Positions 1 to 64,000 of a stretch of DNA of 64,000 nucleotides are shown here, piece after piece; positions within the stretch are counted from its first letter, which is position 1; every line of letters begins with the position of its first letter. Below the pieces are notes generated by a model, which saw only the letters and a program-made list of their open reading frames with translations, was not told the origin of the DNA and searched no databases. This DNA comes from an uncultured Eubacteriales bacterium. Its GTDB lineage: Bacteria > Bacillota > Clostridia > Lachnospirales > CAG-274. The position numbers were made by a program, and so were the translations under genes. The stretch lies in contig CATJCJ010000307.1 of assembly GCA_949738935.1 (NCBI GenBank), positions 33,753-97,752 of the forward strand, read 5' to 3'.

Positions 1-233
1 CTACGTCTACTAAAAATAATACCAATTCTGTTTCGCCAAAACAGATTGCTGAAATTAAAAAAGCTGTTGATATTCCTGTTGTCGCTATAGGCGGCATTAA
101 AAAAAATAATATATCAGCTCTTAGGGGTACGAAAATTGACGGAGTCGCTGTAGTATCCGCTGTTATCGCTCAGAATGATATTAAAAAGGCGGCGGAAGAA
201 CTTAAAACGGCTTGGAGGGATATTAATGATTGA
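1..233 (+). CDS. thiE: thiamine-phosphate synthase, C-terminal fragment (5' end lies outside the window)
   Basis: The frame is open from the window edge to TGA at 231-233. The translation ...KKAVDIPVVAIGGIKKNNISALRGTKIDGVAVVSAVIAQNDIKKAAEEL resembles the conserved C-terminal 'PVVAIGGI...GVAVVSAI' strands of the ThiE/TenI family. Confidence 0.6.
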   Translation, partial: TSTKNNTNSVSPKQIAEIKKAVDIPVVAIGGIKKNNISALRGTKIDGVAVVSAVIAQNDIKKAAEELKTAWRDIND

Positions 234-897
234 TTTTGACGGCGCTGTATTTGATTTGGACGGCACTATCGCTGACTCTCATTATGTTTGGAAAAAAGTT
301 GATTGTGATTTTTTTGGGAAAAGAGGGAGAAGAGTTCCTCTTAATTATAATCAGGAGATTGGTTCTATGAGTTTTAGAGACGCGGCTATATTTACAAAGG
401 AAAAATATGGGTTTTCAGAGTCCGCTGATGAAATTATGAAAGAATGGTACTCTATGGCTATTGAGGAATATACTTTTAATGTTAAGCCGAAACCTTTTGC
501 CGGAGAATATATTGAGTATATCAAAAATCATGGGGTGAAAACAGCTCTTTGCACTGCCTCTCCGAAAGAACTTTTTGAGCCGTTTTTGAGGAATAACCAA
601 ATGTTTTCTTCCTTTGATGTTTTTGTTAGCGGAACCGATGTTTTAAGGGATAAGGGCTTTCCTGATATATATTTGCTTGCCGCTGATAAATTGGGGGTTT
701 CGCCTGAGAAATGTATTGTCTTTGAGGATATTTTGAAAGCTGTATTTGGCGCCAGAGCCGCGGGAATGAGAATTATTGGTGTTTTTGAGGGGGCTGTATC
801 ACATGAGGAAAGAAAAAAAATAAAAAAAGAGGCTGATGGTTTTATTTATGATTTCTCAATGGAGTCTCTTGAGAAAGCCGGGAAAAACTTGATTTAA
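226..897 (+). CDS. HAD-superfamily hydrolase (beta-phosphoglucomutase-like subfamily IA)
   Basis: HAD motif I 'FDLDGTIADS' sits at the N-terminus. I chose the ATG at 226 over the ORF-track start at 175 because it places motif I at the expected position. It overlaps the thiE stop by 8 nt (ATGATTGA). Confidence 0.8.
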   Translation: MIDFDGAVFDLDGTIADSHYVWKKVDCDFFGKRGRRVPLNYNQEIGSMSFRDAAIFTKEKYGFSESADEIMKEWYSMAIEEYTFNVKPKPFAGEYIEYIKNHGVKTALCTASPKELFEPFLRNNQMFSSFDVFVSGTDVLRDKGFPDIYLLAADKLGVSPEKCIVFEDILKAVFGARAAGMRIIGVFEGAVSHEERKKIKKEADGFIYDFSMESLEKAGKNLI

Positions 898-911
898 AGT
901 CTGTACATAGC

Positions 912-1080
912 AGACCTCTTGCGAAATTCCTCATCTATACCAATATCGCTCTAAAAAAATATTTCATTCAATACTTATTAACGCTTTCGGCGTTTAAAAG
1001 ACAAAACGCGTTTCGCTAAAATATTGAATAAAATATTTTTTTGCTGAATTGACGTAATTTTATAATTTCGCAAGAGGTCT
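912..1080. repeat. family A palindromic element (169 bp), copy 1
   Basis: Termini AGACCTCTTGCGAAATT ... AATTTCGCAAGAGGTCT. The interior ...AAAAAAATATTTCATTCAATA...AACGCTTTCGGCGTT...TATTGAATAAAATATTTTT... is itself palindromic. Confidence 0.85.
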
Positions 1081-1143
1081 ATTACTCTAAAATTGAGAAG
1101 TTTTACAATTTTATTACTTTTTTGAAAATCACCTTGTTTGACT

Positions 1144-1172
1144 TTGACTTTTATCCGTAACAGTTATATAAT
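1144..1172 (+). promoter_or_regulatory. candidate sigma-A promoter for the giant surface-protein genes
   Basis: TTGACT (1144-1149), a 17-nt spacer, then TATAAT (1167-1172), about 55 nt upstream of the start codon. Confidence 0.5.
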
Positions 1173-1228
1173 TAAAATAATCTAAAACAGACTTATGAAA
1201 ATTTTATTAATGATTTGGGAGGTATTGT

Positions 1229-4200
1229 ATGAAAACAATTATGGCAAAACTTTTGAGCTTTGTTTTTCTTTTGAACACTTTAATTTGTGGTGCTTCTTTT
1301 CAAAATACTTTTGCCGCCGATGCTTTTAACTTTCAATGGAATAAAGAAAGTATTTTGGATAATGGTCTCAATATTGTGGGAAAAAGCAATAATTATGAGG
1401 ATGTTTTCCTATGGTGGGACCTTGGAAAAAGAAATGGCGGAAATTTTGACAAAGGTACATATACGTTAAGTTATAATATACAAGACGGAAAGCGTGTTGA
1501 CTTTATTGTTGAGAAAAGCGCCGCTAACGCTGTTGTTGAGTATAAAGTCTTTGACTACGCCAAAAATGATTATATTTCTGTCGCTGACACACTTTTTCAG
1601 GTTTACAGCGATACTCAGGGAATGTATGTCTCTCCTACAGCGGACAATTTTCCTAATGTGTCTGAAAACTATGGTATTGTTTATGGAACTGACGGAAAAC
1701 CTGCCGGTAAAAGCGCTAAGTTTAATATTACTCAAAGTACCGGCTTCGCTTTTAAATTTGATAATAAAACCGTTAAGTTTCAATGGGTAAAAGGCAGTGA
1801 TAATGATGTTATGTATTTTGTTACGGACGGAGTGACGCAGGGTAATATATTTGATTTTAACCTTGACCTTGATATAGACGGTGAGCCTAAGTATTCTAAC
1901 GCTTTGCAGGTATTTACTGGTATTAACGCTTCTTCTTTCTCATCTACGCCTTACGCCAATAACAGAAAAAATGAGATTGACCATACCACAAGACCTTATA
2001 TTGATGATGACCCGGGTTCCGAACCTGTTGAGCTTGTTTTGAGCGTTGATATGCCAAAGACTTGGGATGATACTTTTAAAAAATTTGTTTACACCGACCC
2101 ATCCGCTGTAAGCAATTTGGATAAGGCGTCTCTTATTTTGAATCTTGGTCATAATGATGATAAAAAGAAAATTCAGGTTACTATAGATGATATTTATGCC
2201 GCTGATATAAATAGCGGTGTAAGTTGTTCGACAGCCGGCGGCGGTACGGCGACGGCTGAGAGAAACGATGATAATACGGCTGTTTTGATTAATATTAAAA
2301 ATCTTCAGCCCGGGGTTATTTATAATCCTGTTGAGGTTTCTTTATATAAACCCAATAACTCAAGTTTTCTCGCTGACAGTACTCATATTGACCATGGTGT
2401 TGTTTATACTTTCCCTGTATATACTCTTGAGGCGCTTTCGGCTGACCAGTATTATCTTAAAATTCAGCCTTTTGAGGGTTATAAGGGATATTATACCGTT
2501 TATTCGGGAGCGACCGCCGGAACATTAAGCTCATGGGCGGAGGTTGAGGACTCTAAAGGCGGTACCGACCCTATCTATGTTCCTGTAAATATTAACGCTG
2601 TAAATAAACAAACCCAGTTTTTTAGGGTTGAGTTTGCTTTCACCCCTCCCGACTCCACACCAGGTACAAGTCAAAGACGATTGACTTCTCAGATTCTTAA
2701 ATATACTCCTTTTGAGTCTGATGTTGTAATAAGTACACCAGGTAACTTTAAAGTGCTTTCAGCTGAAATTGTTCCTTCTATTGAGGGCGCCACAACTGAA
2801 AATCAGCTTATTATGGATTTGCAGTGGGATATGGCGTATGAGAATGTGCTTAAAAATCTTGTGAGCAATAACGGCGGCGCTATTGATGTTTTTTATGATT
2901 TTAACAGAGGTAATGTCCCTTATGATGAGAATGAGCTTAAGTTTTCTCAAATAAAACTTCATATTACTCTTAATGGTGATGTTATTGATATAGAACCTTC
3001 GGTTGTTGAGGGAGACGCTGAGATTGAGAAATTTGAGTGGGATTCTTATGAGGTGCTTATCGGAACAACCCGCCAGACTGTTATAAGGCCTATAGTCACA
3101 TTTAGACTCCCGACAGCCCCAAAGGCTGACAATAATCAGATGTTCCTTTATCCTAACGTCTATTTCTTGAATTTTGGCGGACATTATATGGATAACACAA
3201 CTTATGTTACTATACCAGATTCGCTTTATGATGATGTTACTCTTGATGACGCTGTTGATTATGATGTTCCTCAGCCTCAGAATGTCAGAGTTATCACAAC
3301 AGGAGATTTGGCTGTAGGAAAGACTTCATTTACTGTTGACTGGGATACATTTGATATAGATGACAGAAACAGCTCTATTTATCAATATAGAGTAAAAATG
3401 CTTAATTCCAGAAGATTTGATTTTAATGATGAGTCTATTAAGTTTAACGCTTATATAACTCAAGATAAGAGTGCTTTTGATAAACTTATTCAGCTGGATA
3501 AGGACAGAGATTCTATTACGGATACTTTTGCCGGTATTATTAAAGAACACGATTTTGAGAATAAGAGGGCTGATGTTGGTGTTGACGCCTCTGTTCTTAA
3601 GGATTCTGACGGAAATATCCTGCGCGATGATTTGAGAAACAATAATATCGTTAAAATCAGTAATATTATGCACGCGCCTGATTTGGAAAAACAGATTCTT
3701 CCTTTTACGGGGCTTGATAAAAACCAAGCTTATTATGTTGTTTTGGAAACCGTTGTTATTCCTTATGATACGGAAAAAGAGATTTATTTGCCTGATGAGG
3801 AGGATATTTCATCTTATTCCGCTATTGTGACAGCGACTACTTTGCCTGATGAGGATGTTCCCGGGCCTGAAAGCAATTATCCTGAGGCTCCCGAGAATTT
3901 TGATAAAGATGAGATTAATTTGAACAGTGTTAAACTTTTGTGGGACAGAGTTATTGATTCTGAGGAATATCCTAACAGCTCTATTGAGTATCAGTTTATA
4001 AGAATTAACGGTAAGCAGATGGAGGAAAATATACGCGCCAGCAGAAAACCTTATGAGGAAACATGGAATGATGTTAAGAGCGATGTTTCTATCGCCGGAT
4101 GGCAGACTAAAAATGACAGTATATATAGATTTGACGGAACTCATTTTTCGTCAGCCCCGGCTGAGGAGGGCGCTTTTAATTATAGTACGTCTGACCCTGT

Positions 4201-6073
4201 TAAGAATATTTTGTATGACAGAACCCTTAGCCCAAATCAATTATATTTCTATTATTTGAGAGCTATGAGGGTTGTTGACGGAAAGCCCGTCTCTTATTCT
4301 ATTTGGGTGCCTCTTTCCGTTACGACAACTCCTGTTGAGAATCCTTATAATCTTAAGGTTGAGAGGAATGTTAAACATGATAAGGAATATCAGGCTGTTA
4401 TAAGCTTTGATACTCCGTATTTTGATATATCTCTCCTCGGCACCGAATATGAACTTCAGTACGCTATTAAAAAAGATACGGATTTATGGGGCGAACCCAT
4501 TACTATGAACCCTGAGAATCTTAAGTCAAGCCATTCTGAAAACCCTGACGGAACATTACATTTTGTTTATACAGTGAGCGGGCTTGAGCAGGGACAACTA
4601 TATTTCCTGAAGGTTAGAATACTTAACAAAACTCTTAACGAGGCATCTATTTATTCTAATGTTGTTCAGACAAGAACAAATGTTGACCAAGTTGACCAGG
4701 ATAAGAAAGAGGAAATTGAGGGTTGGATTGACAGGTATAAAGAACTTCTTGAGGAGCTTCTTGATGACCCTTATTGGATTCTTGAGGATACTACGGCTAA
4801 TACTGTTGTGTACTATAGACCTCAGCATTTTGGAAATGTTATAAATGAGTCCACGGGAGGGGTTATTAATCTCGCTGTGGGAGAATATGGGGCGAAGAAA
4901 GTTTATTATATTCCCGCGACCGCTGTTAAACAGGCTTATGACGCTAACAAAGGATTTAAGGTAAGCTGGAAAGACGCTGATGTTATTGTTGGGGCGAGGG
5001 CTGTTGACCCGGCTCTTAATCAGGCTATCAGGCAGGTTCTCGACAGAATTGATTATAACAATGTTGAAGACTATTTTGTTAAATTGACGGCTTATTTTAA
5101 TCCGGTTTCTTATACTATTGATGGGGTTGAGCCATTGAGTCCTATTATTAACGTTCAGGTTGACGCTGTTGGTGTTGATGAGGATATACTTGAGTGGGAT
5201 AACGACAGGCTTGATGATATTATTGAATGGATTGCGGACCAGATTGAGGAAGATTATGACGATATTGTTGATGAGATAGAAGATTCTGATAAGGATGAGG
5301 AAATGGTTAAATATATTAAAGACCTTGTTGAGGACTTTAATGATGATGTGTATGAGGAGTTTCTTGACGACCTTGACGACATAGTTGATAGAACTTATGC
5401 ATCAGATGAACTTGAGTCCAGCATTATTATCGCTTATCCTGCAAATCAGGGAACTAATGTATCCGCTAAAAGACAGGTTAACGGAGTTTGGACGGGTGTT
5501 TCTGTTTCTGACTATATGGGTAAAAAAGCTGTTTATACTAAAAATCCGGGTACTTATGTGTTTATTGGCAGGGCTGTGATTATTCCCGGCATTTCTGAGA
5601 TTCCAAATGGGCAGGTTATCACAAATATTGTCGCTAAATATGGACTTGAGGATTTTCTTGGAAAAGGTACGGCTCTTAATGTTAACGCTCCTCTTACCAG
5701 AAACGCCGCTCTTAATTGTTCGGCGAGAATCGCGGGCGCTCCTCAAACGGCTGACCCTATTGTTTTCTTTAGCTCTAAAGGAGTTAATCTTCTTGTTAAG
5801 AGCAAAGAGGGCAACTCTACAAATCAAGAGGGTGTTTATTTGGCTATGACGGCTTATTTGACAAGAACAAACTCGAAGCTTGAGGCTGTTCAGATTAGAA
5901 ATTTTGCCGCCACAAGCGGAATTAATGGTATACAGCCTATTTATAAAAAGAGTATTCAGGCCGCTTTTGAGACCGGGATTTATACTAACTCCGGAATGAA
6001 CCCTTCCGGAATTATGACAATAAAAGATTATTTACAAATGCTTGGCAATATGTCCGCCAAAGCTAATCTTTAA
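1229..6073 (+). CDS. giant secreted cell-surface protein (1614 aa) with Fn3-like repeats, an acidic helical segment and an SLH-like C-terminus
   Basis: N-terminal signal peptide (MKTIMAKLLSFVFLLNTLICGASFQNTFA/AD) preceded by a GGAGG RBS. Fn3-like blocks include 'PENFDKDEINLNSVKLLWDRV...' and 'NQLYFYYLRAMRVVDGKPVSYSIWVPLSVTT'. A D/E-rich segment (DEDILEWDNDRLDDIIEWIADQIEEDYDDIVDEIEDSDKDEE) is present. The C-terminal ~170 aa have weak SLH-like signatures (PLTRNAALNCSARIAG; IMTIKDYLQMLGNM). Confidence 0.85.
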   Translation: MKTIMAKLLSFVFLLNTLICGASFQNTFAADAFNFQWNKESILDNGLNIVGKSNNYEDVFLWWDLGKRNGGNFDKGTYTLSYNIQDGKRVDFIVEKSAANAVVEYKVFDYAKNDYISVADTLFQVYSDTQGMYVSPTADNFPNVSENYGIVYGTDGKPAGKSAKFNITQSTGFAFKFDNKTVKFQWVKGSDNDVMYFVTDGVTQGNIFDFNLDLDIDGEPKYSNALQVFTGINASSFSSTPYANNRKNEIDHTTRPYIDDDPGSEPVELVLSVDMPKTWDDTFKKFVYTDPSAVSNLDKASLILNLGHNDDKKKIQVTIDDIYAADINSGVSCSTAGGGTATAERNDDNTAVLINIKNLQPGVIYNPVEVSLYKPNNSSFLADSTHIDHGVVYTFPVYTLEALSADQYYLKIQPFEGYKGYYTVYSGATAGTLSSWAEVEDSKGGTDPIYVPVNINAVNKQTQFFRVEFAFTPPDSTPGTSQRRLTSQILKYTPFESDVVISTPGNFKVLSAEIVPSIEGATTENQLIMDLQWDMAYENVLKNLVSNNGGAIDVFYDFNRGNVPYDENELKFSQIKLHITLNGDVIDIEPSVVEGDAEIEKFEWDSYEVLIGTTRQTVIRPIVTFRLPTAPKADNNQMFLYPNVYFLNFGGHYMDNTTYVTIPDSLYDDVTLDDAVDYDVPQPQNVRVITTGDLAVGKTSFTVDWDTFDIDDRNSSIYQYRVKMLNSRRFDFNDESIKFNAYITQDKSAFDKLIQLDKDRDSITDTFAGIIKEHDFENKRADVGVDASVLKDSDGNILRDDLRNNNIVKISNIMHAPDLEKQILPFTGLDKNQAYYVVLETVVIPYDTEKEIYLPDEEDISSYSAIVTATTLPDEDVPGPESNYPEAPENFDKDEINLNSVKLLWDRVIDSEEYPNSSIEYQFIRINGKQMEENIRASRKPYEETWNDVKSDVSIAGWQTKNDSIYRFDGTHFSSAPAEEGAFNYSTSDPVKNILYDRTLSPNQLYFYYLRAMRVVDGKPVSYSIWVPLSVTTTPVENPYNLKVERNVKHDKEYQAVISFDTPYFDISLLGTEYELQYAIKKDTDLWGEPITMNPENLKSSHSENPDGTLHFVYTVSGLEQGQLYFLKVRILNKTLNEASIYSNVVQTRTNVDQVDQDKKEEIEGWIDRYKELLEELLDDPYWILEDTTANTVVYYRPQHFGNVINESTGGVINLAVGEYGAKKVYYIPATAVKQAYDANKGFKVSWKDADVIVGARAVDPALNQAIRQVLDRIDYNNVEDYFVKLTAYFNPVSYTIDGVEPLSPIINVQVDAVGVDEDILEWDNDRLDDIIEWIADQIEEDYDDIVDEIEDSDKDEEMVKYIKDLVEDFNDDVYEEFLDDLDDIVDRTYASDELESSIIIAYPANQGTNVSAKRQVNGVWTGVSVSDYMGKKAVYTKNPGTYVFIGRAVIIPGISEIPNGQVITNIVAKYGLEDFLGKGTALNVNAPLTRNAALNCSARIAGAPQTADPIVFFSSKGVNLLVKSKEGNSTNQEGVYLAMTAYLTRTNSKLEAVQIRNFAATSGINGIQPIYKKSIQAAFETGIYTNSGMNPSGIMTIKDYLQMLGNMSAKANL

Positions 6074-6084
6074 GGAGGAGTTTT

Positions 6085-9000
6085 ATGAGAAAAACCAGAC
6101 TTAAGAGATTTATTTCTCTTTTGATTTCATTTGTTATATCTGTTTCCTGTATTACTCTTAACTTTGAGAGCGTTTTCGCTAACCTTCAAACCCACGTTAG
6201 AGCACTTAATATCAGAGTTATGCCATCGACGGGAAATGTATGTAATATTAACTTATCTTGGACAAATCCTCAGTGGTCTACAGCGGCTGATAATAACGCC
6301 ACTAATGGACAGGATATTCATGAGCCTGAGGGATTTAGGGTTATGGAAAGAAATTTGACTAAAGGGGATACAAATTTTACAAATGTCTCCGGCGATATGG
6401 AGGGCGGTAATCTTAATACCGCCACTATCGCTAGAAATCTGATTACGGGCAGTCTCTATTTGTATAGAGTTATTCCTTTCCATAAACATAGTTATTTTAG
6501 AGACGATAATACTTTGGATATTTTGGAGGCGCCTTATGACAGCTCCTCTCCTGAGGAAGTTTTGTTTATGTCTGACCTTCAGGTTAACGCCAGTGGTTCC
6601 GGAAATAATCTTACAGTTACTTGGGATAATCCTATGTTTAATAACAGAGATATTTTTTCCGGATATAGAATTTATTATCAAAGAGGCGGAACAAGTGTTA
6701 CAAATTTTAATAATTATAAAGACGTTAGTATTGATAATGAGGACCTTGTAAGGTCTAATGATGATATTAGAGAGGGTGTCTCAAGGCTTACTTATACTTT
6801 TTATGACGCTTCTCTCGCTCAGAGTGAAATATACGCGGTTAAGGTTGAACCTTTGTACAAAGGCTCTGAGATTAGAAAACTTACTAATTTGAGCTACGCC
6901 GAAATTATGATTAATGATACTAACTATAAAATAGGTTTTAACGCTTACGGAACAAATGAGTATAGAACTAACGACGCTTATATCGCTGTTCCTCTTGAGA
7001 TTCTTGAAAATGGAAAGGACTATCTTAATCTTCATTGGTGGGGACTTTCAAACACTATGGGAAATATTGAGAGAATAGAGGTCTATAGAGGTCCGTCTGA
7101 AGATGATATCGGAGTTAAAATCGGTACTATTATGTCAACACAGGCTGTTTATGTTAATTATTGGCAGATTGATAAGCCTACAGATATAACGTATTATCAG
7201 CTTAGGATTTTTATTGAGGGTATGGAAGTTCCGGTTACTTCGGAAATAGCCGTATATGACCCTAATATTGTGAATATTACCCCTAATAAACCCAGATTGT
7301 TCGCTGAGGTTAATCAAACAGAAACCAGAAACACTATTGACGCTTATTGGACTGTTTTTATGAGATATCCTTATACAGATAGTGAAAGTGAGTTTGCCGG
7401 ACCTGATGGCATGTATATTGATACTAACGTTAAGTATGATTTGTGGGTTACTGATAGTCTCGCTAATCTCCAAGACCCTAATCTGCCTAAAATACTTGAT
7501 TCGGTTACGCCGGCTCAGCTTACTCAGGAAACTCTTGAGGGTGTGAGTTCGCCTGTATATCATAGCCCCGTTACAACATATGTGACCAGAGACTCGCAAG
7601 GCGGGTACGCTACTGTGGATTTGGTTCAAAATAAGGTTTATTACTTTAAATTGGTTGTTTCTAAGCCTGTTCCTTTAGGTAATGACCTTACGGCGCAGCC
7701 GGCTTACGCGTCTCAATATTTTCCCGCTTTGGGAAATATCGCTACACCTCAGTCCCTCAATAAACCTCCTCTTAAAATAAGACAGGACGAAGAGGGAAAC
7801 GATATGATTACAAACAACTCTATTGAGGTGGAATGGAGAACACTTTGGTATGAGGTTTATGATGATAAAACTGATTCGTGGTATTCCAGAGCTTCTGTTG
7901 ATAACTCGGTTGTTCATTTTGGTGATGAGACAACAACTTCAGGCGCTATTGATTTTTGTAATCAGACTAGTCCTGAAAGGGTTAGAGATGTCTTTAAAAA
8001 CGCGGGTCTTTCTGAGGATGACGCTAATCTTCTTCCTATAAGACAGGTGAATTTGAACGAGAGTGACATAAAATATGAGATGCTGTATCTTCCATATAAA
8101 GAAATCTCTGAAATTGACGGAGGGTATGAGAAGTATCTTGAGCAAATTATGCAGGGCGAGGACGCCGGCTGGCAGGAAATTACTCCTAACTTTATTTCTG
8201 ATACGACTGCCGCTTATAATATTGTAGGGTTGGATAAAAATACCACTTACGCTATTATTATAAGACCTTACAGAATTGTTAACGGCGGGCAGAAAGACGC
8301 TTATCCCGCTTATATTATGGGTACAACTTTGCCTGATGATGTTCCTATTGTGATAACTCCTACGGTTCCTGTTTTAGAGGAAGATGCTGTTGATGATATG
8401 TCTATTACCGTTAAATGGAAGACAGATGAGAATCTTCAGTATGAACTTGTGTATAGTCTTGATTTGCTTGATGACCCTTCTTCCGGTAATATTATTAATA
8501 TGGAGGAAATTATTAAAAACGGTGAGATAAAAACAGAAGAGGATGTTAAAAAGCTTTTTTATAGAATAAGAGGACTTATGCCTGAGACAGGTTATTATAT
8601 ATGGATTAGGGCGAATGCCCCGAATGACGGAAATCCTATCTATTCCGCTTGGTCAAGTCCAATCTATGTAATTACATCTCCTCTTGGAAAGCCTGATATT
8701 CCTGATGGTCTTGGTCTTATCGCCAAGAATACATTGAATATTTTAAACAGGGGAAATAATACAAATTATTCTCAGCGCGCGGGAGATTATGTTATTCTTG
8801 AGTGGAACAGAAATGAGGATGACCTTGGGGAATCTCCGGCTGCCGCTGTTGCCGGCGAGAGTTATGAGGTTTTCGCTCATCCCGATGTTCAGGCGACAAT
8901 CGCGGTGAAATTAAATAAACTTGTGGCTAATACTGATTATTACGCCAGAGTTAAGGCAAGAGTTAATGTTACTGTCGGCAATGACGGTTCGAGAGAAAAA

Positions 9001-10368
9001 CATTTTACTTATATTTTGCAGTTTTCTCCAAACAGGGATTTTAAAGACGCTTTGACTATTGTTATTCCTGAAGGGCCGGCTGATATTGAGGAGGATTCTT
9101 TTACAAAAGAGTCTGACTGGAGTTCTCCCGTGAGAATTAAAGCCGGTAAAACTCCTGATGAGTATGACGGGGATATAGTGGATTCTCATTATCCTTTGCC
9201 TGATGATGACTTTGAGTATATATACGATGGTTTTACAAATACTTTGACTTATCGTTTTCGCTCTGATAAAGAGGATATGGACGGTCTTGACGACAACTTT
9301 GTTGACCAGAGATTTATCTCTACTCTGCTTAATAAGCAGCTTTATGAGTTTGAGGTGGATTTGACTTATTATAATAATTATACAATTAAAAACAGGGTTA
9401 TTGAAATTCCTTATTCTATTATGGAGGCTTTTGGGGAACACGATATTACTCTCTATTTTAAGGCCGATAATGTTACATTTGGTTTTTCTCCCGATTTTGT
9501 GAGAACAAATGAGATTAACAGTCTTCCCGGATATGGAAGAGGCGCTTCCGTTAAGATTACGGCCGCCGCTAATCCCTCTGGCATACCTTTGATTGGGTAT
9601 GGACAGACATATATATCACCGGCGCAAAAGCTCTCTGTTGATATTGTTACTCCTGAAAGAACGGTTAATTTGAAACAGTTCTATAAGCCTGTATCTGTTG
9701 GTATTAAGCTTAATGACAAGTATAGTTTTCAAGAAACAAATGTCGGAGCCTACTATGATACGGATTTGACAACGGAATGGCAGAGATATGATAGTTTTTA
9801 TGACGAGATTACAGGTACGTTTATCGGAAATACTAAAAATCCGGCTTCTTTTTCAGCGATAAGAAAAGCCGCTCCGAATATAGCCAGTAATGACGCTGAC
9901 GCTGTTAACGCTCTTGTCGCTATAAACAGCAGAATTGCCATTACCGATATGAAAAGCGTTAAACCTAACGCGCCTGTCTCCACAGTTCAGTTTAATAATG
10001 TCGTTTCAGCTGTCGCTAAGGGAAGTAAGGATGTTGCTGTTAACGGTGCTTTGCCTGATGAGGATTATAAGGCTCTCTCAAGGAAAGGTATGGTTATGAC
10101 TACTCCTACCGTGTCAAGAGAAGAGGGTATTAATATTCTTGTAAGGCTTTATGAGACGAAAACAGGAAGAAAGGCGACTTATACTCCGCTTAATCTTACG
10201 CTTTATACTGATATCTCAGACGCTGAACAGAAATATCAGGTGGCTCTTCTTAAAGCGGGTGACCTCGGTTTCTATGGAAACACATATGGCGCCAGACCGA
10301 AAGATACAATGAGTCTCGCTGACTTATTATATATGGTTGATATTATTATTAGAGACAGTAATTTATAA
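6085..10368 (+). CDS. giant secreted cell-surface protein (1427 aa) with Fn3-like repeats and an SLH-like C-terminus
   Basis: It starts 11 nt after the previous stop, behind an AAGGAGG RBS. It has a signal peptide/TM (FISLLISFVISVSCITLNFESVFA). Fn3-like blocks include 'SITVKWKTDENLQYELVY...ETGYYIWIRANAPNDGNPIYSAWSSPIYVITSP' and 'NTTYAIIIRPYR'. The C-terminus has SLH-like segments (VSREEGINILVRLYE; MSLADLLYMVDIII). Confidence 0.85.
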   Translation: MRKTRLKRFISLLISFVISVSCITLNFESVFANLQTHVRALNIRVMPSTGNVCNINLSWTNPQWSTAADNNATNGQDIHEPEGFRVMERNLTKGDTNFTNVSGDMEGGNLNTATIARNLITGSLYLYRVIPFHKHSYFRDDNTLDILEAPYDSSSPEEVLFMSDLQVNASGSGNNLTVTWDNPMFNNRDIFSGYRIYYQRGGTSVTNFNNYKDVSIDNEDLVRSNDDIREGVSRLTYTFYDASLAQSEIYAVKVEPLYKGSEIRKLTNLSYAEIMINDTNYKIGFNAYGTNEYRTNDAYIAVPLEILENGKDYLNLHWWGLSNTMGNIERIEVYRGPSEDDIGVKIGTIMSTQAVYVNYWQIDKPTDITYYQLRIFIEGMEVPVTSEIAVYDPNIVNITPNKPRLFAEVNQTETRNTIDAYWTVFMRYPYTDSESEFAGPDGMYIDTNVKYDLWVTDSLANLQDPNLPKILDSVTPAQLTQETLEGVSSPVYHSPVTTYVTRDSQGGYATVDLVQNKVYYFKLVVSKPVPLGNDLTAQPAYASQYFPALGNIATPQSLNKPPLKIRQDEEGNDMITNNSIEVEWRTLWYEVYDDKTDSWYSRASVDNSVVHFGDETTTSGAIDFCNQTSPERVRDVFKNAGLSEDDANLLPIRQVNLNESDIKYEMLYLPYKEISEIDGGYEKYLEQIMQGEDAGWQEITPNFISDTTAAYNIVGLDKNTTYAIIIRPYRIVNGGQKDAYPAYIMGTTLPDDVPIVITPTVPVLEEDAVDDMSITVKWKTDENLQYELVYSLDLLDDPSSGNIINMEEIIKNGEIKTEEDVKKLFYRIRGLMPETGYYIWIRANAPNDGNPIYSAWSSPIYVITSPLGKPDIPDGLGLIAKNTLNILNRGNNTNYSQRAGDYVILEWNRNEDDLGESPAAAVAGESYEVFAHPDVQATIAVKLNKLVANTDYYARVKARVNVTVGNDGSREKHFTYILQFSPNRDFKDALTIVIPEGPADIEEDSFTKESDWSSPVRIKAGKTPDEYDGDIVDSHYPLPDDDFEYIYDGFTNTLTYRFRSDKEDMDGLDDNFVDQRFISTLLNKQLYEFEVDLTYYNNYTIKNRVIEIPYSIMEAFGEHDITLYFKADNVTFGFSPDFVRTNEINSLPGYGRGASVKITAAANPSGIPLIGYGQTYISPAQKLSVDIVTPERTVNLKQFYKPVSVGIKLNDKYSFQETNVGAYYDTDLTTEWQRYDSFYDEITGTFIGNTKNPASFSAIRKAAPNIASNDADAVNALVAINSRIAITDMKSVKPNAPVSTVQFNNVVSAVAKGSKDVAVNGALPDEDYKALSRKGMVMTTPTVSREEGINILVRLYETKTGRKATYTPLNLTLYTDISDAEQKYQVALLKAGDLGFYGNTYGARPKDTMSLADLLYMVDIIIRDSNL

Positions 10369-10419
10369 ATATAAAAATAAAGCCCACGATTTTAAAAAAG
10401 AAAGGTTAGTGTTTGTGTT

Positions 10420-11439
10420 ATGGATATGAAACAGGCTATTAATAAGGTCGTTAAGGGCGGAAACTTGACTTTTGGTGAGGCTGAAGATGTTATGCGTCTT
10501 CTTCTTGGAGGAGGCGCTACTCAAGCTCAAATTGGAAGTATTCTTACCGCTTTGCGTATGAAAGGGGAAACCCTTGATGAAATTGTTGGATGCGCTGCAG
10601 TTATGCAGGAACTTGCTGAGCATTTGGAGGTGTCTTCCGATAATTATATTGACTTTGTTGGTACAGGCGGGGATGGTACAAATACTTTTAATATTTCTAC
10701 AACAGCGTCATTTGTCGCCGCCGGTGCTGGTGTTAAAATCGCTAAACACGGAAACAGGGCTGTTTCAAGTAAAAGCGGTTCTATTGATGTTCTTGAAAGT
10801 CTTGGAATTAATGTTATGCTTGAGGCTGAGCAGGTTAAAAAATGCTTTGAAAAAACAGGGGTTGGTTTTATGTTCGCTCAGGTTTTTCACAAAAGTATGA
10901 AGAATGTTGGTCAGGCAAGAAGAGAAATGGGTATGCGCTCTATATTTAATATTATCGGACCTTTGTCAAATCCATCAGGGGCTAAATCTCAGCTTATCGG
11001 GGTGTTTAGTCCTGAACTTACTAAAACTTTCGCACAGGCGATGAAAACTATGGGTGTTAAACGAGCTTTAGTTGTGAACGGTGAGGACGGTATGGATGAA
11101 ATTACTACCACGTCTCAGACTTTTGTCGCTGAGATTAAAGATGATAAAATTTTGGAATATAAAATCGCTCCGGAGGATTTTGGATTTGAAAGAGTTTCTA
11201 AAGATTTGCTTGTTGGAGGAAACGCTTCTGAAAATGCTGATATTACTCGGGCTGTTTTGAAAGGTGAGGATAAAGGAGCAAGAAGAGACATTGTTTTATT
11301 TAACGCGGGAGCGGCTATTTATGTCGCCGGTTTGGCGGATTCTGTTAAAGAGGGAATTGTTCTTGCTGAAAAATCTATTGATAATGGAAAGGCGTTTTCC
11401 AAGCTTTGTGAGGTAGCTGAGTTTACACAGAATATTTAG
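10420..11439 (+). CDS. trpD: anthranilate phosphoribosyltransferase
   Basis: TrpD family motifs 'GTGGDGTNTFNISTTASFVAAGAGVKIAKHGNRAVSSKSGSIDVLESLG' and 'GPLSNP' are present. Length is 339 aa. Confidence 0.85.
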   Translation: MDMKQAINKVVKGGNLTFGEAEDVMRLLLGGGATQAQIGSILTALRMKGETLDEIVGCAAVMQELAEHLEVSSDNYIDFVGTGGDGTNTFNISTTASFVAAGAGVKIAKHGNRAVSSKSGSIDVLESLGINVMLEAEQVKKCFEKTGVGFMFAQVFHKSMKNVGQARREMGMRSIFNIIGPLSNPSGAKSQLIGVFSPELTKTFAQAMKTMGVKRALVVNGEDGMDEITTTSQTFVAEIKDDKILEYKIAPEDFGFERVSKDLLVGGNASENADITRAVLKGEDKGARRDIVLFNAGAAIYVAGLADSVKEGIVLAEKSIDNGKAFSKLCEVAEFTQNI

Positions 11440-11443
11440 ATAA

Positions 11444-11483
11444 TAACCCCCTTGAGTCTGAAGCAGGGACTCAAGGGGGTTAT
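11444..11483. terminator. bidirectional intrinsic-terminator hairpin between convergent trpD and the carboxypeptidase gene
   Basis: Perfect 15-16 bp stem ATAACCCCCTTGAGTC / GACTCAAGGGGGTTAT with a 9-nt loop, followed by T-rich sequence. Confidence 0.75.
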
Positions 11484-11522
11484 TTGATATTTTAATAATT
11501 TTAGACAGATTCTTAGACATTT

Positions 11523-12716
11523 TTATATTGGCAGAAATTTTTTTGTTGACCAAAATTTTATTATGTCCTTAAAATAATCAACGAATGTTTTTCTTTTGAT
11601 TGAGGTTTTGGCTATTAGGTCGATTTTGGCTATGGGGGTATTATTTATGTATACTTCAACAAAGCCTAATGTGTCTCCCTCTGTTATTGGGGCTGTTATT
11701 TCATTTGGTATGTTTTTTATTATATTTATTTTTTCGCTGCCATCTTTTTTTACACAGACTTTTAGTCCGTCTTTTAACAGCAGTTCAATTTCGGATTCGT
11801 CACTTTTTAATACTTTTATTTTTCCGGCAGATTCGTTCTTTTTTAAGGGAGTCTGATATTCATAGTTTTCAAAGCCGTATTTTAGTATTTTTTTTGTATC
11901 TGTCCATTTTTGCTCTTTTCCCTTGTTTCCCCAGCCACTCGCTAAAACTACGCTTATAAGCTGTAAATCTCCTTGTTTTGCTGAACCCACAAAACAATGT
12001 CCGGCTTTTCCAGTAAAACCCGTTTTTACTCCGTTCGCTCCGGAAAATTCTGATAAAAGTCTGTTTTTATTTATTATTGAATATGTCTTTTTATCGCTTT
12101 TGAATGTTATATTTTTTGTTGTTATTATTTCTCTGAAAGTTTCGTTTTTTAGAGCGTAGCGGGTTATTAAAGCCATATCATATGCTGTTGAGTGATGGTC
12201 GCCGGAATCAAGTCCGTTTGGGGTTTTGAAAACGGTGTCTTTCGCTCCTATCTCTTTTGCTTTTTTTGTCATCTCAGAACAAAAGTTTTCAACGCTTCCG
12301 CCTATGTGTTCCGCTATCGCTACCGCCGCGTCGTTTGAGGACTGCATCATTAAAGCGTATAGTAAATTTTTTAATGATATTTTTTCGCTTTTTGTGAGCT
12401 TCATTTTTGTTGGGGGCGCTGACGCGGCCTTTTGAGAGGCTATTACTGTATCTGAAAGATTTCCGCGCTCTATCGCTGTTATCGCTGTCATTATCTTTGT
12501 TGTGCTTGCCATGGCAAGGGGAGTTTCACTGTTTTTTTCCCAAAGGACTCGTCCTGTCTCATAATCTATTAATACAGCTCCTTTCGCTCCTATCTCTGTC
12601 GGCTCTGTTTTTTTTTCCGCTTGCTTGGCTTTTATGTCTGTGGTAAAATTTATTGGGACTATTGTAAGTATTAGTATCACTAATATAATTTTTATTCTTA
12701 GTTTCTTTTTTATCAT
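11523..12716 (-). CDS. D-alanyl-D-alanine carboxypeptidase (PBP5/DacF-like, peptidase S11)
   Basis: The three active-site motifs are SxxK 'ASTTKIMTA', SxN 'SSNDAA' and KTG 'KTGFTGKAG'. An N-terminal signal/TM is present. Start set at the ATG at 12716 (MIKKKLRIKIILVIL) rather than the ORF-track start at 12791. Confidence 0.85.
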   Translation of the reverse strand: MIKKKLRIKIILVILILTIVPINFTTDIKAKQAEKKTEPTEIGAKGAVLIDYETGRVLWEKNSETPLAMASTTKIMTAITAIERGNLSDTVIASQKAASAPPTKMKLTKSEKISLKNLLYALMMQSSNDAAVAIAEHIGGSVENFCSEMTKKAKEIGAKDTVFKTPNGLDSGDHHSTAYDMALITRYALKNETFREIITTKNITFKSDKKTYSIINKNRLLSEFSGANGVKTGFTGKAGHCFVGSAKQGDLQLISVVLASGWGNKGKEQKWTDTKKILKYGFENYEYQTPLKKNESAGKIKVLKSDESEIELLLKDGLKVCVKKDGSEKINIIKNIPNEITAPITEGDTLGFVEVYINNTPIAKIDLIAKTSIKRKTFVDYFKDIIKFWSTKKFLPI

Positions 12717-12830
12717 ATATATCCTCTTGACTTTTTTATTGATATAATAATATATTTTTATGTACGGTTTTTTATGAGAGTTTTGGGTCAAGTTTTGGAT
12801 AAAATAATTTTTAATGTTTTGGAGGTTTTT

Positions 12831-13544
12831 ATGATTGTACGACTTCAGAAGTATCTCGCTAAAGCGGGGGTTGCATCAAGAAGAAAATCGGAGGAGTTTA
12901 TTCTTAATGGGAGAATTTCCGTGAATGGCGTGGTTGTTAATGAGCTTGGTTTTAAAGTTGATGAGGAAGCGGATATTGTTGAGTTTGATGGAAAAGAAGT
13001 CAGGGAAGAAAAAAGATTTATTTATATCGCTTTTAATAAACCTGTTGGCTGTGTCACAACTGTTAGAGACCAGTTTGGAAGAAAAACAATTTTGGACTAT
13101 GTTAAAAATATTGAGGAGAGAATTTATCCTGTCGGAAGACTTGATTATGACACATCGGGGCTTCTTATTTTAACGAACGATGGTGACCTTACTTATAGAT
13201 TAACTCATCCGAAGCATAATGTGGATAAGACTTATATTGTGAAAGTTGATAGAGTTCCATCGAAAAAAGCTATTTCGGAGTTTGAGAAAGGAATTGTTAT
13301 TGACGGGTATAAAACCGCTCCCGCTAAAATTAACGTGATTAAAAAGTTAGAAAAGGGAGCGGTCGCTGAGATTGTTATTCACGAGGGAAGAAATAGACAG
13401 GTTAGAAAAATGTGCAACGCTGTTGGCTGTAAAGTTTTGTCACTTAAAAGAATCGCTATAGGCAATCTGGTTATTGGAAATCTGAAAAAGGGAGAATATA
13501 GATATTTAAACGAAAATGAGATTCTATATTTGAAAAATCTATAA
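12831..13544 (+). CDS. rluB: 23S rRNA pseudouridine synthase, RsuA/RluB family
   Basis: N-terminal S4 domain (RLQKYLAKAGVASRRKSEEFILNGRISVNG) and catalytic-Asp motif 'GRLDYDTSGLLILTNDG'. A GGAGG RBS lies 5 nt before the ATG at 12831. Confidence 0.8.
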   Translation: MIVRLQKYLAKAGVASRRKSEEFILNGRISVNGVVVNELGFKVDEEADIVEFDGKEVREEKRFIYIAFNKPVGCVTTVRDQFGRKTILDYVKNIEERIYPVGRLDYDTSGLLILTNDGDLTYRLTHPKHNVDKTYIVKVDRVPSKKAISEFEKGIVIDGYKTAPAKINVIKKLEKGAVAEIVIHEGRNRQVRKMCNAVGCKVLSLKRIAIGNLVIGNLKKGEYRYLNENEILYLKNL

Positions 13545-13583
13545 AGAAACATTATACAATAGGAAATAAAAAGTAAAATATCT

Positions 13584-13613
13584 TCACGGCAAAAAATATT
13601 GTTTTTGCCGTGA
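13584..13613. terminator. hairpin downstream of convergent rluB and ribH
   Basis: Stem TCACGGCAAAAA / TTTTTGCCGTGA with a 6-nt loop. The flanking T-tracts are weak. Confidence 0.45.
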
Positions 13614-13628
13614 AAATTTAATATTTTT

Positions 13629-13708
13629 CAGCGAAACGCAGTTTCGCGTAAAAGTTTTTGTCAAACTTTTTTCAAAAAGTTTGTGGAGTTTGAGGCAAAG
13701 CCTCAAGG
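13629..13708. repeat. family D intergenic repeat (three-hairpin, ~80 bp), copy 1
   Basis: CAGCGAAACGCAGTTTCGCGTAAAAGTTTTTGTCAAACTTTTTTCAAAAAGTTTGTGGAGTTTGAGGCAAAGCCTCAAGG. Other copies are at 36641-36718, 36824-36903 and 54514-54593. Confidence 0.85.
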
Positions 13709-13746
13709 TTTTAATTTTTTTTATCTTTAAGGTTTTTTAATCTTTT

Positions 13747-14214
13747 TTAAGCCTCAAGACTTTTTGAAAGATTTATCATCTCTATCGCTGAGAGGGCACA
13801 GTCGTAGCCTTTGTTTCCCGCTTTTGTTCCGGCGCGCTCGATTGCCTGTTCTATGTTTTCTGTTGTTAAAACACCAAATAGAACGGGTATATTCGCTTCA
13901 AGAGATACGTGAGCGATTCCTTTTGAAACTTCATTGCATACATAATCGTAGTGGGTTGTTGAGCCTCTTATTACCGCTCCAAGACAGATTACCGCGTCGT
14001 ATTTTTTTGAGAGAGCGAGTTTTTTCGCTATTAACGGAATTTCAAACGCACCCGGAACCCACGCTAATGATATATCATCATCTTCCACACCGTGACGCTT
14101 TAATCCATCTACAGCTCCGGCGATTAATTTTGATGTTATAAATTCGTTAAATCTTGACGCTACGAGAGCTATTTTGGCTCCGTCGGCTATCATATTTCCT
14201 TCTAAAATTTTCAT
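13747..14214 (-). CDS. ribH: 6,7-dimethyl-8-ribityllumazine synthase
   Basis: 155 aa with the typical '[12 protein letters not shown]...WVPGAFEIP...[18 protein letters not shown]' lumazine synthase sequence. Confidence 0.95.
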
Positions 14215-14243
14215 TGTATTATTCCTCCGTTTTTGTTATAATG

Positions 14244-15746
14244 TTATTTTGTGTTTTCTACTTTTTCAAGGTCTTCAAGGCTTTGTTCTTTCTTTTCGGC
14301 GTTTTCTGATAAAAGCTCGCAGAATTTAACAAGTTCCGCTTGAGCGAAATATTTATCAGAAAACTCATCGTTAAAGTAGAACCAAATTAAGTCGCTGTCC
14401 TCAAGAATAATCCAATCCGCCATATCTTGAACGGCGTATTTTGGAATGTCATTATAACTTTCCTGCCAATTTCCGAAGTAAGCGAATTTAGATGATGGTT
14501 CGACAGAAGCGTATTCATAATTGAAATGCCTTAAAGTTCTCATAAGAAATGACGCTATTTCATAGTTTTTAATGTTTCTTTCGGGGTTGAAATTTCCATT
14601 CTCGTCTCCAAGAGCGATTCCCATTTCTTTAGCCAATCCTACAGCGTTTGAATAATCGGTGTTTTTGTCAATATCAGGGAAATTGTCCTTTGACTTTCCC
14701 TCAAAACCGGCGGCTCTCATAAGCAGGGCTATGAAATCTCCTCTGGAGATATGATTAAAGTCATTTTCTATTGTTTTATTAAAATCTTTAGAGGAAATTA
14801 CATATTCTGAGAGAGGTATATCATTTTCGATAACCGCCGCCGTAAAAAGCCCCGCTATATATTCGGCTCCCAAATGACTGAAATGAGTGTTGTCAAGTCC
14901 TTTTGAGGGGTCTTTATAAAAGGCGTGGAGAGGCTCGGCAAAATAGTTCATTTGTGTATACGCTTCTTGTGTGATTTTTGTCATATCTGCGAAATACACA
15001 TTTTCCTCTTTAGCAAGGGCTCTTACAGCGTCGTCATAAAGTCCGTGACTGTCGGCTGTCTCTCCGTATTCGTCAAATTTTCTTCTTGAAACGGGAGATA
15101 TTAAAATGGGAATCGCTCCCTTTTCACGCGCGGGCAGAATATAGTTTACATAAAGAGAGTTTTTAAAACTTCCATCTGTATCTTTATCTCCCTCAGGATT
15201 TGTGTATCTTGTTTTTAAATCCTCCTCAGATTTATCTTTCTCGTCGTTGTGACCAAACTGAATGAGAAGAAAATCTCCCTCTTTTATGTTGTCAAAAAGT
15301 TTTTTGTAGTTTTCTTCCGATGTGAAGCTCTTTGAACTTCTTCCGCCAAGAGCTAAATCAACAACTTTCGCTTTGGGACTTAAAAATTTTGAGAGATACA
15401 TTCCCCAGCCAGCCCTTGGAATGGCGTAATTCTCATCATAGCCGTATTCGCAGGCTGTTGAGTCACCGACTATATATACTGTTGTTTCTTTGAGCTCGCC
15501 GTCTGTTTTGATATCCTTGCCGATCATATATTTTATGAACTTCTCGAAAGAGCATTCAAATCTGTCATAATTGGAAGATTCTGTTGTCATAGTCAGTATG
15601 GAACGGTTAAATATATTATCGGCAAGCTCATTTACAACTGGGTTATTATCCTCAAAGTTACTGTTTTCCTCGGCGTAAACGGGAACAGAAAAAAGCATAT
15701 TCGCTGCCATACACAAACTCAGTCCTTTGTATAAAAATTTTTTCAT
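14244..15746 (-). CDS. secreted SGNH/GDSL-family esterase with an SLH-like C-terminal region
   Basis: Signal peptide (MKKFLYKGLSLCMAANMLFSVPVYA). SGNH blocks: I 'YIVGDSTA', II 'GGRSSKSF', III 'IQFGHNDE', V 'DNTHFS'. The C-terminal part has SLH-like repeats (ISRGDFIALLMRAAGF...YSNAVGLAKEMGIALGDENGNFNPERNIKNYEIASFLMRTL). Confidence 0.7.
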   Translation of the reverse strand: MKKFLYKGLSLCMAANMLFSVPVYAEENSNFEDNNPVVNELADNIFNRSILTMTTESSNYDRFECSFEKFIKYMIGKDIKTDGELKETTVYIVGDSTACEYGYDENYAIPRAGWGMYLSKFLSPKAKVVDLALGGRSSKSFTSEENYKKLFDNIKEGDFLLIQFGHNDEKDKSEEDLKTRYTNPEGDKDTDGSFKNSLYVNYILPAREKGAIPILISPVSRRKFDEYGETADSHGLYDDAVRALAKEENVYFADMTKITQEAYTQMNYFAEPLHAFYKDPSKGLDNTHFSHLGAEYIAGLFTAAVIENDIPLSEYVISSKDFNKTIENDFNHISRGDFIALLMRAAGFEGKSKDNFPDIDKNTDYSNAVGLAKEMGIALGDENGNFNPERNIKNYEIASFLMRTLRHFNYEYASVEPSSKFAYFGNWQESYNDIPKYAVQDMADWIILEDSDLIWFYFNDEFSDKYFAQAELVKFCELLSENAEKKEQSLEDLEKVENTK

Positions 15747-15787
15747 AGCCTAAAACCTCCTTTAATAAATTTTTATAAATTAAGTTT

Positions 15788-16987
15788 TTATAAATTAAGT
15801 AAATGCTCCATTTTTTCTTTTTTTGTTCTTAAATAAAACTCATCTGTTGGTTTTGGAGGCATTTCTATTGGAACTCTTTCTGTTACTTCCATTCCGTAGC
15901 CTTTTAGACCAGATATTTTCTTTGGGTTGTTTGTCATTAGTTTTAGCTGTTTTATTCCTAAATCGGAAAGAATTTGGGCACCGATTCCATAATCTCTAAG
16001 GTCGGGGGCAAACCCTAATTTTACGTTCGCCTCAACAGTGTCATAACCATTGTCTTGAAGCTCATACGCCTTTAATTTATTTATAAGACCAATTCCTCTG
16101 CCTTCTTGACGCATATATAAAAGAACGCCTCTGCCTTCTTTTTCGATTTGTCTCATCGCGGCGTCATATTGTTCCCCGCAGTCACATCTAGCCGAGCCTA
16201 AAGCGTCGCCTGTTAGACATTCTGAGTGTACACGGCATAGAACAGGTTTTCCGTCGGTTATATCACCTTTTACAAGAGCGACGTGGTGTTCTCCGTTTAA
16301 TTTGTTTACATAACCGTATATTGTGAAATTACCGTATTTTGTGGGCATTTTGGCTTTGGCGGCAAGTTCCACGAATTTTTCGGATTTTATTCTGTAGGCT
16401 ATTAAATCTTCTATTGTTATTATTTTTATTCCAAATTTTTTTGAAAACTCTAAAAGGTCGGGAACCCTTGCCATTGTTCCGTCATCTTTCATTATCTCAC
16501 ATATCGCTCCGGCGGGTTTTAAGCCGGCAAGTCTGGCAAGGTCGACAGCCGCCTCAGTGTGACCTGTTCTCCTAAGAACTCCTCCTCGTTTTGCCTCAAG
16601 AGGAAAAATATGCCCCGGACGACGAAAATCGGAACCTTTCACATTATCATCTACAGCCATTGTTATTGTCTTTGAGCGTTCAAAGGCTGAAATTCCCGTT
16701 GTTGTGTCTTTGTAATCTATTGATACCGTAAAGGCTGTTTCGTGGTTGTCGGTATTATGCTCGACCATCTGGGGAATTTTTAATTTATCAAGTATTTCGG
16801 GAGAGGCTGGCATACATATAAGACCTCTAGCGTTTGTCGCCATAAAATTTATCGCCTCGGGAGTGGCTTTCTCAGCCGCTACAATTATGTCGCCCTCGTT
16901 TTCTCTGTTTTCATCGTCTATGACAATTATCATTTTTCCGTTTTTTATATCTTCTACCGCTTCGGGAATTGTGCTGAATTTACTCAT
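15788..16987 (-). CDS. ribBA: bifunctional 3,4-dihydroxy-2-butanone-4-phosphate synthase / GTP cyclohydrolase II
   Basis: DHBP synthase motif '[10 protein letters not shown]' and GTP cyclohydrolase II zinc motif '[22 protein letters not shown]'. Length is 399 aa. Confidence 0.95.
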
Positions 16988-17013
16988 TTTTTATCAAGTC
17001 CTTTCATAAATTT

Positions 17014-17673
17014 TTATAAAAATCCGTTTTTTGACAAAAAGTCTAAGTCTAGTCTGCTTGTTTTCTGTTGTTCTTGTTCGTTTTCCTTGAAAAACAGCAT
17101 TTTCTCGACATATTTTCCAATTACGTCACATTCTATGTTTATGTTATCACCAATTGATTTTTGAAGAAGAGTTGTTTCCTCTTTGGTGTGGGGGATTATT
17201 GAGACAGAAAAATCTTTTTCCGTTACGGAGGCAACTGTAAGACTTACTCCGTCGAGAGCGACTGAGCCTTTATATACTATATATTTTAAAAGCTCCGGAG
17301 AACATTTGATTGTTATCCAAACAGCGTTATCCTCTTTTTGAAAATTTGTGATTTCTCCCAAACCGTCAACGTGACCGGCGACTATATGACCGCCGAAACG
17401 GCCATTAGCGCTCATAGCCCTTTCTAAATTTACATTGTCACCTCTCTGGATTTTCTTTAAATTACTATGACGAAGTGTCTCAGCCATTATATCAGCGTCA
17501 AAAAAATTGTCTGATATTTTTACAACTGTAAGACAAACACCATTTACGGCAATGCTGTCGCCAAGTTTTGTTCCTTTTGTGACTTCCTTTGCCTCTATTG
17601 TTATTATTGACGAGGCTATATTATGTTTTATGTTTTTTACTTTTCCTATTTCCTCTATTATTCCCGTAAACAC
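17014..17673 (-). CDS. ribE: riboflavin synthase alpha subunit
   Basis: Canonical 'MFTGIIEEIG' N-terminus and an internally duplicated barrel (GDSIAVNGVCLTV / GSVALDGVSLTV). Confidence 0.9.
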   Translation of the reverse strand: MFTGIIEEIGKVKNIKHNIASSIITIEAKEVTKGTKLGDSIAVNGVCLTVVKISDNFFDADIMAETLRHSNLKKIQRGDNVNLERAMSANGRFGGHIVAGHVDGLGEITNFQKEDNAVWITIKCSPELLKYIVYKGSVALDGVSLTVASVTEKDFSVSIIPHTKEETTLLQKSIGDNINIECDVIGKYVEKMLFFKENEQEQQKTSRLDLDFLSKNGFL

Positions 17674-17677
17674 TTTT

Positions 17678-18757
17678 TCACCTCGTAATACTGTATTCTA
17701 TGAACAGGTCTTTTCCTATTTTCTCTATATTTTCAGGCTCAAGAATTACAGCGTTTTTTATTAAATCTATTCCTAAACCGCCAACGGGAGTTTTCGCCGC
17801 GGCTCCCCCGATAATTTTATGACCGATATAGACGTGAATTTTATTTACAATCCCTTCTTTTAAGGCGGTATAATTTAAGGTCCCTCCGCCTTCTAACAAT
17901 ACACTGTCTATGCCCCTTTCACCGAGAATTTTCATAAGAGCTTTTAAATCTGTTTGTTCTGTATTTGTATTTATTATCTCAACTCCTCTTTCTTCCAGTT
18001 CCTTTTTCTTGTTTGGGTCAATGTTTTTTCCGCAGGCTATTATTGTTGGAATTTCTTTAGCGGTATTCACGATATTTGAGTTTATGGGAATTCTTAATTT
18101 TGAGTCGCATATTATTCTTGTTGGATTTGTTCCATCTTTAATACGGCACGTTAGGAGAGGATTGTCGGAAAGAACAGTTCCTATTCCCGCCATTATTCCC
18201 ATTACTTGATTTCTTGTCTCGTGAACGTGTATTCTTGAGGGTTCGTCTGTTATCCACTTTGAGTCGCCTGTCGCGGACGCTATTTTTCCATCGGCTGTCA
18301 TAGCGTATTTCATAATTACAAAAGGGGTTTTATTTTTTATATAATGAAAAAAGATTTCGTTTAATTTTCGGCATTCTTTTTCAAGAACTCCTGTTATTAC
18401 CTCTATCCCGTTATTTTTCAGAATTTGTATTCCTTTATTTTTTACTATTGGGTTGTCGTCAACGCAGCCTATCACTACTCTTTTTATTCCGCTTTTTATT
18501 ATTATGTCGGTGCAGGGAGGGGTTTTTCCGTGGTGACAGCAAGGTTCAAGAGTTACGTACATTTCCGCTCCGGTTAAATCCTCTGAACAGTTTAGAATGG
18601 CGTTTCTTTCGGCGTGAAATCCGCCGTATTTTTCATGAAATCCGCCGCTTATTATTTTTCCATTTTTCACAATTACCGCTCCGACAAGAGGATTTGGATT
18701 TACTTTTCCTATTCCTTTTTTCGCGAGGTCAAGAGCGGTTCTCATATATTTTTCCAT
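17678..18757 (-). CDS. ribD: riboflavin biosynthesis deaminase/reductase
   Basis: Deaminase zinc motifs 'HAERNAI' and 'PCCHHGKTPPC', followed by the reductase domain. Start set at the ATG at 18757, preceded by a GGAGGTTAAAA RBS, rather than the ORF-track start at 18850. Confidence 0.9.
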   Translation of the reverse strand: MEKYMRTALDLAKKGIGKVNPNPLVGAVIVKNGKIISGGFHEKYGGFHAERNAILNCSEDLTGAEMYVTLEPCCHHGKTPPCTDIIIKSGIKRVVIGCVDDNPIVKNKGIQILKNNGIEVITGVLEKECRKLNEIFFHYIKNKTPFVIMKYAMTADGKIASATGDSKWITDEPSRIHVHETRNQVMGIMAGIGTVLSDNPLLTCRIKDGTNPTRIICDSKLRIPINSNIVNTAKEIPTIIACGKNIDPNKKKELEERGVEIINTNTEQTDLKALMKILGERGIDSVLLEGGGTLNYTALKEGIVNKIHVYIGHKIIGGAAAKTPVGGLGIDLIKNAVILEPENIEKIGKDLFIEYSITR

Positions 18758-18790
18758 TTTTAACCTCCTTTTCGTATATTCGTTCGGAGT

Positions 18791-18973
18791 AAAAAAACGC
18801 CCCAAATAAACACTTGGGGCGTAAAAAATACTTAATTTATCTTCTTTCATCCGGACTTTACCGTCGGCTTTGGACTTTCACCAAATCAGCCAAAGAAACA
18901 TCATGTAAGTATCAGTTTCAAAGGCTCGCAGGCTTTAACTGCCGGTAGGGAATTTCACCCTGCCCCGAAGATA
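18791..18973 (-). promoter_or_regulatory. FMN riboswitch (RFN element) with terminator expression platform
   Basis: The minus strand reads ...TCTTCGGGGCAGGGTGAAATTCCCTACCGGCAGTTAAAGCCTGCGAGCC...GATTTGGTGAAAGTCCAAAGCCGACGGTAAAGTCCGGATGAAAGAAGA, matching conserved RFN core segments. It is followed by the hairpin ACGCCCCAAGTGTTTATTTGGGGCGTTTTTTT, immediately 5' of ribD. Confidence 0.9.
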
Positions 18974-19050
18974 TACGTTATATTTTATATTATAACGCGG
19001 TATATTTGATTAATCAAGAGTGGGTTTAAAAAATTTTAATGTTTGCGGTA

Positions 19051-19070
19051 ATTTTAGACAGGCTCTTAAG
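19051..19070. repeat. solo copy of the family B terminal motif (TTTTAGACAGGCTCTTA)
   Basis: ATTTTAGACAGGCTCTTAAG. The same motif occurs at 31498-31512 and 33186-33204, with a degenerate copy at 11486-11510. Confidence 0.7.
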
Positions 19071-19084
19071 TTTATTTTGTTTCA

Positions 19085-20449
19085 TTAAATGCTGAGGCTT
19101 TTCTTAAGAATTTTTTCAAATGAGAAAAAGAATATTGTTCCTGTTACTGTTGCCGCTGTGAAGTCGGCTATAGGTTCCGCCAGATATACTCCGCTTACTC
19201 CTAAGAATATTGGAAGTATTAATGCAAGGGGAATTAAAAGAAGTATTTTTCTTAGTATAGCCATAAAAAGCGATATTTTCGCTTGTCCAAGACCGATAAA
19301 AGTCGCTTGACAAGCCATTTGAACTCCAAAAGTACACATTCCGCATATGAATATCGGAAGATAGCTGTCTATTATATTTATTAGGTTTTCATCATTTGTG
19401 AATATTTTGGCGAATAATTTTGGGAAGAGTATTACAATTATTCCGGATATCATAGTCGCCGTTAATGAGAAAAACAGTATTGTTTTAAAAGTTTTTCTTA
19501 TTCTTCCGTGATTTCCAGAACCAAAATTATAGCTTATTATTGGCTGTACTCCCTGGGTCACACCTTGTATTGGTATTACTATAAGCTGCATTACGCTTTG
19601 CATTACCGTTAAAGACCCAACGTAAAAGTCGTTTCCGTATTTTTTTAATCCGCTGTTTAAAATTATGATTATAAAACTTTCTGTTGACTGCATTATGAAA
19701 GGCGAAATACCAAGAGTCATAATTTTTTTTGCCGCGAAAAGTTTTAATTTGAAATTGGCTCTTTTTATTTGTATTAAGGATTTTTTTGACATTAAAAACC
19801 TTAATACCCATATGGCGCTTACTCCTTGTGAGGTTATTGTCGCCAGTGCAGCTCCCTTTATTCCAAGTCTAAAGATAAATATAAACACATAATCTAACAC
19901 TATATTTAAAATCGCTCCTATTAATACGGAAATCATGGCTGTTCGAGCGTTTCCCTGACAGCTTATAAATGGATTTAGTCCAAGGGCTGTTTGGACAAAA
20001 ATTGTTCCAATTAAATATATGTTTAAGTAGTCCTCGGCGTAGCTTATTGTGTTTTCGCTTGCCCCGAATTTATATAGAAGAGGGGTTTTGAATATCATAA
20101 AAAATAATGTAAGTGTTACGGAGAAAATGATAAGAAGGATAAAACCGCTGTTTAAGATTTCCTCGGCTTTGCTTTTGTCGTTTTTTCCGAGTTCTATCGC
20201 CGCCAAGGGCGCTCCTCCCATTCCGACAAAAGCGGCGAAAGCCGAAATCAGCGTTATTATTGGCAAGGAGACTCCAAGACCTGTTAGGGCTGTTAGTCCT
20301 ACCTCGGGAATTTTTCCTATATATATCCTGTCGACTATGTTATATAATACATTTATTAACTGGGCTGTAACTGAAGGCAACGCTAAGTTTATAATTAGTT
20401 TTCTTAATGGCATTGTTTCCAGTTTATTGTCATTTTTTATATTATTCAT
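19085..20449 (-). CDS. MATE-family efflux transporter
   Basis: Polytopic protein of about 12 TM with a MATE-like N-terminus (LRKLIINLALPSVTAQLINVLYNIVDRIYIGK). Start set at the ATG at 20449; the ORF-track extension to 20614 runs into a palindromic repeat. Confidence 0.8.
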   Translation of the reverse strand: MNNIKNDNKLETMPLRKLIINLALPSVTAQLINVLYNIVDRIYIGKIPEVGLTALTGLGVSLPIITLISAFAAFVGMGGAPLAAIELGKNDKSKAEEILNSGFILLIIFSVTLTLFFMIFKTPLLYKFGASENTISYAEDYLNIYLIGTIFVQTALGLNPFISCQGNARTAMISVLIGAILNIVLDYVFIFIFRLGIKGAALATITSQGVSAIWVLRFLMSKKSLIQIKRANFKLKLFAAKKIMTLGISPFIMQSTESFIIIILNSGLKKYGNDFYVGSLTVMQSVMQLIVIPIQGVTQGVQPIISYNFGSGNHGRIRKTFKTILFFSLTATMISGIIVILFPKLFAKIFTNDENLINIIDSYLPIFICGMCTFGVQMACQATFIGLGQAKISLFMAILRKILLLIPLALILPIFLGVSGVYLAEPIADFTAATVTGTIFFFSFEKILKKSLSI

Positions 20450-20470
20450 AATAATCACCTTAAAAGTATT

Positions 20471-20634
20471 AGACCTGTTTAGTAATCTCCATAATAAAGC
20501 TTGACAAATCTTTTTCCGCCAGTCTTTGCCTGATTTTTTTGAAATACCGCTTCGAGTATTCCCGCAAAAATCAGGCCTCGGCTGACAAAAAAATCTTTTG
20601 TCAATCGTTATCATTTAGGTTACTAAACAGGTCT
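20471..20634. repeat. family B MITE-like palindromic element (164 bp)
   Basis: 15-bp terminal inverted repeats AGACCTGTTTAGTAA ... TTACTAAACAGGTCT. Nested internal inverted repeats: TTGACAAA..TCTTTT / AAAATCTTTTGTCAA and CCTGATTTTT / AAAAATCAGG. Confidence 0.8.
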
Positions 20635-20760
20635 ATTATAATACAGATATAATTGATAAGCAATAGATTTATTTCAAAACTTTACAGCAACTCCGATTGG
20701 CGAACATTTTTTCTTTATACTTCGAGTGATTTTTTTGAAACAACTTTAAACAAGGTCTAT

Positions 20761-20789
20761 TTGACAATTTGGTGAAATTTACTTATAAT
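20761..20789 (+). promoter_or_regulatory. sigma-A-type promoter for the symporter gene
   Basis: TTGACA (20761-20766), a 17-nt spacer, then TATAAT (20784-20789). Both hexamers match consensus exactly. Confidence 0.6.
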
Positions 20790-20826
20790 TACACTATAAT
20801 ATATTTTTGATATGAAAGGAGTATTT

Positions 20827-22233
20827 ATGGAAAATTTAAATCGACTGCTGGAAAGTACAAATGACTTTGTAAGCGGAGCGCCTCTTGTTATACTTATTTT
20901 ATCTGTGGGGTTTTATCTTACAATAAGACTGGGATTTTTGCAGGTTTTTAAATTGAGTAAGGCTTTTAAATACGCTGTTTCCGATGAGGAAAACGGAAAA
21001 GGTGAGGTTACAAGCTTTGGGGCGCTATGCACGGCTCTTTCCGCCACAATTGGAACCGGCAATATTGTTGGTGTGGCTACCGCTGTTGTCGCCGGAGGCC
21101 CCGGCGCTTTGTTTTGGATGTGGATTGCCGCTTTTTTTGGAATGTCTACAAAATACGCCGAGGGGGTTCTCGCTGTTAAATATCGTAAAATATGCTCTGA
21201 CGGGCATATTTTGGGTGGACCTTTTTATTATATAGAAAATGGTATGGGCAAAAAGTATAAATGGCTCGCTAAAATTTTCGCCGTGTTTTGCCTTTGCGTC
21301 GGGATTATGGGGATTGGGACTTTTACTCAGGTTAATGGCATAGCTAACGCTGTCAAAACGTTTTTTGACCCTAATAATTCTTATACTATTTCTTTGTTTG
21401 GAACGGATTATTCATATACTATTATTTTGACAAGTATTATCGCGGCGCTTTTGACAGGACTTGTTATAATTGGCGGAATTAAAAGAATTGCAAGAGTATC
21501 GGAATTTGTTATTCCAGTTATGGCTGTTACATATTTCGTATCTTGTTTTATTATTTTATGTCTAAATGGTGAAAAAATTCCGCAGGCTATTGGGAATATA
21601 CTTGAAAACGCTTTTGACTTTAGAGCTGCTGCCGGAGGTACTGTTGGGGCTATGTTTATCGCTATGCAAAAAGGTATCGCCAGAGGTATTTTCTCAAATG
21701 AGGCGGGACTTGGAAGCGCTCCAATAGCTGCTGCCGCCGCGAGAACAAACGAGCCTGTTAGGCAGGGACTTGTGTCTATGACAGGAACTTTTATTGATAC
21801 AATTATTATTTGTACTATGACAGGGCTTTGTATTCTTGTTACGGGCTCTAACGCTCCTGAGCTTGGACTTGAGGGGGTTGACGTTACTATAAGGGCTTTT
21901 GAGACGGGACTTCCATTTAATTCTGATATAAGTTCTTTTATTCTTATGATTTGTCTTGTGTTTTTTGCGTTTACAACTATTCTTGGCTGGAATTATTATA
22001 GTGAGAAATGCCTTGAGTATCTCTCTGAGGGAAATAAAAGGATTGTTGGATTTTATAGATATTTATATATATTCGCGGTGTTTATCGGCCCGTTTATGAC
22101 AGTTTCCGCTGTTTGGACAACCGCTGATATTTTTAACGCTCTTATGGCGTTTCCAAATCTTATAGCTGTTATTTATCTCAGTAATGTTGTTATTAAAGAA
22201 ACCAAGGAATATTTTTTTCGGGCAAAAAAATAA
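20827..22233 (+). CDS. alanine/glycine:cation symporter (AGCS family)
   Basis: AGCS signature region 'ALSATIGTGNIVGVATAVVAGGPGALFWMWIAAFFGMSTKYAE' and a polytopic membrane profile. The ATG at 20827 follows an AAAGGAG RBS. Confidence 0.85.
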   Translation: MENLNRLLESTNDFVSGAPLVILILSVGFYLTIRLGFLQVFKLSKAFKYAVSDEENGKGEVTSFGALCTALSATIGTGNIVGVATAVVAGGPGALFWMWIAAFFGMSTKYAEGVLAVKYRKICSDGHILGGPFYYIENGMGKKYKWLAKIFAVFCLCVGIMGIGTFTQVNGIANAVKTFFDPNNSYTISLFGTDYSYTIILTSIIAALLTGLVIIGGIKRIARVSEFVIPVMAVTYFVSCFIILCLNGEKIPQAIGNILENAFDFRAAAGGTVGAMFIAMQKGIARGIFSNEAGLGSAPIAAAAARTNEPVRQGLVSMTGTFIDTIIICTMTGLCILVTGSNAPELGLEGVDVTIRAFETGLPFNSDISSFILMICLVFFAFTTILGWNYYSEKCLEYLSEGNKRIVGFYRYLYIFAVFIGPFMTVSAVWTTADIFNALMAFPNLIAVIYLSNVVIKETKEYFFRAKK

Positions 22234-22270
22234 AGATTAAAAACAAAGATTTATAGCAGAACTGTTTAGC

Positions 22271-22290
22271 ATAGTAATTCCACTTTAAAA
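22271..22290. repeat. solo half-site of the family C repeat
   Basis: ATAGTAATTCCACTTTAAAA, compared with 48151-48171 ATAGTAATTCCATTTTAAAAG. It is preceded by AGAACTGTTTAGC, which resembles the family B terminus. Confidence 0.6.
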
Positions 22291-22332
22291 CATTATTGCT
22301 AAAAAATACTTTGTTGTGAGAGGAGTGTTTGA

Positions 22333-24654
22333 ATGGAAATTGAAAAGGGTAAAAGTAAAAGGTATAAAATAACTAAAGGCAATAAAATTTATGAGAAAAA
22401 TAAGACTATTAATGAGCTGGCTATGATTATTAAGGGGAGAGCCTCTTCTTCCGGTGTTTATGGAAAAATGTTTTTTGGCTCGGGTACGGTTTTGGGACTT
22501 TCGGATACGGGGGGTGATAAATATATTTTCGATTATATGGCTGAGGAGGATTGTGATGTTTTGGCGTATTATGTTGATGAGAATCATGACGCTGAACAAA
22601 TTATCGCTGAAAATTCTCAGTTTTCAGGGCTTATGGTCTCTACTGTTACAAAACAAGCCGCTGCTTTGATTTCTGTTTATGATGATTTGAGCCAGCAATG
22701 CTCTGTTTTGTATGAAACATTGAGCGAAAATAAAGAGGAGTATATTAATTATTGTAAAAAGTTTTCCGTTATTCCCGGCGATATTGAGGAAATGTATATT
22801 CAGCCGGTTCCCGAGGCGGGTGAGCACGCCACTATTGAGATAATGGATTATTGTAAAAATCTTAATGAGATTTCTCTTGATAATCTTAAGAGCTTTTTTT
22901 CTTGTAACAGTAATGTTGCTTATTTTAATGTGCTTATTACAAGTAAACTTATTAAGGATTTGAATGACGCTGTTTTTGATATGCTTAAATATATACATAA
23001 ATATAAAAATATTCTTGTCGGTGATGATAAAAATAATTTGTTTTATGGTTATTCTACCCTTGCTTTTGATGTTGGAAAAAAAGGTATTGATATTTCTGTG
23101 TTTTTGAGGGGAATTGACAAAATTAAAGACGCCGCTAAAGAAATTTCTTTGATTGACAAACAGGTTTTGGAAAACGCTGTTAAAAATCATCAGGACAGAA
23201 TTGATTTGCTGTATAAGATTCCTGAAAATGAGGAGGCTGACGAAAAAGAGTTTAAGCTTCATATGAGCTATTCTAAAGATGAGATTGAAAAAGCGAGAGG
23301 AGATATTAAAAATTCTCTTAATCGTATTATGAGTTATACTGATTTTGATGATGAGAACAAAGATAAATTTACTCGAATTATTACGGCGTTTTGTAATCTT
23401 AAGGATAGGGGAGGTTCTGGTGATGACGCTGTGACAATCAGAAAACAGATTACAAAAACTTTTTATGAGATATATGAACAGGTATTTTTTAATTATGTTG
23501 ACTCGGGAAAAAATGATACGATTGTTGAGATGTTCTTGAATTTTGGCTTTATGGATGAAAGGCTTGTTGATGAGCCGCAGGCTATTGACCTTTATTATAT
23601 TAATAAGTCTACAGGTGATTCTAATGTTTTTATGATTAAAGACTGGCTTTTGGCGATTTATCGCGGATATGAGGAACCGTCTAAAAGTGAGTTTGATATC
23701 GACTATCAGGAGAATTTGAGGGAAATTAAAAAAAGCAGGCTTATGACTCCTGAGCAGGAAGTTAGATATCTTAATGACCAAAAGGGTAAAGTTATCTATG
23801 AAATTCAAAATATGTTTAGGGTTACTAATAAGGTTACGTCCGGAAGAGTCAGTACATTTTGTCCGGTTCTGTCAAAGCATACCTTATCAGATGATATGAT
23901 GAACGCTTATGTGTCTCCAAAAAGAATTAACACGGTTATCGAGGATGTTATTAAAGTGGATTATTCCTTATTTTATAGGGAATGCCCTTATAGAAATGAC
24001 GCCATTGAAAACCCTAACGAGCGTATTATGAAAGAAGTTAGACCATATTTTATTCTTATGCCTAACTTTGGTTCGAGATGTATTATGTGGCAGGATTTTG
24101 CTGGAAGAAAAAAAGATACTCCCGCCAGATTTGTTGTTCCGGCGTTCAGCCTTGAGTCTTTGAGCGATTTGCTTATCGCGGCTTTCGCCAGATTTAGATG
24201 GGAACTTTGCAAGGATATGCAGGGCGTTCGATGGAGTGATATTACTGTTAAGTCTCTTACCAGTGAGTATTATGACTATTTGCAGTTCTATAAGAAAAAT
24301 AGGGAGCTTACTGAAAAGGCTAAAGAAAAGGTTAAACTTATTATTCAGAAAAAAGGAAATAATTTTAAAGAGGTGTTCGCTTATGACTATGCTCAATGGA
24401 TTAATTATGAGTCTGAGGGTGCTCCGAGACTGAACTCTTACGCTAGAGCGATTATGTTCGCTTACTGTCCTTTTCCTAAGAAAATGAGAGAGCGATTCGC
24501 CGAAAACCCTATTTATTCTAAAATTATAACAATGTTTGAGAGGTCTTGTGAAAATAAAATAAGGCGCTTTGAAAACCTTAAAACATCTATTTTAAAGGCG
24601 AACGGAAAGATTGACGAGGACTTTGAGAATAATATTGAGTTTTATAAGATGTGA
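22333..24654 (+). CDS. uncharacterised 773-aa protein with a possible N-terminal cyclic-nucleotide-binding-like beta-barrel
   Basis: Long coherent ORF preceded by a GAGAGGAG RBS. Residues ~20-90 (IYEKNKTINELAMIIKGRASSSGVYGKMFFGSGTVLGLSD...YMAEEDCDVLAY) resemble a cNMP-binding fold. The rest is helical with no motif I recognise. Confidence 0.6.
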   Translation: MEIEKGKSKRYKITKGNKIYEKNKTINELAMIIKGRASSSGVYGKMFFGSGTVLGLSDTGGDKYIFDYMAEEDCDVLAYYVDENHDAEQIIAENSQFSGLMVSTVTKQAAALISVYDDLSQQCSVLYETLSENKEEYINYCKKFSVIPGDIEEMYIQPVPEAGEHATIEIMDYCKNLNEISLDNLKSFFSCNSNVAYFNVLITSKLIKDLNDAVFDMLKYIHKYKNILVGDDKNNLFYGYSTLAFDVGKKGIDISVFLRGIDKIKDAAKEISLIDKQVLENAVKNHQDRIDLLYKIPENEEADEKEFKLHMSYSKDEIEKARGDIKNSLNRIMSYTDFDDENKDKFTRIITAFCNLKDRGGSGDDAVTIRKQITKTFYEIYEQVFFNYVDSGKNDTIVEMFLNFGFMDERLVDEPQAIDLYYINKSTGDSNVFMIKDWLLAIYRGYEEPSKSEFDIDYQENLREIKKSRLMTPEQEVRYLNDQKGKVIYEIQNMFRVTNKVTSGRVSTFCPVLSKHTLSDDMMNAYVSPKRINTVIEDVIKVDYSLFYRECPYRNDAIENPNERIMKEVRPYFILMPNFGSRCIMWQDFAGRKKDTPARFVVPAFSLESLSDLLIAAFARFRWELCKDMQGVRWSDITVKSLTSEYYDYLQFYKKNRELTEKAKEKVKLIIQKKGNNFKEVFAYDYAQWINYESEGAPRLNSYARAIMFAYCPFPKKMRERFAENPIYSKIITMFERSCENKIRRFENLKTSILKANGKIDEDFENNIEFYKM

Positions 24655-24767
24655 GTTTTGAGTTTTTCGGCATTGCGTATGAATTTTTTTGAATTTTTTG
24701 TTGTGATTTTTTTCCTTTTGTGGTAAAATAAAATGAAGAATTGTTTTTTGGAAAGGTTGTCTGGAAA

Positions 24768-26024
24768 ATGCGTAAGGTTTTAATGATTGCTAATCAGTTT
24801 CCTCCTATGGGAGGGTCAGGAGTTCAGAGAAGTGTTAAGTTTGTTAAGCATCTTGGAAAGTTTGGATATGAGCCCATTGTTCTTACAAGAAAAGAAGATG
24901 GTATGCTCCTTAAAGACCAGACTCTTTTGAGAGATATTCCTGAGAAAACCGAAATTATACGCACAAATCCATTTGATTTTACTGAGTGGAAGTCTGTTTT
25001 TAGGATTTTTGGAAAGATTTTGGGGCTTAAGGTGCTTATTCCTGACAGTGCTTGGCTTTGGAGTGTTTTTTCTAGAAAGGCCGCCGTTAAGACTGTTTTG
25101 GAAAATGATATAAAAATAATTTATACGACAAGTGCTCCTTACAGTGACCATCTTCTTGGTTTGTATCTTAAAAGAAAATTTCCGCGTATTACTTGGGTTG
25201 CTGACTTTCGTGATGAGTGGACAAACAATCCTTATATATTGGACAACCCTCATTGGTGGTTCAGAACAAAAAAGGAAAAGAAAATGGAGAGTCAAGTGCT
25301 TAAAAACGCCGACGCTCTTATTACAAACACTCCTGTTATGAGAAAAAATTTTATCTCAAACAACGATATTGACGGAAAAAATTTTTTTGTTATTCCTAAT
25401 GGTTATGACGTAGAAGATTTTGACAAATTTGATTTGACAAAACCGCAAACCGCAAGATTGACTCTTACTTATACAGGAGCTTTATATGGAAGAAGAAAGC
25501 CTGATACTTTTTTTAAGGCGTTATCTGAGCTTATTTTTGAAAATAAAATTGATGGCGGGAGAATTTCCGTTAATCTTATTGGAAATTATTATAAAGAAAA
25601 GCTTCAAGCTCAGATTGATTCCTTTTCTCTTACAAAGCAAGTTAATATTGTCGGATATGTTCCTCATGATGAGTGTATTAAAAGACAGCTTCAATCGGAT
25701 GTCCTTGTACTTATTGAGGGAACGGGAAAAGGTTCTGACGCTTTTTATACAGGTAAAATATTTGAGTATATGAACACAAACAGACCTGTCTTGGCAATTT
25801 TGCCTGAAAACGGCGCCGCCGCTGAGCTTGTTCGAAAAACAAAAATCGGAGAGGTCGCTCACACTGATAATGTTGACGCGATTAAGAGGGTTATTTTAGA
25901 TTATTATAATAGATGGTGTAAAGGTCGGCTGGATTTTTCACCTAATCGAATGGAAATTGAGAAATATGAGAGAAAAGAGCTTACTAAAGAGCTTGCTTCT
26001 GTTTTTGACAGATATTACCATTAA
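24768..26024 (+). CDS. glycosyltransferase (GT-B fold, group 1-like)
   Basis: The N-terminus 'MRKVLMIANQFPPMGGSGVQR' is typical of GT-B glycosyltransferases. The gene sits in a polysaccharide cluster. Confidence 0.7.
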   Translation: MRKVLMIANQFPPMGGSGVQRSVKFVKHLGKFGYEPIVLTRKEDGMLLKDQTLLRDIPEKTEIIRTNPFDFTEWKSVFRIFGKILGLKVLIPDSAWLWSVFSRKAAVKTVLENDIKIIYTTSAPYSDHLLGLYLKRKFPRITWVADFRDEWTNNPYILDNPHWWFRTKKEKKMESQVLKNADALITNTPVMRKNFISNNDIDGKNFFVIPNGYDVEDFDKFDLTKPQTARLTLTYTGALYGRRKPDTFFKALSELIFENKIDGGRISVNLIGNYYKEKLQAQIDSFSLTKQVNIVGYVPHDECIKRQLQSDVLVLIEGTGKGSDAFYTGKIFEYMNTNRPVLAILPENGAAAELVRKTKIGEVAHTDNVDAIKRVILDYYNRWCKGRLDFSPNRMEIEKYERKELTKELASVFDRYYH

Positions 26025-26045
26025 CCTTTGGGGTGTGATTTTATA

Positions 26046-27176
26046 ATGAAGATACTTCATTTTATAAGCGGAGGGGATACGGGAGGCGCTAAAACTCATG
26101 TTTTGACTCTTTTGCCGAGGCTTTTGGAACTTGGCGTCGAAGTTGAACTTCTCTGTATTATGGAAGGAATTTTTACAGAAGAGGCGCGGAAACTTAATAT
26201 ACCTGTCAATATTATTTTGCAAAAAAGACGATATGATATGACTGTTATTAAAAAAATCGGAAGGTTTATTAATGAGCGAGGATATGATATTGTTCATTGT
26301 CACGGCGCCAGGGCTAACTATATCGCGGCCTTTATAAGAAAAAAAATAAACGCTGTTATGATTACAACTTTGCATAGTGATTATAAACTGGATTTTAAGG
26401 ATACCCTTTATAAACAAATAATTTACGCTCCTATTAACTATTTCGCGCTTAAAAGATTTAAGTATATTCTTACCGTTACGGAGGCTTTTAAGAATATGAT
26501 GGTTAGGCGGGGATTTAGAGAAGATAAATTTTTTGTTGTTTATAACGGTATTGATTTTAGTGTTAAGCCTTCTTTTATTCCTAAAAATGAGTTTTTTGAG
26601 AAATACTCTGTTGATTATGATGAAAATAAAAAGTATGTTGGAATCGCCGCCAGACTTAACGCTGTTAAAGGTATTGATATTTTTTTGAAGATGGCTTTTG
26701 ATATTTGCGGTAAGAAAGATGATGTTAATTTTGTTATTGCCGGAAACGGTGATGATTTTAATAAATTTAATTCTCTTATTAAGGAGGGCGGTTTTTCTGA
26801 CAGAATCTTTATGATTGGTCATATTGATGATATTGACAGCTTTTTTAACGCTATTGACGTTAATATGCTCACGTCTTTGAGTGAAAGTTTTCCATACGCT
26901 TTGCTTGAGGGGGCGAGAATGAAAAAGGCTACGGTCAGCACAGGTGTTGGGGGAATTCCGGAAATGATTTTAAATGGAAAAACAGGATTTTTGGTTTCTC
27001 CTTATGATGTTTCTGATATGTCTGAGAAAGTTTTAAAACTTATTTCCGATGAGAATCTCGCCGGAAAATTTGGTCAGGCTTTTTTTGAACACGCCAGAAA
27101 AAACTTTTCTGATGTTAAAATGGCTGAGACTCACAAAAGTATTTATGAGAAAATTGTAAAGGAGAATGAAAAATGA
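26046..27176 (+). CDS. glycosyltransferase family 4 (group 1)
   Basis: 'MKILHFISGGDTGGAKTHV' N-terminus and a C-terminal donor-binding region 'SLSESFPYALLEGARMKKATVSTGVGGIPEMI' (E-x7-E-like). Confidence 0.8.
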   Translation: MKILHFISGGDTGGAKTHVLTLLPRLLELGVEVELLCIMEGIFTEEARKLNIPVNIILQKRRYDMTVIKKIGRFINERGYDIVHCHGARANYIAAFIRKKINAVMITTLHSDYKLDFKDTLYKQIIYAPINYFALKRFKYILTVTEAFKNMMVRRGFREDKFFVVYNGIDFSVKPSFIPKNEFFEKYSVDYDENKKYVGIAARLNAVKGIDIFLKMAFDICGKKDDVNFVIAGNGDDFNKFNSLIKEGGFSDRIFMIGHIDDIDSFFNAIDVNMLTSLSESFPYALLEGARMKKATVSTGVGGIPEMILNGKTGFLVSPYDVSDMSEKVLKLISDENLAGKFGQAFFEHARKNFSDVKMAETHKSIYEKIVKENEK

Positions 27177-27679
27177 GATTTATAGATGAAAAAGGCAGGT
27201 TGTTTGGAATTATTAATCCTGTTGATTTAATTGTTATTGTTCTTGTTTTGTCTATAGTTGGCGGAATTGGCTATAGGTTTTTATCCTCAATGCTGAATAT
27301 GAGCGAAAACTCTCTTGAGGAGGAAAAAGAAGCTTATGTTACGCTTTACGCCAGTTTGCAAATTCCGGAGGTTGCCGAGTCTATTAAAATTGGGGACAGG
27401 CTTGTCGCTAATAATCAGTATACAGACGCTGAGGTTGTTGATGTTCAGGTTACTCCCGCGCAGTATGTTGACTCGAATTCTGAGGGAAAAGCCGTAAAAT
27501 CGGAACATCCGCTATGGAAAGATGTTAAAATTGTTATAAAAGAAAAAATTAACGCTTCCGATGTTATTCTTAAAGTCAGTGAGCAGGAAGTCAGAGTCGG
27601 ATATCCTTTTGTGTTTAAAACTCAAACTGTTGAGGCGAACAGTAAAATCAGGGCCATTGAGTTTAAAGACCCCGAATGA
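27173..27679 (+). CDS. DUF4330-like membrane-anchored protein
   Basis: The start ATG overlaps the upstream stop (ATGA). The N-terminus 'MRFIDEKGRLFGIINPVDLIVIVLVLSIVGG' matches, from memory, the DUF4330 pattern seen in Firmicutes cell-wall polysaccharide loci. Confidence 0.55.
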   Translation: MRFIDEKGRLFGIINPVDLIVIVLVLSIVGGIGYRFLSSMLNMSENSLEEEKEAYVTLYASLQIPEVAESIKIGDRLVANNQYTDAEVVDVQVTPAQYVDSNSEGKAVKSEHPLWKDVKIVIKEKINASDVILKVSEQEVRVGYPFVFKTQTVEANSKIRAIEFKDPE

Positions 27680-27732
27680 TGTTATAACCTATGACTCGTG
27701 GGTTTTTTGATTTATTATGGGGGTGGTTGTTT

Positions 27733-28281
27733 ATGCCGAATATTTTTAGAGGCAGTTTCTGCTGTGGTTTTACAGTTAAGTGCTGGGTCTTTTTCTCAAA
27801 AAGTTTTGAAAAAAGCGTTTTTAAAAAGATTCTTGGTGTGTTGCGCGTGATTTTTGGGAATAGCTGGATTGGGCGCGCTGTTAAAAGAAATTTTGATAAA
27901 GAGCCTTTATTTTTTAATTCTTTTCTTTACAGAGGTATAAGAGCTATTGGCCGGCCTTTTGGAAAAATCGCCGATGGGGTGAATTCGGTTATTGTAAGAA
28001 TTTATCAAGGCTGTGTCTTAAAAAAGGCTGTTGATTTTGTTAAAAATGAAAGTATGACGGATAAGTTTACTTCTTTTGGTTTGTTTTTCATGACTATGGC
28101 TCTTTCTTTTCTTCTTTTCTCTATTTTGATGGGAATAAACTATGAAATAAGAATTTATGTCTCTTGGGGTTTGTTTTTTGTCGGAATAGCTGTTTTCTCA
28201 GCGGGAAGACATATTGACACCGTTAGACAAAGCCTTGTTTACAGAGCTTTTAAATATATGGTTGAGTTGGTGAGAATGTGA
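27733..28281 (+). CDS. hypothetical membrane protein
   Basis: ORF with two C-terminal TM helices. The ATG at 27733 follows GGGGGTGG; the ORF-track start at 27691 is an alternative. Confidence 0.5.
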   Translation: MPNIFRGSFCCGFTVKCWVFFSKSFEKSVFKKILGVLRVIFGNSWIGRAVKRNFDKEPLFFNSFLYRGIRAIGRPFGKIADGVNSVIVRIYQGCVLKKAVDFVKNESMTDKFTSFGLFFMTMALSFLLFSILMGINYEIRIYVSWGLFFVGIAVFSAGRHIDTVRQSLVYRAFKYMVELVRM

Positions 28282-29660
28282 GAAATTATTCTGTTTGGAT
28301 TTTATTGTTTTTTGGTATTGCCGCCGGATTTGCCGCCGTTGATTTTGGGGTTTTGGCTATTCTCGCTGTATTCGCGGTTCTATCGGTTTTTTTGATTGTG
28401 TTTTCTAATTATGAAAGGGCGACTTATGTTCTTGGCGCTTATTCTGTTATTGACTTTATTTTGAGAAGCGTTTCTGAAGTTCTTGGGGGAATTTGGGATG
28501 AGTTGTTTTTGATTCTCTTAATTTGTCTTTGGATTGTTAAGTGGATTCTTTGCAGAAATGAGGAGGGTTTTAAAATGACTCCTCTTGATTTTCCTGTTTT
28601 TATTTTTATTACGGCTATGGTTTTTGTGCTTGTTTTTAATTCTCCTGATTTCTCGATTTCTCTTGAGGGATTTAGAGCTGTTATTCAATATATATTATGG
28701 TACTTTGTCGTTATTCAGCTTTTGAGAACGGAGAAAGGAGCTAGAAATCTATGTGTGTTTTTTGTGATGGTCACTTTCGCTCTCGCTATTCATGGTATTT
28801 TTCAGTATATTGTCGCCGCGAAAATGCCTCAGGGCTGGATTGATAAAGACGAGGAGGAAGTCAGAACAAGGGTTTACTCTATTATTGGAAGCCCAAATGT
28901 ATTTGGAAGCCTTATGACTTTGGCGTCTCCTGTCGCTGTAAGCTTTGTGTTTTCTATGAAAAAGCTTAGGAGCAAGGTTTTTTTCGCCGTTATTTCGGTT
29001 TCTATGATGCTTAGTCTTTTGTTTACTTTTTCAAGAGGCGCTTGGATTGGGTTTATGATATCTGTTTTTGTGTATGTGTTTATTAAAGACAAAAGATTTC
29101 TTATTCCAATCGTTTTTGGGGCCGCTTTTGTTATGATACTTGTTCCGAGCGTGTTTAACAGGATTATGTATATGCTTAGTCCGGAATATATAGAAAGTAG
29201 CCTTAAGGCGGGACGTCTTGTAAGATGGATTACGGGGCTTGAGATTCTTGGGAATAATTCTTTTCTTGGGGTTGGACTTGGACATTTTGGCGGGGCTGTA
29301 GCTATGAATCACAATCTTTCTTGTGATGTTGGGGTTGAGGTTGTCAAAACGTTTTATATGGATAATTATTTTCTTAAAACGGCGGTTGAGACAGGTTTGT
29401 TTGGCTTGTTCTTTTTTGCGGCGCTTATTTACATGCTTATTATAAATTGTCTCAGAACTATAAAAATTACTGAGGACAAGGCTTTTAAGGAACTTGAGAT
29501 TGGGATTTTCTCTGGACTTGTTGGCGTTATTTGCCACAATTTTGTTGAGAATATTTTTGAGGTTCCTATGATGGTTTCTTGTTTTTGGCTTCTTGTGGCT
29601 GTTATGATGCATCTTTGGTATCTGAATTATTATAAGAATAAAGATTGTGAGACAGTGTAA
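28278..29660 (+). CDS. O-antigen ligase/polymerase-like (Wzy_C) membrane protein
   Basis: At least 10 TM helices with the characteristic 'FTFSRGAWIGF' loop motif. The GTG start overlaps the upstream stop (GTGA). Confidence 0.75.
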   Translation: MRNYSVWILLFFGIAAGFAAVDFGVLAILAVFAVLSVFLIVFSNYERATYVLGAYSVIDFILRSVSEVLGGIWDELFLILLICLWIVKWILCRNEEGFKMTPLDFPVFIFITAMVFVLVFNSPDFSISLEGFRAVIQYILWYFVVIQLLRTEKGARNLCVFFVMVTFALAIHGIFQYIVAAKMPQGWIDKDEEEVRTRVYSIIGSPNVFGSLMTLASPVAVSFVFSMKKLRSKVFFAVISVSMMLSLLFTFSRGAWIGFMISVFVYVFIKDKRFLIPIVFGAAFVMILVPSVFNRIMYMLSPEYIESSLKAGRLVRWITGLEILGNNSFLGVGLGHFGGAVAMNHNLSCDVGVEVVKTFYMDNYFLKTAVETGLFGLFFFAALIYMLIINCLRTIKITEDKAFKELEIGIFSGLVGVICHNFVENIFEVPMMVSCFWLLVAVMMHLWYLNYYKNKDCETV

Positions 29661-29745
29661 AGTGATTTTTGTCTGATTGGTTTGAGGGTATGGGCAAAGC
29701 CCGTAGGCTTTTAATGTGATATTTTTCTTGTTGGAAGGGAACCTT

Positions 29746-30864
29746 ATGATTAATATATTGATTGCGGGATACCACGGATTTGGCAACTGCGGTGATGAGG
29801 CGACTTTACAGGCTATGACCGTTAATATACGGGATATGGCGGAAGATGTTAAGATTACCGCTCTTTCTTATAAACCGGAGCTTACTAAAACTGAATACAA
29901 TATTGATTCTGTTCAAAGGTTTAATGTTTTGCAGGTCTTTAACGCCATAAGACGCAGTGACATTATACTAAGCGGCGGCGGTACCCTTTTGCAGGATGGA
30001 ACGAGTACCCGCTCTCTTTTATATTATTTGAGCATTATTAAAATCGCTAAGATTTTTAGGAAAAGAGTTATGCTTTACGCTAATGGCATTGGTCCTGTGA
30101 ACGGTAAATTTAATAGAAAACTTATTAAACATATTGTTAATAAAGTTGATTTTATTACTCTCCGAGAGCATATGTCCGCTGAGGACCTCAACGCTATCGG
30201 CGTTACAAAGCCTGAGACTCATATTACCGCTGACCCGGCTTTTACTTTGAGGTCTGTTTCGGACGCGAGGGCTTCTGAGATTTTTTTGAAAGAGGATATA
30301 CCTCAGAATAATGATATAGTTGGAGTTTCAGTAAGAAATTGGAATGGCTTTAACGGAGAAAACTATATTGAGAAAATCGCCGGGGTTTGTGACAGATTTG
30401 TTAGGGAAGGAAAAACTATTCTTCTTATACCTATGCAGTTTCCGAGAGATATTGCCGTGTCTGACAAGCTTAGGAGCGCTATGAGGGAAAAATCATATAT
30501 TCTTAGGAATGAGTATACTCCGTCTGAGATTTTGGGCATAATCGGAAAGGTTCGCGTTATGCTTAGTATGAGGCTTCATACTCTTATTTTTGCCGGGGTT
30601 AAGAGAGTTCCTATGGTCGGGGTAATTTATGACCCAAAGGTTGAGTATTATCTTGATGTTCTTGATATGCCTGCCGGAGGAGATATAAGAAATTCTGAAA
30701 TTGATGAGAAAAAACTTTATAACTCTGTTTTGAGGATATTTCAAAATTATGATGAGTTTGTTTCTCGGCTTGATAAGAAAGTTGCTGTCCTTGAGAAAAA
30801 AGCTCACGAAAATGACGAGTATCTTGAGAGACAGCTGGATTTGATTCGTAAAAAAGGTGGTTGA
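29746..30864 (+). CDS. csaB: polysaccharide pyruvyl transferase CsaB
   Basis: The N-terminus 'MINILIAGYHGFGNCGDEATLQAM' and the overall length are typical of CsaB. A GGAAGGGA RBS precedes the ATG at 29746. Confidence 0.8.
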   Translation: MINILIAGYHGFGNCGDEATLQAMTVNIRDMAEDVKITALSYKPELTKTEYNIDSVQRFNVLQVFNAIRRSDIILSGGGTLLQDGTSTRSLLYYLSIIKIAKIFRKRVMLYANGIGPVNGKFNRKLIKHIVNKVDFITLREHMSAEDLNAIGVTKPETHITADPAFTLRSVSDARASEIFLKEDIPQNNDIVGVSVRNWNGFNGENYIEKIAGVCDRFVREGKTILLIPMQFPRDIAVSDKLRSAMREKSYILRNEYTPSEILGIIGKVRVMLSMRLHTLIFAGVKRVPMVGVIYDPKVEYYLDVLDMPAGGDIRNSEIDEKKLYNSVLRIFQNYDEFVSRLDKKVAVLEKKAHENDEYLERQLDLIRKKGG

Positions 30865-30868
30865 TAAA

Positions 30869-31354
30869 ATGAAAAATAAAATGTTTTTGATATTTCAGTT
30901 GATTTTTGTTTTGGTCGCTGTTTTGACGGCTACAGTTGTTATTGCTGAGGATTCTCAAGCTGAGAAAGACTCTCCCGCTTCTAAGGGGTATGTTAATGAG
31001 AAAATTGAGGAGCTTTTGGAAACGCTTGAAAGCGGGGGGATTATTAATGTTGCGCCGTCAGCTCCTTCTGATTTGAGCAAGTATAAGTATGTTCCTGTTC
31101 ACGTTGGGGTTGGACAGAAACTTATAGGCGATGAGGGTACGGAGGTTATTCTTCGTGTTGGCAGGTCTTTCGCTGTTGTTACGGGAGCTGAGTCTCTTAT
31201 TGATGTTACTTCGGGGGCTGAGTTGAAGGATAAAGCGGAAATCTCTAAAAATCATATTGTTATAGTTCCGAGAAATGACGGAAGAGGCGTTAGAGTTGTT
31301 GAGGATGCTTGGTTTCTTGTTAAAGGCGGGTATACTATAGGCAATGTGGAGTAA
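30869..31354 (+). CDS. hypothetical membrane-anchored or secreted protein
   Basis: N-terminal hydrophobic anchor (MFLIFQLIFVLVAVLTATVVIA). It lies 4 nt after the csaB stop. I recognise no motif. Confidence 0.55.
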   Translation: MKNKMFLIFQLIFVLVAVLTATVVIAEDSQAEKDSPASKGYVNEKIEELLETLESGGIINVAPSAPSDLSKYKYVPVHVGVGQKLIGDEGTEVILRVGRSFAVVTGAESLIDVTSGAELKDKAEISKNHIVIVPRNDGRGVRVVEDAWFLVKGGYTIGNVE

Positions 31355-31355
31355 T

Positions 31356-31395
31356 GTAAAATATTTTTTTGTTATATCTCAAGTGGAATTACTAT
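31356..31395. repeat. family C repeat arm (40-mer identical to 48251-48290)
   Basis: GTAAAATATTTTTTTGTTATATCTCAAGTGGAATTACTAT is identical at both loci. Here it abuts a family B element. Confidence 0.85.
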
Positions 31396-31512
31396 GAGCC
31401 TGTCTAAAAACAAAATATACACAAAAAATCAGTAAAAATAATATCATTTTGAAACGTAATGATATTATTTTCACTGATTTTTTGGATATTTTAATAATTT
31501 TTAGACAGGCTC
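31396..31512. repeat. family B MITE-like palindromic element (117 bp)
   Basis: Termini GAGCCTGTCTAAAAA ... TTTTTAGACAGGCTC. Long internal hairpin AAAAAATCAGTAAAAATAATATCATT / AATGATATTATTTTCACTGATTTTTT. Confidence 0.8.
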
Positions 31513-31540
31513 TAAATGGCACTTAATTTTATGAGGTGGA

Positions 31541-32275
31541 ATGATGAGCGATTTTTCACATATTTTGGGGGTTAAATTTAATAACGTTACCTATGAGGAA
31601 GCGATTGATATTTTATTGAGTTTTCTTCGGGAAAATAAATGTCATTGTGTTTTTACCCCAAATCCTGAGATTGTTATGGAGGCTCGGAAAGATTTGGAGT
31701 TTATGAGAATATTGAACGATGCTGAGCTTGTTGTTCCTGATGGAATCGGCGTTGTTATAGCCTCAAGGTTCTCAAAAGAAAAACTTAAAGAGCGTGTCGC
31801 CGGGTTTGACCTTGTTCAAGGGCTTTTTGACAGGATTAAAGATAAGGATTATTCTGTTTATTTTTGGGGAGGCGCTCCGCGGGTCGCTATGGAGGCTAAA
31901 TTTAATATGGAAAAAAAATATTCGGGTTTGAAAATTATTGGTGTTAATGATGGATATTTTGACGCTAATAAGGAAAAACTTATTATTGATGATATTAAAA
32001 ATAAAAAACCCGATGTACTGCTTGTTGGACTTGGAGCACCAAAACAGGAAAAGCTCATCGCGAGATATAAAAATCAGCTTCCCGTTAAAGTTTGTATTGG
32101 CGTTGGAGGCAGTTTTGACGTTATGAGCGGCAGAGTTAAAAGAGCGCCTAAAATTTTTATGAGGTTTGGTCTTGAGTGGCTGTATCGACTTTTATGTCAG
32201 CCAAGCAGATTTTTTAGAATGCTTAAGCTGCCTATGTTCCTTTTGGCGGTATTAAAGAAAAAATTTTTTGGATAA
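31541..32275 (+). CDS. tagA: WecB/TagA/CpsF-family glycosyltransferase (ManNAc transferase-like)
   Basis: 244 aa with a family-typical sequence (VFTPNPEIVMEA...LVVPDGIGVV...VYFWGGAP...LLVGLGAPKQEKLI...GVGGSFDVMSG...RAPKIF...GLEWLYRL). Confidence 0.8.
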   Translation: MMSDFSHILGVKFNNVTYEEAIDILLSFLRENKCHCVFTPNPEIVMEARKDLEFMRILNDAELVVPDGIGVVIASRFSKEKLKERVAGFDLVQGLFDRIKDKDYSVYFWGGAPRVAMEAKFNMEKKYSGLKIIGVNDGYFDANKEKLIIDDIKNKKPDVLLVGLGAPKQEKLIARYKNQLPVKVCIGVGGSFDVMSGRVKRAPKIFMRFGLEWLYRLLCQPSRFFRMLKLPMFLLAVLKKKFFG

Positions 32276-32316
32276 CTGCTTTTTCTCGGGTTTTTAAAAA
32301 GGAGAAAGAGTTTTTT

Positions 32317-33171
32317 ATGAGAGGAATTTTTAAAAGTAATATTTGGAGTTATGTATTGATTTTTTTGGGAACCCTTTTAATGTCTGTAAGTTTAAATGTT
32401 TTTTTTGAGCCGAATAATATTGTTATTGGCGGGGCAACGGGAATCGGCGTTATTATTAAACATTTGACAAAAGATTTTTTTGAGGGTGGTATTTCCCTTG
32501 GAGTCTCAAATATTATTATTAATGTTCCTCTTTTTATTATAGCCGTAAAAATATTTGGAATTAAATTTGTTGGAAGAAGTGTTATCGCTACTTTCATTCT
32601 GTCTTTTAACCTTGAGGCGACAAGTTGGCTTCCGGCTTTTTATGGGGATTTTGTTATTATTTCTGTTTGCGGAGGTGTTCTCTCGGGGATTGGACTTGCT
32701 CTTATATTGAGGGCAAGGGCTACGACAGGCGGGTCTGATTTGGCGGCGAGCCTTATACAGAATAAGTTTAAGCATTATACTGTTGCTGGGGTTATGCTTG
32801 TTATTGATATTATTATTATCTTCTGCGGATATTTTGTCTTTGGTATTTCCGCTACTATGTACGCCGTTATTTCTGTTTTTATCACAAGTAAAATAATTGA
32901 CGCTATTTTGGAGGGGCTTTCTTTCGCGAAAGCGGCTTTTATTATTTCTGATAAGTCAGAGCAAATTTATGAGCTTATTTTTAAGGAGCTTGACAGAGGA
33001 GCTACATCTATTTACGCTAAAGGTATGTTTACTAAAAAGGACAAAAATGTTCTTTTATGTGTTGTATCTCATAAAGAGGTATTTAAGCTTAAAGAAATAG
33101 CCAAAAATGTGGATAAAAACGCTTTTATTATGGTTGCTGATGTTAGGGAAGTGCTTGGGGAGGGATTTTGA
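32317..33171 (+). CDS. YitT-family membrane protein (DUF2179 C-terminal domain)
   Basis: Five to six TM helices plus the C-terminal 'GATSIYAKGMFTKKDKNVLLCVVSHKEVFKLKEIAKNVDKNAFIMVADVREVLGEGF' region typical of YitT/DUF2179. Confidence 0.8.
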   Translation: MRGIFKSNIWSYVLIFLGTLLMSVSLNVFFEPNNIVIGGATGIGVIIKHLTKDFFEGGISLGVSNIIINVPLFIIAVKIFGIKFVGRSVIATFILSFNLEATSWLPAFYGDFVIISVCGGVLSGIGLALILRARATTGGSDLAASLIQNKFKHYTVAGVMLVIDIIIIFCGYFVFGISATMYAVISVFITSKIIDAILEGLSFAKAAFIISDKSEQIYELIFKELDRGATSIYAKGMFTKKDKNVLLCVVSHKEVFKLKEIAKNVDKNAFIMVADVREVLGEGF

Positions 33172-33185
33172 TAATGTGAGAGGCT

Positions 33186-33204
33186 TTTTAGACAGGCTCT
33201 TAGA
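33186..33204. repeat. solo copy of the family B terminal motif
   Basis: TTTTTAGACAGGCTCTTAG lies immediately after the YitT-family gene stop. Confidence 0.7.
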
Positions 33205-33562
33205 AAATTTAACTTTTTTGACAGTCTCAAGCTTTATGAACTGATTTGGTATTCACATAGACAAAATAAACAAATTATCGCTTTGAATTTTTACTTCATT
33301 TGTTTTTTTCGTTAAGTTTGCTTTTTATAGGTATTTAATAGTGTAAAAATCTGTTTTTTTTGGGTTGTTTTATTAAATATTTACTAAAATTTATTGTTTG
33401 ATATACAAATTGTACAAATGTTTATTTATTTATTTGTATAATTAAGATATGTTTTTTTTCCCTCAAATAAGGTATTATATATATGATAACTAAAATAAAT
33501 AATTGAGTTTGAGGTATTAAATCTTGCCTTGATTGTTTATTGATTTTAAGGAGGATTTCTAG

Positions 33563-34678
33563 ATGGCAGAATTAAAACTTAAAAAAATTGTAAAAAAATA
33601 CCCTAACGGTTTTGTTGCTGTTAAAAATTTTAACTTAGACATTGCTGATAAAGAATTTATTATTTTTGTCGGACCTTCAGGTTGTGGTAAAACCACTACC
33701 CTTCGTATGATTGCCGGTCTTGAGGATATTTCAGGCGGAGAACTCTACATAGGAAACAAACTTATGAATGACGTCCCTCCTAAGGAAAGAGATATCGCTA
33801 TGGTTTTCCAGAACTATGCTCTTTATCCACATATGACTGTATATGACAATATGGCGTTTGGTCTTAAACTCAGAAAGATGCCTAAAGAAGAAATTAAAAA
33901 ACGTGTTGAGGAAGCCGCTAAAATCCTCGATATCGCTCATCTTCTTGATAGAAAGCCGAAAGCTCTTTCCGGTGGTCAGAGACAACGTGTCGCTATGGGT
34001 CGTGCTATCGTTCGTGAGCCGAAAGTTTTCCTTATGGATGAGCCGCTTTCTAACCTTGACGCTAAACTTAGAGTTCAGATGAGAACAGAGATTTCCAAAC
34101 TTCATCACAGACTCGCTACAACTTTTATTTATGTTACCCATGACCAGACTGAGGCTATGACTCTCGGAACAAGAATCGTTGTTTTGAAAGACGGTATTAT
34201 TCAACAAGTTGATACGCCTCAGAATCTTTATAATAAACCTTGTAATCTCTTTGTTGCTGGATTTATCGGCTCGCCTCAGATGAATTTTATCGACTGCCGT
34301 GTTGTTAAAGGCGGCGGAAATGAAGTTTTCCTCTCTTTTGGTGATTATAAAATTAAACTTTCTGAAGATAAAAGCAAAGCTCTTATTCAGGGCGGTTATT
34401 TGGATAAGGAAGTTATTATGGGTATTAGACCTGAAGATATTCACGCTGAGGAAATTTTCTTGAATTCTTCTCAGGATAGTATTGTTAAAGCTCATGTTGA
34501 GGTCACTGAGCTTTTGGGTGCCGAGGTTAATCTTTATTTGCTTATCGCCGGTCAGAACGCTGTGGCAAGAGTTAACGCTAGATATGACGCTAAAGTTGGC
34601 GATAACATTAAAGTTGCTTTTGATGTGAACAGAATCCACGTATTTGATAAAGCTACAGAACTTGCTATTGTAAATTAA
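33563..34678 (+). CDS. ABC sugar-transporter ATP-binding protein (MsmK/MalK/UgpC type), orphan
   Basis: Walker A 'GPSGCGKTT', signature '[14 protein letters not shown]' and Walker B '[12 protein letters not shown]', plus a C-terminal MalK-like regulatory domain. There is no adjacent permease or binding-protein gene. Confidence 0.9.
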
Positions 34679-34735
34679 AGGCATGTTTTGAGTTAAATAT
34701 GATTTTTTGAAAATATTAAATATTTTCTTTATAAA

Positions 34736-34778
34736 GGGGTTGTATCAAAGGGTCTTTCTTTGGTACACCTTTTTTTTG
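34736..34778 (+). terminator. intrinsic terminator after the ABC ATPase gene
   Basis: Imperfect stem GGGGTTGTATCAAAG / CTTTGGTACACC followed by TTTTTTTT. Confidence 0.5.
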
Positions 34779-34825
34779 AGGTAAAATTTTAGGGCTCAAT
34801 TGGATTTTTTATGAAGGGATATGTT

Positions 34826-35683
34826 ATGAGTAATAAATTTCTTTTTTTAATATTGGGAATTGTTTTAACATTGATTTCCATAAGTAATGTTTATTGTGTT
34901 TTTGCTGAATCAGATGGTGAGATATCTGTTATTTTAGATGGAAAAATTGTTGAGTTTGACCAATCGCCTGTTGTTGAGAATGGACGAACTCTTGTCCCCT
35001 TTCGTGGAATTTTGGAGCAGATGGGGGTTTCTGTTAATTGGAATGGTGAAAAAGAATCTTTGACTTGTATAGACGATGATAAGGTTGTTTATTTGACTAT
35101 TGGTCAAAAGGAAATGTTTGTTAATGATGAGAAAATTATTCTTGATGTTCCGGCTAAAATTTTAAATGGACGAACTCTTGTTCCTATTCGAGCTATTACA
35201 GAATGTTTTGACGCTAATGTTAAGTGGAATGAGGATTCCAGAACTGTTGAGATTCAAACCCATACATATTATCTTTCTGTTAATACGGAAGTGATTGCTG
35301 ATGAAAATGATGATTTAAGTAATACGGAGGATTTTGATACTGAAAGACTTCAAAGGGTTGTTGAAGTGTTTTCATCATTGATGAAAGTTATAGGTAAAGA
35401 AACTTATAAAATGGATAGAGATACTTATACAAATCTTATGAATATTCTTATTGAGATTAAAAGCTATACGGAAAAATTCTTGGGAGAAAACCAGAGGGAA
35501 ATTGATGAATTGACTAAATATCTTGAGTCCAAAGTTTTTGTGTTGAAAGAATTCGCTGAAAATAATGGGATAAATTTATATATCGAGAAAGATTATAAAG
35601 ATAATGATAAAGATTTGGAAATAGATATTCCTGAAGATGATGATAAAGATTTGGAAATAGATATTCCTGAAGATGATGATTAG
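34826..35683 (+). CDS. secreted copper-amine-oxidase-N-terminal-domain (stalk-like) protein with a C-terminal helical module
   Basis: Signal peptide. Duplicated 'GRTLVPFRGILEQMGVSVNWN' / 'GRTLVPIRAITECFDANVKWNEDSRTVEI' motifs. Helical tail ending '...VLKEFAENNGINLYIE', followed by a tandem DKDLEIDIPEDD repeat. Confidence 0.75.
   Translation: MSNKFLFLILGIVLTLISISNVYCVFAESDGEISVILDGKIVEFDQSPVVENGRTLVPFRGILEQMGVSVNWNGEKESLTCIDDDKVVYLTIGQKEMFVNDEKIILDVPAKILNGRTLVPIRAITECFDANVKWNEDSRTVEIQTHTYYLSVNTEVIADENDDLSNTEDFDTERLQRVVEVFSSLMKVIGKETYKMDRDTYTNLMNILIEIKSYTEKFLGENQREIDELTKYLESKVFVLKEFAENNGINLYIEKDYKDNDKDLEIDIPEDDDKDLEIDIPEDDD
35606..35677 (+). repeat. perfect 2 x 36-bp in-frame tandem repeat
   Basis: GATAAAGATTTGGAAATAGATATTCCTGAAGATGAT occurs twice and encodes DKDLEIDIPEDD twice at the C-terminus of the 34826-35683 protein. 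Confidence 0.9.
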
Positions 35684-35793
35684 ATTTCTTTTGAAATCTT
35701 ATAACAATTTATAAAACAGACTTGTTCGTCAAGCGGTATTGGAAAGTTCATTGAACGAGTCCGAAAATAAAAATTATAGGGAGATTGATTAAA

Positions 35794-36591
35794 ATGAAAA
35801 TTGGTTTTATTGGCGGAGGAAATATGGGCGCAGCTATTATCGGAGGTATAGTTTCTTCTGGTATCTATAAGGGAGTGGATATTTCTGTTGTGGATTTGAT
35901 TAAGGAAAATGTTGATAAGCTCGTTGGGGAATATGGGGTACGCGATGGAAAGAGTAACACGCAAACGGCTGAAAACTCAGATATTTTATTTATAGCTGTT
36001 AAGCCGAATGTATGCGGTGATGTTATTTCTGAAATTAAAAGTTATATTAATTATGACAGCGTTATTGTTTCTATCGCCGCCGGGAAAAGTATTGGGGAGA
36101 TTGAGTCTCTTTTTGATAAAAAAATTAAGCTCGTTAGAGTTATGCCTAATACGCCGGCTCTCGTTGGAGAGGGTATGGCGGCTTTGTCAGGAAATGCGAA
36201 CGTTAGTGATGAGGAAATCGCAAAGGTGGCTGAGATTTTCGGTTGTTTTGGAAAGGTTGAAATCGTTCCTGAGAAAATGATGGATATTGTTACCGCTGTT
36301 AGCGGTTCTTCGCCGGCTTTTGTGTATATGTTTATTGAGGCTATGGCGGATGCCGCTGTTTTGGGAGGTATGCCAAGGGTTCAGGCTTATAAGTTTGCCG
36401 CTCAAACCGTTCTTGGGTCAGCCAAGATGGTTCTTGATACGGGGATTCATCCGGGGGCTCTTAAAGATATGGTTTGCTCACCGGCGGGAACTACTATTGA
36501 GGCTGTCGCTGAACTTGAAAAGCGTGGTTTTAGAAGTGCTGTTATTGAGGCTGTAAGGGTTTGCGAGGCTAAGTCTAAGTCTATGGGATAG
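35794..36591 (+). CDS. proC: pyrroline-5-carboxylate reductase
   Basis: Rossmann N-terminus 'MKIGFIGGGNMGAAIIGG' and conserved 'VCSPAGTTIEAV' motif. An AGGGAG RBS lies upstream of the ATG at 35794. Confidence 0.9.
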   Translation: MKIGFIGGGNMGAAIIGGIVSSGIYKGVDISVVDLIKENVDKLVGEYGVRDGKSNTQTAENSDILFIAVKPNVCGDVISEIKSYINYDSVIVSIAAGKSIGEIESLFDKKIKLVRVMPNTPALVGEGMAALSGNANVSDEEIAKVAEIFGCFGKVEIVPEKMMDIVTAVSGSSPAFVYMFIEAMADAAVLGGMPRVQAYKFAAQTVLGSAKMVLDTGIHPGALKDMVCSPAGTTIEAVAELEKRGFRSAVIEAVRVCEAKSKSMG

Positions 36592-36640
36592 TAGAAAAAT
36601 ATTGGGGCTTTGCCTCGTTGGCGCTGAATTTATAAAAATG

Positions 36641-36718
36641 TTAAGGCTCTGCCTCAAACTCCTCTTCTTTCTTGAAAGAAAGAAGCAAAGAACTTTTGCG
36701 CGAAACTGTGTTTCGCTG
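36641..36718. repeat. family D intergenic repeat, copy 2 (inverted orientation, divergent)
   Basis: ...GCCTCAAACTCCTCTTCTTTCTTGAAAGAAAGAAGCAAAGAACTTTTGCGCGAAACTGTGTTTCGCTG. Confidence 0.75.
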
Positions 36719-36823
36719 AGGAAAGCTGAGAATTTTAGTAAAATTTGTTTTTGACGACAATTTTAATTTTCTTTTAGCAAAATTTGAGGATTATTATTTT
36801 TATAATGGAAATTTAACCTTAAA

Positions 36824-36903
36824 CAGCGAAACGTAGTTTCGCTCAAAAGTTTTTGACTCGCTTTTTTCAAAAAGCGAGCGGAGTTTGAGGCGGAGCCTCA
36901 AGG
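36824..36903. repeat. family D intergenic repeat, copy 3
   Basis: CAGCGAAACGTAGTTTCGCTCAAAAGTTTTTGACTCGCTTTTTTCAAAAAGCGAGCGGAGTTTGAGGCGGAGCCTCAAGG. Confidence 0.85.
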
Positions 36904-36911
36904 TCTTTATT

Positions 36912-37079
36912 AGACTTCTTTCGAAACTCCATGTTGATATAAGTATCGTTATAAAAAAATATTTCACTCAATGCTTTTTAACGCTTTCAGCGTTTAAAAA
37001 GCAAAACGCCTTTCGCTAAAACATTGAATAAAATATTTTTTGTTGGATTGATGTAATTTTACGGTTTCGAAAGAAGTCT
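36912..37079. repeat. family A palindromic element (168 bp), copy 2
   Basis: Termini AGACTTCTTTCGAAAC ... GTTTCGAAAGAAGTCT. The interior is collinear with the copy at 912-1080. Confidence 0.85.
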
Positions 37080-37151
37080 ATTAACTTAGCGCATATGGGT
37101 ATATACGTGGTTTAATGAAAATTGACTTGTGCGGTAAAAATAAAAAAGAAC

Positions 37152-37180
37152 TTGACAGTCCTTTTAAATTGTGGTAATAT
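37152..37180 (+). promoter_or_regulatory. candidate sigma-A promoter for rpoBC, with extended -10
   Basis: TTGACA (37152-37157), a 17-nt spacer ending in TGG, then TAATAT (37175-37180). This would give a leader of about 380 nt before rpoB. Confidence 0.55.
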
Positions 37181-37560
37181 TAATAAATGTATCAATAAGT
37201 GAAAAAATATGGTTTTTATTTGTGACAAAGCTGAAATAAAGTCCCTTTTAAAGGGTGATTTTGTGGGATTTTTAGCTTTTAAATATAAATTTTATCATAT
37301 TAACTTTTCTATAGTATAACACATAATTTTACTAAATTCAACATTTAATTTGAAATTTTTTTTGATAGTCGCGGATAGGATTTTTTGGAGTATTTTTAAA
37401 CCGAAGTTCCGAATTTTTAAATTTGTTTGGAATGTCGGCGGTTTTTTGCGTTCAATGTTTTTCCTATCTTTTGTGTGTTTTATTTATTAATTACCGTAAA
37501 ATTTTTTTGCGGTTCATTATATATTTATTACTATTTATTTTTTTAAGGAGTGAAGATGCC

Positions 37561-40500
37561 ATGGAGAAAAACAGAATACGTCCCGTCAAACTTGGCGATG
37601 TGGTTCGTATGAGTTATTCAAAGATAGACGAGGTTTTGGAAATGCCTAATCTGCTCGCTTTGCAGAAGGACAGCTATAAATGGTTCTTGGAGGAAGGCCT
37701 TAAAGAGGTTTTTGAGGACATTTCGCCTATATGTGATTACAGCGGCAATCTTATTCTTGAGTTTTTGGATTTTTCTTTTGATTCCGAGCCTAAATACTCT
37801 ATCCCTGAATGCAAAGAGCGTGACGCTACTTATGCCGCTCCTTTTAAAGTTAAGGCTCGTCTTCGTAATAAGGAAATTGATGAGTTTAAAGAACAGGAAA
37901 TTTTTATGGGGGATTTTCCGCTTATGACAGACACGGGCACATTTGTTATTAATGGAGCTGAACGTGTTATTGTAAGCCAGCTTGTTCGTTCTCCTGGTAT
38001 ATATTACGCTATTGAGAAAGATAAGGTCGGAAAAAATCTTCTTACTTCCACTGTTATTCCCAACAGAGGCGCTTGGCTTGAGTATGAGACTGACTCTAAC
38101 GATGTTTTTTATGTTAGGGTTGACAGAACAAGAAAAGTTCCCGTTACTGTTTTAATACGTTCTTTGGGTATTGGGACTGACGTCGAAATCCTTGAGCTCT
38201 TTGGTGATGAGCCTAAAATTACCGCAACTATTGAAAAAGACGCTACAAAAAATCGTGAGGAGGGTCTTATTGAGATTTATAAAAAGGTTAGACCCGGAGA
38301 ACCTCCTACTGTTGATAGTTCTGAGACACTTCTTAATAATATGTTCTATGACCCTAAAAGATACGACTTAGCTAAAGTCGGAAGATATAAATTTAATAAA
38401 AAACTCGCTTTTAAAAATCGTGTCAGAGGATATACTCTCGCTGAAAACGCTGTTGACCCCTCGACAGGGGAAATTATCGCTGAGGCCGGGGTTAAGCTTA
38501 CTGCCGAGCTTGCCGAGAAAATACAGGACAGCGGCGCTCCGTTTGTTTGGGTTGCTCTTGAGGAAAGAAACGTTAAGGTTTTGTCTAATCTTATGGTTTC
38601 TATTGATGAGTTTATAGCTCCTTATGGTCTTGACGCTAAAGAACTTAAAATTAAAGAAAAAGTTTATTATCCTGTTCTTATGGAAATTCTTGAGAATTAT
38701 GATGACGATGAGGAAATTAAAAACGCTGTTTTGGCGAATATTCATAAGCTTATTCCTAAACATATTACTTTACAAGATATTATGGCATCTATAAATTATG
38801 TTATTCATCTTGATTATGGTATCGGTAATAAAGACGATATTGACCATTTGGGAAACAGACGTATCAGGGCTGTTGGGGAGCTTCTGCAAAATCAGTTTAG
38901 AATTGGACTCTCAAGAATGGAAAGAGTTGTTCGTGAACGTATGACTATCCAAGATATGGATGCCGTCACTCCTCAGGGACTTATTAATATTAAGCCTGTT
39001 ACCGCCGCTATTAAAGAGTTTTTTGGAAGTTCTCAGCTATCACAGTTTATGGACCAGAATAATCCTTTGAGTGAGATGACACATAAACGCCGCCTCTCAG
39101 CTTTGGGACCCGGCGGTCTTTCAAGAGAAAGAGCCGGTTTTGAGGTTCGTGACGTTCATTCATCTCATTATGGCCGTATGTGTCCTATTGAGACCCCTGA
39201 GGGACCTAATATCGGGCTCATTAACTCTCTCGCTACTTTCGCCAGAATTAATGAGTATGGTTTTATTGAGGCTCCTTACCGTATTATTGATAAAACTGGT
39301 GATGTTCCCAAAGTTACCGATGATTTTATATATGTTACCGCTGACGAGGAGGAAACTTATGTTGTAGCTCAGGCTAATGAGCCTTTGAATGAAAAAGGTG
39401 AGTTTATTAACGCTAAGGTCTCGGCTCGTCTTGGTGAGGAAAATGTTGAGATGGACGCTGATAAAATTGACCTTATGGACGTTTCCCCAAAGCAGCTTGT
39501 TTCTGTCGCTACGGCGCTTATTCCTTTCCTTGAGAATGACGACGTGACAAGGGCTCTTATGGGTTCTAATATGCAGCGTCAGGCTGTTCCGCTTTTGTCA
39601 ACGGAAGCTCCTGTTGTCGGAACGGGTATGGAGCATAAAACAGCTAAAGACTCAGGAGTTGTTGTTGTCGCTAAAAACTCGGGAGTTGTTGAGAAAGTTG
39701 ACGCTAGTGAGATTGTTGTTCTTAATGATAATGGAACAAGAGACAGATATAAGATGACTAAATTTAAACGAAGCAACCAGTCCAACTGCATAAATCAGCG
39801 TCCTATTATATTTAAAGGTGACAGAGTGTCAAAGGGACAAATTATCGCTGATGGTCCTTCAACAAAAGATGGTGAGCTCGCTCTTGGAAAAAACCCTCTT
39901 ATCGGTTTTATGACTTGGGAAGGTTATAATTATGAGGACGCTGTTCTTTTGAGTGAGAAGCTGGTCGCTGATGATGTTTATACTTCTGTTCACATTGAGG
40001 AGTATGAGGCTGAGGCCAGAGATACTAAACTGGGACAGGAGGAAATTACAAGAGATATTCCTAATGTTGGGGAGGACGCTTTGCGCGACCTTGATGATGA
40101 GGGAATTATTCGTGTTGGCGCCGAGGTTTCGCCTAATGATATTCTTGTTGGAAAAGTTACGCCTAAAGGTGAAACGGAGCTTACCGCTGAGGAAAGACTC
40201 TTGAGGGCTATCTTTGGAGAGAAAGCCAGAGAGGTTAGGGATACGTCTTTACGTGTTCCTCATGGTGAAAGCGGTATTATAGTTGATATTAAAAAGTTTA
40301 CCAGAGAAAATAATGATGAGCTTCCGCCGGGAGTTAATCAGCTTGTTCGTGTTTATATCGCTCAGAAAAGAAAAATCTCTGTTGGGGATAAGATGGCGGG
40401 TCGTCATGGAAACAAGGGTGTTGTGTCTCGTGTTCTTCCTGTTGAGGATATGCCGTTTCTTCCTAATGGCAGACCTCTTGACATTGTTCTTAATCCTCTT

Positions 40501-41517
40501 GGTGTGCCGTCTCGTATGAATATTGGGCAGGTGCTTGAGATTCATCTTAGTCTCGCGGCTAAAGTGCTTGATTGGAAAGTCGCTACTCCTGTTTTTGACG
40601 GCGCTCGTGAAATTGACATTATGGATACTCTTGAGCTCGCTAATGATTACGCTAATTCTGAGTGGGAAGATTTTGAGAGTAAATGGAAAGATGTTCTTGA
40701 CCCTGAGATTTTTGACTATCTTGACAAAAATAAAGTCCACAGAGAAGAATGGAGAGGCGTTCCGATTAATCATACCGGAAAAATAAAGCTTCGTGACGGC
40801 CGTACGGGCGAGGAATTTGATAATCCCACAACTGTTGGGTTTATGCACTATCTTAAACTTCACCATCTTGTCGATGATAAAATTCACGCTCGTTCCACAG
40901 GTCCTTACGCTCTTGTTACTCAGCAGCCTTTGGGCGGAAAAGCTCAGTTTGGCGGGCAGCGTTTTGGGGAAATGGAAGTTTGGGCTTTGGAGGCTTACGG
41001 CGCTTCTTATACTTTGCAGGAAATTTTGACAGTTAAATCTGACGATATTGTTGGTCGTGTTAAAACGTATGAGGCTATTGTTAAGGGTGAGAATATTCCA
41101 TCGCCGGGGGTTCCTGAGTCGTTTAAGGTTCTTCTTAAAGAATTGCAGGCTCTTGGGCTTGATGTTAAGATTCTTCGTGAGGACTCTACGGAAGTTCAGA
41201 TTAAAGAGGATATTGACGATGATGATATTGGAGTTATTGACGTTAATATTGAGGGCGTTGAGAAAGATGAGGAATTTGATGATGATAAGCCTGAGAATAT
41301 TGTTGATACGGTTCTGAATAATCCGGAGTTGCTTGATAATCTTGAAATCGACGAGGATGATATTACAATAAATGAGGATGATATTCTTATTGATGAGGAA
41401 GAAAACGATATTGAGATTGATGATGAGCTTTTTAATGAGTTTAATGTTGAGCTTGATGAGGATGATGACTCGGATGAATTTGATTTTAAAGATTTGTTAA
41501 AAGATGACGAAGAATAG
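37561..41517 (+). CDS. rpoB: DNA-directed RNA polymerase beta subunit, with an acidic C-terminal extension
   Basis: Conserved RpoB blocks, including the rifampicin region '[32 protein letters not shown]'. Start at the ATG at 37561 ([12 protein letters not shown]...), after an AAGGAG RBS. The last ~110 aa are D/E/I/N-rich. Confidence 0.97.
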
Positions 41518-41534
41518 AAAGGAGAATTTGTACT

Positions 41535-44500
41535 ATGAGTACACGAAACAACGAACAAACTATAGCTTTTGATTCTATTAAAATTGGTTTGGCATCTCCT
41601 GAAAAAATTCTTGAATGGTCATATGGCGAGGTTAAAAAACCTGAAACTATAAATTACAGGACTTTGAAGCCTGAACGTGACGGCTTATACTGTGAAAGAA
41701 TTTTTGGACCAAGCAAAGACTGGGAATGTCACTGCGGTAAATTTAAAAGAATTCGCTATAAAGGAATTATCTGCGATAGATGTGGTGTTGAGGTTACAAA
41801 AAGTAAAGTGCGCCGCGAGAGAATGGGGCATATTAAACTTGCCGCTCCCGTTTCGCATATTTGGTATTTTAAGGGAATTCCAAGCCGTATGGGTATTATT
41901 CTTGGAATGTCTCCTAGAGCTTTGGAAAAAGTTCTTTATTTCGCTTCTTATGTTATTCTTGACCCGGGGGAAAATACAAGTCTTGTTTATAAGGATTTGC
42001 TCACTGAAACTGAGTATAGAGACGCTAAGGAAAAATACGGGGCTAATTCTTTTAAGGTCGCTATGGGTGCTGAGGCTATTAAGGAGCTTTTAAAAGATAT
42101 TGACCTTGAGAAAGAGTCTGTGGAACTTAAAAAAGAACTTAAAAACAGCAGCGGACAAAAACGTGTTCGTATTATAAAGAAACTTGAGGTTATTGAGTCT
42201 TTTAGGCTTTCGGGAAATAAACCCGAATGGATGATTCTTGATGTTATTCCCGTTATTCCCCCAGAATTGCGTCCCATGATTCAGCTTGACGGCGGAAGAT
42301 TCGCCACGTCTGACCTTAATGACCTTTATCGCAGGGTTATTAACAGAAATAACCGTCTTCAGAGACTTCTTGACCTCCACGCTCCCGATATTATTGTTAG
42401 AAATGAAAAAAGAATGCTTCAAGAGGCTGTTGACGCTCTTATTGATAACGGAAGAAGAGGAAGACCTGTTACTGGCCCTGGAAACAGAAGTCTTAAATCT
42501 CTTTCGGATTTGCTTAAAGGCAAGCAAGGTCGTTTTCGTCAAAATCTTCTTGGAAAACGTGTTGATTATTCAGGTCGTTCTGTTATTGTTGTTGGGCCGA
42601 ATCTTAAAATTTATCAGTGCGGCTTGCCGAAAGAAATGGCTATTGAGCTCTTTAAACCGTTTGTTATGAAAAAACTTGTTGAGAATGGGCAGGCTCACAA
42701 TATTAAGTCCGCTAAACGTATGGTCGAGAGACTTCAAACAGAGGTTTGGGATGTTTTGGAAGATGTTATTAAAGAACATCCCGTTATGCTTAACCGTGCG
42801 CCGACTCTTCATAGGCTTGGAATTCAGGCGTTTGAGCCTGTTTTGGTTGAGGGACGCGCTCTTAAACTCCATCCTCTTGTTTGTACGGCTTATAACGCTG
42901 ATTTTGACGGTGACCAGATGGCTGTTCACGTTCCTTTGTCTGTTGAGGCTCAGGCGGAATGCCGTTTTCTTCTTCTCGCTCCGAATAACTTGTTGAAACC
43001 TTCAGATGGAGAGCCTGTTACGGTTCCGTCTCAAGATATGGTTTTGGGTATTTATTATCTTACTCTTGAAAAAGATGGGGAACCCGGAGAGGGAAAGGTA
43101 TTTAAAGATGAGAATGAGGCTCTTCTCGCTTATGACAATCACGTTATCAGTCTTCACGCTAAAATTAAAGTCAGAAGAACTTTTGTTATTGATGGTGCTG
43201 AAAAGTCAAAAATTGTTGACACAACAGCGGGAAGAATTATTATAAATGAAATTATTCCTCAGGATATTGGCTTTGTTGACAGAAGTATTCCTGAGAATAT
43301 ATTTAAATATGAAATTGATTTTCTTACAGACAAAAAAGGTCTTGGAAAAATCATTAACAGATGTATTAATAAACATTCGGCAACAGAGACCGCTGTTGTT
43401 CTTGATAATATTAAAAGTCTTGGATTTAAGTTCTCTACAAGAGGCGCTTTGACTGTTTCTGTATCAGATATGGAAATCCCTAAAGAAAAGGCTGAGTATC
43501 TTGCTGAAGCGGATAAGGCTGTTGATAAAATTACAAAAATGTTTAGGCGCGGGCTTATGACTGATGAGGAGAGACACGCTAAAGTTATTAAGGCTTGGGA
43601 GGCTGCTGATGATAAAATTACAAACGCTCTTCTTGCTGGACTTGGTAAATATAATGATATTTATATGATGGCTCATTCCGGAGCCCGTGGTTCTAACAGA
43701 CAGATTAAGCAGCTCGCCGGAATGCGGGGACTTATGGCGTCTCCTTCGGGCGAGACTATTGAACTGCCTATTAAGGCTAATTTCCGTGAGGGACTTTCTG
43801 TTCAAGAATATTTTATTTCCGCTCACGGCGCTAGAAAAGGTCTTTCGGATACAGCTCTTAGAACAGCCGATTCGGGATATCTTACTCGTCGTCTTGTCGA
43901 TGTATCTCAGGAAATTATTATTCATGAGTGGGACTGCGCTGAAAACTCGGAAGAAGTTCCCGGTATGTGGGTTAGCGCTTTTATGGATGGGCAGGAAGTT
44001 ATTGAGCCTCTCTCTGACCGTATTAGAGGAAGATATTCTGTTGAGGATATTTATAACCCTGAGACGGGAAAACTTATTGTTAAGGCGGATTCTATGATTT
44101 CTCCTGATGAGGCTGAGCTTATTGAGTCATTGGGAATTAAAAAGGTTCATATAAGAACCATTCTTTCTTGCCGAGCCAGAAAAGGTGTTTGTTCAAAATG
44201 TTATGGCGCTAATATGGCTTCCGGAAGAATTGTTCGTATTGGTGAGTCTGTCGGTATTATTGCGGCTCAGTCTATTGGTGAGCCCGGTACTCAGCTTACT
44301 ATGCGTACTTTCCATACGGGCGGTGTTTCCGGTAATGACCTTACGCAAGGTCTTCCTCGTGTTGAGGAACTCTTTGAGGCAAGAAAACCAAAGGGTCTTG
44401 CCATTATTTCGGAAACTGCTGGAAAAGTAGCTGTCACTGATAATAAAAAGAAAAGAGAGGTTACTGTTATTAATGAAAATGGTGAAAGTAAGGATTATCT

Positions 44501-45119
44501 TATTCCTTATGGTTCACGTATTAAAGTTCTTAACGGTGATGTTATTGAGGCCGGTGACGAGCTTACAGAGGGTAGTGTAAATCCTCATGATATTTTGAGA
44601 ATCAAAGGTATTAGAGGCGTTCAGGATTATATGATTCAAGAGGTTCAGCGTGTTTACAGGCTTCAGGGTGTTGATATAAATGATAAACATGTTGAGGTTA
44701 TTGTAAGACAAATGCTTAAAAGAATAAAAGTTGAGGAAAACGGTGATACTAATTTTTTGCCGGGAAGTCTTATCGACTGGCTTGAGTTTGACGCTGTAAA
44801 TAAGGAAATGATTGAGAATGGGCTTGAACCGGCAAATGGTTCAAGGGTTTTGCTTGGTATTACAAAAGCCGCTCTCGCTACGGAATCGTTCCTTTCCGCC
44901 GCTTCTTTTCAGGAAACTACAAGGGTTCTTACAGAGGCTGCTATTAAGGGTAAAGTTGACCCTCTTATTGGTCTTAAGGAAAATGTTATTATCGGTCAGC
45001 TTATTCCTGCCGGAACGGGTATGAACACTTATAGAAAAATTGACCTTAAACTTATAGATAAGGAAATTGAGATGGAAAAAGCCGCTGAGGAAGAAGAGCA
45101 AGAAAATATCGTAAGTTAA
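41535..45119 (+). CDS. rpoC: DNA-directed RNA polymerase beta' subunit
   Basis: Zn-finger '[23 protein letters not shown]', catalytic '[13 protein letters not shown]' and trigger-loop region. Length is 1194 aa. Confidence 0.97.
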
Positions 45120-45128
45120 AAATATGTA

Positions 45129-45166
45129 AAAAAGGCTATGAAAATTTATTTTTTCATAGCCTTTTT
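45129..45166. terminator. bidirectional intrinsic terminator between convergent rpoC and hsp20
   Basis: Stem AAAAGGCTATGAAAA / TTTTCATAGCCTTTT with A/T runs on both sides. Confidence 0.8.
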
Positions 45167-45223
45167 AGGTATTGAGGCATTAGTAGAACAGCTTATAATT
45201 TTTTTGCGCCTCATATCGCAATG

Positions 45224-45697
45224 TTACTCAATATCTATATATTTTTTTTCCTCAATTTCCGGTTTTTTATCTTCTGGTTTTGGAATACTTAGTTTTAATA
45301 CCCCGTTTTCATATTTCGCGTGTATTTCTTCTTGTTTTATATCTTCTCCAATATAAAAAGACCTGCTCATACTTCCGGCATAACGTTCTCGGCGTACATA
45401 TTTTCCTGTTTTTTCTTCTTTTTCGTCTTTATCCAAACCTTTGGCGGCACTTATTAATAAGTATCCGTTTTTAAGCTCTATTGAAAGCTCATCTTTTTTA
45501 AAACCGGGTAACTCAATGTCAACCTCATAGTGGTTAGTATGCTCCTGAACATCTGTTTTCATCATATTGGCAGCGTGATGTCCATAAAGTTTTTTTTGAG
45601 CTTTCCTCATTTCTTTGTCGTCAAATGCCGGAAAATCAAAAAAGTCATCAAAAAAATCATTAAATAAACTTTCTCCAAAAATACTTGGTCTCATCAT
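45224..45697 (-). CDS. hsp20: small heat-shock protein, Hsp20/alpha-crystallin family
   Basis: Alpha-crystallin domain 'MKTDVQEHTNHYEVDIELPGFKKDELSIEL...RERYAGSMSRSFYIG...AKYENGVLKLSIPK'. Length is 157 aa. Confidence 0.9.
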   Translation of the reverse strand: MMRPSIFGESLFNDFFDDFFDFPAFDDKEMRKAQKKLYGHHAANMMKTDVQEHTNHYEVDIELPGFKKDELSIELKNGYLLISAAKGLDKDEKEEKTGKYVRRERYAGSMSRSFYIGEDIKQEEIHAKYENGVLKLSIPKPEDKKPEIEEKKYIDIE

Positions 45698-45993
45698 AAT
45701 AATCGCTCCTTTTCCTATAACGATTCCGTTACAGATGAGTATACAGTCAATTATATAAACTCACAAAATCTTAACGCGAACCAATAAAAAAATTTTTTAA
45801 TACATCAAAGTTTTTAAGGTTTTTTATTTATTTTTTATCGGTTTGCCGCAATTTGAAAAATAAGTGGTTCATTGACTATAAAAAACGGGAATCGCCACAA
45901 ATAAAAAATAATTTATTAGTTTGGAACAGGGGATAATTTGGAAGAAGCCTTAACCTTTTCAGGTTTCTTTCTTATTTCCTTTGTTCTAAATAC

Positions 45994-46022
45994 ATTATAA
46001 TACTTTTGTTAGCACTCGTCAA
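45994..46022 (-). promoter_or_regulatory. sigma-A promoter embedded in the CIRCE operator (minus strand)
   Basis: The minus strand reads TCAGCACTCACCCTTGACGAGTGCTAACAAAAGTATTATAATG. That gives TTGACG, a 17-nt spacer, then TATAAT. The -35 hexamer lies inside the CIRCE spacer. Confidence 0.6.
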
Positions 46023-46035
46023 GGGTGAGTGCTGA
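46009..46035. promoter_or_regulatory. CIRCE element (HrcA operator)
   Basis: TTAGCACTC-GTCAAGGGT-GAGTGCTGA compared with the consensus TTAGCACTC-N9-GAGTGCTAA shows one mismatch. Confidence 0.8.
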
Positions 46036-46062
46036 TTTTTTTGTGAATTTTTTATTAACTTT

Positions 46063-46839
46063 TTATGACGGCAGTATTATTCCGTTTTTTGAGGCAAAAA
46101 TTTTTAATTTTTGAATATAAGATTTGTATTGAGTTTTTATTTCTTTTAGTTTTTTTGTATCAGTTATGTTTCCGTAGTTTTTTACTGTTCGTTCATAGGC
46201 GTTTATTTGATTTAAGAGAGTCACAAACTCGGAAGAAGCATCGTTATTTAATTTATTTCTGTTTTTTGTGATTTGATTTATTATATTGTGCAGCTCGCTT
46301 AGCTCACTGACGTTTTCTGATTTAGCTTTTGTTGTTTCTTGATGTATTTCAGACGGGTCGGTTTTTAGGGTTGTTATTTCTATTGTCTTTGTATCGGAAT
46401 CCCATTCAACTTCTGTGTCAAAACATTCTGAAACGGCTCTTAGGGGAATTAAAGTTCTTTTGTTTATTATTTTTGGCTCTTTTTCAAGGGTTATGGTTTT
46501 GCCATTCATTGTCATTATTTTTGAGCCTATTGTTAGTATTATTGTTTTTTGGTCTTTTTTGCAGATTATCCTTTTTGTTTTTTCATCCCATTCTACGGAT
46601 ACTCCCATTGTTTCTAATATTGTTCGAAAAGGTACAAGAGTTATTCCATCCTCAACTATTGGTTCTTGGTCGAAATCTACTTGGATTCCATCTAATTTTA
46701 CTGTTATTGGAATTTTCTTTTCCTCGTGATGATGATGAAATCTTCTTGGAGGTATTGTATTTTCAGCTTTTATGAAAATAGGAGTTGAAGCCGTTATGAA
46801 AGTTAACGTCAATACACTTATTAAAATTGATTTTTTCAT
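46063..46839 (-). CDS. secreted copper-amine-oxidase-N-domain protein with a C-terminal helical module
   Basis: Signal peptide. 'DGITLVPFRTILETMGVSVEWDEKTKRI' and 'KRTLIPLRAVSECFDTEVEWDSDTKTIEI' motifs. Helical tail ending '...YIQKLKIFASKNGIILPS'. Confidence 0.75.
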   Translation of the reverse strand: MKKSILISVLTLTFITASTPIFIKAENTIPPRRFHHHHEEKKIPITVKLDGIQVDFDQEPIVEDGITLVPFRTILETMGVSVEWDEKTKRIICKKDQKTIILTIGSKIMTMNGKTITLEKEPKIINKRTLIPLRAVSECFDTEVEWDSDTKTIEITTLKTDPSEIHQETTKAKSENVSELSELHNIINQITKNRNKLNNDASSEFVTLLNQINAYERTVKNYGNITDTKKLKEIKTQYKSYIQKLKIFASKNGIILPS

Positions 46840-46881
46840 ATTTATAGTTCTCCTTTTTTATGTATGTTGTTTTTTATATTG

Positions 46882-46917
46882 AAAAAGACATTCTATTTAT
46901 AAAGAATGTCTTTTTTT
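46882..46917. terminator. bidirectional hairpin terminator
   Basis: AAAAAGACATTCT-ATTTATAA-AGAATGTCTTTTT, with T/A runs on both sides, just downstream of the 46926-47288 gene. Confidence 0.7.
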
Positions 46918-46925
46918 GTCGATAA

Positions 46926-47288
46926 TTATTTTGCTGCGCTGGTGCTGCTTTCACCGTCGCTAAGAGTTATGTTGTTTGAATCAGCGATTGTTTTAAGTTT
47001 GTTGTAATATTCCTCATATTTCGCTGTAACCTCATCAACTTTTTCCTGTGAGTCGAGTTGTGTTGGGTCTTTTACAATGCCTGTCGCATAGTCTTGAATC
47101 TCTTGAGCAAGAGTAGCAAATTCCTGAGCTGAAGTGGCATCTAAATTCGCGGCGCTTTGAGATACAGTTGTAAGAGCTGATGTAAGTTTCGCGCCCATTT
47201 CCTCGTTAGCTTTTGTATCAATTCCACATCCTACAAATAAAGCGAATGATAATAAGCATACTCCTACCATAGATAAAAATTTCTTCAT
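46926..47288 (-). CDS. small lipoprotein carrying only the shared helical module
   Basis: Lipobox 'LFVGC'. The mature part aligns with the helical tails of neighbouring genes (...AQEFATLAQEIQDY...KYEEYYNKLKTIADSNNITLSD). Confidence 0.65.
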   Translation of the reverse strand: MKKFLSMVGVCLLSFALFVGCGIDTKANEEMGAKLTSALTTVSQSAANLDATSAQEFATLAQEIQDYATGIVKDPTQLDSQEKVDEVTAKYEEYYNKLKTIADSNNITLSDGESSTSAAK

Positions 47289-47586
47289 TTTTTTGTTACC
47301 TCCTAAAAATAAATGTTAAGACAATAATGGTGAATTTAAATTTATTAAATTTGAGGATATTGCCTTAATAAAAACTATAAATTAAAATCTTTAAACATTA
47401 TAACATATAAAAATCGCTTTGTAAATAGTTTTTGAATTTTTGACGAAATGACCATATAATATATTTTATTTATTGTTTTTTTGGCGTTTTTTAAAATTTT
47501 AAACTGTAATTTATGAGTAAAGTAAAAGAAAATAACGACATTCTAAAATGCCGTTATTTCTTTTCGTTCGCAACAACTATGGAATT

Positions 47587-48066
47587 TTATTTAGCTGACT
47601 GAGCGAGATTTTGAAGTCCCTGCATCATATCAGTCATAGCTTTCTGAAGCTCTTCCTGTGAAGTAATAGGAGTTACTGTGATATTGTTTGACTCAGCGAA
47701 AGCTTTGAATTTGTCAGCCCATTCTTTCATTTTGTCAGCGCTTGTGATTGTAGCGGCTTCCTGCTGGAATTGTGTGGCGAGGTTTGTAAACTCAGTTTTT
47801 GCTGAATCACTTAAAGTAGTCGCGCCATTAATTATTGAAACAAGAGGAGCGTATAAATCATAAGCTGCCTGCTCCATTTCAGCCGTGTCTCCGGCGTTTG
47901 AGGAAGCGTTTGCGTCACTGGCACCGCCTGCCGCTGAACTGCTTGCTTCTGTTGTTTCAACAGCAATAGCCTCAGTTGTTGTTGCAGCGTCATCAGAACC
48001 GCCGCAGCCAGCGAACATTGAAAGTGACAAAACAGATATTCCTATAATTGTTAAAAACTTTTTCAT
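47587..48066 (-). CDS. small lipoprotein carrying only the shared helical module
   Basis: Lipobox 'MFAGC'. The tail reads '...KTEFTNLATQFQQEAATI...KEWADKFKAFAESNNITVTP'. Confidence 0.65.
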   Translation of the reverse strand: MKKFLTIIGISVLSLSMFAGCGGSDDAATTTEAIAVETTEASSSAAGGASDANASSNAGDTAEMEQAAYDLYAPLVSIINGATTLSDSAKTEFTNLATQFQQEAATITSADKMKEWADKFKAFAESNNITVTPITSQEELQKAMTDMMQGLQNLAQSAK

Positions 48067-48150
48067 TTAAATTTACCTCCAAAAAATAAATAAAAATATG
48101 TTATGTAGTAGTTTATATGAAAACGCGGAGACATTAATCGGCGTTTTCAT

Positions 48151-48290
48151 ATAGTAATTCCATTTTAAAAGTTACAAAAAAATTATTTTACTTGCACGGG
48201 CTACAAATTGCTTTGCAATTCGCTTACCGCCTAGCAGTGCTTACGCACTCGTAAAATATTTTTTTGTTATATCTCAAGTGGAATTACTAT
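48151..48290. repeat. family C palindromic element (140 bp)
   Basis: Termini ATAGTAATTCCATTTTAAAAG ... TATCTCAAGTGGAATTACTAT, with internal AAAAAAATTATTTTAC / GTAAAATATTTTTTT arms. Confidence 0.8.
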
Positions 48291-48367
48291 AACTACTTCT
48301 TATATATTAGCATACAAATACGATAATGTAAATGATTTTTTTTCAAATATATTGAAATTGTAATATT

Positions 48368-49822
48368 TTAGAAATGAGAGTAATCTTTAATTCCCATTTT
48401 TAAAGCAAGATACTTCCATTCATCAAGTAATTGATTTATGTTATCCACGCAAACTGAAAGCTTGAAATCATCCATTTTTAATATTGTTTCGAATGCCGAT
48501 GAAAAATCAGAGCCGTCTTGATTAAGATTGAAGAGCTTTGAGTAAATATCAAGGGTTTTTATATACAAGGCGTTATATTTTGTTTGAAATTCATTGTATT
48601 TTGATTTTAGTGTTTTTCCGTTTTTGTCAGCGTCAAAGTTTGCCCCTTGTTTTATGAAGCTTTTTAAATACATTGTGAGCTCTAAATCCGCCTTTATAAG
48701 TGGTTTTATATCTATTTTACGTTTTGCTCCAAGTGTTCTTTTTGTGATTCCAAGGTCTATATATATTTTTTGTACATCCTCAAGAATATTTTCAGCGTCA
48801 ATTGTGGCGTCTTCTATCTTTTGGGAATTCGGAAGCAAACTTTCGGAGTCATTTGCAATGTATTCTTCTAAGAATTTTGACATTTTTTTAATATGTCTGT
48901 TATAGTCTTTTTCCGCGAATTCATATTTTGATTTGAATATATATGGATGGTCTTGACTTTCATCTATTGAACGTACTGTATAATTTTCAATATATTTTTC
49001 ATAAAGTTCTATATCGGCAAGATGGTCGGCGAGTTTTGGAATTTTGCACTCAACTTTACTTGTGAAATTTTTTATCTCATCAATTAAAACATCTATGGAG
49101 TCTTCTGATAAATTTAAAAATTTTTTTCCTTTTTTCATTTCGTAAGAGTTTATATTGCTGTAGTTTATATTTATTTTATCAAAAGGTGAATCCATTTCCT
49201 CATTGATGATTTCAGCGAAATTCTCAAACTCATTTTGGTATATCTCAAACTCAGGCTTTAAGATTTTCGCCACTTTCATATAACTGCCTTTATCAAGACA
49301 CATTCCGTCATTTACAGCGTATATATAAAGAGATAGTTTTTTTAATTTTGACGCTAAAATCGCGTCTTCCGGTTCGGCCGGAGAATAAATGGAAACTGTT
49401 CTGAGCTCATTGTCCCAATATACCTCTGAGTTGAACGCTGATGAAAGCGCTCGAAGAGGTATATATGTTGTTCCGTCTATAAGACGGGGCGGAAGCTCAA
49501 GAACAACATCTATATCTTCGGAAGATTTCATTATATAGTTATCTATCTTAAAAGTTAAATATATGTCGTCTTTTGAGCATATTATCGTTTTTGTTTTATT
49601 ATCCCAATCAACAAATATATTCATCGCTGAGGCGATTTCTCTCAATGGAATTAAAGTTACCCCATCTTTTAATATTGGATTTTTTGAGAGATTTAAAATG
49701 CTGTCATCTAACTCAACTATTATTTTGTCGCTTGACTGGGAATAGGCATATCCAAAAGATTGAACATACCAAGAAGTTGTTAATGTTGAAACAATAATAA
49801 AAAGCGCTAAATATTTTCTCAT
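48368..49822 (-). CDS. secreted copper-amine-oxidase-N-domain protein with a long helical C-terminal region
   Basis: Signal peptide. 'DGVTLIPLREIASAMNIFVDWDNKTKTI' and 'GTTYIPLRALSSAFNSEVYWDNELRTVSI' motifs. Start at the ATG at 49822, behind an AAGGTG RBS. Confidence 0.7.
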   Translation of the reverse strand: MRKYLALFIIVSTLTTSWYVQSFGYAYSQSSDKIIVELDDSILNLSKNPILKDGVTLIPLREIASAMNIFVDWDNKTKTIICSKDDIYLTFKIDNYIMKSSEDIDVVLELPPRLIDGTTYIPLRALSSAFNSEVYWDNELRTVSIYSPAEPEDAILASKLKKLSLYIYAVNDGMCLDKGSYMKVAKILKPEFEIYQNEFENFAEIINEEMDSPFDKININYSNINSYEMKKGKKFLNLSEDSIDVLIDEIKNFTSKVECKIPKLADHLADIELYEKYIENYTVRSIDESQDHPYIFKSKYEFAEKDYNRHIKKMSKFLEEYIANDSESLLPNSQKIEDATIDAENILEDVQKIYIDLGITKRTLGAKRKIDIKPLIKADLELTMYLKSFIKQGANFDADKNGKTLKSKYNEFQTKYNALYIKTLDIYSKLFNLNQDGSDFSSAFETILKMDDFKLSVCVDNINQLLDEWKYLALKMGIKDYSHF

Positions 49823-49847
49823 AAAAATCACCTTACTGTTTTTATTA

Positions 49848-51287
49848 TTAATAAGCTTTTCCCCAAATAATCATTTTCTTTGCCGGTTTTCCACAGCATA
49901 CGCATACATCGCTTATGTTTTCCTGTTCGAACGGCATACATCTGGCGGTGGCGCCGGTTTCTTCTTTTATGGTGTTTTCACATTCCTCATTTTCACACCA
50001 CATAGCTTTTATAAAGCCTTGGTTCGTTTTTAATATTTCTTTAAATTCTTCCATACTTTTTGCTGTTGAGGTTTTTGTGTCTCGATGTTTTCTTGCTTTT
50101 TCTAAAAGCTCGGTTTGAATTTTTTCTAAAAGTTTTAAAACTTCTTCCCCAATTTCTGATAAGTTTATAATTGTTTTTTCTCTTGTGTCTCGTCTTACAA
50201 GTATGGCTTGACCTTTTTCTATATCTCGTGGGCCTAATTCTATTCTTAGGGGAACCCCTTTCATTTCGTATTCACTGTATTTCCAACCGGGAGATTTATC
50301 TGTATTGTCAAGACGAACCCGGCATATCTTTGAGAGTATGGCTTTGATTTCTTCCGCTTTTTCTAAAACGCCTTCTTTTTTTGGCATTATTGGAATTATT
50401 ATTGCTTGTATCGGCGCTACTTTTGGAGGCAGCACAAGCCCGTTATTATCGCTGTGAACCATTATAAGTCCGCCTATAAGCCTTGTTGAGACTCCCCAAG
50501 ATGTTTCGTGAACGTATTTTAGAGTGTTGTCTTTATCAGTGTATTGAATTCCGAAAGCTTTTGCGAAACTGTCTCCAAAGTTATGGGAAGTTCCTGATTG
50601 GAGTGCTTTTCCGTCGTGCATAAGGCTTTCTATTGTATATGTTTGTTTTGCTCCGGCGAATTTTTCCTTTTCTGTTTTTTGACCTTTTATTACGGGCATA
50701 GCTAAAACTTTCTCGCAGAAATCGGCGTATTCATTAAGCTGGGATATAGTTTCTTCCTCGGCTTCTTTGGCTGTGGCGTGAACTGTGTGTCCCTCTTGCC
50801 ACAAAAACTCAAGACTCCTTAAAAATGGTCTTGTTGTCTTTTCCCAGCGGACAACAGAACACCATTGATTATATAATTTTGGAAGGTCTCTATAGGAATG
50901 AATTATATTGGCGTAGTGCTCGCAAAAAAGAGTTTCTGAAGTTGGTCTTACGCAGAGACGTTCTGTTAATTTTTCTTCTCCGCCGTGAGTTACCCAAGCG
51001 ACTTCCGGCGCGAAACCTTCTACATGTTCTTTTTCTTTTTGAAGAAGACTTTCAGGTATGAACATTGGCATATAAACATTTTCATGTCCTGACGCTTTGA
51101 AACGGGCGTCAAGCTGTTGCTGTATAAGTTCCCATATAGCGTAGCCGTAAGGTCTTAAAATCATACAGCCTCTTACTGATGAGTAGTCGATTAAATCAGC
51201 CTTTTTTACTATATCTGTATACCATTTCGCGAAATCATCTTCCATAGATGTTATCGCTGTAACCATTTTTTCTTTTTCATTTGACAT
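49848..51287 (-). CDS. proS: proline--tRNA ligase (archaeal/eukaryote-like type, no INS editing domain)
   Basis: 479 aa. Class II motifs (RPYGYAIWE; FRDLP-like '[11 protein letters not shown]'; '[17 protein letters not shown]') and a C-terminal Zn-like '[18 protein letters not shown]'. Confidence 0.92.
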
Positions 51288-51369
51288 TATTTAAAAACTC
51301 CTTTTTAAAGTTCAGTATTTTTAATATATTTTACCACACAATCGATTTGTGTTCAACAGATTTTTTAAT

Positions 51370-51564
51370 AGACTTCTTTTGAGACTGCGATATTGCTGTG
51401 ATTATATAAAAAGAAAAAACATTTTGAGGACGGATAAGGTTTTTTGGGAAAGTTCACAAAAATATTGAGGCTGATTGTCGTGTTAACTTGTTAATTTGTT
51501 GATTTATATTGAAGAATATGATAAATAATGGTATAATTATAGAGGAATTTTACAAAAGAAGTCT
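51370..51564. repeat. possible MITE-like element defined only by 11-bp inverted termini
   Basis: AGACTTCTTTT ... AAAAGAAGTCT, the same terminal sequence as family A copy 2. The interior is not similar to family A. Confidence 0.4.
51519..51547 (+). promoter_or_regulatory. candidate promoter for the chemoreceptor gene
   Basis: TTGAAG, a 17-nt spacer ending in TGG, then TATAAT (51542-51547). It lies inside the inverted-repeat-bounded segment 51370-51564. Confidence 0.45.
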
Positions 51565-51641
51565 ATGTTGTTTTGTGAGATTTTGTTAATGTAATAATGT
51601 GCGGAAGTATTACGCGCGGATTTTTAAAGGGAGGTTTTTTG

Positions 51642-53951
51642 ATGAAAAGACTTAAAAACATACTTATGTTGATTAATGTTGGAATGGTTTTTGCTGTTAT
51701 TCTTGTTATCGCCGGCTGCGCTATGGTAAGCGTATATGAGCAGAATAAAACGGCTGTGGCAGATTATAAATCAGCTCTTAACGAGGGTTATGATAACAGT
51801 ATAAAGTATCAGGTTCAAAATGTGATTACTCTTTTAGATGGTATTTACGCTCAGCAAAAGGAAGGTACCCTTTCTGAGGATGCCGCTAAAAAACTCGCCA
51901 TAGACCTTATAAAAACTTTGAGATATAATGGCGACGGCTATTTTTGGATTGATGATACTGACTATTATCTTGTGGCACATCCTATGCTTTCTGAACAGGA
52001 GGGAAATAACAGATATGACCTTACTGATAAAGATGGAGTTAAAATTATTCAGACAATTATGGATATTGCCCTTAATAATAAAGAAGGGGGTTTTTCTGAT
52101 TTTTCTTTTGATAAACCAGGACAAACAGAACCCGCTCCAAAGAGGTCTTATTCATCTTTGTTTGAGCCGTGGGGCTGGGTTATAAGTACTGGTAATTATG
52201 TTGATGATATTGAGGCTGTTACTGTCGCCAGAGAAGATGAGATGTCTTCTTCTTTTTATACTCTTATCGGAATTATAGCCGTTATAAGTGTTGTTCTTCT
52301 CGCGGCTTGTGCTGTTGTGGCTTTGATTTTTGCCTCAGTTATCACAAAGCCCCTTAATCATATTATTAATGTAAGTGATGAGGTTACAAAGGGAAATATT
52401 AATGTTAATATAAATCCGGCATTTCTTAAAAGGAAAGATGAGATGGGGACTCTTTGCGAGGCTTTTGTAAATATGGCAGGGGTTCTTAATAAACTTATTG
52501 ACGACCTTACTTTGATGGCTCGGGCTCAGAAAGACGGAAAAGATGATGTTATTCTTGATACTTCTAAGCTTGGAGGCAGATTTAAAGAAATGGGGCTTTT
52601 GCTTAATGATATGGTCATTGAAAATGCCAGACAGATTAAGGCTACAACGGGAGCGTTATCTTGTATAAATGAAATCGCTCAGGGTAATTTTGACGCTGAG
52701 GCTGATGGGATTGGCGATGATAATAAAATGTTTAATGAACTTATAGAAAATCTGAGAAATCATCTTAAAAGTGTGTATGATGAGATTTCAAATATTGTTT
52801 ATAACGCTTCGAATGGAAATCTTGAATGTTACGCCGACCGGAATAAATATAATGGTGACTGGGCTAAGCTTATAGGTGAACTTAATCATTTGATAGAGTC
52901 AGTTAATAAACCTATAAATGAAATGTCTGATACCCTTAAACTGATGGTTAACGGGGATATGTCCGTAAAGATGAAGGGGGATTACAAGGGAAGTTTCGCT
53001 GTTATAAAAGACAGTGTTAACGGTTCAATTGCTCATACTTCTGAATATATTAATGAAATTTCTGATATTTTGTCAAAAATGTCACAACATAATTTGGATA
53101 TTACTATTGACAGAGAGTATGTTGGAGATTATGGACGTATAAAAGATGCTATGCTTCTTATTATATCAAGTTTTAACAGACTTATAGGAGAAATAAAAGC
53201 CTCGGCGGGACAAGTGGCTGATGGCGCCAGACTTATCGCTGAGTCAAGCGTGGATTTATCAGAGGGTGCCTCAAGAGAAACGAGTACTGTGGATAAATTT
53301 AATGTCTCTATAAAAAATATTCTTGAAAAGTCAAAAACTAATACCGCTAACGCTGAAAACGCGAGAGTTCTCGCTAATGAGTCAAAAGAAAACGCTAAAA
53401 TCGGTTCTGAACATATGAATAAAATGCTTTATTCTATGAGGGAAATTACAGAGGTTTCAAATAATATAAATAACATAATTAAAACTATTGAGGATATCGC
53501 TTTTCAAACGAATATTCTCGCTCTTAACGCCGCTGTTGAGGCGGCAAGAGCTGCTGAGCATGGTAAAGGGTTTGCTGTTGTCGCTGAGGAAGTTAGAAAT
53601 CTTGCTACAAGAAGTTCTCAGGCTTCTAAGGAAACCGCTGACCTTATTCAAGAGATTATTGATAAAATTCAAGAGGGTGTTAATATCGCTGATGAAACCG
53701 CTAGCTCTTTGAATACTATGGTTGGGGAAATTGATAACATAGTCGTTACTGTTGAACAGTGTGCTATAGATTCTAAAGAACAATATACAAGTATTGAGGA
53801 TATTAACAGAGGGGTCAAGGATATCTCAGATATCGCTCAGATAACATCTATGGAAAGTCAAAAATGTGCCGCTACATCTCAAGAGCTTTCGAGCCAATCT
53901 GAGGTTTTCAGAGAAATGGTGTCTTCTTTTGTACTTAAAGATTTTGAATAA
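51642..53951 (+). CDS. methyl-accepting chemotaxis protein with a Cache-like sensor and HAMP repeats
   Basis: TM1, a periplasmic Cache-like domain ([18 protein letters not shown]), TM2, then a long HAMP/helical region. The signalling hairpin '[40 protein letters not shown]' is conserved. The ATG at 51642 follows an AGGGAGG RBS. Confidence 0.9.
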
Positions 53952-53988
53952 ATTTGAAAAGATTTTTATGCAAAGATAGTGAATAGAG

Positions 53989-54264
53989 TTATCCACATAA
54001 AATTGAATTTGAAATAGGCTTGAAAAGCGTTATCAACAAAGTTATCAACATATCCACTGTTAATAAGTTATGAATAATTAACAATATTGTTGAAATATTG
54101 TAGAATAAATGTGAAAAAAATGTGAAAAAAATGTTTATAAGTCAGTTTTGGACAAAAAACACAATATATTGTGCGAAACTTAGATTTGTTTGCGGATATA
54201 TAGTATATTTTTTCATAAAATGGCTGTGGATTTAAAAAAGTTATCCACATAAAATTGTGGATAA
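53989..54264. promoter_or_regulatory. DnaA-box cluster flanking an AT-rich tract
   Basis: Perfect TTATCCACA boxes at 53989-53997 and 54241-54249, plus an inverted one (TGTGGATAA) at 54256-54264. One-mismatch TTATCAACA boxes at 54030-54038 and 54042-54050. Weaker boxes at 54051-54057 and 54225-54233. The intervening sequence is very AT-rich and includes AAATGTGAAAAAAATGTGAAAAAAATG. Confidence 0.7.
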
Positions 54265-54280
54265 CGTGGAAAAGTGATAA

Positions 54281-54321
54281 AAAAACGCTGATTTATTTTA
54301 TAATAAATCAGCGTTTTTTTA
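54281..54321. terminator. bidirectional intrinsic terminator
   Basis: AAAAAAACGCTGATTTAT-TTTATA-ATAAATCAGCGTTTTTTT. Confidence 0.75.
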
Positions 54322-54415
54322 TGTACAGAGACGGCGTAATGAAATTTGTAAGCAAGGCTTACCGCCGTTTTGCAAGATGAGCGGGGAGTTAAAAATAGCA
54401 GCCTCCCGCTTGATT

Positions 54416-54631
54416 AAATTAACGTGAGTTCGATGAAATTTTATAATTAATGGAACCTTTTTCTATCGCAAAAAGGTTCCAAACCTCCAAAAATGCTCTT
54501 GAAGCATTAAAAACCTTGAGGTTTCACCTCAAACTCCACAAACTTTTTGAAAAAAGTTTGACAAAAATCTTTGTGCGAAACTACGTTTCGCTGATTTTAC
54601 TGTTATTTCTCATCGAACTCACGTTAATTTA
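54416..54631. repeat. MITE-like element with 21-bp terminal inverted repeats, hosting a family D copy
   Basis: AAATTAACGTGAGTTCGATGA ... TCATCGAACTCACGTTAATTT. The interior contains further hairpins and the family D copy at 54514-54593. Confidence 0.75.
54514..54593. repeat. family D intergenic repeat, copy 4 (inverted orientation)
   Basis: CCTTGAGGTTTCACCTCAAACTCCACAAACTTTTTGAAAAAAGTTTGACAAAAATCTTTGTGCGAAACTACGTTTCGCTG. Confidence 0.85.
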
Positions 54632-54652
54632 TGAACTTTTCCCAAGAACGCA

Positions 54653-54691
54653 AAAAAACCTGAAAATTCCCATTCTAAGGAATTCTCAGGG
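54653..54691 (-). terminator. intrinsic terminator (minus strand) about 310 nt downstream of the 55004-55636 gene
   Basis: The minus strand reads CCTGAGAATTCC-TTAGAATG-GGAATTTTCAGG followed by TTTTTTT. Confidence 0.65.
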
Positions 54692-55003
54692 TGTTCTTAA
54701 ATCATTTTCGTTCATAATTTTACTGATTCATTTGGCAAGCAATGTTTATGATCGCCCATGAACAAATTTCGCTCACTTTTTTCTTTGAAAATCTATTAAT
54801 CATTTAACCTTTATAGACTCATCGTAATTACAGGTTCTTACGGATATTGATACTAATCTCATTTACAGAAACCATTTTCTTTATAACTAAACGGTCAGCG
54901 CTATTACTTCTCGAAAGTGGATAGTATAAAAAATCACAGAATAATTTGAAAAATTTTGAGTAAAAATAATTCTTTCTTTGAATATATTGAAATAACTGTA
55001 TAA

Positions 55004-55636
55004 TTATATAATAAGACGTCCTTTTGATACAAAATAATAATATCCATAAGAAGTAGAAGCGATACGACAAGCTTCAATAACCTTGATTTCTCCCTGATTT
55101 TTCTTGTCTATATAAAAAAAACTTTCCAAATATCGTAAATTATCACTGCTCAAATCTTTAATCGGAAAAATATCAAAATATCCGTCAGACGAATCCACTC
55201 TGTAAAAAAATTTATTTTTATCATCAGCCTTTAAATCTTCCATAACTTTATCTCCGCTGCTATAATTAAGTTTTGTTTTCAAAAACCTTCTGTCAATTTT
55301 TCCAAGATTAAAAAACTTGACATTTTCTTCTGTTTTCTCATTACTTATAACATTTTCCTCTATCTTTATTTTTCCGTCTCTAATCAAATGGGAATTATCT
55401 TTATTTTTTTTTAACTCTCTTATCTCAATTTTTATTTTTAAAAGTTCCTCTTCCCTGTCGCTTATAATTTTTTCTAATTCCTCTATTCTATTAGTAAGTA
55501 AATCAATTTGATTGTTTTTAAACTTTTCAAATTTTTCATCCATTCCTATTATTATTGAACCCACTATTTTTTTTATATCTTCACGAAAATAATCAAATAA
55601 TTCTTTTTTTATCTCTTCCGCGTCCTTTTCGTTCAA
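55004..55636 (-). CDS. coiled-coil protein whose C-terminal domain is shared with the 56070-56942 product
   Basis: TTG start 10 nt after GGAGG. The N-terminal half is heptad-like (LLTNRIEELEKIISDREEELLKIKIEIRELKK). The C-terminal ~90 aa (FFYRVDSSDGYFDIFPIKD...RYLESFFYIDKK...IEACRI...YGYYYFVSKGRLII) aligns with the C-terminus of the upstream membrane protein. Confidence 0.6.
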   Translation of the reverse strand: MNEKDAEEIKKELFDYFREDIKKIVGSIIIGMDEKFEKFKNNQIDLLTNRIEELEKIISDREEELLKIKIEIRELKKNKDNSHLIRDGKIKIEENVISNEKTEENVKFFNLGKIDRRFLKTKLNYSSGDKVMEDLKADDKNKFFYRVDSSDGYFDIFPIKDLSSDNLRYLESFFYIDKKNQGEIKVIEACRIASTSYGYYYFVSKGRLII

Positions 55637-55798
55637 ATCAATTCCGCCTCCTATAATAAGACAATAATAATATTCTCCTCAAATTCTTAAATGTATCAAA
55701 GCGTATCTAAAAAGTTTCTTAAAAGCACCAAAATTATATAAATAACAGATTTTTTTTAATATAAAAATTTGTTAAACTTGAGAAACATCAAAAAATCG

Positions 55799-55840
55799 AG
55801 TAGAAGGCAATTTTCTTGTCCTTCTACTCGTTCAAACTTA
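55799..55840 (-). terminator. intrinsic terminator ending the tubulin-like/actin-like operon
   Basis: The minus strand reads CGAGTAGAAGG-ACAAGAAAATTG-CCTTCTACTCG followed by ATTTTTT, about 230 nt downstream of the 56070 stop. Confidence 0.7.
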
Positions 55841-56069
55841 TCTCAATCAATCTCCTTTAATAAATTTTTATTTCTTCATCGTATAAAATATAAAATTAAA
55901 TCTATTATTTATTTTCTCATTAAAATAATTATAGAGATCAGTATAAAAACTATATAAATAATAAATTTTTAAGTATACACCTATTTTTAGAGAAAATCAA
56001 TAAATAAGTATAATTCAGATATATTTTATAATTTTTTATGGATACTTTAATTTTTAAAATACACCATAG

Positions 56070-56942
56070 TTATTTAAAATAAACCGTACCCAATGAGATA
56101 ATATCATATTTGCCAAGCATACTTTCCTGTAATATACATGGCTCAACACTATTATCCTGTCCTTTTGCGACTTTAAAAAAGCTTACAGATAAATATCTTG
56201 ACCTCATTCTCTCATCAATAATAACATTTTTTGATGGATAAATCTCATATTTATTGTTTCCACAGTTTAAAGCATAAAATATACCGTTTGGCTTCTTTTC
56301 AAGTTGGTTTCCATATTCGCTAAAACTACATTCCGTCCCATTAAGCTCTTTAGGAAAATCTCCATGATTATTTAAATATAAATTATACTTTTCTTTAATA
56401 GTAAAATATTTAGCTGACTGTAAAGTGTCTAAATCTTTTCTATCAGCTTTTCCCGATTTTAAGTTTTCCTGTTCTTGTCTAAACGTGTTGTTTGACAAAT
56501 TAGATACATCTCTATCCATTCCATAAAACTTATCGTCGCTATCCTTTTTTAACTTGTCTAAATTATTTTCAATATAATCAATTTTATCTTTCAGCGTATC
56601 ATAATCTTTCTTAAGAGAATTAAAACTCACTCTCAGCTGTTTAAAATAATAACGATAATTATCACCAATTCTTCTGAGCATAATAAAAATAATCACAAGA
56701 AAAACAATTACAGCCGCTAACATTACACACAATACTGAAAAACTTATAATACCACTAACAGAATCAAATGAGAAAATAGGAGAAATAGCCGAGGATGTTG
56801 TGGAACTTTCAATTGCGACGGAACTTTCAATAAAGCTTTCAACCTCAGCGAAAGCTTTTTGAGTAAACATAGAGGATATTAAGCCTAATATGAAAATCAT
56901 TATCAAAATATTTTTTAAAACATTTTTTATATAAATACTCAT
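56070..56942 (-). CDS. bitopic membrane protein: signal/TM, second TM, coiled coil and the shared C-terminal domain
   Basis: ATG at 56942, 9 nt after GGAGG and 3 nt after the upstream TGA. It has N-terminal hydrophobic segment ILIMIFILGLISSMF..AFA and a second TM, FSVLCVMLAAVIVFLVIIFIML. The coiled coil reads LKKDYDTLKDKIDYIENNLDKLKKD. The C-terminal domain is IFYALNCGNNKYEIYPSKN...RYLSVSFFKVAKG...VEPCIL...GKYDIISLGTVYFK. Confidence 0.65.
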   Translation of the reverse strand: MSIYIKNVLKNILIMIFILGLISSMFTQKAFAEVESFIESSVAIESSTTSSAISPIFSFDSVSGIISFSVLCVMLAAVIVFLVIIFIMLRRIGDNYRYYFKQLRVSFNSLKKDYDTLKDKIDYIENNLDKLKKDSDDKFYGMDRDVSNLSNNTFRQEQENLKSGKADRKDLDTLQSAKYFTIKEKYNLYLNNHGDFPKELNGTECSFSEYGNQLEKKPNGIFYALNCGNNKYEIYPSKNVIIDERMRSRYLSVSFFKVAKGQDNSVEPCILQESMLGKYDIISLGTVYFK

Positions 56943-56944
56943 AA

Positions 56945-59900
56945 TCAAATACCTCCATTATTTCGTTTACCTCGTAAAATCTCTAAAATAGCCTGTATTC
57001 CAATAATAAATGAAGGATCAACTTTATGAGCGTTAGCGTTTAAGTTTACAATAACTTTCATTCCCTCATAAATATCAAGCCAATCATCAGCGTTTAAATC
57101 AATTATCATTTTCTTATCACCGTTAAATATTTTTCTATTAACAATATCGACAAACTTTTTAAGATTTTCAAGTTTAGGTGATATTTCAAAGGTATATTTT
57201 AAATTTTGCTCACCGCTGTCAGCGCTGAAATAATCAATATATTTTGAGTTTTCACTCAATTTAAGGTCATAATCAGGACCTATATCAAAGTCCTTGTTTT
57301 CATATCGGACAAAGACTTTTTCCCCGTTATACATTTTTTCCGTATTATCAAACTCAATATTGTCAATATCAATACGGCTTAATTTCAACAATCCTTTCGA
57401 CGCTTCCGTTTTAAGATTGTTTTCATTAAGCGGCTCAATATGAATATTTATTCCCAGTTCATCAGATAATACCTTTCGCATATTTGTAATATATCTTTCA
57501 CCAACCCAATTATACATCTTTGAGCCGTTTCCAGCAAAATACAAATTAATATCTCTTGAACCGCTCACACTATCCTTAACAAGCTCAAGTGATTTGACAG
57601 AATAATACATTATGCCAAAAAATCCAAGAACAAGCTCTTGTTTAAACGGAATAAGCTCGTCGTTATCTCTGCCGTCAACAAAAGATTTTATTTTATCGCC
57701 AAATTTAAATATAGCCGGTTCAATATCTGTTCTAAATCTTCTCATAATTCTATCTCTTCCGTCAAAGTTTCCGTTTATAGCCTTAATAGCCTCGTCTATA
57801 GCTCTTCCATATGTCGCTCTGTTAAGCTCGCTGATACTTTCCTGTAAAACTGTATAGCTTTCCTCGTTAGTATCGCTCATGATAAGCTCGGCAATAGAAG
57901 CTAGGAATATAAGCCTCGAAGCTATATTAACAGATACCTGTATAATATTTTTCGGAGTATTACCCTCAATAACTTTCCAAAATGAAATATCAGTTGAACC
58001 TCCACCAATATCTATACAGCCATAAAGCATACACCTCGATGATAACGCCTGCTCCTGAAAAAACTTAGCGGAAACAATACTTTCCGAACAATACTGGCTG
58101 CCGTTTGAGTTAAATATAAAAGCGTTTCTGTCGCAAGATTCCCTAAGAGAATCTATTACCGATTTTGTAATATTTTTAAACTCATCAAACGATTCCTGCC
58201 TTAAAGAAGTAGGATAAGAAAATTTCCATGTAAATTTACAAGCCTGCTTTTGATAAATAAGGGCGTATACAATATTTTTTATAATTTGGCTCAAATAAGC
58301 TTTTAGCGCTCGTTTGTTGTCAGCCGTAGTTCCCCATTTCATTTCAGTTTCAATACAATCGTTGGCGCTTAGCTCAATCTCATAATCAAAAATAACATTA
58401 CCTATAGAAAACAGATTCTTAGCGTCTGCTGTTTTTTTACTTGAGTTATTCTGATAAATACTCGGATACGCCTTTTGGTTATAATAACGATAAGGCAAAA
58501 AATACGCTATATTATCGTCTATGTAATTGGGATTATTATAAATAACCTTGAGGCCATTGTCATCCATTTTTCCAACGCAATCAACCGGCTCAAGAATTCC
58601 TCCCCTTTTTTCCCTAAATTCATAAAGTTTACCAAATTCAATAAATTCTGAATTTTCCCCAAAATTGTCGGTTGTGTAAAAAGCTACCGTTGAGGTTGTA
58701 CCAAAATCTATGGCTACATTATAAACAACTTCTGAATTTGGGTTTACAATAGTCTCATTAGGCTTTGGAAGTATAAAAGCTCCAAGCTCTACCCCGTTCG
58801 TTCCGTCAAGAGATACTTTTTTAAATATAATATGTGTCGGTACATCCTCACATTTATAAACCAATCGTTCTCTTTTATCTTTGCTGTACGCTAAATCCAA
58901 ATCAAAATTATTATCAGCTATTATATCCTCAACCATGATTTCCGCGATATATTTAAAATCCACACTCTGATTTGACGGCATAGCCTCATAAACATAATAC
59001 TCATTCCATAAGTTAGCACCTAAAATATTATTCTGCGCTTTAATTTTTTGATACGGCCAAATAAAAACAGAAGGTATATCAACGTCAAAAATATCAATTA
59101 TACTCTCACCTGAATACTCATGTTTAATATGTAGCTGTTTATATGTTCCTTTGCCGTTTACCTCTTTATAAATGGGAAACACAACATGAAATCTGTAAGT
59201 TCCGTCAACAATTTTCTCAAGTTTGATTTTTATTTTATCTTTATTTTCATCTGAGAAATTACCGCTGAGAATTTCATCAATTCTCACGTCATAATTAATG
59301 TTATATGGCTTAATACGCTCAAAAATATTATTTTTTATAGGCCATATAACATATTTCTCATATCCGCTGTCCTCGAAAGAATCGGTAAACTCTGAAACTT
59401 TCGTACCCGTAAAACAATTAATTAAACATAAATCATCAAGGAAAATATCATCCTCACTAAAAAATCCCGTATTAACATCCATTTTTATATTATTTCTGCT
59501 TAAAAACTCTTTAAGCTCCGTTGATAATTCCTCAACAACATATAAAGGCTTGTCACTTCTTCCCGTATAAACCTGAATTAAAGGTTTAACGGCGTCAACG
59601 TTTATATTTGGATAAATATACTCAAAAACCTCGCTTATTTTTGATACATTTCCATCAAAGTTAAATAAAAAATCAATGAACCTATTTTCATCAAGGCCCC
59701 GCGCTTTTAACAGTTCTTCTTCTCCCGCCTCAGAAATAGCTTTATCAAGGTCCTCAATAAAATCATTAATAAAACCACAGGCTAAAGTTATTAAGTTATT
59801 TTCCTCCAGAATATTTGTTCTTAAAATTCTTTCTATACATTCAAGCCACTTTCTCATGTATAAATATTGAATACTGTTCTTCGTTATAAAAGGAATAGGG

Positions 59901-60550
59901 TCAATAAAATCAATCCTTTTATTAATGGTTCCCATAATTTCCTTTTCACAGAGTATTTTAACAATATTTGAGCTATCATAAGAATACATGGGACATACAA
60001 GACCTGAATTTGATAAAACCCCAATATTTTGTGTCTCGCCCATATTCGCGCACTCTATAAAAACAAATTCGTCCCAGCAAGAACTATCGCCAAACAATTG
60101 GCTGTTTGGCTTTAAATAGATCAAATTTCTATAAAACTTATTAACATTATTCTCTGAATATTTAGCGCTTAAATCTACTTTATGAAAATTTATCTCCAAA
60201 TCAATAAAATCCTTTAAAGCGATAATAGTGAGTAGCCCTCTCCATTGATTAACAGCGTCCTCATGTAACTGCCCAAAATCATCGGAAACCATAATAGTGT
60301 CAAATGAAATAATAGAAGCCCATGGAGAAGGTACTGAAATTTCACTCCTGTTTTTTATTATCGTCTTAGCGCCGTTGTCAGACGTCTCAAGGTCGCTCGC
60401 TATATTTCTCAAAGTTGATACCGCGTTATAAGAACCGCCTCCGGCCTCTCCTAAGGAAGAGCCGTCTGTCACCGGATTAACGGCGAGATTTGGATTTTTC
60501 CCGTTTCTTAAAGCGTTACTTGTTATATAAGTAAATTTTTTCCCCGCCAT
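56945..60550 (-). CDS. giant (~1200 aa) protein: unknown N-terminal ~600 aa plus a C-terminal actin/Hsp70-superfamily ATPase-like domain
   Basis: Phosphate-1-like 'VAIDFGTTSTVAFY' (DFGTTSTV is encoded at 58685-58708). Phosphate-2-like 'CIDIGGGSTDISFW' (57983-58012). Adenosine-motif-like 'NLYFAGNGSKMYNW'. The ATG at 60550 overlaps the upstream stop (TAATG); the ORF-track start at 60574 is an alternative. Confidence 0.8.
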   Translation of the reverse strand: MAGKKFTYITSNALRNGKNPNLAVNPVTDGSSLGEAGGGSYNAVSTLRNIASDLETSDNGAKTIIKNRSEISVPSPWASIISFDTIMVSDDFGQLHEDAVNQWRGLLTIIALKDFIDLEINFHKVDLSAKYSENNVNKFYRNLIYLKPNSQLFGDSSCWDEFVFIECANMGETQNIGVLSNSGLVCPMYSYDSSNIVKILCEKEIMGTINKRIDFIDPIPFITKNSIQYLYMRKWLECIERILRTNILEENNLITLACGFINDFIEDLDKAISEAGEEELLKARGLDENRFIDFLFNFDGNVSKISEVFEYIYPNINVDAVKPLIQVYTGRSDKPLYVVEELSTELKEFLSRNNIKMDVNTGFFSEDDIFLDDLCLINCFTGTKVSEFTDSFEDSGYEKYVIWPIKNNIFERIKPYNINYDVRIDEILSGNFSDENKDKIKIKLEKIVDGTYRFHVVFPIYKEVNGKGTYKQLHIKHEYSGESIIDIFDVDIPSVFIWPYQKIKAQNNILGANLWNEYYVYEAMPSNQSVDFKYIAEIMVEDIIADNNFDLDLAYSKDKRERLVYKCEDVPTHIIFKKVSLDGTNGVELGAFILPKPNETIVNPNSEVVYNVAIDFGTTSTVAFYTTDNFGENSEFIEFGKLYEFREKRGGILEPVDCVGKMDDNGLKVIYNNPNYIDDNIAYFLPYRYYNQKAYPSIYQNNSSKKTADAKNLFSIGNVIFDYEIELSANDCIETEMKWGTTADNKRALKAYLSQIIKNIVYALIYQKQACKFTWKFSYPTSLRQESFDEFKNITKSVIDSLRESCDRNAFIFNSNGSQYCSESIVSAKFFQEQALSSRCMLYGCIDIGGGSTDISFWKVIEGNTPKNIIQVSVNIASRLIFLASIAELIMSDTNEESYTVLQESISELNRATYGRAIDEAIKAINGNFDGRDRIMRRFRTDIEPAIFKFGDKIKSFVDGRDNDELIPFKQELVLGFFGIMYYSVKSLELVKDSVSGSRDINLYFAGNGSKMYNWVGERYITNMRKVLSDELGINIHIEPLNENNLKTEASKGLLKLSRIDIDNIEFDNTEKMYNGEKVFVRYENKDFDIGPDYDLKLSENSKYIDYFSADSGEQNLKYTFEISPKLENLKKFVDIVNRKIFNGDKKMIIDLNADDWLDIYEGMKVIVNLNANAHKVDPSFIIGIQAILEILRGKRNNGGI

Positions 60551-62091
60551 TAATTCTCGACCTCTCTTCCGCATAATTCCATAACATCACGCATAAAAAC
60601 AGTAAACGTAGTCATACTGTCGGTTATGGGTTTAACCGTATTGGTAGCTAATTCCTCTATAATTCTCTGACCTGTATAACGCTTATTTTCGGATTCAGGA
60701 CTCTCATTAAAAACAACCGTGGCCATGTTTTCAAGTTCTCTAAATTTATATCCAGTAAAACCGCATGATACAGTCTCCGGATTATATAAATTTCCATACA
60801 TATCGCTGACGTTAAGCCATTTTACCTTACTGTTTATTTTGTAATCAAATATTCCCGAATCATCACGAATATTTCCTGAATCATTTGGTAGTATAAGCTG
60901 GCTCCAGATCCAAGACAAATATTCCTCACAGTAATCTTTTAAAATCACATTAAAATTATGGCTTTTCAAAAAATTTCTTCCATAAACAGACTCATAATTT
61001 TTAAGCCAGCCAATATTTTTTTTTCTGTTTTCAATCATATCGCTAAGAAGTTTTGTGTACAGACTTGAGAATAAAAAAAACGTTGACATTTTTCTCACTA
61101 TATTAGCGTTTTTAACAACATTATTTAAAGTTTCAGGAATTATATACTCATCAGCCTTTTGTTCAATAACATAAAATTTAGTCCTAAAAGTATCGTTTTT
61201 AGGAGCGACTAAAAAATCAAATAATGTGGCGGCGGCGTAAGTTTCTATATAATGAGGCTTATTTTTCTGCTCTCCCCCGCCCTCAGAATAAGGAACATTC
61301 ATAAAATTCTCCTCATTCTCACCAATAAAATACATAGTCCTGAATATATCGTCAAAACCCTGAGACTCATAAAATGATAAAGCCATTTTCACTTTTGAGT
61401 TAAATGTTCTCCAATTTATATTTAAAGAGGTTTTCTCTCCTTGTTTTCCGACAGGCCTAAAATATGGCATAACCAAAACCGCCCCAATAGGAACATCCTC
61501 TTTAATATTGTTCTTTATAATTCTGGCTATCGTAGGTATTCCCGAAGCTCCCGTCCCGCCGAAAACCGAGCCTACTATAAATATTTTATCTCCATCTCCG
61601 ATATGCTCAAAATATCTTTCCCAAACTTCTGAGAATTTGTGATTCTCACCTAAAATATTTAACGAAGTGAAATAAGAACCTATAGAAGTATGACCATAAA
61701 ATCCCTCGTTGAGTTTTTTGCTGAGTTCCTCTTTTGTATAAAGAAACTCAAGAACATTCTTAGCGTCGTCGTTTAAATTAAAATCCCCGATATGGCCTCT
61801 CATATCGTTATCATTTGAGTCCAAAGGCGACCAGTATAGCCCCCCGTCTTCCTTATAACAGCTCACAAGAGGCAGATCAGTAAGCTTTTGAAGAGCTTTG
61901 TACTTTGAGTATAAACTTCTGAGTCCGTTCATATCCCCGTTATTTCCATCAGAATCTATACACATAACCTTATAATTGTCAAATGATTTAATTCTCTCGT
62001 CATCAAACCCTCCCGAAGCCAAAAGGTGAAACAACGCTCTCATAACTCTTGTTCCGCTTCCTCCTATAGGAAGTATATAACAAGTACTCAT
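60550..62091 (-). CDS. divergent tubulin/FtsZ-superfamily GTPase-like protein (513 aa)
   Basis: T1-loop-like N-terminus 'CYILPIGGSGTRVMRAL'. G-box/T4-like 'KIFIVGSVFGGTGASGIPTIARII' (GGTGASG is encoded at 61540-61560), compared with the tubulin signature GGGTGSG and FtsZ GGGTGTG. A GGAGGGG RBS is present. Confidence 0.75.
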   Translation of the reverse strand: MSTCYILPIGGSGTRVMRALFHLLASGGFDDERIKSFDNYKVMCIDSDGNNGDMNGLRSLYSKYKALQKLTDLPLVSCYKEDGGLYWSPLDSNDNDMRGHIGDFNLNDDAKNVLEFLYTKEELSKKLNEGFYGHTSIGSYFTSLNILGENHKFSEVWERYFEHIGDGDKIFIVGSVFGGTGASGIPTIARIIKNNIKEDVPIGAVLVMPYFRPVGKQGEKTSLNINWRTFNSKVKMALSFYESQGFDDIFRTMYFIGENEENFMNVPYSEGGGEQKNKPHYIETYAAATLFDFLVAPKNDTFRTKFYVIEQKADEYIIPETLNNVVKNANIVRKMSTFFLFSSLYTKLLSDMIENRKKNIGWLKNYESVYGRNFLKSHNFNVILKDYCEEYLSWIWSQLILPNDSGNIRDDSGIFDYKINSKVKWLNVSDMYGNLYNPETVSCGFTGYKFRELENMATVVFNESPESENKRYTGQRIIEELATNTVKPITDSMTTFTVFMRDVMELCGREVEN

Positions 62092-62169
62092 AAAAACCCC
62101 TCCGCATATTTTTATAATATTTACCTTACACTTTAATACGCCGTATCCAAACTTTCAAAAATACAAAAG

Positions 62170-62634
62170 TCAGCGGAAAGGAACAAAGTCCGAACGCCAA
62201 ATTTTCGAGCAAAAAACAGTAGAGAGAATAAACTCCGCTATTTGTTCAACTATAAATAAAACAAAAGAAATAGTCGAACATGAAGTGTCCTCCGGATTAA
62301 CTCTCAAAAATAAAATTGATAAAACGGCGCCTATAATAATCGCTAAAAATAAGTATATAATCCACGCTACGCTTGAACGAAAAAAAGCTCCGCAGTACAT
62401 AGAAAATATCATTATAATAAAATTAAAAACAAACGAGGCAATAGTCCCCCAAAAAAACCAATTAAAAAAAGAATTTCCCCAATCCTGAGGGGTATATAAT
62501 AAATCTTCAGGGTAAGACGCTCCCGAAAAATACAAAGAAATAAGAAACCCTATAAGCAAAAAACATATAGCCGTAATAAGAGAAACAACCAGTCCCGTCA
62601 ATGAACTCGACCAAGGATTTTTTCCTTTACCCAT
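62170..62634 (-). CDS. small integral membrane protein (4 predicted TM)
   Basis: Four hydrophobic helices (LVVSLITAICFLLIGFLISLYF; FFWGTIASFVFNFIIMIFSMY; VAWIIYLFLAIIIGAVLSILFL; ISFVLFIVEQIAEFILSTVF). A GGAGG RBS is present, with an 18-nt gap to the upstream gene. Confidence 0.65.
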   Translation of the reverse strand: MGKGKNPWSSSLTGLVVSLITAICFLLIGFLISLYFSGASYPEDLLYTPQDWGNSFFNWFFWGTIASFVFNFIIMIFSMYCGAFFRSSVAWIIYLFLAIIIGAVLSILFLRVNPEDTSCSTISFVLFIVEQIAEFILSTVFCSKIWRSDFVPFR

Positions 62635-62652
62635 AACAATTCCTCCTAAAAG

Positions 62653-64000
62653 TTATTCCGCGTCACTCGCTTTTCCCACATAAACTGAAAAAGTGTTTTG
62701 AGTAACGTTTCTATTAATTTGATAGCCGTAAATAGAATTAAACAACGTATCTAAATTTGAGATTTTATTCGTTCGGGACCATTCTTTAACCCACTTAGGC
62801 ATATTCTCTTTCGACATAAATTGTTTTACGTTAATATCAAGTTTAAAGAAATTTCCCTCCGATTTAGGAAATTCCGCGGCGTTGTCCATCATAAAATTAA
62901 AAAGCATAGAGTTGTTCTCATCGTCAACTCTCCATTTGCCTTGGTTTTCTCCACCCTCGGCAATCTGTACCTTAATAAAGTCCTCGGCGTTCGCTCCATA
63001 TTCCACCAGCTTGCCGTCTTTCGGAATATACATTTTTGTCTCAAGCTCACAATCTAATGAGCTTAATTTAACCTCGTCAATTATATTAAAAGGCACGTCA
63101 AGCTTAAATTTTCCGGCAAGCGTTTTATCGCCGTCTAAAACAAGCGACTTCATAGCGATATAGCTTATATCGTTTACGGTAATATTTTTCGCTTCCTCTT
63201 TCTTGTTTTCATCGGCATCACTTTTAGGTGGCATAACCTGAACATATCTGTTTGTTACAGACGCTCCGCCTACATCAGCGAAATTAACAGTACCCTCTAT
63301 GTATTTATATAAATCTTTTGAGTAATAATTATCATTTATCTCAGAAAAACTTCCCTCAGTCTCATTCGTGATAGTAAATGACGGAATTTGCTTAACAGTC
63401 CCGTCTTGTGTTTTTTCCTCTTTATATTCGTATAAATAATAAGTTCCATTCTCAATAGGTTTGATATCTTTATAATTAATCCCCATTATGCCGTTATCAT
63501 TAGCGAAAATCTGATAATTAATATTTCTGACTATATCTAACTGAAGTCCACCATCCGCCTGACCTCCCTCAGAATTTTCATAAGCCGCGACATTAGGATT
63601 CTGCTTAAAATTAGATATAAATTCCGACGTTTTTTTATTAGAGCCGACAACTACTATAAAAAAAGGCCTTACCTCGGTATCGACCCCAATAATGGCTACC
63701 GCTTGATTTTTAGCTAAAACACCGGTAATAGCTGAAACCATAGAAGTGTAATCGCCAAGCTGCGTTGTAAAATCCGTGACAATAACACTAAACTCATTTT
63801 CCTTTGTATTTTCTAAAACATCTTTAACAATACTATTCGATTTTCCAGAATAACTTTTCTCATTAATTATTTTTTTTACAAAAAAATCTCCGTCAAGCTT
63901 TTCTACTTCATCCTTCACCGAATGTATCTCAAAATTTAATGAATCGTTTGTACTAAGTTCATTCGCCGTACTATACGCGGCATATACAATATTTTTAAAA
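62653..64000 (-). CDS. large uncharacterised protein, 5'-truncated by the window edge (at least 449 aa visible)
   Basis: The minus-strand frame stays open from the GTG listed at 63918 up to position 63999 (...FKNIVYAAYSTANELSTNDSLNFEIHSVKDEVEK...), so the real start lies outside the window. The visible N-proximal part (SGKSNSIVKDVLENTKENEFSVIVTDFTTQLGDYTSM...VAIIGVD) is weakly vWA-like. The rest looks beta-rich. Confidence 0.7.
   Translation of the reverse strand, partial: FKNIVYAAYSTANELSTNDSLNFEIHSVKDEVEKLDGDFFVKKIINEKSYSGKSNSIVKDVLENTKENEFSVIVTDFTTQLGDYTSMVSAITGVLAKNQAVAIIGVDTEVRPFFIVVVGSNKKTSEFISNFKQNPNVAAYENSEGGQADGGLQLDIVRNINYQIFANDNGIMGINYKDIKPIENGTYYLYEYKEEKTQDGTVKQIPSFTITNETEGSFSEINDNYYSKDLYKYIEGTVNFADVGGASVTNRYVQVMPPKSDADENKKEEAKNITVNDISYIAMKSLVLDGDKTLAGKFKLDVPFNIIDEVKLSSLDCELETKMYIPKDGKLVEYGANAEDFIKVQIAEGGENQGKWRVDDENNSMLFNFMMDNAAEFPKSEGNFFKLDINVKQFMSKENMPKWVKEWSRTNKISNLDTLFNSIYGYQINRNVTQNTFSVYVGKASDAE

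Follow-up and report, generated by a model that had tools for sequence, protein, structure and literature searches.

A widespread bacterial module that pairs a tubulin-like GTPase with a giant actin/Hsp70-fold ATPase

What does a locus do that encodes both a tubulin/FtsZ-like GTPase and a giant protein with an actin/Hsp70-like ATPase domain, together with membrane and coiled-coil proteins? Such a locus lies at the edge of the window, by which we mean the whole stretch of 64,000 nucleotides that was analysed. A preliminary description of this DNA had listed six co-directional minus-strand genes here, and our ORF check of the window found all six, from 55004 to beyond 64000. The features are as follows.

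62653 to beyond 64000, minus strand: g1, of which the window holds the C-terminal 448 aa of a predicted 513-aa lipoprotein
62170..62634, minus strand: g2, a 154-aa membrane protein with four hydrophobic/TM segments
60550..62091, minus strand: g3, a predicted 513-aa Tubulin_2-type GTPase of the tubulin/FtsZ superfamily, short and lacking a coiled coil
56945..60550, minus strand: g4, a 1201-aa giant with a predicted ASKHA (actin/Hsp70-fold) ATPase domain
56070..56942, minus strand: g5, a 290-aa membrane-anchored coiled-coil protein with a C-terminal domain (CTD) of ~85 aa
55790..55830, minus strand: an intrinsic-terminator-like hairpin between g5 and g6, from direct reading of the sequence
55004..55636, minus strand: g6, a 210-aa soluble coiled-coil protein with the same ~85-aa CTD as g5

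The gap between g1 and g2 is 18 nt and contains AGGAGG, that between g2 and g3 is 78 nt and contains GGAGGGG, and g3 and g4 overlap at TAATG. These junctions are as first described, but the spacer given as 3 nt between g4 and g5 reads as 2 nt (the TGA of g4, then TT, then the ATG of g5). The g4 frame is open over 56945-60574, with the ATG at 60550 as its real start; at 1201 aa, g4 is the same as database protein P0001. A terminator between g5 and g6 had been placed at 55799-55840. The hairpin and the T-run are there, but we read them at 55790-55830, as an 11-bp stem (CGAGTAGAAGG/CCTTCTACTCG) with a 12-nt loop, followed by ATTTTTT. The automatic scan overlooked this hairpin because its loop limit was 8 nt. 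g6 starts at TTG behind a GGAGG ribosome-binding site of its own, and is also found in the near-identical contigs L004-L006.

The same contigs gave us the full 513-aa g1 (coordinates 7898-9439 in L004), which has the lipobox FITGC. In the g1 family alignment we see DxSxSM...T...IVTDL with the Asp invariant. A Pfam search with g1 returned no match, and its profile matched the vWA domain of TRAP weakly in the PDB (E 0.1-0.3). With its lipobox, g1 is a predicted lipoprotein, and its vWA-like assignment comes from the motif and these sub-threshold matches. At this motif the window copy has DTNESL, with Asn in place of the first MIDAS serine, which counts against the explanation that we favour below. 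The C-terminal part of g1 is beta-rich. The preliminary description had missed both the lipoprotein nature and the vWA/MIDAS-like motif of this gene. The next gene, g2, immediately precedes the tubulin-like gene in 67/79 related loci, and its family has no conserved acidic TM residue.

For g3, Pfam gave Tubulin_2 at 27.9 bits (cut-off 27) and Tubulin at 24.3 bits; among 53 homologues these models matched 47/53 and 23/53, respectively. IGGSGTR (T1) and GGTGASG (T4, glycine motifs) are invariant in the 53 homologues, and the best PDB sequence matches, which are weak, are CetZ and FtsZ. On this sequence evidence the tubulin/FtsZ-superfamily GTPase fold that had been predicted for g3 holds. We looked for a T7-type catalytic loop and identified none, so polymerisation-coupled GTPase activity stays putative. 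Neither g3 nor g6 has a TM segment.

The prediction of an actin/Hsp70 (ASKHA) fold for g4 holds as well, judging from motifs, profiles and a model. DFGTT (phosphate-1), DIGGGxxD (phosphate-2) and GNG (adenosine) are invariant in 42 homologues, so all five nucleotide-binding motifs first read in g3 and g4 are real and conserved. Written out for the g4 family, the invariant positions read DFG..T, K-W, E, DxGG..D and GN(G). The g4 profile matches MreB (E 3.4e-6), and Pfam MreB_Mbl, FtsA, Ppx-GppA and EutA match members of the family, which numbers 2681 representative clusters. Foldseek with the AF2 model (pLDDT 74) returned the DnaK NBD (1.7e-8), MreB (2.5e-7) and also viral Hsp70 homologues. In model numbering, an N-terminal alpha/beta region (~78-290) and a beta-rich middle (~370-605) precede the predicted ASKHA ATPase domain (~610-1065), which carries a ~120-aa helical insert and is followed by a C-terminal helical domain. 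The protein has a single core hydrophobic stretch only.

The C-terminal domains of g5 and g6 are alike (blastp 29% identity, E 6e-5), as had been noticed. g5 has a signal-like segment and one TM segment. CTD proteins come after g4 in 42/52 related loci, and the family includes membrane-anchored and soluble members, with tandem coiled-coil paralogues in filamentous cyanobacteria.

The locus is one copy of a widespread module, present in more than ten bacterial phyla and with no earlier experimental study. There are at least 514 matches among about 185,000 species representatives, and our neighbourhood counts were drawn from 80 species-representative loci in more than ten phyla. We describe it as a membrane-associated machine with five kinds of component, in the order g1-type lipoprotein, 4-TM protein, tubulin-like GTPase, ASKHA giant and CTD coiled-coil proteins. 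g1 lies upstream in 50/70 related loci, and g4 is adjacent to g3 or fused with it in 65/75. In five loci (L011, L012, L019, L029 and L057, from spirochaetes and a Syntrophomonadaceae MAG) a full-length g3 and a full-length g4 form one protein of ~1650 aa. The GTPase and the ATPase are obligate partners, adjacent in most genomes and one polypeptide in some; Selenomonadaceae have the module without g4. Dozens of unrelated genomes share this gene order, which is far beyond chance, and the co-conservation that the preliminary description proposed to check is there across phyla.

The module is accessory in character: it is patchy across phyla, it can occur on plasmids and twice in one MAG (L015 and L027), and the GC of the window locus is below that of its flanks. 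Among the matches listed, most copies are chromosomal and some are on large cyanobacterial plasmids; a search for phage matches found none. The locus had been judged more AT-rich by eye, and it is (GC 0.323 vs 0.367 in the rest of the window, where the lowest 9-kb window is 0.339), although the difference is modest and comes mostly from g5 (0.285) and g6 (0.262). The DnaA boxes and repeats reported in the left flank are also present, as three boxes (TTATCCACA twice, TTATCAACA once) and perfect inverted repeats. However, the neighbours in the window are rpoB, rpoC, proS, an MCP gene and a rhodanese gene. The reading of the locus as an accessory island finds no support in this, and we rejected the idea of a degraded mobile element. 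An unsystematic look at the window and L004 turned up neither an integrase nor a transposase next to the locus.

In 14 of the 41 relatives with enough sequence, the operon ends with an added ZorA/ZorB-like stator pair, that is, a MotA/ExbB channel whose coiled-coil tail is long and a MotB/OmpA protein that binds peptidoglycan. ZorB HMMs match over the full length (E 1e-16 to 1e-20) and ZorA HMMs at 1e-6 to 1e-11; Pfam MotA_ExbB and OmpA match the pair too. With a Zorya-like proton motor in about a third of the relatives, the module probably senses or reshapes the cell envelope.

We tentatively read the module as an NTP-gated assembly or defence machine that is triggered from the envelope, in preference to housekeeping membrane remodelling. 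In such a machine, g1 would expose, on the outer face of the membrane, a ligand-binding domain that is vWA-like and metal-dependent, and would be linked to the cytoplasm via g2 and g5. A change in the envelope, by invader contact or damage, would be passed on to the g3-g4 complex. There g3 may self-assemble in a GTP-dependent way and act as a thresholded switch, with ATP turnover by g4 tethering, remodelling or disassembling the g3 assembly, perhaps as FtsA acts on FtsZ, and the coiled-coil CTD proteins could be tethers or adaptors. We believe the most likely role would be a conflict/defence-type response to envelope perturbation, by analogy a Zorya logic in which cytoskeletal NTPases would replace the nucleases; the window copy, which lacks the stator pair, would be a minimal form. 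ZorAB is well established as a sensor of the envelope, passing signals to effectors in the cytosol (PMC11946911, PMC11890865), and related tubulin-vWA-coiled-coil gene sets have been predicted as conflict systems (PMC7159879). Several results count against a defence-type reading. The window copy has no ZorAB-like genes, none of its six proteins matches in PADLOC, its neighbours are housekeeping genes, and we recognised no toxic effector (nuclease, pore, protease, NADase) in the window locus. Of 140 genes that flank related loci, only ~5 look like genuine defence genes (RM, MADS components), an uncontrolled count that gives no clear defence-island signal.

A strict order of large structural genes across phyla would suit a housekeeping machine equally. 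Membrane remodelling or an envelope cytoskeleton, housekeeping or adaptive, is possible, if less probable in our judgement. On this reading the tubulin-like and the actin-like protein would build a scaffold bound to the membrane, which would act jointly with the lipoprotein and, in relatives, with a stator driven by protons to shape, repair or move the envelope (e.g., vesicles, envelope maintenance, adhesion/gliding). The pairing follows an FtsZ-FtsA-like logic with MreB and FtsA matches in the g4 family, and MotAB/TolQR-type stators drive many non-immune envelope processes. The lack of an effector domain in the window locus amid housekeeping genes, the few defence genes in the flanks of relatives and the tandem paralogues of filamentous cyanobacteria fit it too. 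Makarova and Koonin made the same proposal for the sister family FtsZl1, whose tubulin-vWA sets have OmpA partners (PMC2875224). What weakens it is the patchy spread, which is not that of an essential system, the plasmid-borne copies, a variable gene set in which g4 and the ZorAB-like pair can be missing, and the long tail on the stator pair, a Zorya hallmark. Of the three functions in the preliminary description, conflict/defence, as the tentative choice, and membrane remodelling remain.

Its third option was the partition apparatus of a degraded mobile element, which we weighed more broadly as a TubZ-like or ParM-like apparatus of such an element or of a plasmid. Plasmid-segregation motors occur in both the tubulin and the actin NTPase superfamilies, and a few copies of the module are plasmid-borne. 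We consider this very unlikely, however, because there is no small DNA-binding adaptor or centromere-like repeat, an obligatory extracytoplasmic lipoprotein and membrane proteins are a misfit, and the chromosomal setting of most copies, the lack of phage matches and, from the look at the window and L004, the lack of an integrase or transposase speak against it. A chaperone, export or assembly system, in which g4 and g3 would fold, insert or assemble g1 or the coiled-coil proteins into a surface structure (adhesin, fibre), is unlikely, less so than partition. Hsp70 NBDs rank first in Foldseek, the relative L002 has a second HSP70/SrfB-like gene and a trypsin-like protease, and the vWA-like lipoprotein could be an adhesin; its PDB matches are to the TRAP adhesin. 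But there is no Hsp70 substrate-binding domain, J-domain, GrpE or secretion-system component, Pfam HSP70 matches neither g4 nor the 42 sampled homologues, and this reading leaves the tubulin-like partner and the g3-g4 fusion unexplained.

Several known systems come close to the module. Like SrfB (srfABC), g4 is a large bacterial protein (about 1000 aa) with an embedded ASKHA domain, and a SrfB/HSP70-like paralogue lies downstream in the relative L002; however, Pfam SrfB matches neither g4 nor 42 homologues, and there are no srfA/srfC partners. FtsZ-FtsA also sets a tubulin-superfamily GTPase gene beside an ASKHA-fold ATPase gene, working at the membrane, and some g4 homologues match the Pfam FtsA and MreB models. 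The module differs in having no FtsZ_C or dcw neighbours, very different sizes, reversed gene order, extra N- and C-terminal domains in g4 and an accessory distribution. The earlier exclusions of ftsA-ftsZ, TubZ/TubR and dnaK-grpE-dnaJ stand. Zorya (ZorAB plus ZorCD, ZorE or ZorFG), with only three recognised subtypes (PMC11946911, PMC11890865), shares the ZorA/ZorB-like pair in the same operon in those 14 relatives and an envelope sensor coupled to cytosolic partners, but the place of the ZorC-G nuclease or helicase proteins is taken here by a tubulin-like GTPase and an ASKHA ATPase.

The claim of an undescribed system stands in part: there is no PADLOC, NCBIfam or Pfam match to a named system except Tubulin_2 on g3, but PMC2875224 and PMC7159879 are precedents. 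The module resembles the tubulin and HSP70 themes of the DO-GTPase/GAP1-N2 systems (Kaur, Burroughs, Iyer and Aravind 2020, PMC7159879), which are predicted to be NTP-dependent and membrane-proximal and are over-represented in multicellular/social bacteria. Their components include tubulin homologues, vWA proteins outside the cell, coiled coils and TM proteins, with HSP70-like ATPases in other versions. The defining members of those systems, TRAFAC DO-GTPases, GAP1 and FNIII or GASH proteins, are missing here (the six window proteins contain no Walker A motif and gave no such match in Pfam), and their tubulin and HSP70 themes do not overlap, whereas here the two NTPases are obligate partners. 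The FtsZl1-vWA-OmpA/MotB systems (Makarova and Koonin 2010, PMC2875224), like the present module a computational prediction, have a GTPase of the same divergent tubulin branch (Tubulin_2), an upstream gene with a vWA or vWA-like domain, membrane proteins and coiled-coil elements, and an OmpA/MotB-family gene that our module's relatives share. One FtsZl1 operon, M. magneticum amb2957-2961, ends with a 1626-aa HSP70-like protein (supplement, PMC2875224). FtsZl1 proteins are ~1000 aa, with a coiled coil and helical C-domain fused to the GTPase, unlike our ~500-aa GTPase, beside which the coiled coils are encoded as proteins of their own; the FtsZl1 description includes no ~1100-aa ASKHA partner, 4-TM protein or CTD family, and the Trichodesmium and Microcystis FtsZl1 entries are other loci and proteins than those found here. 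The short-tubulin plus ASKHA architecture is absent from both papers, and the module varies the FtsZl1/Tubulin_2-vWA-OmpA theme with a new architecture.

ORF calling found six co-directional minus-strand genes at 55004–64000, exactly as in the preliminary description. They encode a lipoprotein (g1), a 4-TM protein (g2), a tubulin-like GTPase (g3), a giant ASKHA (actin/Hsp70-fold) ATPase (g4) and two coiled-coil proteins with a common C-terminal domain (g5 and g6). The edge of the window cuts g1, and we completed it past 64000 with near-identical metagenomic contigs (L004–L006), in which it is 513 aa long. Upstream of it these contigs have a gap of ~300 nt and then two genes of unrelated kind, one for a GH3 glycosidase and one for a protein with a rhodanese domain, so g1 is the first gene of the operon. 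The junctions are tight: g1/g2 has 18 nt with AGGAGG, g2/g3 has 78 nt with GGAGGGG, and g4/g5 reads TGA-TT-ATG. The open frame of g4 runs from 60574; the database protein and gene calls take 60550 as the start, and this ATG shares TAATG with the g3 stop. One feature between the last two genes was read from the sequence:

55790–55830, between g5 and g6: terminator-like hairpin, 11-bp stem followed by ATTTTTT

The locus had been called AT-rich without a computation, and windowed GC agrees (0.323 against 0.367, and below every other 9-kb window). This modest AT-richness is due mostly to g5 and g6. The neighbours of the operon in the window are housekeeping genes (rpoB, rpoC, hsp20, proS and an MCP gene). 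Between rpoC and proS, at 45224–49831, are the Hsp20 gene and two genes with copper-amine-oxidase N-terminal-like domains, a type of domain typical of clostridial cell-wall-associated proteins; these genes have no relation to the six-gene operon.

The left flank has features of its own. Within 275 nt, at 53982–54257, there are three DnaA boxes, two of them perfect (TTATCCACA) and the third near-perfect (TTATCAACA). The plus-strand GC skew turns from positive to negative at about 54000, where gene orientation changes too, and cumulative GC skew has its maximum at 52–54 kb. This polarity looks like converging replication or just converging transcription, not a classical origin. The stretch 54240–54700 is non-coding, AT-rich (GC 0.27) and dense in hairpins; a scan of 54000–64000 found 15 terminator-like sites (4.2 expected), the majority of them here. 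It may be what had been called a MITE-like element. The flank that was examined showed no tandem repeats, and two structures stand out:

54277–54322: perfect 21-nt palindromic hairpin
54415–54436 and 54610–54631: perfect 22-nt inverted repeat, arms 173 nt apart

The reading of g3 (513 aa) as a member of the tubulin/FtsZ superfamily was borne out. It scores 27.9 bits against Pfam Tubulin_2 (cut-off 27), with Tubulin/FtsZ just short of its cut-off, and among 53 homologues (identities 20–79%) 47 match Tubulin_2 (best 9e-12) and 23 match PF00091 Tubulin. The glycine motifs T1 and T4 are invariant in 53 sequences (G10, G11, G13, S175 and G178-G179-T180-G181-A182). No clear T7, the catalytic loop for polymerisation-coupled hydrolysis, was found: where its NxDxx[D/E] is expected, conservation is limited to Q275, N277 and a frequent Glu at +6. 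The family is short, at 460–550 aa, its final ~230 residues are weakly conserved, and neither g3 nor the 53 homologues have a Pfam match to FtsZ_C or Tubulin_C. Aligning the family with one approximate E. coli FtsZ sequence in hhalign matched the T4 region alone, at an uninformative probability of 2.4%, and PDB searches with shallow profiles gave sub-threshold matches throughout.

The giant protein g4 (1201 aa) has no match of its own in Pfam, NCBIfam or PADLOC. Word-indexed searches gave it just 5–6 relatives, a false rarity, as the family comprised 2681 representative clusters when searched exhaustively with a profile, 1000 of them at E ≤ 1e-30 and matched end to end. Its phosphate-1 (DFGTTST), phosphate-2 (DIGGGSTD) and adenosine (AGNGS) motifs are in the correct order, and all of 42 diverse members keep D-F-G..T, K-W, E, D-x-G-G..D and G-N unchanged. 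The Pfam families matched by these 42 are all ASKHA (MreB_Mbl in nine; others are FtsA, Ppx-GppA, EutA and Hydantoinase_A), and the family profile matches MreB structures at E 3.4e-6, spanning both phosphate motifs. An AlphaFold2 model from the 42-sequence alignment (pLDDT 74, pTM 0.67) replaced an unusable one from 6 sequences (pLDDT 45.6). With Foldseek it matched DnaK/Hsp70 nucleotide-binding domains (E 1.7e-8) and MreB (2.5e-7) at a probability of 1.0, with a TM-score normalised to the target of up to 0.57, and it also resembles viral Hsp70 homologues. Model, Foldseek and MreB profile match together give g4 a two-lobed RNase-H-like fold, and with the invariant motifs they uphold its assignment to the actin/Hsp70 superfamily. 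About 600 N-terminal residues (alpha/beta and beta-rich parts) and the C-terminal helical domain had no matches. The fold maps to one part of the protein:

g4 residues ~610–1065: ASKHA domain, containing a ~120-residue helical insert

The remaining proteins have distinct membrane topologies. There is a lipoprotein signal in g1 (…FITGC), and g2 has four TM segments. A signal-like segment, a single TM segment, a coiled coil and the C-terminal domain make up g5. The soluble coiled-coil protein g6 has the same C-terminal domain (29% identity, E 6e-5). Comparison of 23 members gives the g1 family the pattern DxSxSM … T … (I/V)VTDL, in which one Asp is invariant. A DxSxSM…T…TDL-type pattern is the signature of MIDAS, the metal-site motif of vWA domains. 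PDB matches of g1 to the TRAP vWA domain were sub-threshold, and it matched neither Pfam VWA nor any other Pfam family. In the clade of the window the motif reads DTNESL, with Asn for the first serine, and going by this substitution metal-dependent ligand binding by the window g1 may be altered or lost. The window g1 and that of L004 (7898–9439) differ at two residues (…GDKTLAG… against …GDEMLAG…).

A pattern scan limited to a single genome for each species turned up g3 relatives at no fewer than 514 loci. Among the taxa listed are Clostridia, Selenomonadaceae and Syntrophomonadaceae. Many Cyanobacteria have such loci, including Trichodesmium erythraeum IMS101, Microcystis and Nostocales, and further listed taxa are Poribacteria, Acidobacteriota, Bacteroidota, Nitrospirota, Chlorobiota and Ignavibacteria, Aminicenantes, Gemmatimonadota and Spirochaetota. 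We fetched 80 loci, called their ORFs and ran iterated HMM searches. To count g5/g6-type proteins we used an HMM of the C-terminal domain alone; an iterative HMM of the g6 coiled coil was dropped over the risk of compositional bias.

Conservation of the operon in fetched loci (denominators are loci with enough sequence to judge)
g4 directly downstream of g3 or fused to it: 65/75
g2 directly upstream of g3: 67/79
g1 upstream within 3.5 kb (opposite strand in many cyanobacteria): 50/70
one or more proteins carrying the g5/g6-type C-terminal domain, downstream of g4: 42/52

The neighbourhood is conserved, with g3 and g4 adjacent or fused across more than ten phyla; their linkage is obligate. In five loci (three Spirochaetaceae, one Termitinemataceae and one Syntrophomonadaceae MAG) they are a single ORF of ~1650 aa, in which a complete g3 (E about 1e-97 to 1e-107) precedes a complete g4 (about 1e-136). 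The 4-TM gene was not detected beside the fusion in at least L011, L019 and L029.

Fusion ORFs
L011, 4147–9087
L012, 2442–7424
L019, 2938–7935
L029, 10001–14989
L057, 10001–13243

These natural fusions and the strict adjacency are strong and unusually direct evidence that g3 and g4 constitute one functional unit.

Where the g5/g6 C-terminal domain occurs, a locus has from one to five tandem paralogues that carry it, with the highest numbers in cyanobacteria; most loci, the window included, have membrane-anchored and soluble forms together. Seven cyanobacterial loci (L034, L041, L042, L046, L060, L077 and L082) have, at about 15–21 kb, 4–5 or more tandem coiled-coil genes of this type, several of whose proteins hold the domain twice, near the N-terminus and at the C-terminus, and they have g1 upstream on the opposite strand. 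Ten loci from Selenomonadaceae/Selenomonadales (L037, L054, L058, L059, L064, L066, L068, L070, L074 and L083) keep g3, at about 462–530 aa, and the majority retain the 4-TM gene, with no adjoining ASKHA giant; six have LytR-CpsA-Psr and YrbL-like genes upstream. They look like a reduced or rewired variant. A soil relative (L002 14771–19715, GCA_023259375.1) has an added 908-aa protein matching Pfam HSP70 at 1.4e-13 and SrfB just under the cut-off, followed by a gene for a trypsin-like serine protease; both may be additions with an effector or regulatory role. In Westiellopsis prolifica about 3 kb separates g3 from an N-terminally extended g4 of 1380 aa, and in Trichodesmium erythraeum IMS101 g4 is in two ORFs (706 aa and 382 aa), which may reflect either a pseudogene or a frameshift introduced in sequencing:

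L056 11494–14766 and L067 11703–14978: atypical g4 loci (Westiellopsis prolifica, Trichodesmium erythraeum IMS101)

Plasmid 1 of Synechococcus sp. NIES-970 carries the same four genes, each annotated 'unknown protein', and three Picosynechococcus plasmids gave weaker g4 matches. Phage records gave no match, and on this ground we rejected a phage origin of the operon.

Of the 41 loci whose downstream sequence is long enough, 14 extend the operon by two further genes, a stator pair; these 14 come from Bacteroidota, Poribacteria, Nitrospirota, Acidobacteriota and Bacillota. The gene set has five components and this optional pair. The first of the two genes encodes a 536–836-aa MotA/ExbB-family protein with a long coiled-coil tail, which matches PADLOC ZorA models at E 1e-6 to 1e-11; the second encodes a ~235-aa MotB/OmpA protein that matches models of ZorB, a MotB-like peptidoglycan binder, end to end (E 1e-16 to 1e-20). 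Zorya anti-phage defence uses ZorAB, a 5:2 motor driven by protons, to detect perturbation of the envelope; the tail of the motor passes the signal on to effectors in the cytosol, and none of the three recognised subtypes has tubulin-like or Hsp70-like partners (PMC11946911, PMC11890865). Relatives' operons carry the ZorA/ZorB-like pair, whereas the window copy lacks it, and its six proteins matched nothing in PADLOC, the Zor effector models (ZorC/D, ZorE, ZorF/G) included. We therefore rejected the window locus as a bona fide Zorya. The sole non-stator relative protein in the scan (L032 14975–16633) had no PADLOC match either.

We can sketch how such an operon might work. The lipoprotein g1 would display a vWA-like, metal-dependent binding site at the outer face of the membrane, and g2 and the TM-anchored C-terminal-domain protein would couple it to the cytoplasm. 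The switch would be GTP-dependent assembly of g3, tethered or remodelled by g4 much as FtsA serves FtsZ, with the coiled-coil proteins as adaptors. In extended versions, the ZorAB-like motor could provide sensing or energy at the peptidoglycan.

Our tentative preference for the biological role is envelope-triggered conflict or defence. Patchy distribution across phyla, plasmid copies, a MAG with two loci, the low GC of the locus, diversified tandem paralogues, the Zorya-like stator in relatives, and the HSP70/SrfB-like gene and protease of the soil relative all point this way. However, there is no recognisable toxic effector, the window proteins are without a PADLOC match and housekeeping genes adjoin the operon. 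The 140 genes flanking related loci include about 5 credible defence genes, weak evidence with no matched control; the other defence-like matches are mostly housekeeping look-alikes (IscS as DndA/SspA, GlgB, kinases). Housekeeping remodelling of the membrane or envelope is a possible though somewhat doubtful alternative. We think it improbable that the operon is a dedicated chaperone or assembly system. Hsp70 chaperones proper combine a substrate-binding domain with J-protein and GrpE partners; Pfam HSP70 matches neither g4 nor the 42 sampled homologues and the locus has no DnaJ or GrpE gene, so g4 is not an Hsp70 chaperone proper. A partition apparatus is hardly credible. TubZ/TubR/tubC has a small DNA-binding adaptor and centromere repeats, whereas g3 has the lipoprotein, the 4-TM protein and the ASKHA giant beside it and no tandem repeats in the examined flank. 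The earlier exclusion of TubZ/TubR thus stands, and the suggestion of a mobile-element or partition apparatus is unsupported, the neighbours being housekeeping genes.

Conflict or defence could also take a more specific form, which we regard as unlikely: an unrecognised class of envelope-sensing immune or conflict system, a fourth, cytoskeletal Zorya-like kind, in which g3 and g4 co-assemble into a membrane-bound polymer. The trigger would come from outside the membrane through the vWA lipoprotein and/or the proton-driven stator, and the polymer would contain or abort infection. If so, the g3–g4 polypeptide would be the first natural fusion of tubulin and actin folds.

The main proteins from which cells build filaments belong to two families, tubulin-like and actin-like NTPases. 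To our knowledge, FtsZ–FtsA in division is the sole well-known bacterial case of the two acting as a pair. The operon is a second, widespread and wholly unstudied pairing, linked to a lipoprotein outside the cytoplasm and, in many of the genomes, also to a proton motor of the Zorya type. An immune system of this kind would mean a new Zorya-like class and, in cytoskeletal assembly, an effector principle not seen before; a housekeeping machine would mean a new bacterial cytoskeleton. Cultivable hosts exist in Picosynechococcus strains (operon on plasmids), Nostocales and Trichodesmium.

Several described systems can be set aside. Without FtsZ_C in g3 or its 53 homologues we rejected ftsA-ftsZ, and the HSP70, DnaJ and GrpE results exclude dnaK-grpE-dnaJ. 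PF07520 matches neither g4 nor the 42 homologues, so g4 is not SrfB and the operon is not SrfABC. DO-GTPase/GAP1 conflict systems include sub-themes with tubulin homologues, vWA and coiled-coil proteins, and a separate one with HSP70/GrpE; what defines them is a P-loop DO-GTPase of the TRAFAC clade together with GAP1 and a protein of the FNIII or GASH kind (Kaur et al. 2020, PMC7159879). In contrast, the six proteins here have no Walker A and no such Pfam or NCBIfam match, and we rejected this membership as well.

A partial precedent is FtsZl1, the basis of Pfam Tubulin_2. Its operons, in which vWA proteins, kinases, a divergent GTPase and members of the OmpA/MotB family occur beside it, were predicted to be a membrane-remodelling machine (Makarova and Koonin 2010, PMC2875224). 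The cyanobacterial form is vWA-FtsZl1-'B7' membrane protein-COG1360 (MotB/OmpA), and a single alphaproteobacterial operon ends in a 1626-aa HSP70-like protein (PMC2875224). FtsZl1 proteins are ~1000 aa, with an FtsZ-like domain, a fused long coiled coil and a helical C-domain, whereas g3 has no fused coiled coil and the coiled coils here are separate proteins, g5 and g6. For the vWA partner, the g1 family has the MIDAS-type pattern with sub-threshold TRAP matches and no Pfam VWA; the OmpA/MotB partner is absent from the window but present in the stator-pair loci. The Trichodesmium and Microcystis entries of PMC2875224 are other genes than those found here, so the short-form family with an ASKHA partner was not covered there. 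Full-text literature searches, covering journals in part, found no paper describing the present architecture and no description of this system among work on Zorya combined with tubulin, Hsp70 or vWA. The observation in the preliminary description is thus confirmed, and its interpretation is supported apart from the partition and mobile-element idea and the matter of precedent: 'undescribed' holds for the architecture in the literature searched, but FtsZl1-vWA-OmpA operons (PMC2875224) and DO-GTPase themes (PMC7159879) partly anticipate the system. The operon offers testable material for the question, raised in 2010, of what Tubulin_2/FtsZl1 proteins do. It is a variation on a kind of system known purely from computational prediction.

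Follow-up and report, generated by a model that had tools for sequence, protein, structure and literature searches.

The window, a 64,000-nt stretch of DNA from an uncultured Eubacteriales bacterium, carries genes A to F on its minus strand. Gene D, the target of this analysis, lies among the following features.

62653..64000, minus strand: gene A, an exported lipoprotein of unassigned fold, clipped by the window edge (read with the help of the sister-genome copy, L013)
62170..62634, minus strand: gene B, a 154-aa membrane protein with about four transmembrane segments (hydropathy scan)
60550..62091, minus strand: gene C, a predicted 513-aa tubulin/FtsZ-superfamily GTPase, Tubulin_2/FtsZl1-like (Pfam and motifs)
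56945..60550, minus strand: gene D, encoding the target protein of 1201 aa; the span takes in the stop codon (ORF listing, TAATG junction, and homologue starts)
56070..56942, minus strand: gene E, a bitopic membrane protein of ~290 aa, starting 2 nt past the D stop
55797..55830, minus strand: terminator-like hairpin with a U-run, downstream of E (RNA fold)
55004..55636, minus strand: gene F, a 210-aa soluble coiled-coil protein with no transmembrane segment (BLASTP and jackhmmer)

A hydropathy scan indicated that A is exported, B and E are membrane proteins, and C and D are soluble. Gene A is 513 aa at full length in the sister genome (L013), its lipobox cysteine was found in 6/9 loci, and its N-terminal ~200 aa are homologous across every module variant; a vWA-like DxTxS...TD pattern noticed in A was not confirmed, as no vWA domain was detected. 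Gene B is kept in the equivalent position in loci L001, L004, L010, and L013. Gene E combines a signal-like N-terminus, one strong transmembrane segment, a coiled coil, and a C-terminal domain common to E and F, and both BLASTP and jackhmmer revealed F as a paralogue of the cytoplasmic part of E. The hairpin (folded within 55785-55840) had a dG of -20.4 kcal/mol and a z of -5.8, with 0/200 shuffles equally stable; the consensus terminator scan missed it, which we attribute to a loop exceeding the scan's 8-nt limit.

The longest ORF of gene D spans 56945..60574 on the minus strand (1209 aa counted from the first ATG), and its end at 60574 had been adopted in the initial annotation. Homologues of D begin with MAxKKF at the position equivalent to the ATG at 60550, so we placed the start there; this is most likely the true start, giving a predicted product of 1201 aa. 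The DNA at the C/D junction reads ...GAGAATTAATGGCGGGG, where the TAA of gene C overlaps this ATG, just as the TAATG described earlier. Given the overlap, translational coupling of C and D is implied in the window, which is not proof of the stoichiometric co-production that had been read into it. The TAATG is restricted to the window's clade, and C-D gaps of 4-80 nt were found at other loci. A protein identical to D is present in NCBI as a 'hypothetical protein' from a Clostridiales MAG.

D is a soluble multidomain protein in which a predicted disordered tail is followed by an alpha/beta region of novel type, then by beta-sandwiches, the ASKHA core, and a C-terminal domain. Its regions and motifs (1201-aa numbering) are as follows.

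60341..60550, minus strand: aa 1-70, low-confidence tail (AlphaFold2 pLDDT of 44-68 across the seven leading blocks of 10 residues)
59243..60340, minus strand: aa 71-436, conserved mixed alpha/beta region, predicted novel fold (pLDDT mostly >90)
58736..59242, minus strand: aa 437-605, all-beta, apparently two sandwich-like domains (DSSP assigns strands between residues 440 and 593 in the model)
57365..58735, minus strand: aa 606-1062, ASKHA (actin/Hsp70-type) ATPase core (AlphaFold2 model, Foldseek, and profile search against PDB sequences)
58685..58717, minus strand: aa 612-622, phosphate-1 motif VAIDFGTTSTV (translation; D615 and G617 invariant)
58058..58090, minus strand: aa 821-831, connect-1 motif CSESIVSAKFF (hhalign to DnaK; E823 invariant)
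57980..58015, minus strand: aa 846-857, phosphate-2 motif IDIGGGSTDISF (DnaK alignment; D847, G849, and D854 invariant)
57512..57541, minus strand: aa 1004-1013, adenosine motif YFAGNGSKMY (G1007 invariant, G1009 at least 90% conserved)
57386..57415, minus strand: aa 1046-1055, connect-2-like motif LKTEASKGLL (K1047 and E1049 invariant; G1053 and L1054 at least 90% conserved)
56948..57364, minus strand: aa 1063-1201, conserved C-terminal domain of short strands and helices (pLDDT >90 except the last block, 71)

Modeled with AlphaFold2, aa 575-1201 (pLDDT 92.2, pTM 0.92) adopt the two-lobed, duplicated RNase-H-like fold with a nucleotide cleft between the lobes. In Foldseek, 493 PDB chains matched this model at E ≤ 0.001; the best was an Hsp70/DnaK nucleotide-binding domain (NBD; 5obw, E 5.5e-9, probability 1.00), MreB (8azg) was matched at E 2e-7 and likewise at a probability of 1.00, the top 30 matches were Hsp70-family NBDs throughout, and the 50 matches listed were either Hsp70-family NBDs or MreB. 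The D-family profile searched against PDB sequences ranked the actin family (3.9e-5), MreB (9e-5), and FtsA (7e-4) ahead of DnaK (6e-3). Structure search thus puts the Hsp70 NBD first and sequence profiles favor MreB/FtsA.

All five ASKHA motifs occur in the expected order with their key residues invariant, connect 2 having been assigned by inspection, i.e., by comparing the family consensus PKxEAAxGL with Hsp70 NPDEAVAxGA by eye rather than from an alignment. The three motifs noted from the sequence alone are separated by 223 and 146 aa, in good agreement with the ~225 and ~150 aa first estimated. An hhalign comparison of the family profile with E. coli DnaK mapped E823, D847, and D854 to DnaK E171, D194, and D201. 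In an alignment of 90 sequences with a mean column identity of 18%, D615, G617, E823, D847, G849, D854, and G1007 were invariant, and since seven residues are invariant at such identity and the ASKHA fold was recovered at a probability of 1.00, the motif match goes beyond chance. The modeled fold and the invariant aspartates of DxGTT and DxGGG, the two points on which the initial annotation had staked its assignment, confirm D as an ASKHA-superfamily protein with a complete catalytic motif set, as far as model and alignment reach. D is also predicted to be an active enzyme because catalytic-type residues are invariant across relatives of ~20% identity.

When the two halves were searched separately, as had been suggested, the ASKHA match fell in the C-terminal half and the N-terminal half had no significant Foldseek match in PDB or BFVD, i.e., among solved and viral structures. 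The N-terminal half was likewise without a match in Pfam, NCBIfam, PADLOC, or PDB sequences, which agrees with the earlier impression that its ~600 aa hold no recognizable motif. Its model is nevertheless of good quality (pLDDT 86.5 over 600 aa). Residues 1-70 are probably disordered. The 71-436 region carries the family motif SIPDxWAR...EWRGLLAxxALK, in the window version SPWASIISFD (aa 75-84)...NQWRGLLTIIALKDF (aa 101-115), and in the 90-sequence alignment P74, W77, W103, A111, P148, W159, P218, and W235 were at least 90% conserved and P404 was invariant. The limits of the 437-605 region and of the adjoining domains were read by eye from secondary-structure strings; the sole Foldseek matches to this region were antibody Fab light chains at a TM-score of ~0.23, indicative of a generic Ig-like sandwich. 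The ~140 aa behind the core, with the family consensus AGExF...EPxFIxxLKxLL, were recognized by no family model. Both parts of the protein described as a fusion are real, but a recent fusion should not be read into them, as the architecture of 1000-1200 aa is conserved family-wide.

D is a member of a large unnamed bacterial family. With a cut-off of E ≤ 1e-3, an exhaustive search retrieved 498 representative clusters, most of them of 1000-1200 aa. The public names seen for members were 'hypothetical protein' in every case, and none of the families in Pfam, NCBIfam, PADLOC, or PHROG covers D. Pfam HSP70 (PF00012) matched neither D, even with the isolated half at E ≤ 10, nor any of 44 relatives. 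Sub-threshold matches to MreB_Mbl were detected in 28/44 relatives (best E 1.4e-7) and to FtsA in 16/44, and in the per-protein scan the highest score, 26.3 bits, fell short of the cut-off of 27; these matches span the phosphate-2 neighborhood only, and neither model matched D itself. A few of the 44 relatives weakly matched EutA, Hydantoinase_A, Ppx-GppA, and diol-dehydratase reactivase models. SrfB (PF07520), a 'virulence factor' of ~1000 aa (Pfam model of 992 positions), is similar to D in size but differs in genomic partners. The SrfB model had no match in D and matched 4/44 relatives weakly (best E 0.017), all far below the 27.1-bit cut-off; the one match with reported score and coordinates reached 11.1 bits, around phosphate 2. 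D was therefore rejected as SrfB.

The neighboring gene C, previously described as tubulin-like, is by its sequence indeed a predicted tubulin-like GTPase. It matched Tubulin_2 marginally (27.9 bits, cut-off 27) and Tubulin at 24.3 bits, with a weak CetZ/FtsZ match at the signature loop. Tubulin_2 was matched by 6/6 C orthologues tested (E ≤ 0.01). The nucleotide loops GG.G (T1) and GS.FGGTGASG.P (T4) are invariant. Six clusters are natural tubulin-ASKHA fusions of 1633-1758 aa, in which a C-profile match (E from 1e-55 to 1e-74) comes first and a match to the complete D profile (E from 1e-125 to 1e-188) follows. The existence of such fusions strongly supports a predicted physical partnership of C and D.

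We examined 11 distinct loci from Clostridiales, a cyanobacterial plasmid, Acidobacteriota, and metagenomes, which together with the 6 fusion clusters sample ~500 clusters. The gene order was A-B-C-D in 11/11, with the lipoprotein, ~4-TM, and Tubulin_2/FtsZl1-like genes preceding D and with D directly behind C. From locus to locus, the four genes show comparable rates of divergence. The flanks differ at every locus, even for D proteins sharing one 90% cluster, plasmid-borne copies exist, and the module has a GC content of 0.323 (0.367 in the rest of the window); from these sequence patterns the module appears to be horizontally mobile. The last module gene of the diderm variants (L005, L015, and L016) is MotB/ZorB-like (ZorB1 E 3.8e-18), and the one before it encodes a MotA/ExbB-like protein whose tail is a long coiled coil (ZorA1 E 4.8e-6); Pfam MotA_ExbB scored 16-21 bits on these stator-like proteins, against a cut-off of 22.9. 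No such stator was found at the window locus. Core genes A-D carry no recognizable effector domain, DnaJ and GrpE domains were found at none of the loci examined, and PADLOC matched none of the window genes A-F, nor the D relative P0054. Nine loci were scanned for the Walker A pattern, which was not found in B, C, or D; two isolated matches were in A proteins, which are exported lipoproteins without a GTPase family match.

The module was compared with known systems. In the sections of Makarova & Koonin 2010 (PMC2875224) considered here, FtsZl1 proteins are of 910-1136 aa and have vWA proteins and P-loop GTPases as their usual partners, and some operons (Deinococcus) hold MotA/ExbB and OmpA genes. 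These sections, taken from the paper and its supplements, name no ASKHA partner, mention actin only as general cytoskeleton context, and leave Hsp70 unmentioned. The module resembles those operons in that C matches Tubulin_2, in its membrane-associated neighborhood, and, as far as these sections describe them, in the likeness of the MotA/ExbB and OmpA genes to the stator genes of the diderm variants, whereas C is only ~505 aa, no vWA was detected, and B, C, and D lack a P-loop. DO-GTPase/GAP1 conflict systems, whose hallmark is one or two TRAFAC P-loop DO-GTPases and a GAP1 protein, accompanied by FNIII and vWA proteins, recruit tubulin homologues or HSP70-family proteins, the latter canonical (with GrpE/DnaJ), as non-overlapping themes (Kaur et al. 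2020, PMC7159879). Both they and the module are NTPase-rich and membrane-proximal and combine a core that stays constant with accessory genes that vary, but the module's ASKHA protein is not a canonical HSP70, and membership was rejected as the scan of nine loci gave no convincing P-loop. The anti-phage system Zorya consists of a ZorA5B2 motor and soluble effectors (PMC11946911). The diderm variants likewise couple a stator to soluble cytoplasmic partners, but the ZorA-like matches are weak and equivalents of ZorC, ZorD, and ZorE are absent. The window locus was rejected as Zorya, with no PADLOC match to ZorA/ZorB, ZorC/ZorD, ZorE, or ZorF/ZorG in A-F, and because it lacks a stator its Zorya-like link is homology of the core only.

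We consider D to be the ATPase subunit partnering the tubulin-like GTPase C in a conserved, mobile, membrane-associated four-gene module A-B-C-D, with a probability of roughly 0.55. D could instead be a filament-forming bacterial actin (MreB/ParM/FtsA-like), i.e., a second cytomotive filament whose N-terminal half serves as a cargo or membrane adaptor. MreB_Mbl and FtsA are its closest Pfam families by sequence, actin-family, MreB, and FtsA chains outrank DnaK in the profile search, and MreB 8azg is among the Foldseek matches, but this likeness is limited to the phosphate-2 neighborhood below gathering cut-offs, and Hsp70 NBDs lead the Foldseek ranking. In ftsA/ftsZ, as in the module, an ASKHA gene adjoins a tubulin-superfamily gene; in the module, however, the tubulin-like gene comes before the ASKHA gene, and D is three times longer than MreB/FtsA and has no evident membrane-targeting helix. 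A 1200-aa protein in which 600 aa precede the core and 140 aa follow it is not known among actin-like polymers. We regard a filament-forming D as unlikely.

The Foldseek ranking might rather suggest an Hsp70-like chaperone or remodeller that clamps and releases a client (the tubulin-like protein or an effector), a role that has been proposed for HSP70 components in conflict systems built around GTPases. D shares the two-lobed fold of the Hsp70/DnaK NBD (TM-score 0.50-0.57 normalized to the target), the residues aligned to DnaK E171, D194, and D201 are invariant in its family, its connect 2 is similar by eye, and conflict systems recruiting tubulin or HSP70 have been described (PMC7159879). In those systems, however, tubulin and HSP70 are alternatives and P-loop DO-GTPases with GAP1 are defining, and no convincing P-loop was seen in the nine loci scanned. 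D also has 600 unrelated residues before the core and ~140 behind it, 0/44 relatives match Pfam HSP70, and there is neither a recognized substrate-binding or lid domain in D nor a GrpE or DnaJ partner at any locus, which makes a chaperone role quite improbable. D was rejected as a canonical Hsp70 for lack of the Pfam match, a recognized substrate-binding domain, and co-chaperones. Least credible is another ASKHA enzyme (sugar/acyl kinase, Ppx/GppA-type phosphatase, or reactivase) functionally unrelated to its tubulin-like neighbor. The EutA, Hydantoinase_A, Ppx-GppA, and reactivase matches and the exopolyphosphatase in the profile search against PDB (E 0.4-0.6) hint at it, but they are rarer and weaker than those to MreB/FtsA, no kinase or phosphatase is among the 50 Foldseek matches listed, and strict adjacency and natural fusion speak against independence.

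With D as the ATPase partner of C, D would bind C directly, and ATP binding and hydrolysis in its ASKHA cleft would control the assembly state or membrane attachment of the C polymer, in functional analogy to FtsA (actin-like) and its action on FtsZ (tubulin-like). The N-terminal half of D, itself novel, may act as an adaptor. The C-D pair would be tied to the cell envelope through A, B, and E or, among diderm relatives, through a ZorAB/MotAB-like stator. We infer that the module most likely functions in envelope-triggered conflict or defense, or in membrane remodeling. More specifically, and tentatively, A-B-C-D could represent an envelope-coupled conflict (anti-phage) system of a class not described before, in which a membrane sensor would trigger the C-D pair; we consider this doubtful. 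In diderms a Zorya-like, proton-driven stator would act as the sensor, and in Firmicutes the lipoprotein together with the 4-TM and bitopic coiled-coil proteins would do so. No PADLOC defense model matches any core gene, an observation that counts against a defense function. If the anti-phage role is true, nucleotide-driven assembly of the C-D pair would itself be the output, so that the cytoskeleton would serve as effector in place of a nuclease or toxin.

Gene D lies within an unbroken ORF (56945..60574, minus strand) that encodes 1209 aa when counted from its first ATG. The gene upstream, which encodes the 513-aa tubulin-like protein C, ends at 60550, where the DNA reads GAGAATTAATGGCG and the TAA stop of C has one base in common with an ATG. 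Given this overlap, and because both nearest D homologues start with MAxKKF at the position of ATG 60550, the D product predicted from the sequence is most likely a 1201-aa protein (56945..60550). The coordinate 60574 in the initial annotation thus holds for the longest ORF but probably not for the start. That annotation had also proposed an ASKHA (actin/Hsp70/sugar-kinase) core behind an N-terminal region of ~600 aa, with three signature motifs; all three were found verbatim, separated by 223 and 146 residues, and both this observation and the main interpretation proved correct.

Features of the 1201-aa product of gene D (56945..60550, minus strand)
aa 1-70, low-confidence region of the AlphaFold2 model
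aa ~71-436, mixed alpha/beta region, confident in the AlphaFold2 model
aa ~437-605, all-beta region in the AlphaFold2 model
aa 612-622, motif VAIDFGTTSTV
aa 846-857, motif IDIGGGSTDISF
aa 1004-1013, motif YFAGNGSKMY

The core (aa 575-1201) was modelled with AlphaFold2 from 83 aligned sequences (pLDDT 92.2, pTM 0.92), and the Foldseek comparison suggested in the initial annotation returned 493 PDB chains at E ≤ 0.001. Nucleotide-binding domains (NBDs) of the Hsp70 family made up the first 30 matches (TM normalised to target 0.50-0.57 for matches of this family; E = 5.5e-9 and probability 1.00 for 5obw), followed by MreB (8azg, E = 2e-7), with Hsp70 NBDs and MreB matched at probability 1.00. When the family profile was aligned to E. 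coli DnaK, the block FSYPTAF...ES.A.A..YF...CIDIGGGTSDIS paired with ITVPAYF...NEPTAAALAYG...VYDLGGGTFDIS, and E823, D847 and D854 of D aligned with E171, D194 and D201 of the authentic DnaK sequence. The same profile matched the sequences of solved chains of an actin-family protein (3.9e-5), MreB (9e-5), FtsA (7e-4) and DnaK (6e-3), and every such match of the full profile fell within the ASKHA part. Sub-threshold Pfam matches among 44 D relatives were to MreB_Mbl (28/44), FtsA (16/44) and SrfB (4/44), with none to HSP70 (0/44). Based on the fold matches, the DnaK residue mapping, the profile matches and the Pfam matches of relatives, the modelled core is placed in the Hsp70/actin branch of the ASKHA superfamily, with its predicted catalytic motif set intact. 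It could not be assigned to Hsp70, MreB, FtsA or SrfB; SrfB membership was rejected on its few sub-threshold matches, and canonical Hsp70 membership on the missing HSP70 matches.

D itself had no significant match in Pfam, NCBIfam, PADLOC or PHROGs (all PHROG matches were insignificant), and phmmer against all PDB sequences found none even at E ≤ 10. Word-indexed searches, using either D alone or a 90-sequence profile, detected the same three close relatives and none beyond, so exhaustive HMMER was required to detect the family. A scan of genome collections with back-translated patterns yielded at least one locus, the truncated L003. Such a search, with a profile built from three sequences, revealed 498 representative clusters at E ≤ 1e-3 (209 at E ≤ 1e-10), mostly 1000-1200 aa long and aligned over their whole length. 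The mean column identity of the 90-sequence alignment was 18%, and its invariant residues include D615, G617, K738, W739, P780, E823, D847, G849, D854, S873, G1007, K1047 and E1049. The public names met for family members were always "hypothetical protein" or "unknown protein", and D represents a new family inside a known superfamily, with no name in curated libraries. Five members (P0033, P0035, P0036, P0037 and P0048; about 1260-1320 aa; locus L010) are longer in the N-terminal region by ~70-130 residues, placed after about residue 250, and the D profile aligns to them in two pieces.

The N-terminal half (aa 1-600), modelled with AlphaFold2 from 90 sequences, reached a pLDDT of 86.5 and a pTM of 0.81. 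The initial annotation had recognised no motif here, in line with the Foldseek searches against PDB and the viral BFVD, which gave no match at E < 0.001. The best matches, antibody light chains at TM ~0.23, concern the beta part of D alone and point to no more than a generic sandwich. P74, W77, W103 and A111 are at least 90% conserved among the 90 sequences (consensus of the region, SIPDxWAR...EWRGLLAxxALK), and P404, P499, W515 and G590 are invariant. Conservation and model argue that this half is a real conserved domain set without an assigned fold class, and not a spacer.

The genomic context of D was profiled in 11 distinct loci, a small sample compared with the ~500 D-family clusters, with D identities from 100% down to ~20%. 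They derive from Clostridiales MAGs, metagenomes, a Picosynechococcus-group plasmid and a Pyrinomonadaceae (Acidobacteriota) MAG. The gene order A-B-C-D was found in all 11, and D was obligatorily linked to a putative tubulin-like GTPase and predicted envelope proteins in the loci sampled.

Genes of the module, in order
A, ~450-600 aa, exported protein with a signal sequence (lipobox Cys in 6/9 loci)
B, ~155-180 aa, membrane protein with 3-5 TM segments
C, ~500-535 aa, soluble tubulin-like protein
D, soluble ASKHA protein

Homology of A, C and D is detectable between module variants. No Walker A pattern was detected in the core genes B, C and D across the loci scanned; two isolated matches, both within exported A lipoproteins, gave no convincing P-loop. 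The A lipoproteins (62653-64000 in the window, where the gene is cut by the edge; alignment A7) have the common pattern D.T.SM.G ... SVIITDL ... AIIGV, which resembles a vWA MIDAS motif; FtsZl1 tubulins usually have vWA proteins as partners. A candidate vWA identity of gene A, prompted by DxTxS...TD, received no backing from Pfam or PDB profile searches.

C scored 27.9 bits against Pfam Tubulin_2 (cut-off 27) and matched Tubulin below its own cut-off, and Tubulin_2 was matched by 6/6 orthologues tested. Its nucleotide loops GG.G and GS.FGGTGASG.P are invariant, and weak PDB matches to CetZ and FtsZ sit on the signature loop; C is a predicted tubulin-like GTPase. Natural C-D fusions (1633-1758 aa) form six representative clusters.

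C-D fusion proteins
P0040 (locus L009, 4253-9361)
P0044
P0046
P0047
P0050
P0051

In these proteins, the C profile covers residues 1-~450/500 (E 1e-55 to 1e-74), after which the full D profile aligns to residues ~530-1700 (E 1e-125 to 1e-188); the locus examined for one of them lacks a separate C gene. On comparative grounds, such single-polypeptide fusions argue strongly for C and D acting as one unit. In L009, the start of gene A is overlapped by a gene for a small lipoprotein that weakly matches a transglutaminase core.

In the clade of the window, D is followed by E (56070..56942), a bitopic membrane protein with a coiled coil, and then by F (55004..55636), a soluble paralogue of the cytoplasmic part of E. 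Here and in L001, L004 and L013, E and F have their coiled-coil and C-terminal regions in common (about 170-195 aa align by iterative search, ~70 aa by BLASTP), and E has in addition a signal-like N-terminus and one TM segment. This pair of membrane-anchored and soluble paralogues is specific to the Clostridial clade. A consensus terminator scan found nothing 3' of E, whereas direct folding gave a strong hairpin with a U-run. In three distant loci (L005, L015 and L016), the module continues with a multi-TM protein bearing a long coiled-coil tail (Pfam MotA_ExbB 16-21 bits, cut-off 22.9; PADLOC ZorA1, best E 4.8e-6) and a full-length MotB/ZorB-like OmpA-domain protein (ZorB1, E 3.8e-18).

Stator-like genes, last in the module
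L005, 10030-12748
L015, 8474-10923
L016, 12317-14662

These versions are distant and apparently diderm, with a Zorya-type stator attached to the tubulin-like/ASKHA pair.

The flanks of the module differ at every locus, even for D proteins from one 90% cluster, copies occur on cyanobacterial plasmids, and the GC content is 0.323 compared with 0.367 in the remaining window; on these sequence features the module is taken to be mobile accessory DNA. A rhodanese-domain gene lies directly upstream of A in L013 and L014 (both 5119-6054) and L016 (3758-4135), in two module variants with D proteins sharing just ~20% identity, which may be coincidence or a loosely associated accessory. In the Pyrinomonadaceae MAG, and at this locus only, the gene directly upstream of the module encodes a staphylococcal-nuclease-domain protein (L015, 241-900), which might be an effector should the module serve in defence. 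Between a methyl-accepting-chemotaxis-like gene (end 53951) and the module in the window, a very AT-rich intergenic segment of 276 bp (53989-54264) contains five 9-mers resembling DnaA boxes, of which three are perfect (TTATCCACA) and two carry a single mismatch. Across the 64-kb window, such 9-mers number 31, where 18 are expected (31 reached in 0/100 shuffles), and the GC skew switches sign near 54000. The segment could be a DnaA-box cluster or an origin-like region, or the matches could have arisen by chance in intergenic DNA rich in AT.

Cytoskeletons rest on two kinds of NTPase, tubulin-like and actin-like, and ftsA-ftsZ is, to our knowledge, the sole well-understood bacterial case of the two acting together. 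By sequence comparison, C-D looks like a second obligate tubulin-like/ASKHA pairing, evolutionarily independent of ftsA-ftsZ.

The FtsZl1 proteins listed in the supplements of PMC2875224 are 910-1136 aa and mostly paired with vWA proteins and P-loop GTPases; a canonical FtsZl1 operon was ruled out on these sizes and partners, as far as these supplements describe them. In the same source, MotA/ExbB and OmpA pairs flank classical FtsZl1 genes in Deinococcus, much as the stator-like genes accompany the module in L005, L015 and L016. Zorya ZorA5B2 is a proton-driven motor whose tail relays the signal to soluble partners (PMC11946911), and its architecture is that of the multi-TM and MotB/ZorB-like pair at the gene level; the window locus is not Zorya, as PADLOC found neither ZorAB nor Zor effectors in it. 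DO-GTPase/GAP1 conflict systems were ruled out because the module lacks a convincing P-loop and because, in such systems, tubulin and canonical HSP70 occur as alternatives (PMC7159879). The ParM-derived FcmB, described as the "fifth bacterial actin family" (PMC12645912), is unrelated. No description of a tubulin-like/ASKHA pairing or of this module was found in the literature, and the module is a new variant among tubulin-centred membrane modules.

Sequence and models show D as a soluble multidomain protein with a predicted intact Hsp70/actin-type nucleotide cleft. We suggest that D binds C and would link its ATP turnover to how a C polymer is assembled or attached to the membrane, in analogy to FtsA acting on FtsZ, with the conserved N-terminal half as a likely adaptor and the envelope link provided by A, B and E, or by the stator. 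That D is itself a filament former, with an actin-family protein and MreB among its profile matches, seems unlikely. A role as an Hsp70-like remodeller, the reading closest to the leading Foldseek matches and at odds with the 44 relatives in Pfam, appears quite unlikely, and an ASKHA enzyme of an unrelated kind, which the link to C in the sampled loci and in the fusions does not favour, is very improbable. Candidate roles of the module are envelope-triggered defence or conflict, and membrane remodelling; the second of these was put forward for FtsZl1 operons in 2010 (PMC2875224).

The ASKHA family of D is new and includes a region of 360 aa, modelled with confidence, for which neither solved nor viral structures offered an analogue. 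Its pairing with C, sometimes in one 1700-aa polypeptide, occurs in several phyla, is mobile and is nameless in curated libraries. With the D family, FtsZl1-like tubulins, themselves poorly understood, gain a concrete partner, and the stator-bearing variants offer a testable bridge from Zorya-type envelope motors to cytoskeletal proteins.

Follow-up and report, generated by a model that had tools for sequence, protein, structure and literature searches.

A divergent tubulin-like protein lacking the T7 loop is coupled to a giant actin/Hsp70-like ATPase in a widespread and apparently undescribed gene cassette

Divergent tubulin-like proteins (Tubulin_2, FtsZl1) have, to our knowledge, been documented since 2010 by comparative genomics only, and none has been characterised. 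FtsZl1, which corresponds to PF13809 (Tubulin_2), carries inserts between T1 and T4, lacks a recognisable T7 and a C-terminal FtsZ domain, and occurs in operons with vWA(-like), membrane and MotB/OmpA-type genes (Makarova & Koonin 2010). According to the available part of that survey, FtsZl1 proteins measure ~850-1,100 aa and possess an extended coiled coil and a helical C-terminal region; they were proposed to perhaps polymerise by a novel mechanism, which makes the lack of T7 compatible with filaments (Makarova & Koonin 2010). The second family of that survey, FtsZl2, is proteobacterial, conserves T6, T7 and H7, has a mixed alpha/beta C-terminal region and has no conserved neighbours (Makarova & Koonin 2010). 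TubZ and PhuZ are plasmid- or phage-borne, retain T7, and go with the DNA-binding adaptor TubR and a centromere. Tubulin-superfamily and Hsp70-type NTPases also appear as predicted multimer-forming modules, along with vWA and TM components, in the DO-GTPase/GAP1 conflict systems of Firmicutes and Actinobacteria (PMC7159879). Those systems are defined by paired P-loop DO-GTPases, one or two of them of the TRAFAC class, and by GAP1; the neighbourhood themes in which their tubulin genes and their HSP70 genes occur are distinct and do not overlap, and their tubulins bear C-terminal coiled-coil or helical extensions (PMC7159879). Finally, Zorya joins a membrane stator to cytoplasmic partners and requires ZorA and ZorB with ZorC/D, ZorE or ZorF/G; tubulin-, actin- or Hsp70-like partners were nowhere mentioned in the Zorya literature that we searched.

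We compared these systems with a locus in a stretch of 64,000 nucleotides, hereafter the window. The gene under study was confirmed as a real open reading frame with an ATG start and a GGAGG-type ribosome-binding site upstream. Its product has the following parts, in which the names T2, T3, T5 and T6 are inferred from position and conservation:

60550..62091, minus strand: tubulin/FtsZ-superfamily gene, 513 aa
61204..62091, minus strand: N-terminal GTPase domain, aa 1-296, delimited by invariant columns, the hhalign alignment to FtsZl1 over aa 1-299 and AF2 secondary structure
aa 9-14, IGGSGT: proposed T1
aa 46-52, DSDGNNG: proposed T2
aa 130-138, GFYGHTSIG: proposed T3-like loop
aa 174-186, GSVFGGTGASGIP: proposed T4
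aa 208-211, MPYF: proposed T5
Q275-x-N277 ... E283, with a helix at aa 281-295: proposed T6/H7-like element
60553..61203, minus strand: C-terminal family-specific domain, aa 297-513, mostly alpha-helical by DSSP of the AF2 model

The original prediction had recognised a T1-like motif and a T4 G-box-like motif, and both are present (ILPIGGSGTRVM, aa 6-17, and FIVGSVFGGTGASGIP, aa 171-186, with GGTGASG at aa 178-184). In 128 relatives, G10, G11, G13, S175 and G178-A182 are 100% conserved, while D46, D48, N51, G130, G133, G138, P209, Y210, Q275 and N277 are 96-100% conserved. Given this family-wide conservation, the T1 and T4 motifs are not chance matches. More broadly, the T1, T2, T3-like, T4, T5 and Q275/N277/E283 positions are 91-100% conserved in these 128 sequences from many phyla, which indicates selection on the nucleotide pocket. 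The geometry of the two motifs had been described less accurately. They were said to be spaced as in FtsZ and tubulin and to be separated by an insertion of about 150 aa, whereas the T1-T4 distance is ~165 aa here compared with ~85 aa in E. coli FtsZ and ~130 aa in tubulin; the spacing is therefore unlike that of either protein, and the additional material amounts to roughly 35-80 aa. T1-T4 inserts have also been noted for FtsZ-like families (Makarova & Koonin 2010).

Against Pfam, the window protein reached 27.9 bits for PF13809, a borderline score given the cut-off of 27, and 24.3 bits for PF00091, under the cut-off of 33. At the family level, PF13809 was matched by 47 of 54 members (best 9e-12) and PF00091 by 25. 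The AF2 model of the protein (pLDDT 88, pTM 0.92) had exclusively CetZ, FtsZ, tubulin/microtubule or TubZ entries as its best 50 PDB matches (top E 8e-5). With E values between 1e-4 and 1e-3, TubZ, PhuZ, FtsZ and CetZ were among the Foldseek matches, the TM-scores being just 0.2-0.4 for the PDB matches of this predicted structure, and phage tubulins/PhuZ were the best matches among viral structures (BFVD). Furthermore, the bona fide FtsZl1 protein Npun_AF098 aligned to the N-terminal domain with an hhalign probability of 93.4 (E 2.6e-7, aa 1-299 vs 10-294). In direct comparisons, the family profile gave weak CetZ/FtsZ matches among PDB sequences (E 0.05-1), and its similarity to a single E. 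coli FtsZ sequence was confined to the T4 region (hhalign probability 2%); it is thus Pfam, FtsZl1 and the predicted structure that connect the family with canonical FtsZ. The profile and AlphaFold comparison with FtsZ, TubZ and PhuZ that had been suggested as a check thus yielded a Pfam Tubulin_2 match and, among the 50 best PDB matches, tubulin-type folds only, in agreement with the predicted superfamily membership, and the supposed likeness to families known only from comparative genomics found its counterpart in FtsZl1. We conclude that the gene encodes a divergent tubulin/FtsZ-superfamily protein that keeps the nucleotide-binding loops in its N-terminal ~296 aa.

The same protein lacks both the T7 catalytic loop and the C-terminal domain of FtsZ and tubulin, two absences that the original prediction had correctly called. 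The pattern N.D..[DE] occurs nowhere in its 513 aa, and past aa 296 not one position is acidic in at least 60% of the 128 relatives. FtsZ_C and Tubulin_C were matched by none of the 54 family members. The C-terminal ~215 aa are mainly helical in the model, with long helices at aa 331-355, 361-370 and 374-399, and are poorly conserved, only W362 and W394 exceeding 90% in the 128 relatives. Hence, the protein shares with FtsZ, CetZ, TubZ, PhuZ and tubulin the predicted GTPase-domain fold and the T1/T4 signatures, but differs from them by the absence of T7 and of a C-terminal beta-sheet domain and by its gene context.

With FtsZl1, the protein has in common a homologous N-terminal region of ~300 aa, the T1-T4 inserts and the missing T7 and FtsZ C-terminal domain. 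Their operons also share membrane proteins, MotB/OmpA-type genes (in some relatives only) and, perhaps, a vWA(-like) protein. However, it is not a typical FtsZl1: at 513 aa it is shorter, no long coiled coil is visible in its AF2 model, and a bona fide FtsZl1 scores 385 bits against PF13809 compared with 28 for the window protein, indicating a distant relationship. In Trichodesmium, the FtsZl1 locus Tery_1707, as given in the accessible part of the 2010 survey, is distinct from the locus of the present family (L069). FtsZl2 is set apart by its description, since the present family lacks T7, has a conserved neighbourhood and occurs in many non-proteobacterial phyla. The family is large, comprising 2,632 cluster representatives at E<=1e-3 (1,548 at E<=1e-30) of uniform length (~500 aa, range about 460-560 aa), and constitutes a distant sister of FtsZl1. 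At least 514 loci were found among species-representative genomes, in hosts belonging to Clostridia, Selenomonadaceae, Spirochaetes, Cyanobacteria, Poribacteria, Bacteroidota, Acidobacteria and Nitrospirae.

The tubulin-like gene is the third of a tightly packed cassette conserved across phyla, in the order vWA-like lipoprotein, 4-TM protein, tubulin-like protein, ~1,200-aa giant and coiled-coil proteins. These operon partners, which the earlier reading of the sequence did not consider, carry most of the functional information:

62653..64000, minus strand: lipoprotein with a vWA-like (MIDAS-like) motif, first operon gene, 3' part, the 5' end lying beyond the window
62170..62634, minus strand: small membrane protein, 154 aa, four TM helices predicted from hydropathy
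56945..60550, minus strand: giant partner, 1,201 aa
57371..58753, minus strand: ASKHA (actin/MreB/Hsp70-type) ATPase region of the giant, ~aa 600-1060, from invariant columns in 44-56 homologues
ASKHA motifs in the giant: DFGTTST (aa 615-621), K738-W739, SYP (aa 778-780), E823, CIDIGGGSTDIS (aa 845-856) and AGNGS (aa 1006-1010)
56070..56948, minus strand: ~290-aa (292-aa) protein with a signal/TM segment, a strong TM segment at aa 72-90, a coiled coil and a C-terminal ~115-aa family domain
55004..55636, minus strand: soluble coiled-coil protein, 210 aa, with a C-terminal domain as in the 292-aa protein
54659..54690, minus strand: terminator-like hairpin with a 13-bp stem and a T-run, from a consensus scan only

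The giant's start codon shares 1 nt with the stop codon of the tubulin-like gene. A giant of ~1,100-1,200 aa directly follows, or is fused to, the tubulin-like gene in 61 of 68 informative loci, four of which are natural fusions of the two proteins; the natural fusion P0163 matches the giant with an hhalign probability of 100 (E 1.4e-57). The two proteins are thus translationally coupled in the window and form a single polypeptide in some bacteria. The giant is missing beside the tubulin-like gene at six Selenomonadaceae loci. Using giant homologues drawn from the loci of our genome scan, we found conserved D, K, E and DxGGGxxD motifs reminiscent of actin, MreB and Hsp70, and the giant's profile matched the actin-family entry 8r2n (E 2.6e-7), MreB (E 2.8e-6 to 2.3e-5), FtsA (4.5e-4), ParM-like proteins (1.5e-3) and Hsp70 (5e-3) in the PDB. 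The C-terminal half of the giant is therefore an actin/MreB/Hsp70-type ATPase. An AF2 model of the giant built from a 3-sequence alignment was unusable (pLDDT 30, pTM 0.22). This giant and the 4-TM protein are not among the FtsZl1-associated families described in the accessible part of the survey (Makarova & Koonin 2010).

Upstream, the full lipoprotein gene is available from identical contigs (513 aa, L001:7898-9439), and a homologue occurs in 47 of 57 informative loci. Its lipobox Cys22 and the residues D52-x-T-x-S56 ... T140-D141 reach 90% conservation or more across 51 homologues. The Pfam vWA model was not matched, the PDB profile matches were solely TRAP vWA domains with a weak E of 0.3, and the FtsZl1-linked vWA protein of Npun aligned with an hhalign probability of 2%; the motif is suggestive of a protein that may be called vWA-like at most. 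The 4-TM gene begins 18 nt after the lipoprotein gene, its product has hydropathy peaks at aa 14-32, 65-83, 92-110 and 124-142, and 46 of 57 loci encode a ~150-aa homologue immediately before the tubulin-like gene. PADLOC, NCBIfam and Pfam gave no significant match for the window neighbours of the tubulin-like gene, and the Walker A pattern [AG]xxxxGK[ST] was found in none of the six window cassette proteins, in contrast with the P-loop GTPases that define the DO-GTPase/GAP1 systems. Our full-text search of the literature yielded no account of a ~500-aa tubulin-like protein accompanied by either a giant ASKHA protein or ZorAB. The cassette, widespread as it is, is apparently undescribed.

In about 30% of relatives, a ZorA/ZorB-like stator pair stands at the end of the cassette (14 and 13 of 44 loci, respectively). 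The pair of one relative, L005, matched the PADLOC Zorya models ZorB1 with 234 bits (E 3e-70) and ZorA2 with 110 bits. A ZorAB pair is absent from the cassette in the window, where the TM-coiled-coil protein takes its position, and so is an OmpA/MotB-type protein, which 13 of 44 related loci possess. ZorC, D, E, F and G were not detected among the proteins scanned, relatives included, and PADLOC matched none of the six proteins of the window's cassette, nor the giant or the vWA-like protein encoded by a relative (L034).

Several features of the genomic setting point to mobility. The GC content is 0.27-0.32 over 54-60 kb, compared with 0.36-0.41 around rpoBC, which lies in the same chromosomal region as the tubulin-like gene. 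Close relatives adjoin integrase and HTH-ImmA/IrrE pairs, the cassette was found on 6 plasmids and 23 IMG/VR contigs, and its insertion contexts are highly variable. From these contexts we infer, with weaker confidence, that the cassette is an accessory system that moves horizontally. Around 50 cassettes, the 149 flanking genes fell into 136 Pfam families, mostly housekeeping, with a scattered handful of defence-type matches; the defence-island signal is therefore weak, and we claim no such association.

We favour, with a probability of about 0.6, a role of the T7-less tubulin-like protein as a partner of the giant, acting by switching or co-assembly in a membrane-linked, possibly defensive accessory cassette. 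From its conserved pocket the protein is predicted to bind GTP. Bound to the giant, it would switch with its nucleotide state or co-assemble with this partner instead of forming a self-activating FtsZ-like filament, and any GTPase activation would be supplied by another surface or by a partner. The 4-TM protein, the lipoprotein and the TM-coiled-coil protein would probably anchor the complex at the membrane, and the complex would probably respond to cell-envelope events. Such a family offers a practical entry point into the divergent tubulins, being compact (~500 aa), confidently modelled and T7-less, with a conserved pocket and an ATPase partner that is sometimes fused to it. It allows one to ask directly whether a protein with the tubulin fold can be a switch under the control of a partner and not a polymer that activates itself, and whether tubulin-like and actin-like NTPases are combined in a single bacterial machine.

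By analogy with Zorya, the cassette may serve in conflict or against phages, with a signal from the envelope causing NTPases to assemble in the cytoplasm. Precedent comes from the tubulin and HSP70 components of predicted NTP-dependent conflict systems (PMC7159879). The recurrent ZorAB-type stators, the plasmids and the proviral contigs hint at a possible new type of defence. The lipoprotein and TM module, or a ZorAB stator, would sense an envelope signal, which would trigger GTP- and ATP-dependent co-assembly of the tubulin-like and actin-like proteins as effector or amplifier. That the cassette, with or without ZorAB, is in effect a new Zorya-like type of undescribed, widespread immune or conflict system is possible but doubtful; if true, no earlier bacterial defence would have relied on a module that pairs tubulin-type and actin-type NTPases.

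Alternatively, the tubulin-like protein could polymerise through a non-canonical interface and have no part in conflict, forming the filament core of a cytoskeleton that remodels membranes or serves the envelope in housekeeping or development, with the giant, the coiled-coil proteins and MotAB-like stators shaping or moving the membrane. FtsZl1, the closest described family, has been read in this manner from its operons with vWA and OmpA/MotB-type genes (Makarova & Koonin 2010), the cassette does contain membrane, coiled-coil and stator-like components, and both the housekeeping flanks and the lack of PADLOC matches for the core proteins agree with it. We nevertheless consider it rather unlikely, because the cross-phylum distribution is patchy, the cassette resides on plasmids and proviral contigs, beside integrases and, in the window, in a low-GC island, the stator pair specifically matches ZorA/ZorB models and no T7 acidic residue is conserved in the 128 relatives. 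If correct, it would mean that cyanobacteria, gut Firmicutes, spirochaetes and sponge symbionts possess a prokaryotic cytoskeletal system of a new kind.

It is improbable that the protein is a cytomotive tubulin of the TubZ, PhuZ, FtsZ or CetZ type, whose GTP-hydrolysing head-to-tail filaments would transport DNA (plasmid, phage or chromosomal) or drive cell constriction. The Foldseek matches and the six plasmids are what such a tubulin would have in its favour, but the TM-scores are low, no T7 catalytic residue is conserved in the 128 relatives, and FtsZ_C/Tubulin_C was not matched in the 54 members. Furthermore, its neighbours are membrane, coiled-coil and actin/Hsp70-like proteins without a Pfam match or an obvious DNA-binding adaptor, and the gene sits in the chromosomal region with rpoBC. 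A TubZ/PhuZ-type segregation system was rejected on the absence of T7 in the 128 relatives and of any match to the family in 50,697 phage genomes. A degenerate pseudo-GTPase that binds no nucleotide and acts purely as a structural adaptor for the giant would explain the loss of T7 and of the C-terminal activation elements as well as the fusions, yet the strong conservation of the pocket makes it very improbable. Tubulin GTPase domains resemble the Rossmann fold solely in their topology, and the alternative named beforehand as refuting the assignment, a Rossmann-type dinucleotide-binding enzyme owning the glycine-rich motif, is itself effectively refuted: no such enzyme appeared among the top 50 PDB matches, only Tubulin_2 and Tubulin were matched in Pfam across 54 members, and we found no evidence in its support.

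At the distal end of the cassette, the C-terminal ~115-aa domain of the 292-aa protein recurs in 94 proteins from 48 loci, 92 of them encoded downstream on the same strand. The 210-aa protein resembles the 292-aa protein over its C-terminal ~70 aa (BLASTP E 6e-5); its gene sits 433 nt downstream and may therefore belong to a separate transcript. The terminator-like hairpin lies ~310 nt past this last cassette gene and possibly marks the end of the unit.

The tubulin-like ORF (window 60550..62091, minus strand) starts with ATG, is preceded by a GGAGG-type ribosome-binding site and encodes 513 aa. A protein identical to its product is found on 20 contigs under the name 'hypothetical protein HFE59_07395 [Clostridiales bacterium]', and many full-length relatives share 22-79% identity with it; the gene is real. 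Translation of the ORF contained both motifs quoted in the original prediction, the T1-like ILPIGGSGTRVM at aa 6-17 and the T4 G-box-like FIVGSVFGGTGASGIP at aa 171-186, the latter including GGTGASG at aa 178-184.

Pfam searches placed the protein barely over the cut-off of Tubulin_2 (PF13809, 27.9 bits, cut-off 27) and under that of Tubulin (PF00091, 24.3 bits, cut-off 33). PF13809 was matched in 47 of 54 relatives (best E 9e-12) and PF00091 in 25, with no other Pfam match in these 54 proteins; judged by sequence profiles, the tubulin signal is robust at the family level. An AlphaFold2 (AF2) model built with confidence from the 54-sequence alignment formed a single body (pLDDT 88, pTM 0.92), and its best 50 Foldseek matches in the PDB were all CetZ, FtsZ, tubulin/microtubule or TubZ structures, led by CetZ 3zid (E 8e-5). 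These alignments covered 253-454 columns, mostly 255-340, with TM-scores of just 0.2-0.4. In a viral library, the best matches were phage tubulins/PhuZ (E ~1e-4). The family profile gave weak matches to PDB sequences (E 0.05-1) restricted to the T4 region, and hhalign against the single E. coli FtsZ sequence likewise aligned T4 only. The same profile aligned over aa 1-299 with Npun_AF098 (probability 93.4%, E 2.6e-7), a bona fide member of the FtsZ-like 1 family (FtsZl1) that scores 385 bits on PF13809. Membership of the tubulin/FtsZ superfamily and likeness to the divergent families known from comparative genomics, both proposed originally, are thus upheld. Because Pfam, Foldseek and hhalign all point to the tubulin/FtsZ fold, a Rossmann-type dinucleotide enzyme, which had been named as the refuting case, is excluded. 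The protein has a predicted tubulin fold and a conserved nucleotide pocket. Identity with TubZ, PhuZ, FtsZ or CetZ was rejected.

Motifs were assigned by position and conservation as follows:

aa 9-14, T1
aa 46-52, T2, DSD-x-x-NG
aa 130-138, T3-like, GFYGHTSIG
aa 174-186, T4
aa 208-211, T5, MPYF
Q275, N277 and E283, T6/H7-like

An alignment of 128 relatives revealed 96-100% conservation of G10, G11, G13, D46, D48, N51, G130, F131, G133, G138, S175, G178-A182, P186, P209, Y210, F211, Y254, G257, Q275 and N277. By this measure the motifs are under selection, and the putative nucleotide pocket looks intact. T1 and T4 lie ~165 aa apart, compared with ~85 aa in E. coli FtsZ and ~130 aa in tubulin. 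Therefore, the claim that the motifs are spaced as in FtsZ/tubulin does not hold, and the extra material between them amounts to ~35-80 aa instead of the predicted insertion of about 150 aa.

The absence of a T7 synergy loop and of an FtsZ-like C-terminal domain was borne out. The pattern N.D..[DE] occurs nowhere in the protein, no position beyond aa 296 is acidic in at least 60% of the 128 relatives, and neither FtsZ_C nor Tubulin_C was matched by any of the 54 relatives searched with Pfam. In the AF2 model, aa 297-513 consist mostly of long helices (331-355, 361-370, 374-399) with a few short strands; conservation in this region is low, and only W362 and W394 exceed 90% in the 128 relatives. 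Neither the canonical catalytic loop that acts in trans nor the C-terminal domain bearing it is present. Makarova and Koonin drew the same picture for FtsZl1 (PMC2875224).

The tubulin-like gene is the third of a tightly packed minus-strand unit with successive gaps of 18, 78, -1, -4 and 433 nt:

62653 to beyond 64000, minus, gene 1, vWA-like lipoprotein, truncated by the window end
5' of the tubulin-like gene, minus, gene 2, 154-aa protein with four predicted TM helices
60550..62091, minus, gene 3, tubulin-like protein
56945..60550, minus, gene 4, 3' of the tubulin-like gene, 1,201-aa giant whose ATG overlaps the tubulin-like stop codon
56070-56948, minus, gene 5, ~290-aa coiled-coil protein, predicted to be membrane-anchored
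55004-55636, minus, gene 6, 210-aa coiled-coil protein

Across 51 homologues of the gene 1 protein, the Cys of the lipobox and the pattern D-x-T-x-S ... T-D are conserved; we call the protein vWA-like, a suggestive label, because vWA domains were its sole profile matches in the PDB (E 0.3). The 421-aa 'GTG-start' ORF listed at window 62653-64000 is a window-edge artefact, the true gene starting ~190 nt past the window end and encoding 513 aa. The gene 5 and gene 6 proteins have in common a C-terminal ~115-aa domain without a Pfam match. Across 48 related loci this domain occurs in 94 proteins, almost every one encoded downstream on the same strand. It is often duplicated around a coiled coil, and a cyanobacterial locus can have as many as five paralogues. 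None of the six operon proteins contains a Walker A motif. Five of the 15 terminator-like hairpins of a 10-kb scan cluster at window 54240-54690 (minus), between the cassette and a convergent MCP gene; shuffled sequence gave a mean of 4.2 over the whole scanned region. Two minus-strand genes between an Hsp20 gene and ProRS (window 46063-46839 and 48368-49831) encode PF07833 (copper amine oxidase N-terminal-like) proteins and bear no relation to the tubulin-like finding.

The giant had no Pfam match. Its 44-sequence profile matched the actin-family protein 8r2n (E 2.6e-7), MreB (E 2.8e-6 to 2.3e-5), FtsA (4.5e-4), ParM-like ATPases (1.5e-3) and Hsp70 (5e-3), and the ASKHA motifs DFGT(T/S), K-W, SYP, E and C-I-D-I-GGG-x-x-D, like the Gly and Asn in AGNGS, show no or hardly any variation. 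At four loci from Spirochaetes and Syntrophomonadaceae (L013, L014, L021 and L031), the tubulin-like protein and the giant are naturally fused in a single ORF of ~1,650 aa. P0163 (1,669 aa) and P0194 are fusions of the same kind, the whole set measuring ~1,650-1,670 aa; P0163, an independent representative, aligned with the giant over 1,017 columns (probability 100, E 1.4e-57). Sequence comparison thus shows the tubulin-like gene to be genomically coupled, and at times fused, to a predicted actin/MreB/Hsp70-type ATPase. Other long architectures in the family are P0193 (1,341 aa) and P0138 (969 aa). In some relatives the giant is followed by a separate, bona fide Hsp70-family gene (L007:13104-14633 and L055:15133-16665; PF00012, E 7e-81), so that such cassettes hold two ASKHA ATPases, and also by a ~700-aa protein.

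We surveyed 84 related loci with a simple ORF caller and profile searches; the 80 genome loci among them scored highest out of at least 514. Partners were counted at informative loci:

giant, directly downstream or fused, 61 of 68 (at least 4 kb downstream)
vWA-like lipoprotein, 47 of 57
small TM protein, 46 of 57
coiled-coil protein with the ~115-aa domain, 38 of 44
ZorA-like protein, 14 of 44
ZorB-like protein, 13 of 44

The Zor pair of L005 scored 234 bits on ZorB1 (E 3e-70) and 110 bits on ZorA2 with PADLOC models, a clear ZorA/ZorB identity by sequence; the window cassette has no ZorAB. Six loci, all from Selenomonadaceae (L039, L060, L066, L068, L070 and L076), lack the giant throughout, even though 4 kb or more of sequence is available downstream. 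Their tubulin-like proteins are slightly shorter (~460-530 aa), and this sub-branch may act alone, having degenerated or been repurposed. L056, L061, L072 and L085 resemble them, but their downstream sequence is too short for a judgement.

Among 1.84 billion cluster representatives, the family profile retrieved 2,632 proteins at E<=1e-3, of which 1,548 also passed E<=1e-30. The best 150 are almost all 450-560 aa long and match end to end. The at least 514 loci were found by scanning a single genome for each species, and the family extends over Clostridia, Selenomonadaceae, Spirochaetes, many Cyanobacteria, Poribacteria, Bacteroidota, Acidobacteria, Nitrospirae and others. FtsZl1 proteins sampled by keyword from the supplementary tables of Makarova and Koonin (PMC2875224) are ~850-1,100 aa long; the Trichodesmium entry there is Tery_1707, which lies at another locus than the Trichodesmium member of the ~500-aa family (L069). 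Because lengths and locus differ, the ~500-aa family is, by sequence and as far as this sample goes, a distant sister of FtsZl1 and appears to fall outside the 2010 description. The tubulin-like protein is homologous to FtsZl1/Tubulin_2 and would work alike; it differs from FtsZl1, as described there, in length and coiled coil, and in its core partner.

The tubulin-like protein would bind GTP and, presumably lacking a self-activating polymer interface, probably acts on the giant, either as a switch that depends on nucleotide or as a subunit that co-assembles with it. Its cassette partners include membrane and coiled-coil proteins. The complex probably sits at the membrane and reacts to envelope events, with ~30% of cassette versions presumably coupled to a proton-driven ZorAB stator.

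The cassette falls outside Zorya types I-III, since ZorC-G were undetected and the window lacks ZorAB. Nor is it a DO-GTPase/GAP1 system, since these are defined with a P-loop GTPase and the cassette has none. A full-text literature search returned no description of it. The tubulin-like identification itself is already in databases, where members already carry the label 'tubulin-like doman-containing protein' from NCBI's pipeline. What appears to be new is how the family is delimited, the giant ASKHA partner with its fusions, and the connection to ZorAB.

Evidence for defence is mixed. A defensive output is conceivable, at a probability of roughly one in three, if the cassette resembles Zorya and the conflict systems with tubulin/HSP70 modules that Kaur et al. 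described (PMC7159879). PADLOC recognised none of the core cassette proteins, and 149 genes flanking 50 cassettes fell into 136 Pfam families, mostly housekeeping, so that association with defence islands was not demonstrated in this set. Scattered defence-type matches comprised mad3 (three), LmuA-like MBL (two) and one each of MzaA, Cas12f/TnpB, Csx1 and RT-protease. A non-conflict envelope or cytoskeletal role, in line with the membrane remodelling favored by Makarova and Koonin (PMC2875224), is a similarly tentative reading. A role in DNA segregation or cell division is unlikely.

The window is chromosomal (rpoB/rpoC, ProRS and MCP are present). GC content is 0.27-0.32 over window 54-60 kb, where the downstream half of the cassette and the sequence 3' of it lie, versus 0.36-0.41 around rpoBC, a composition consistent with horizontal acquisition. 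Close relatives adjoin an integrase, HTH plus ImmA/IrrE pairs and a metallo-beta-lactamase-fold gene. The family was found on six plasmids and on 23 IMG/VR contigs (20 also with the giant, 12 with the vWA-like gene), and in none of 50,697 phage genomes. Together with the flank and PADLOC results, this indicates that the cassette behaves as a self-contained mobile accessory module. In its closest Clostridia relatives, which have an integrase nearby, an HTH_3 and Peptidase_M78 (ImmA/IrrE-type) pair absent from the window locus lies a short distance upstream on the same strand (L005:3612-5778, L006:4771-6001, L012:4322-5590), which hints at derepression of the cassette by a stress or phage signal.
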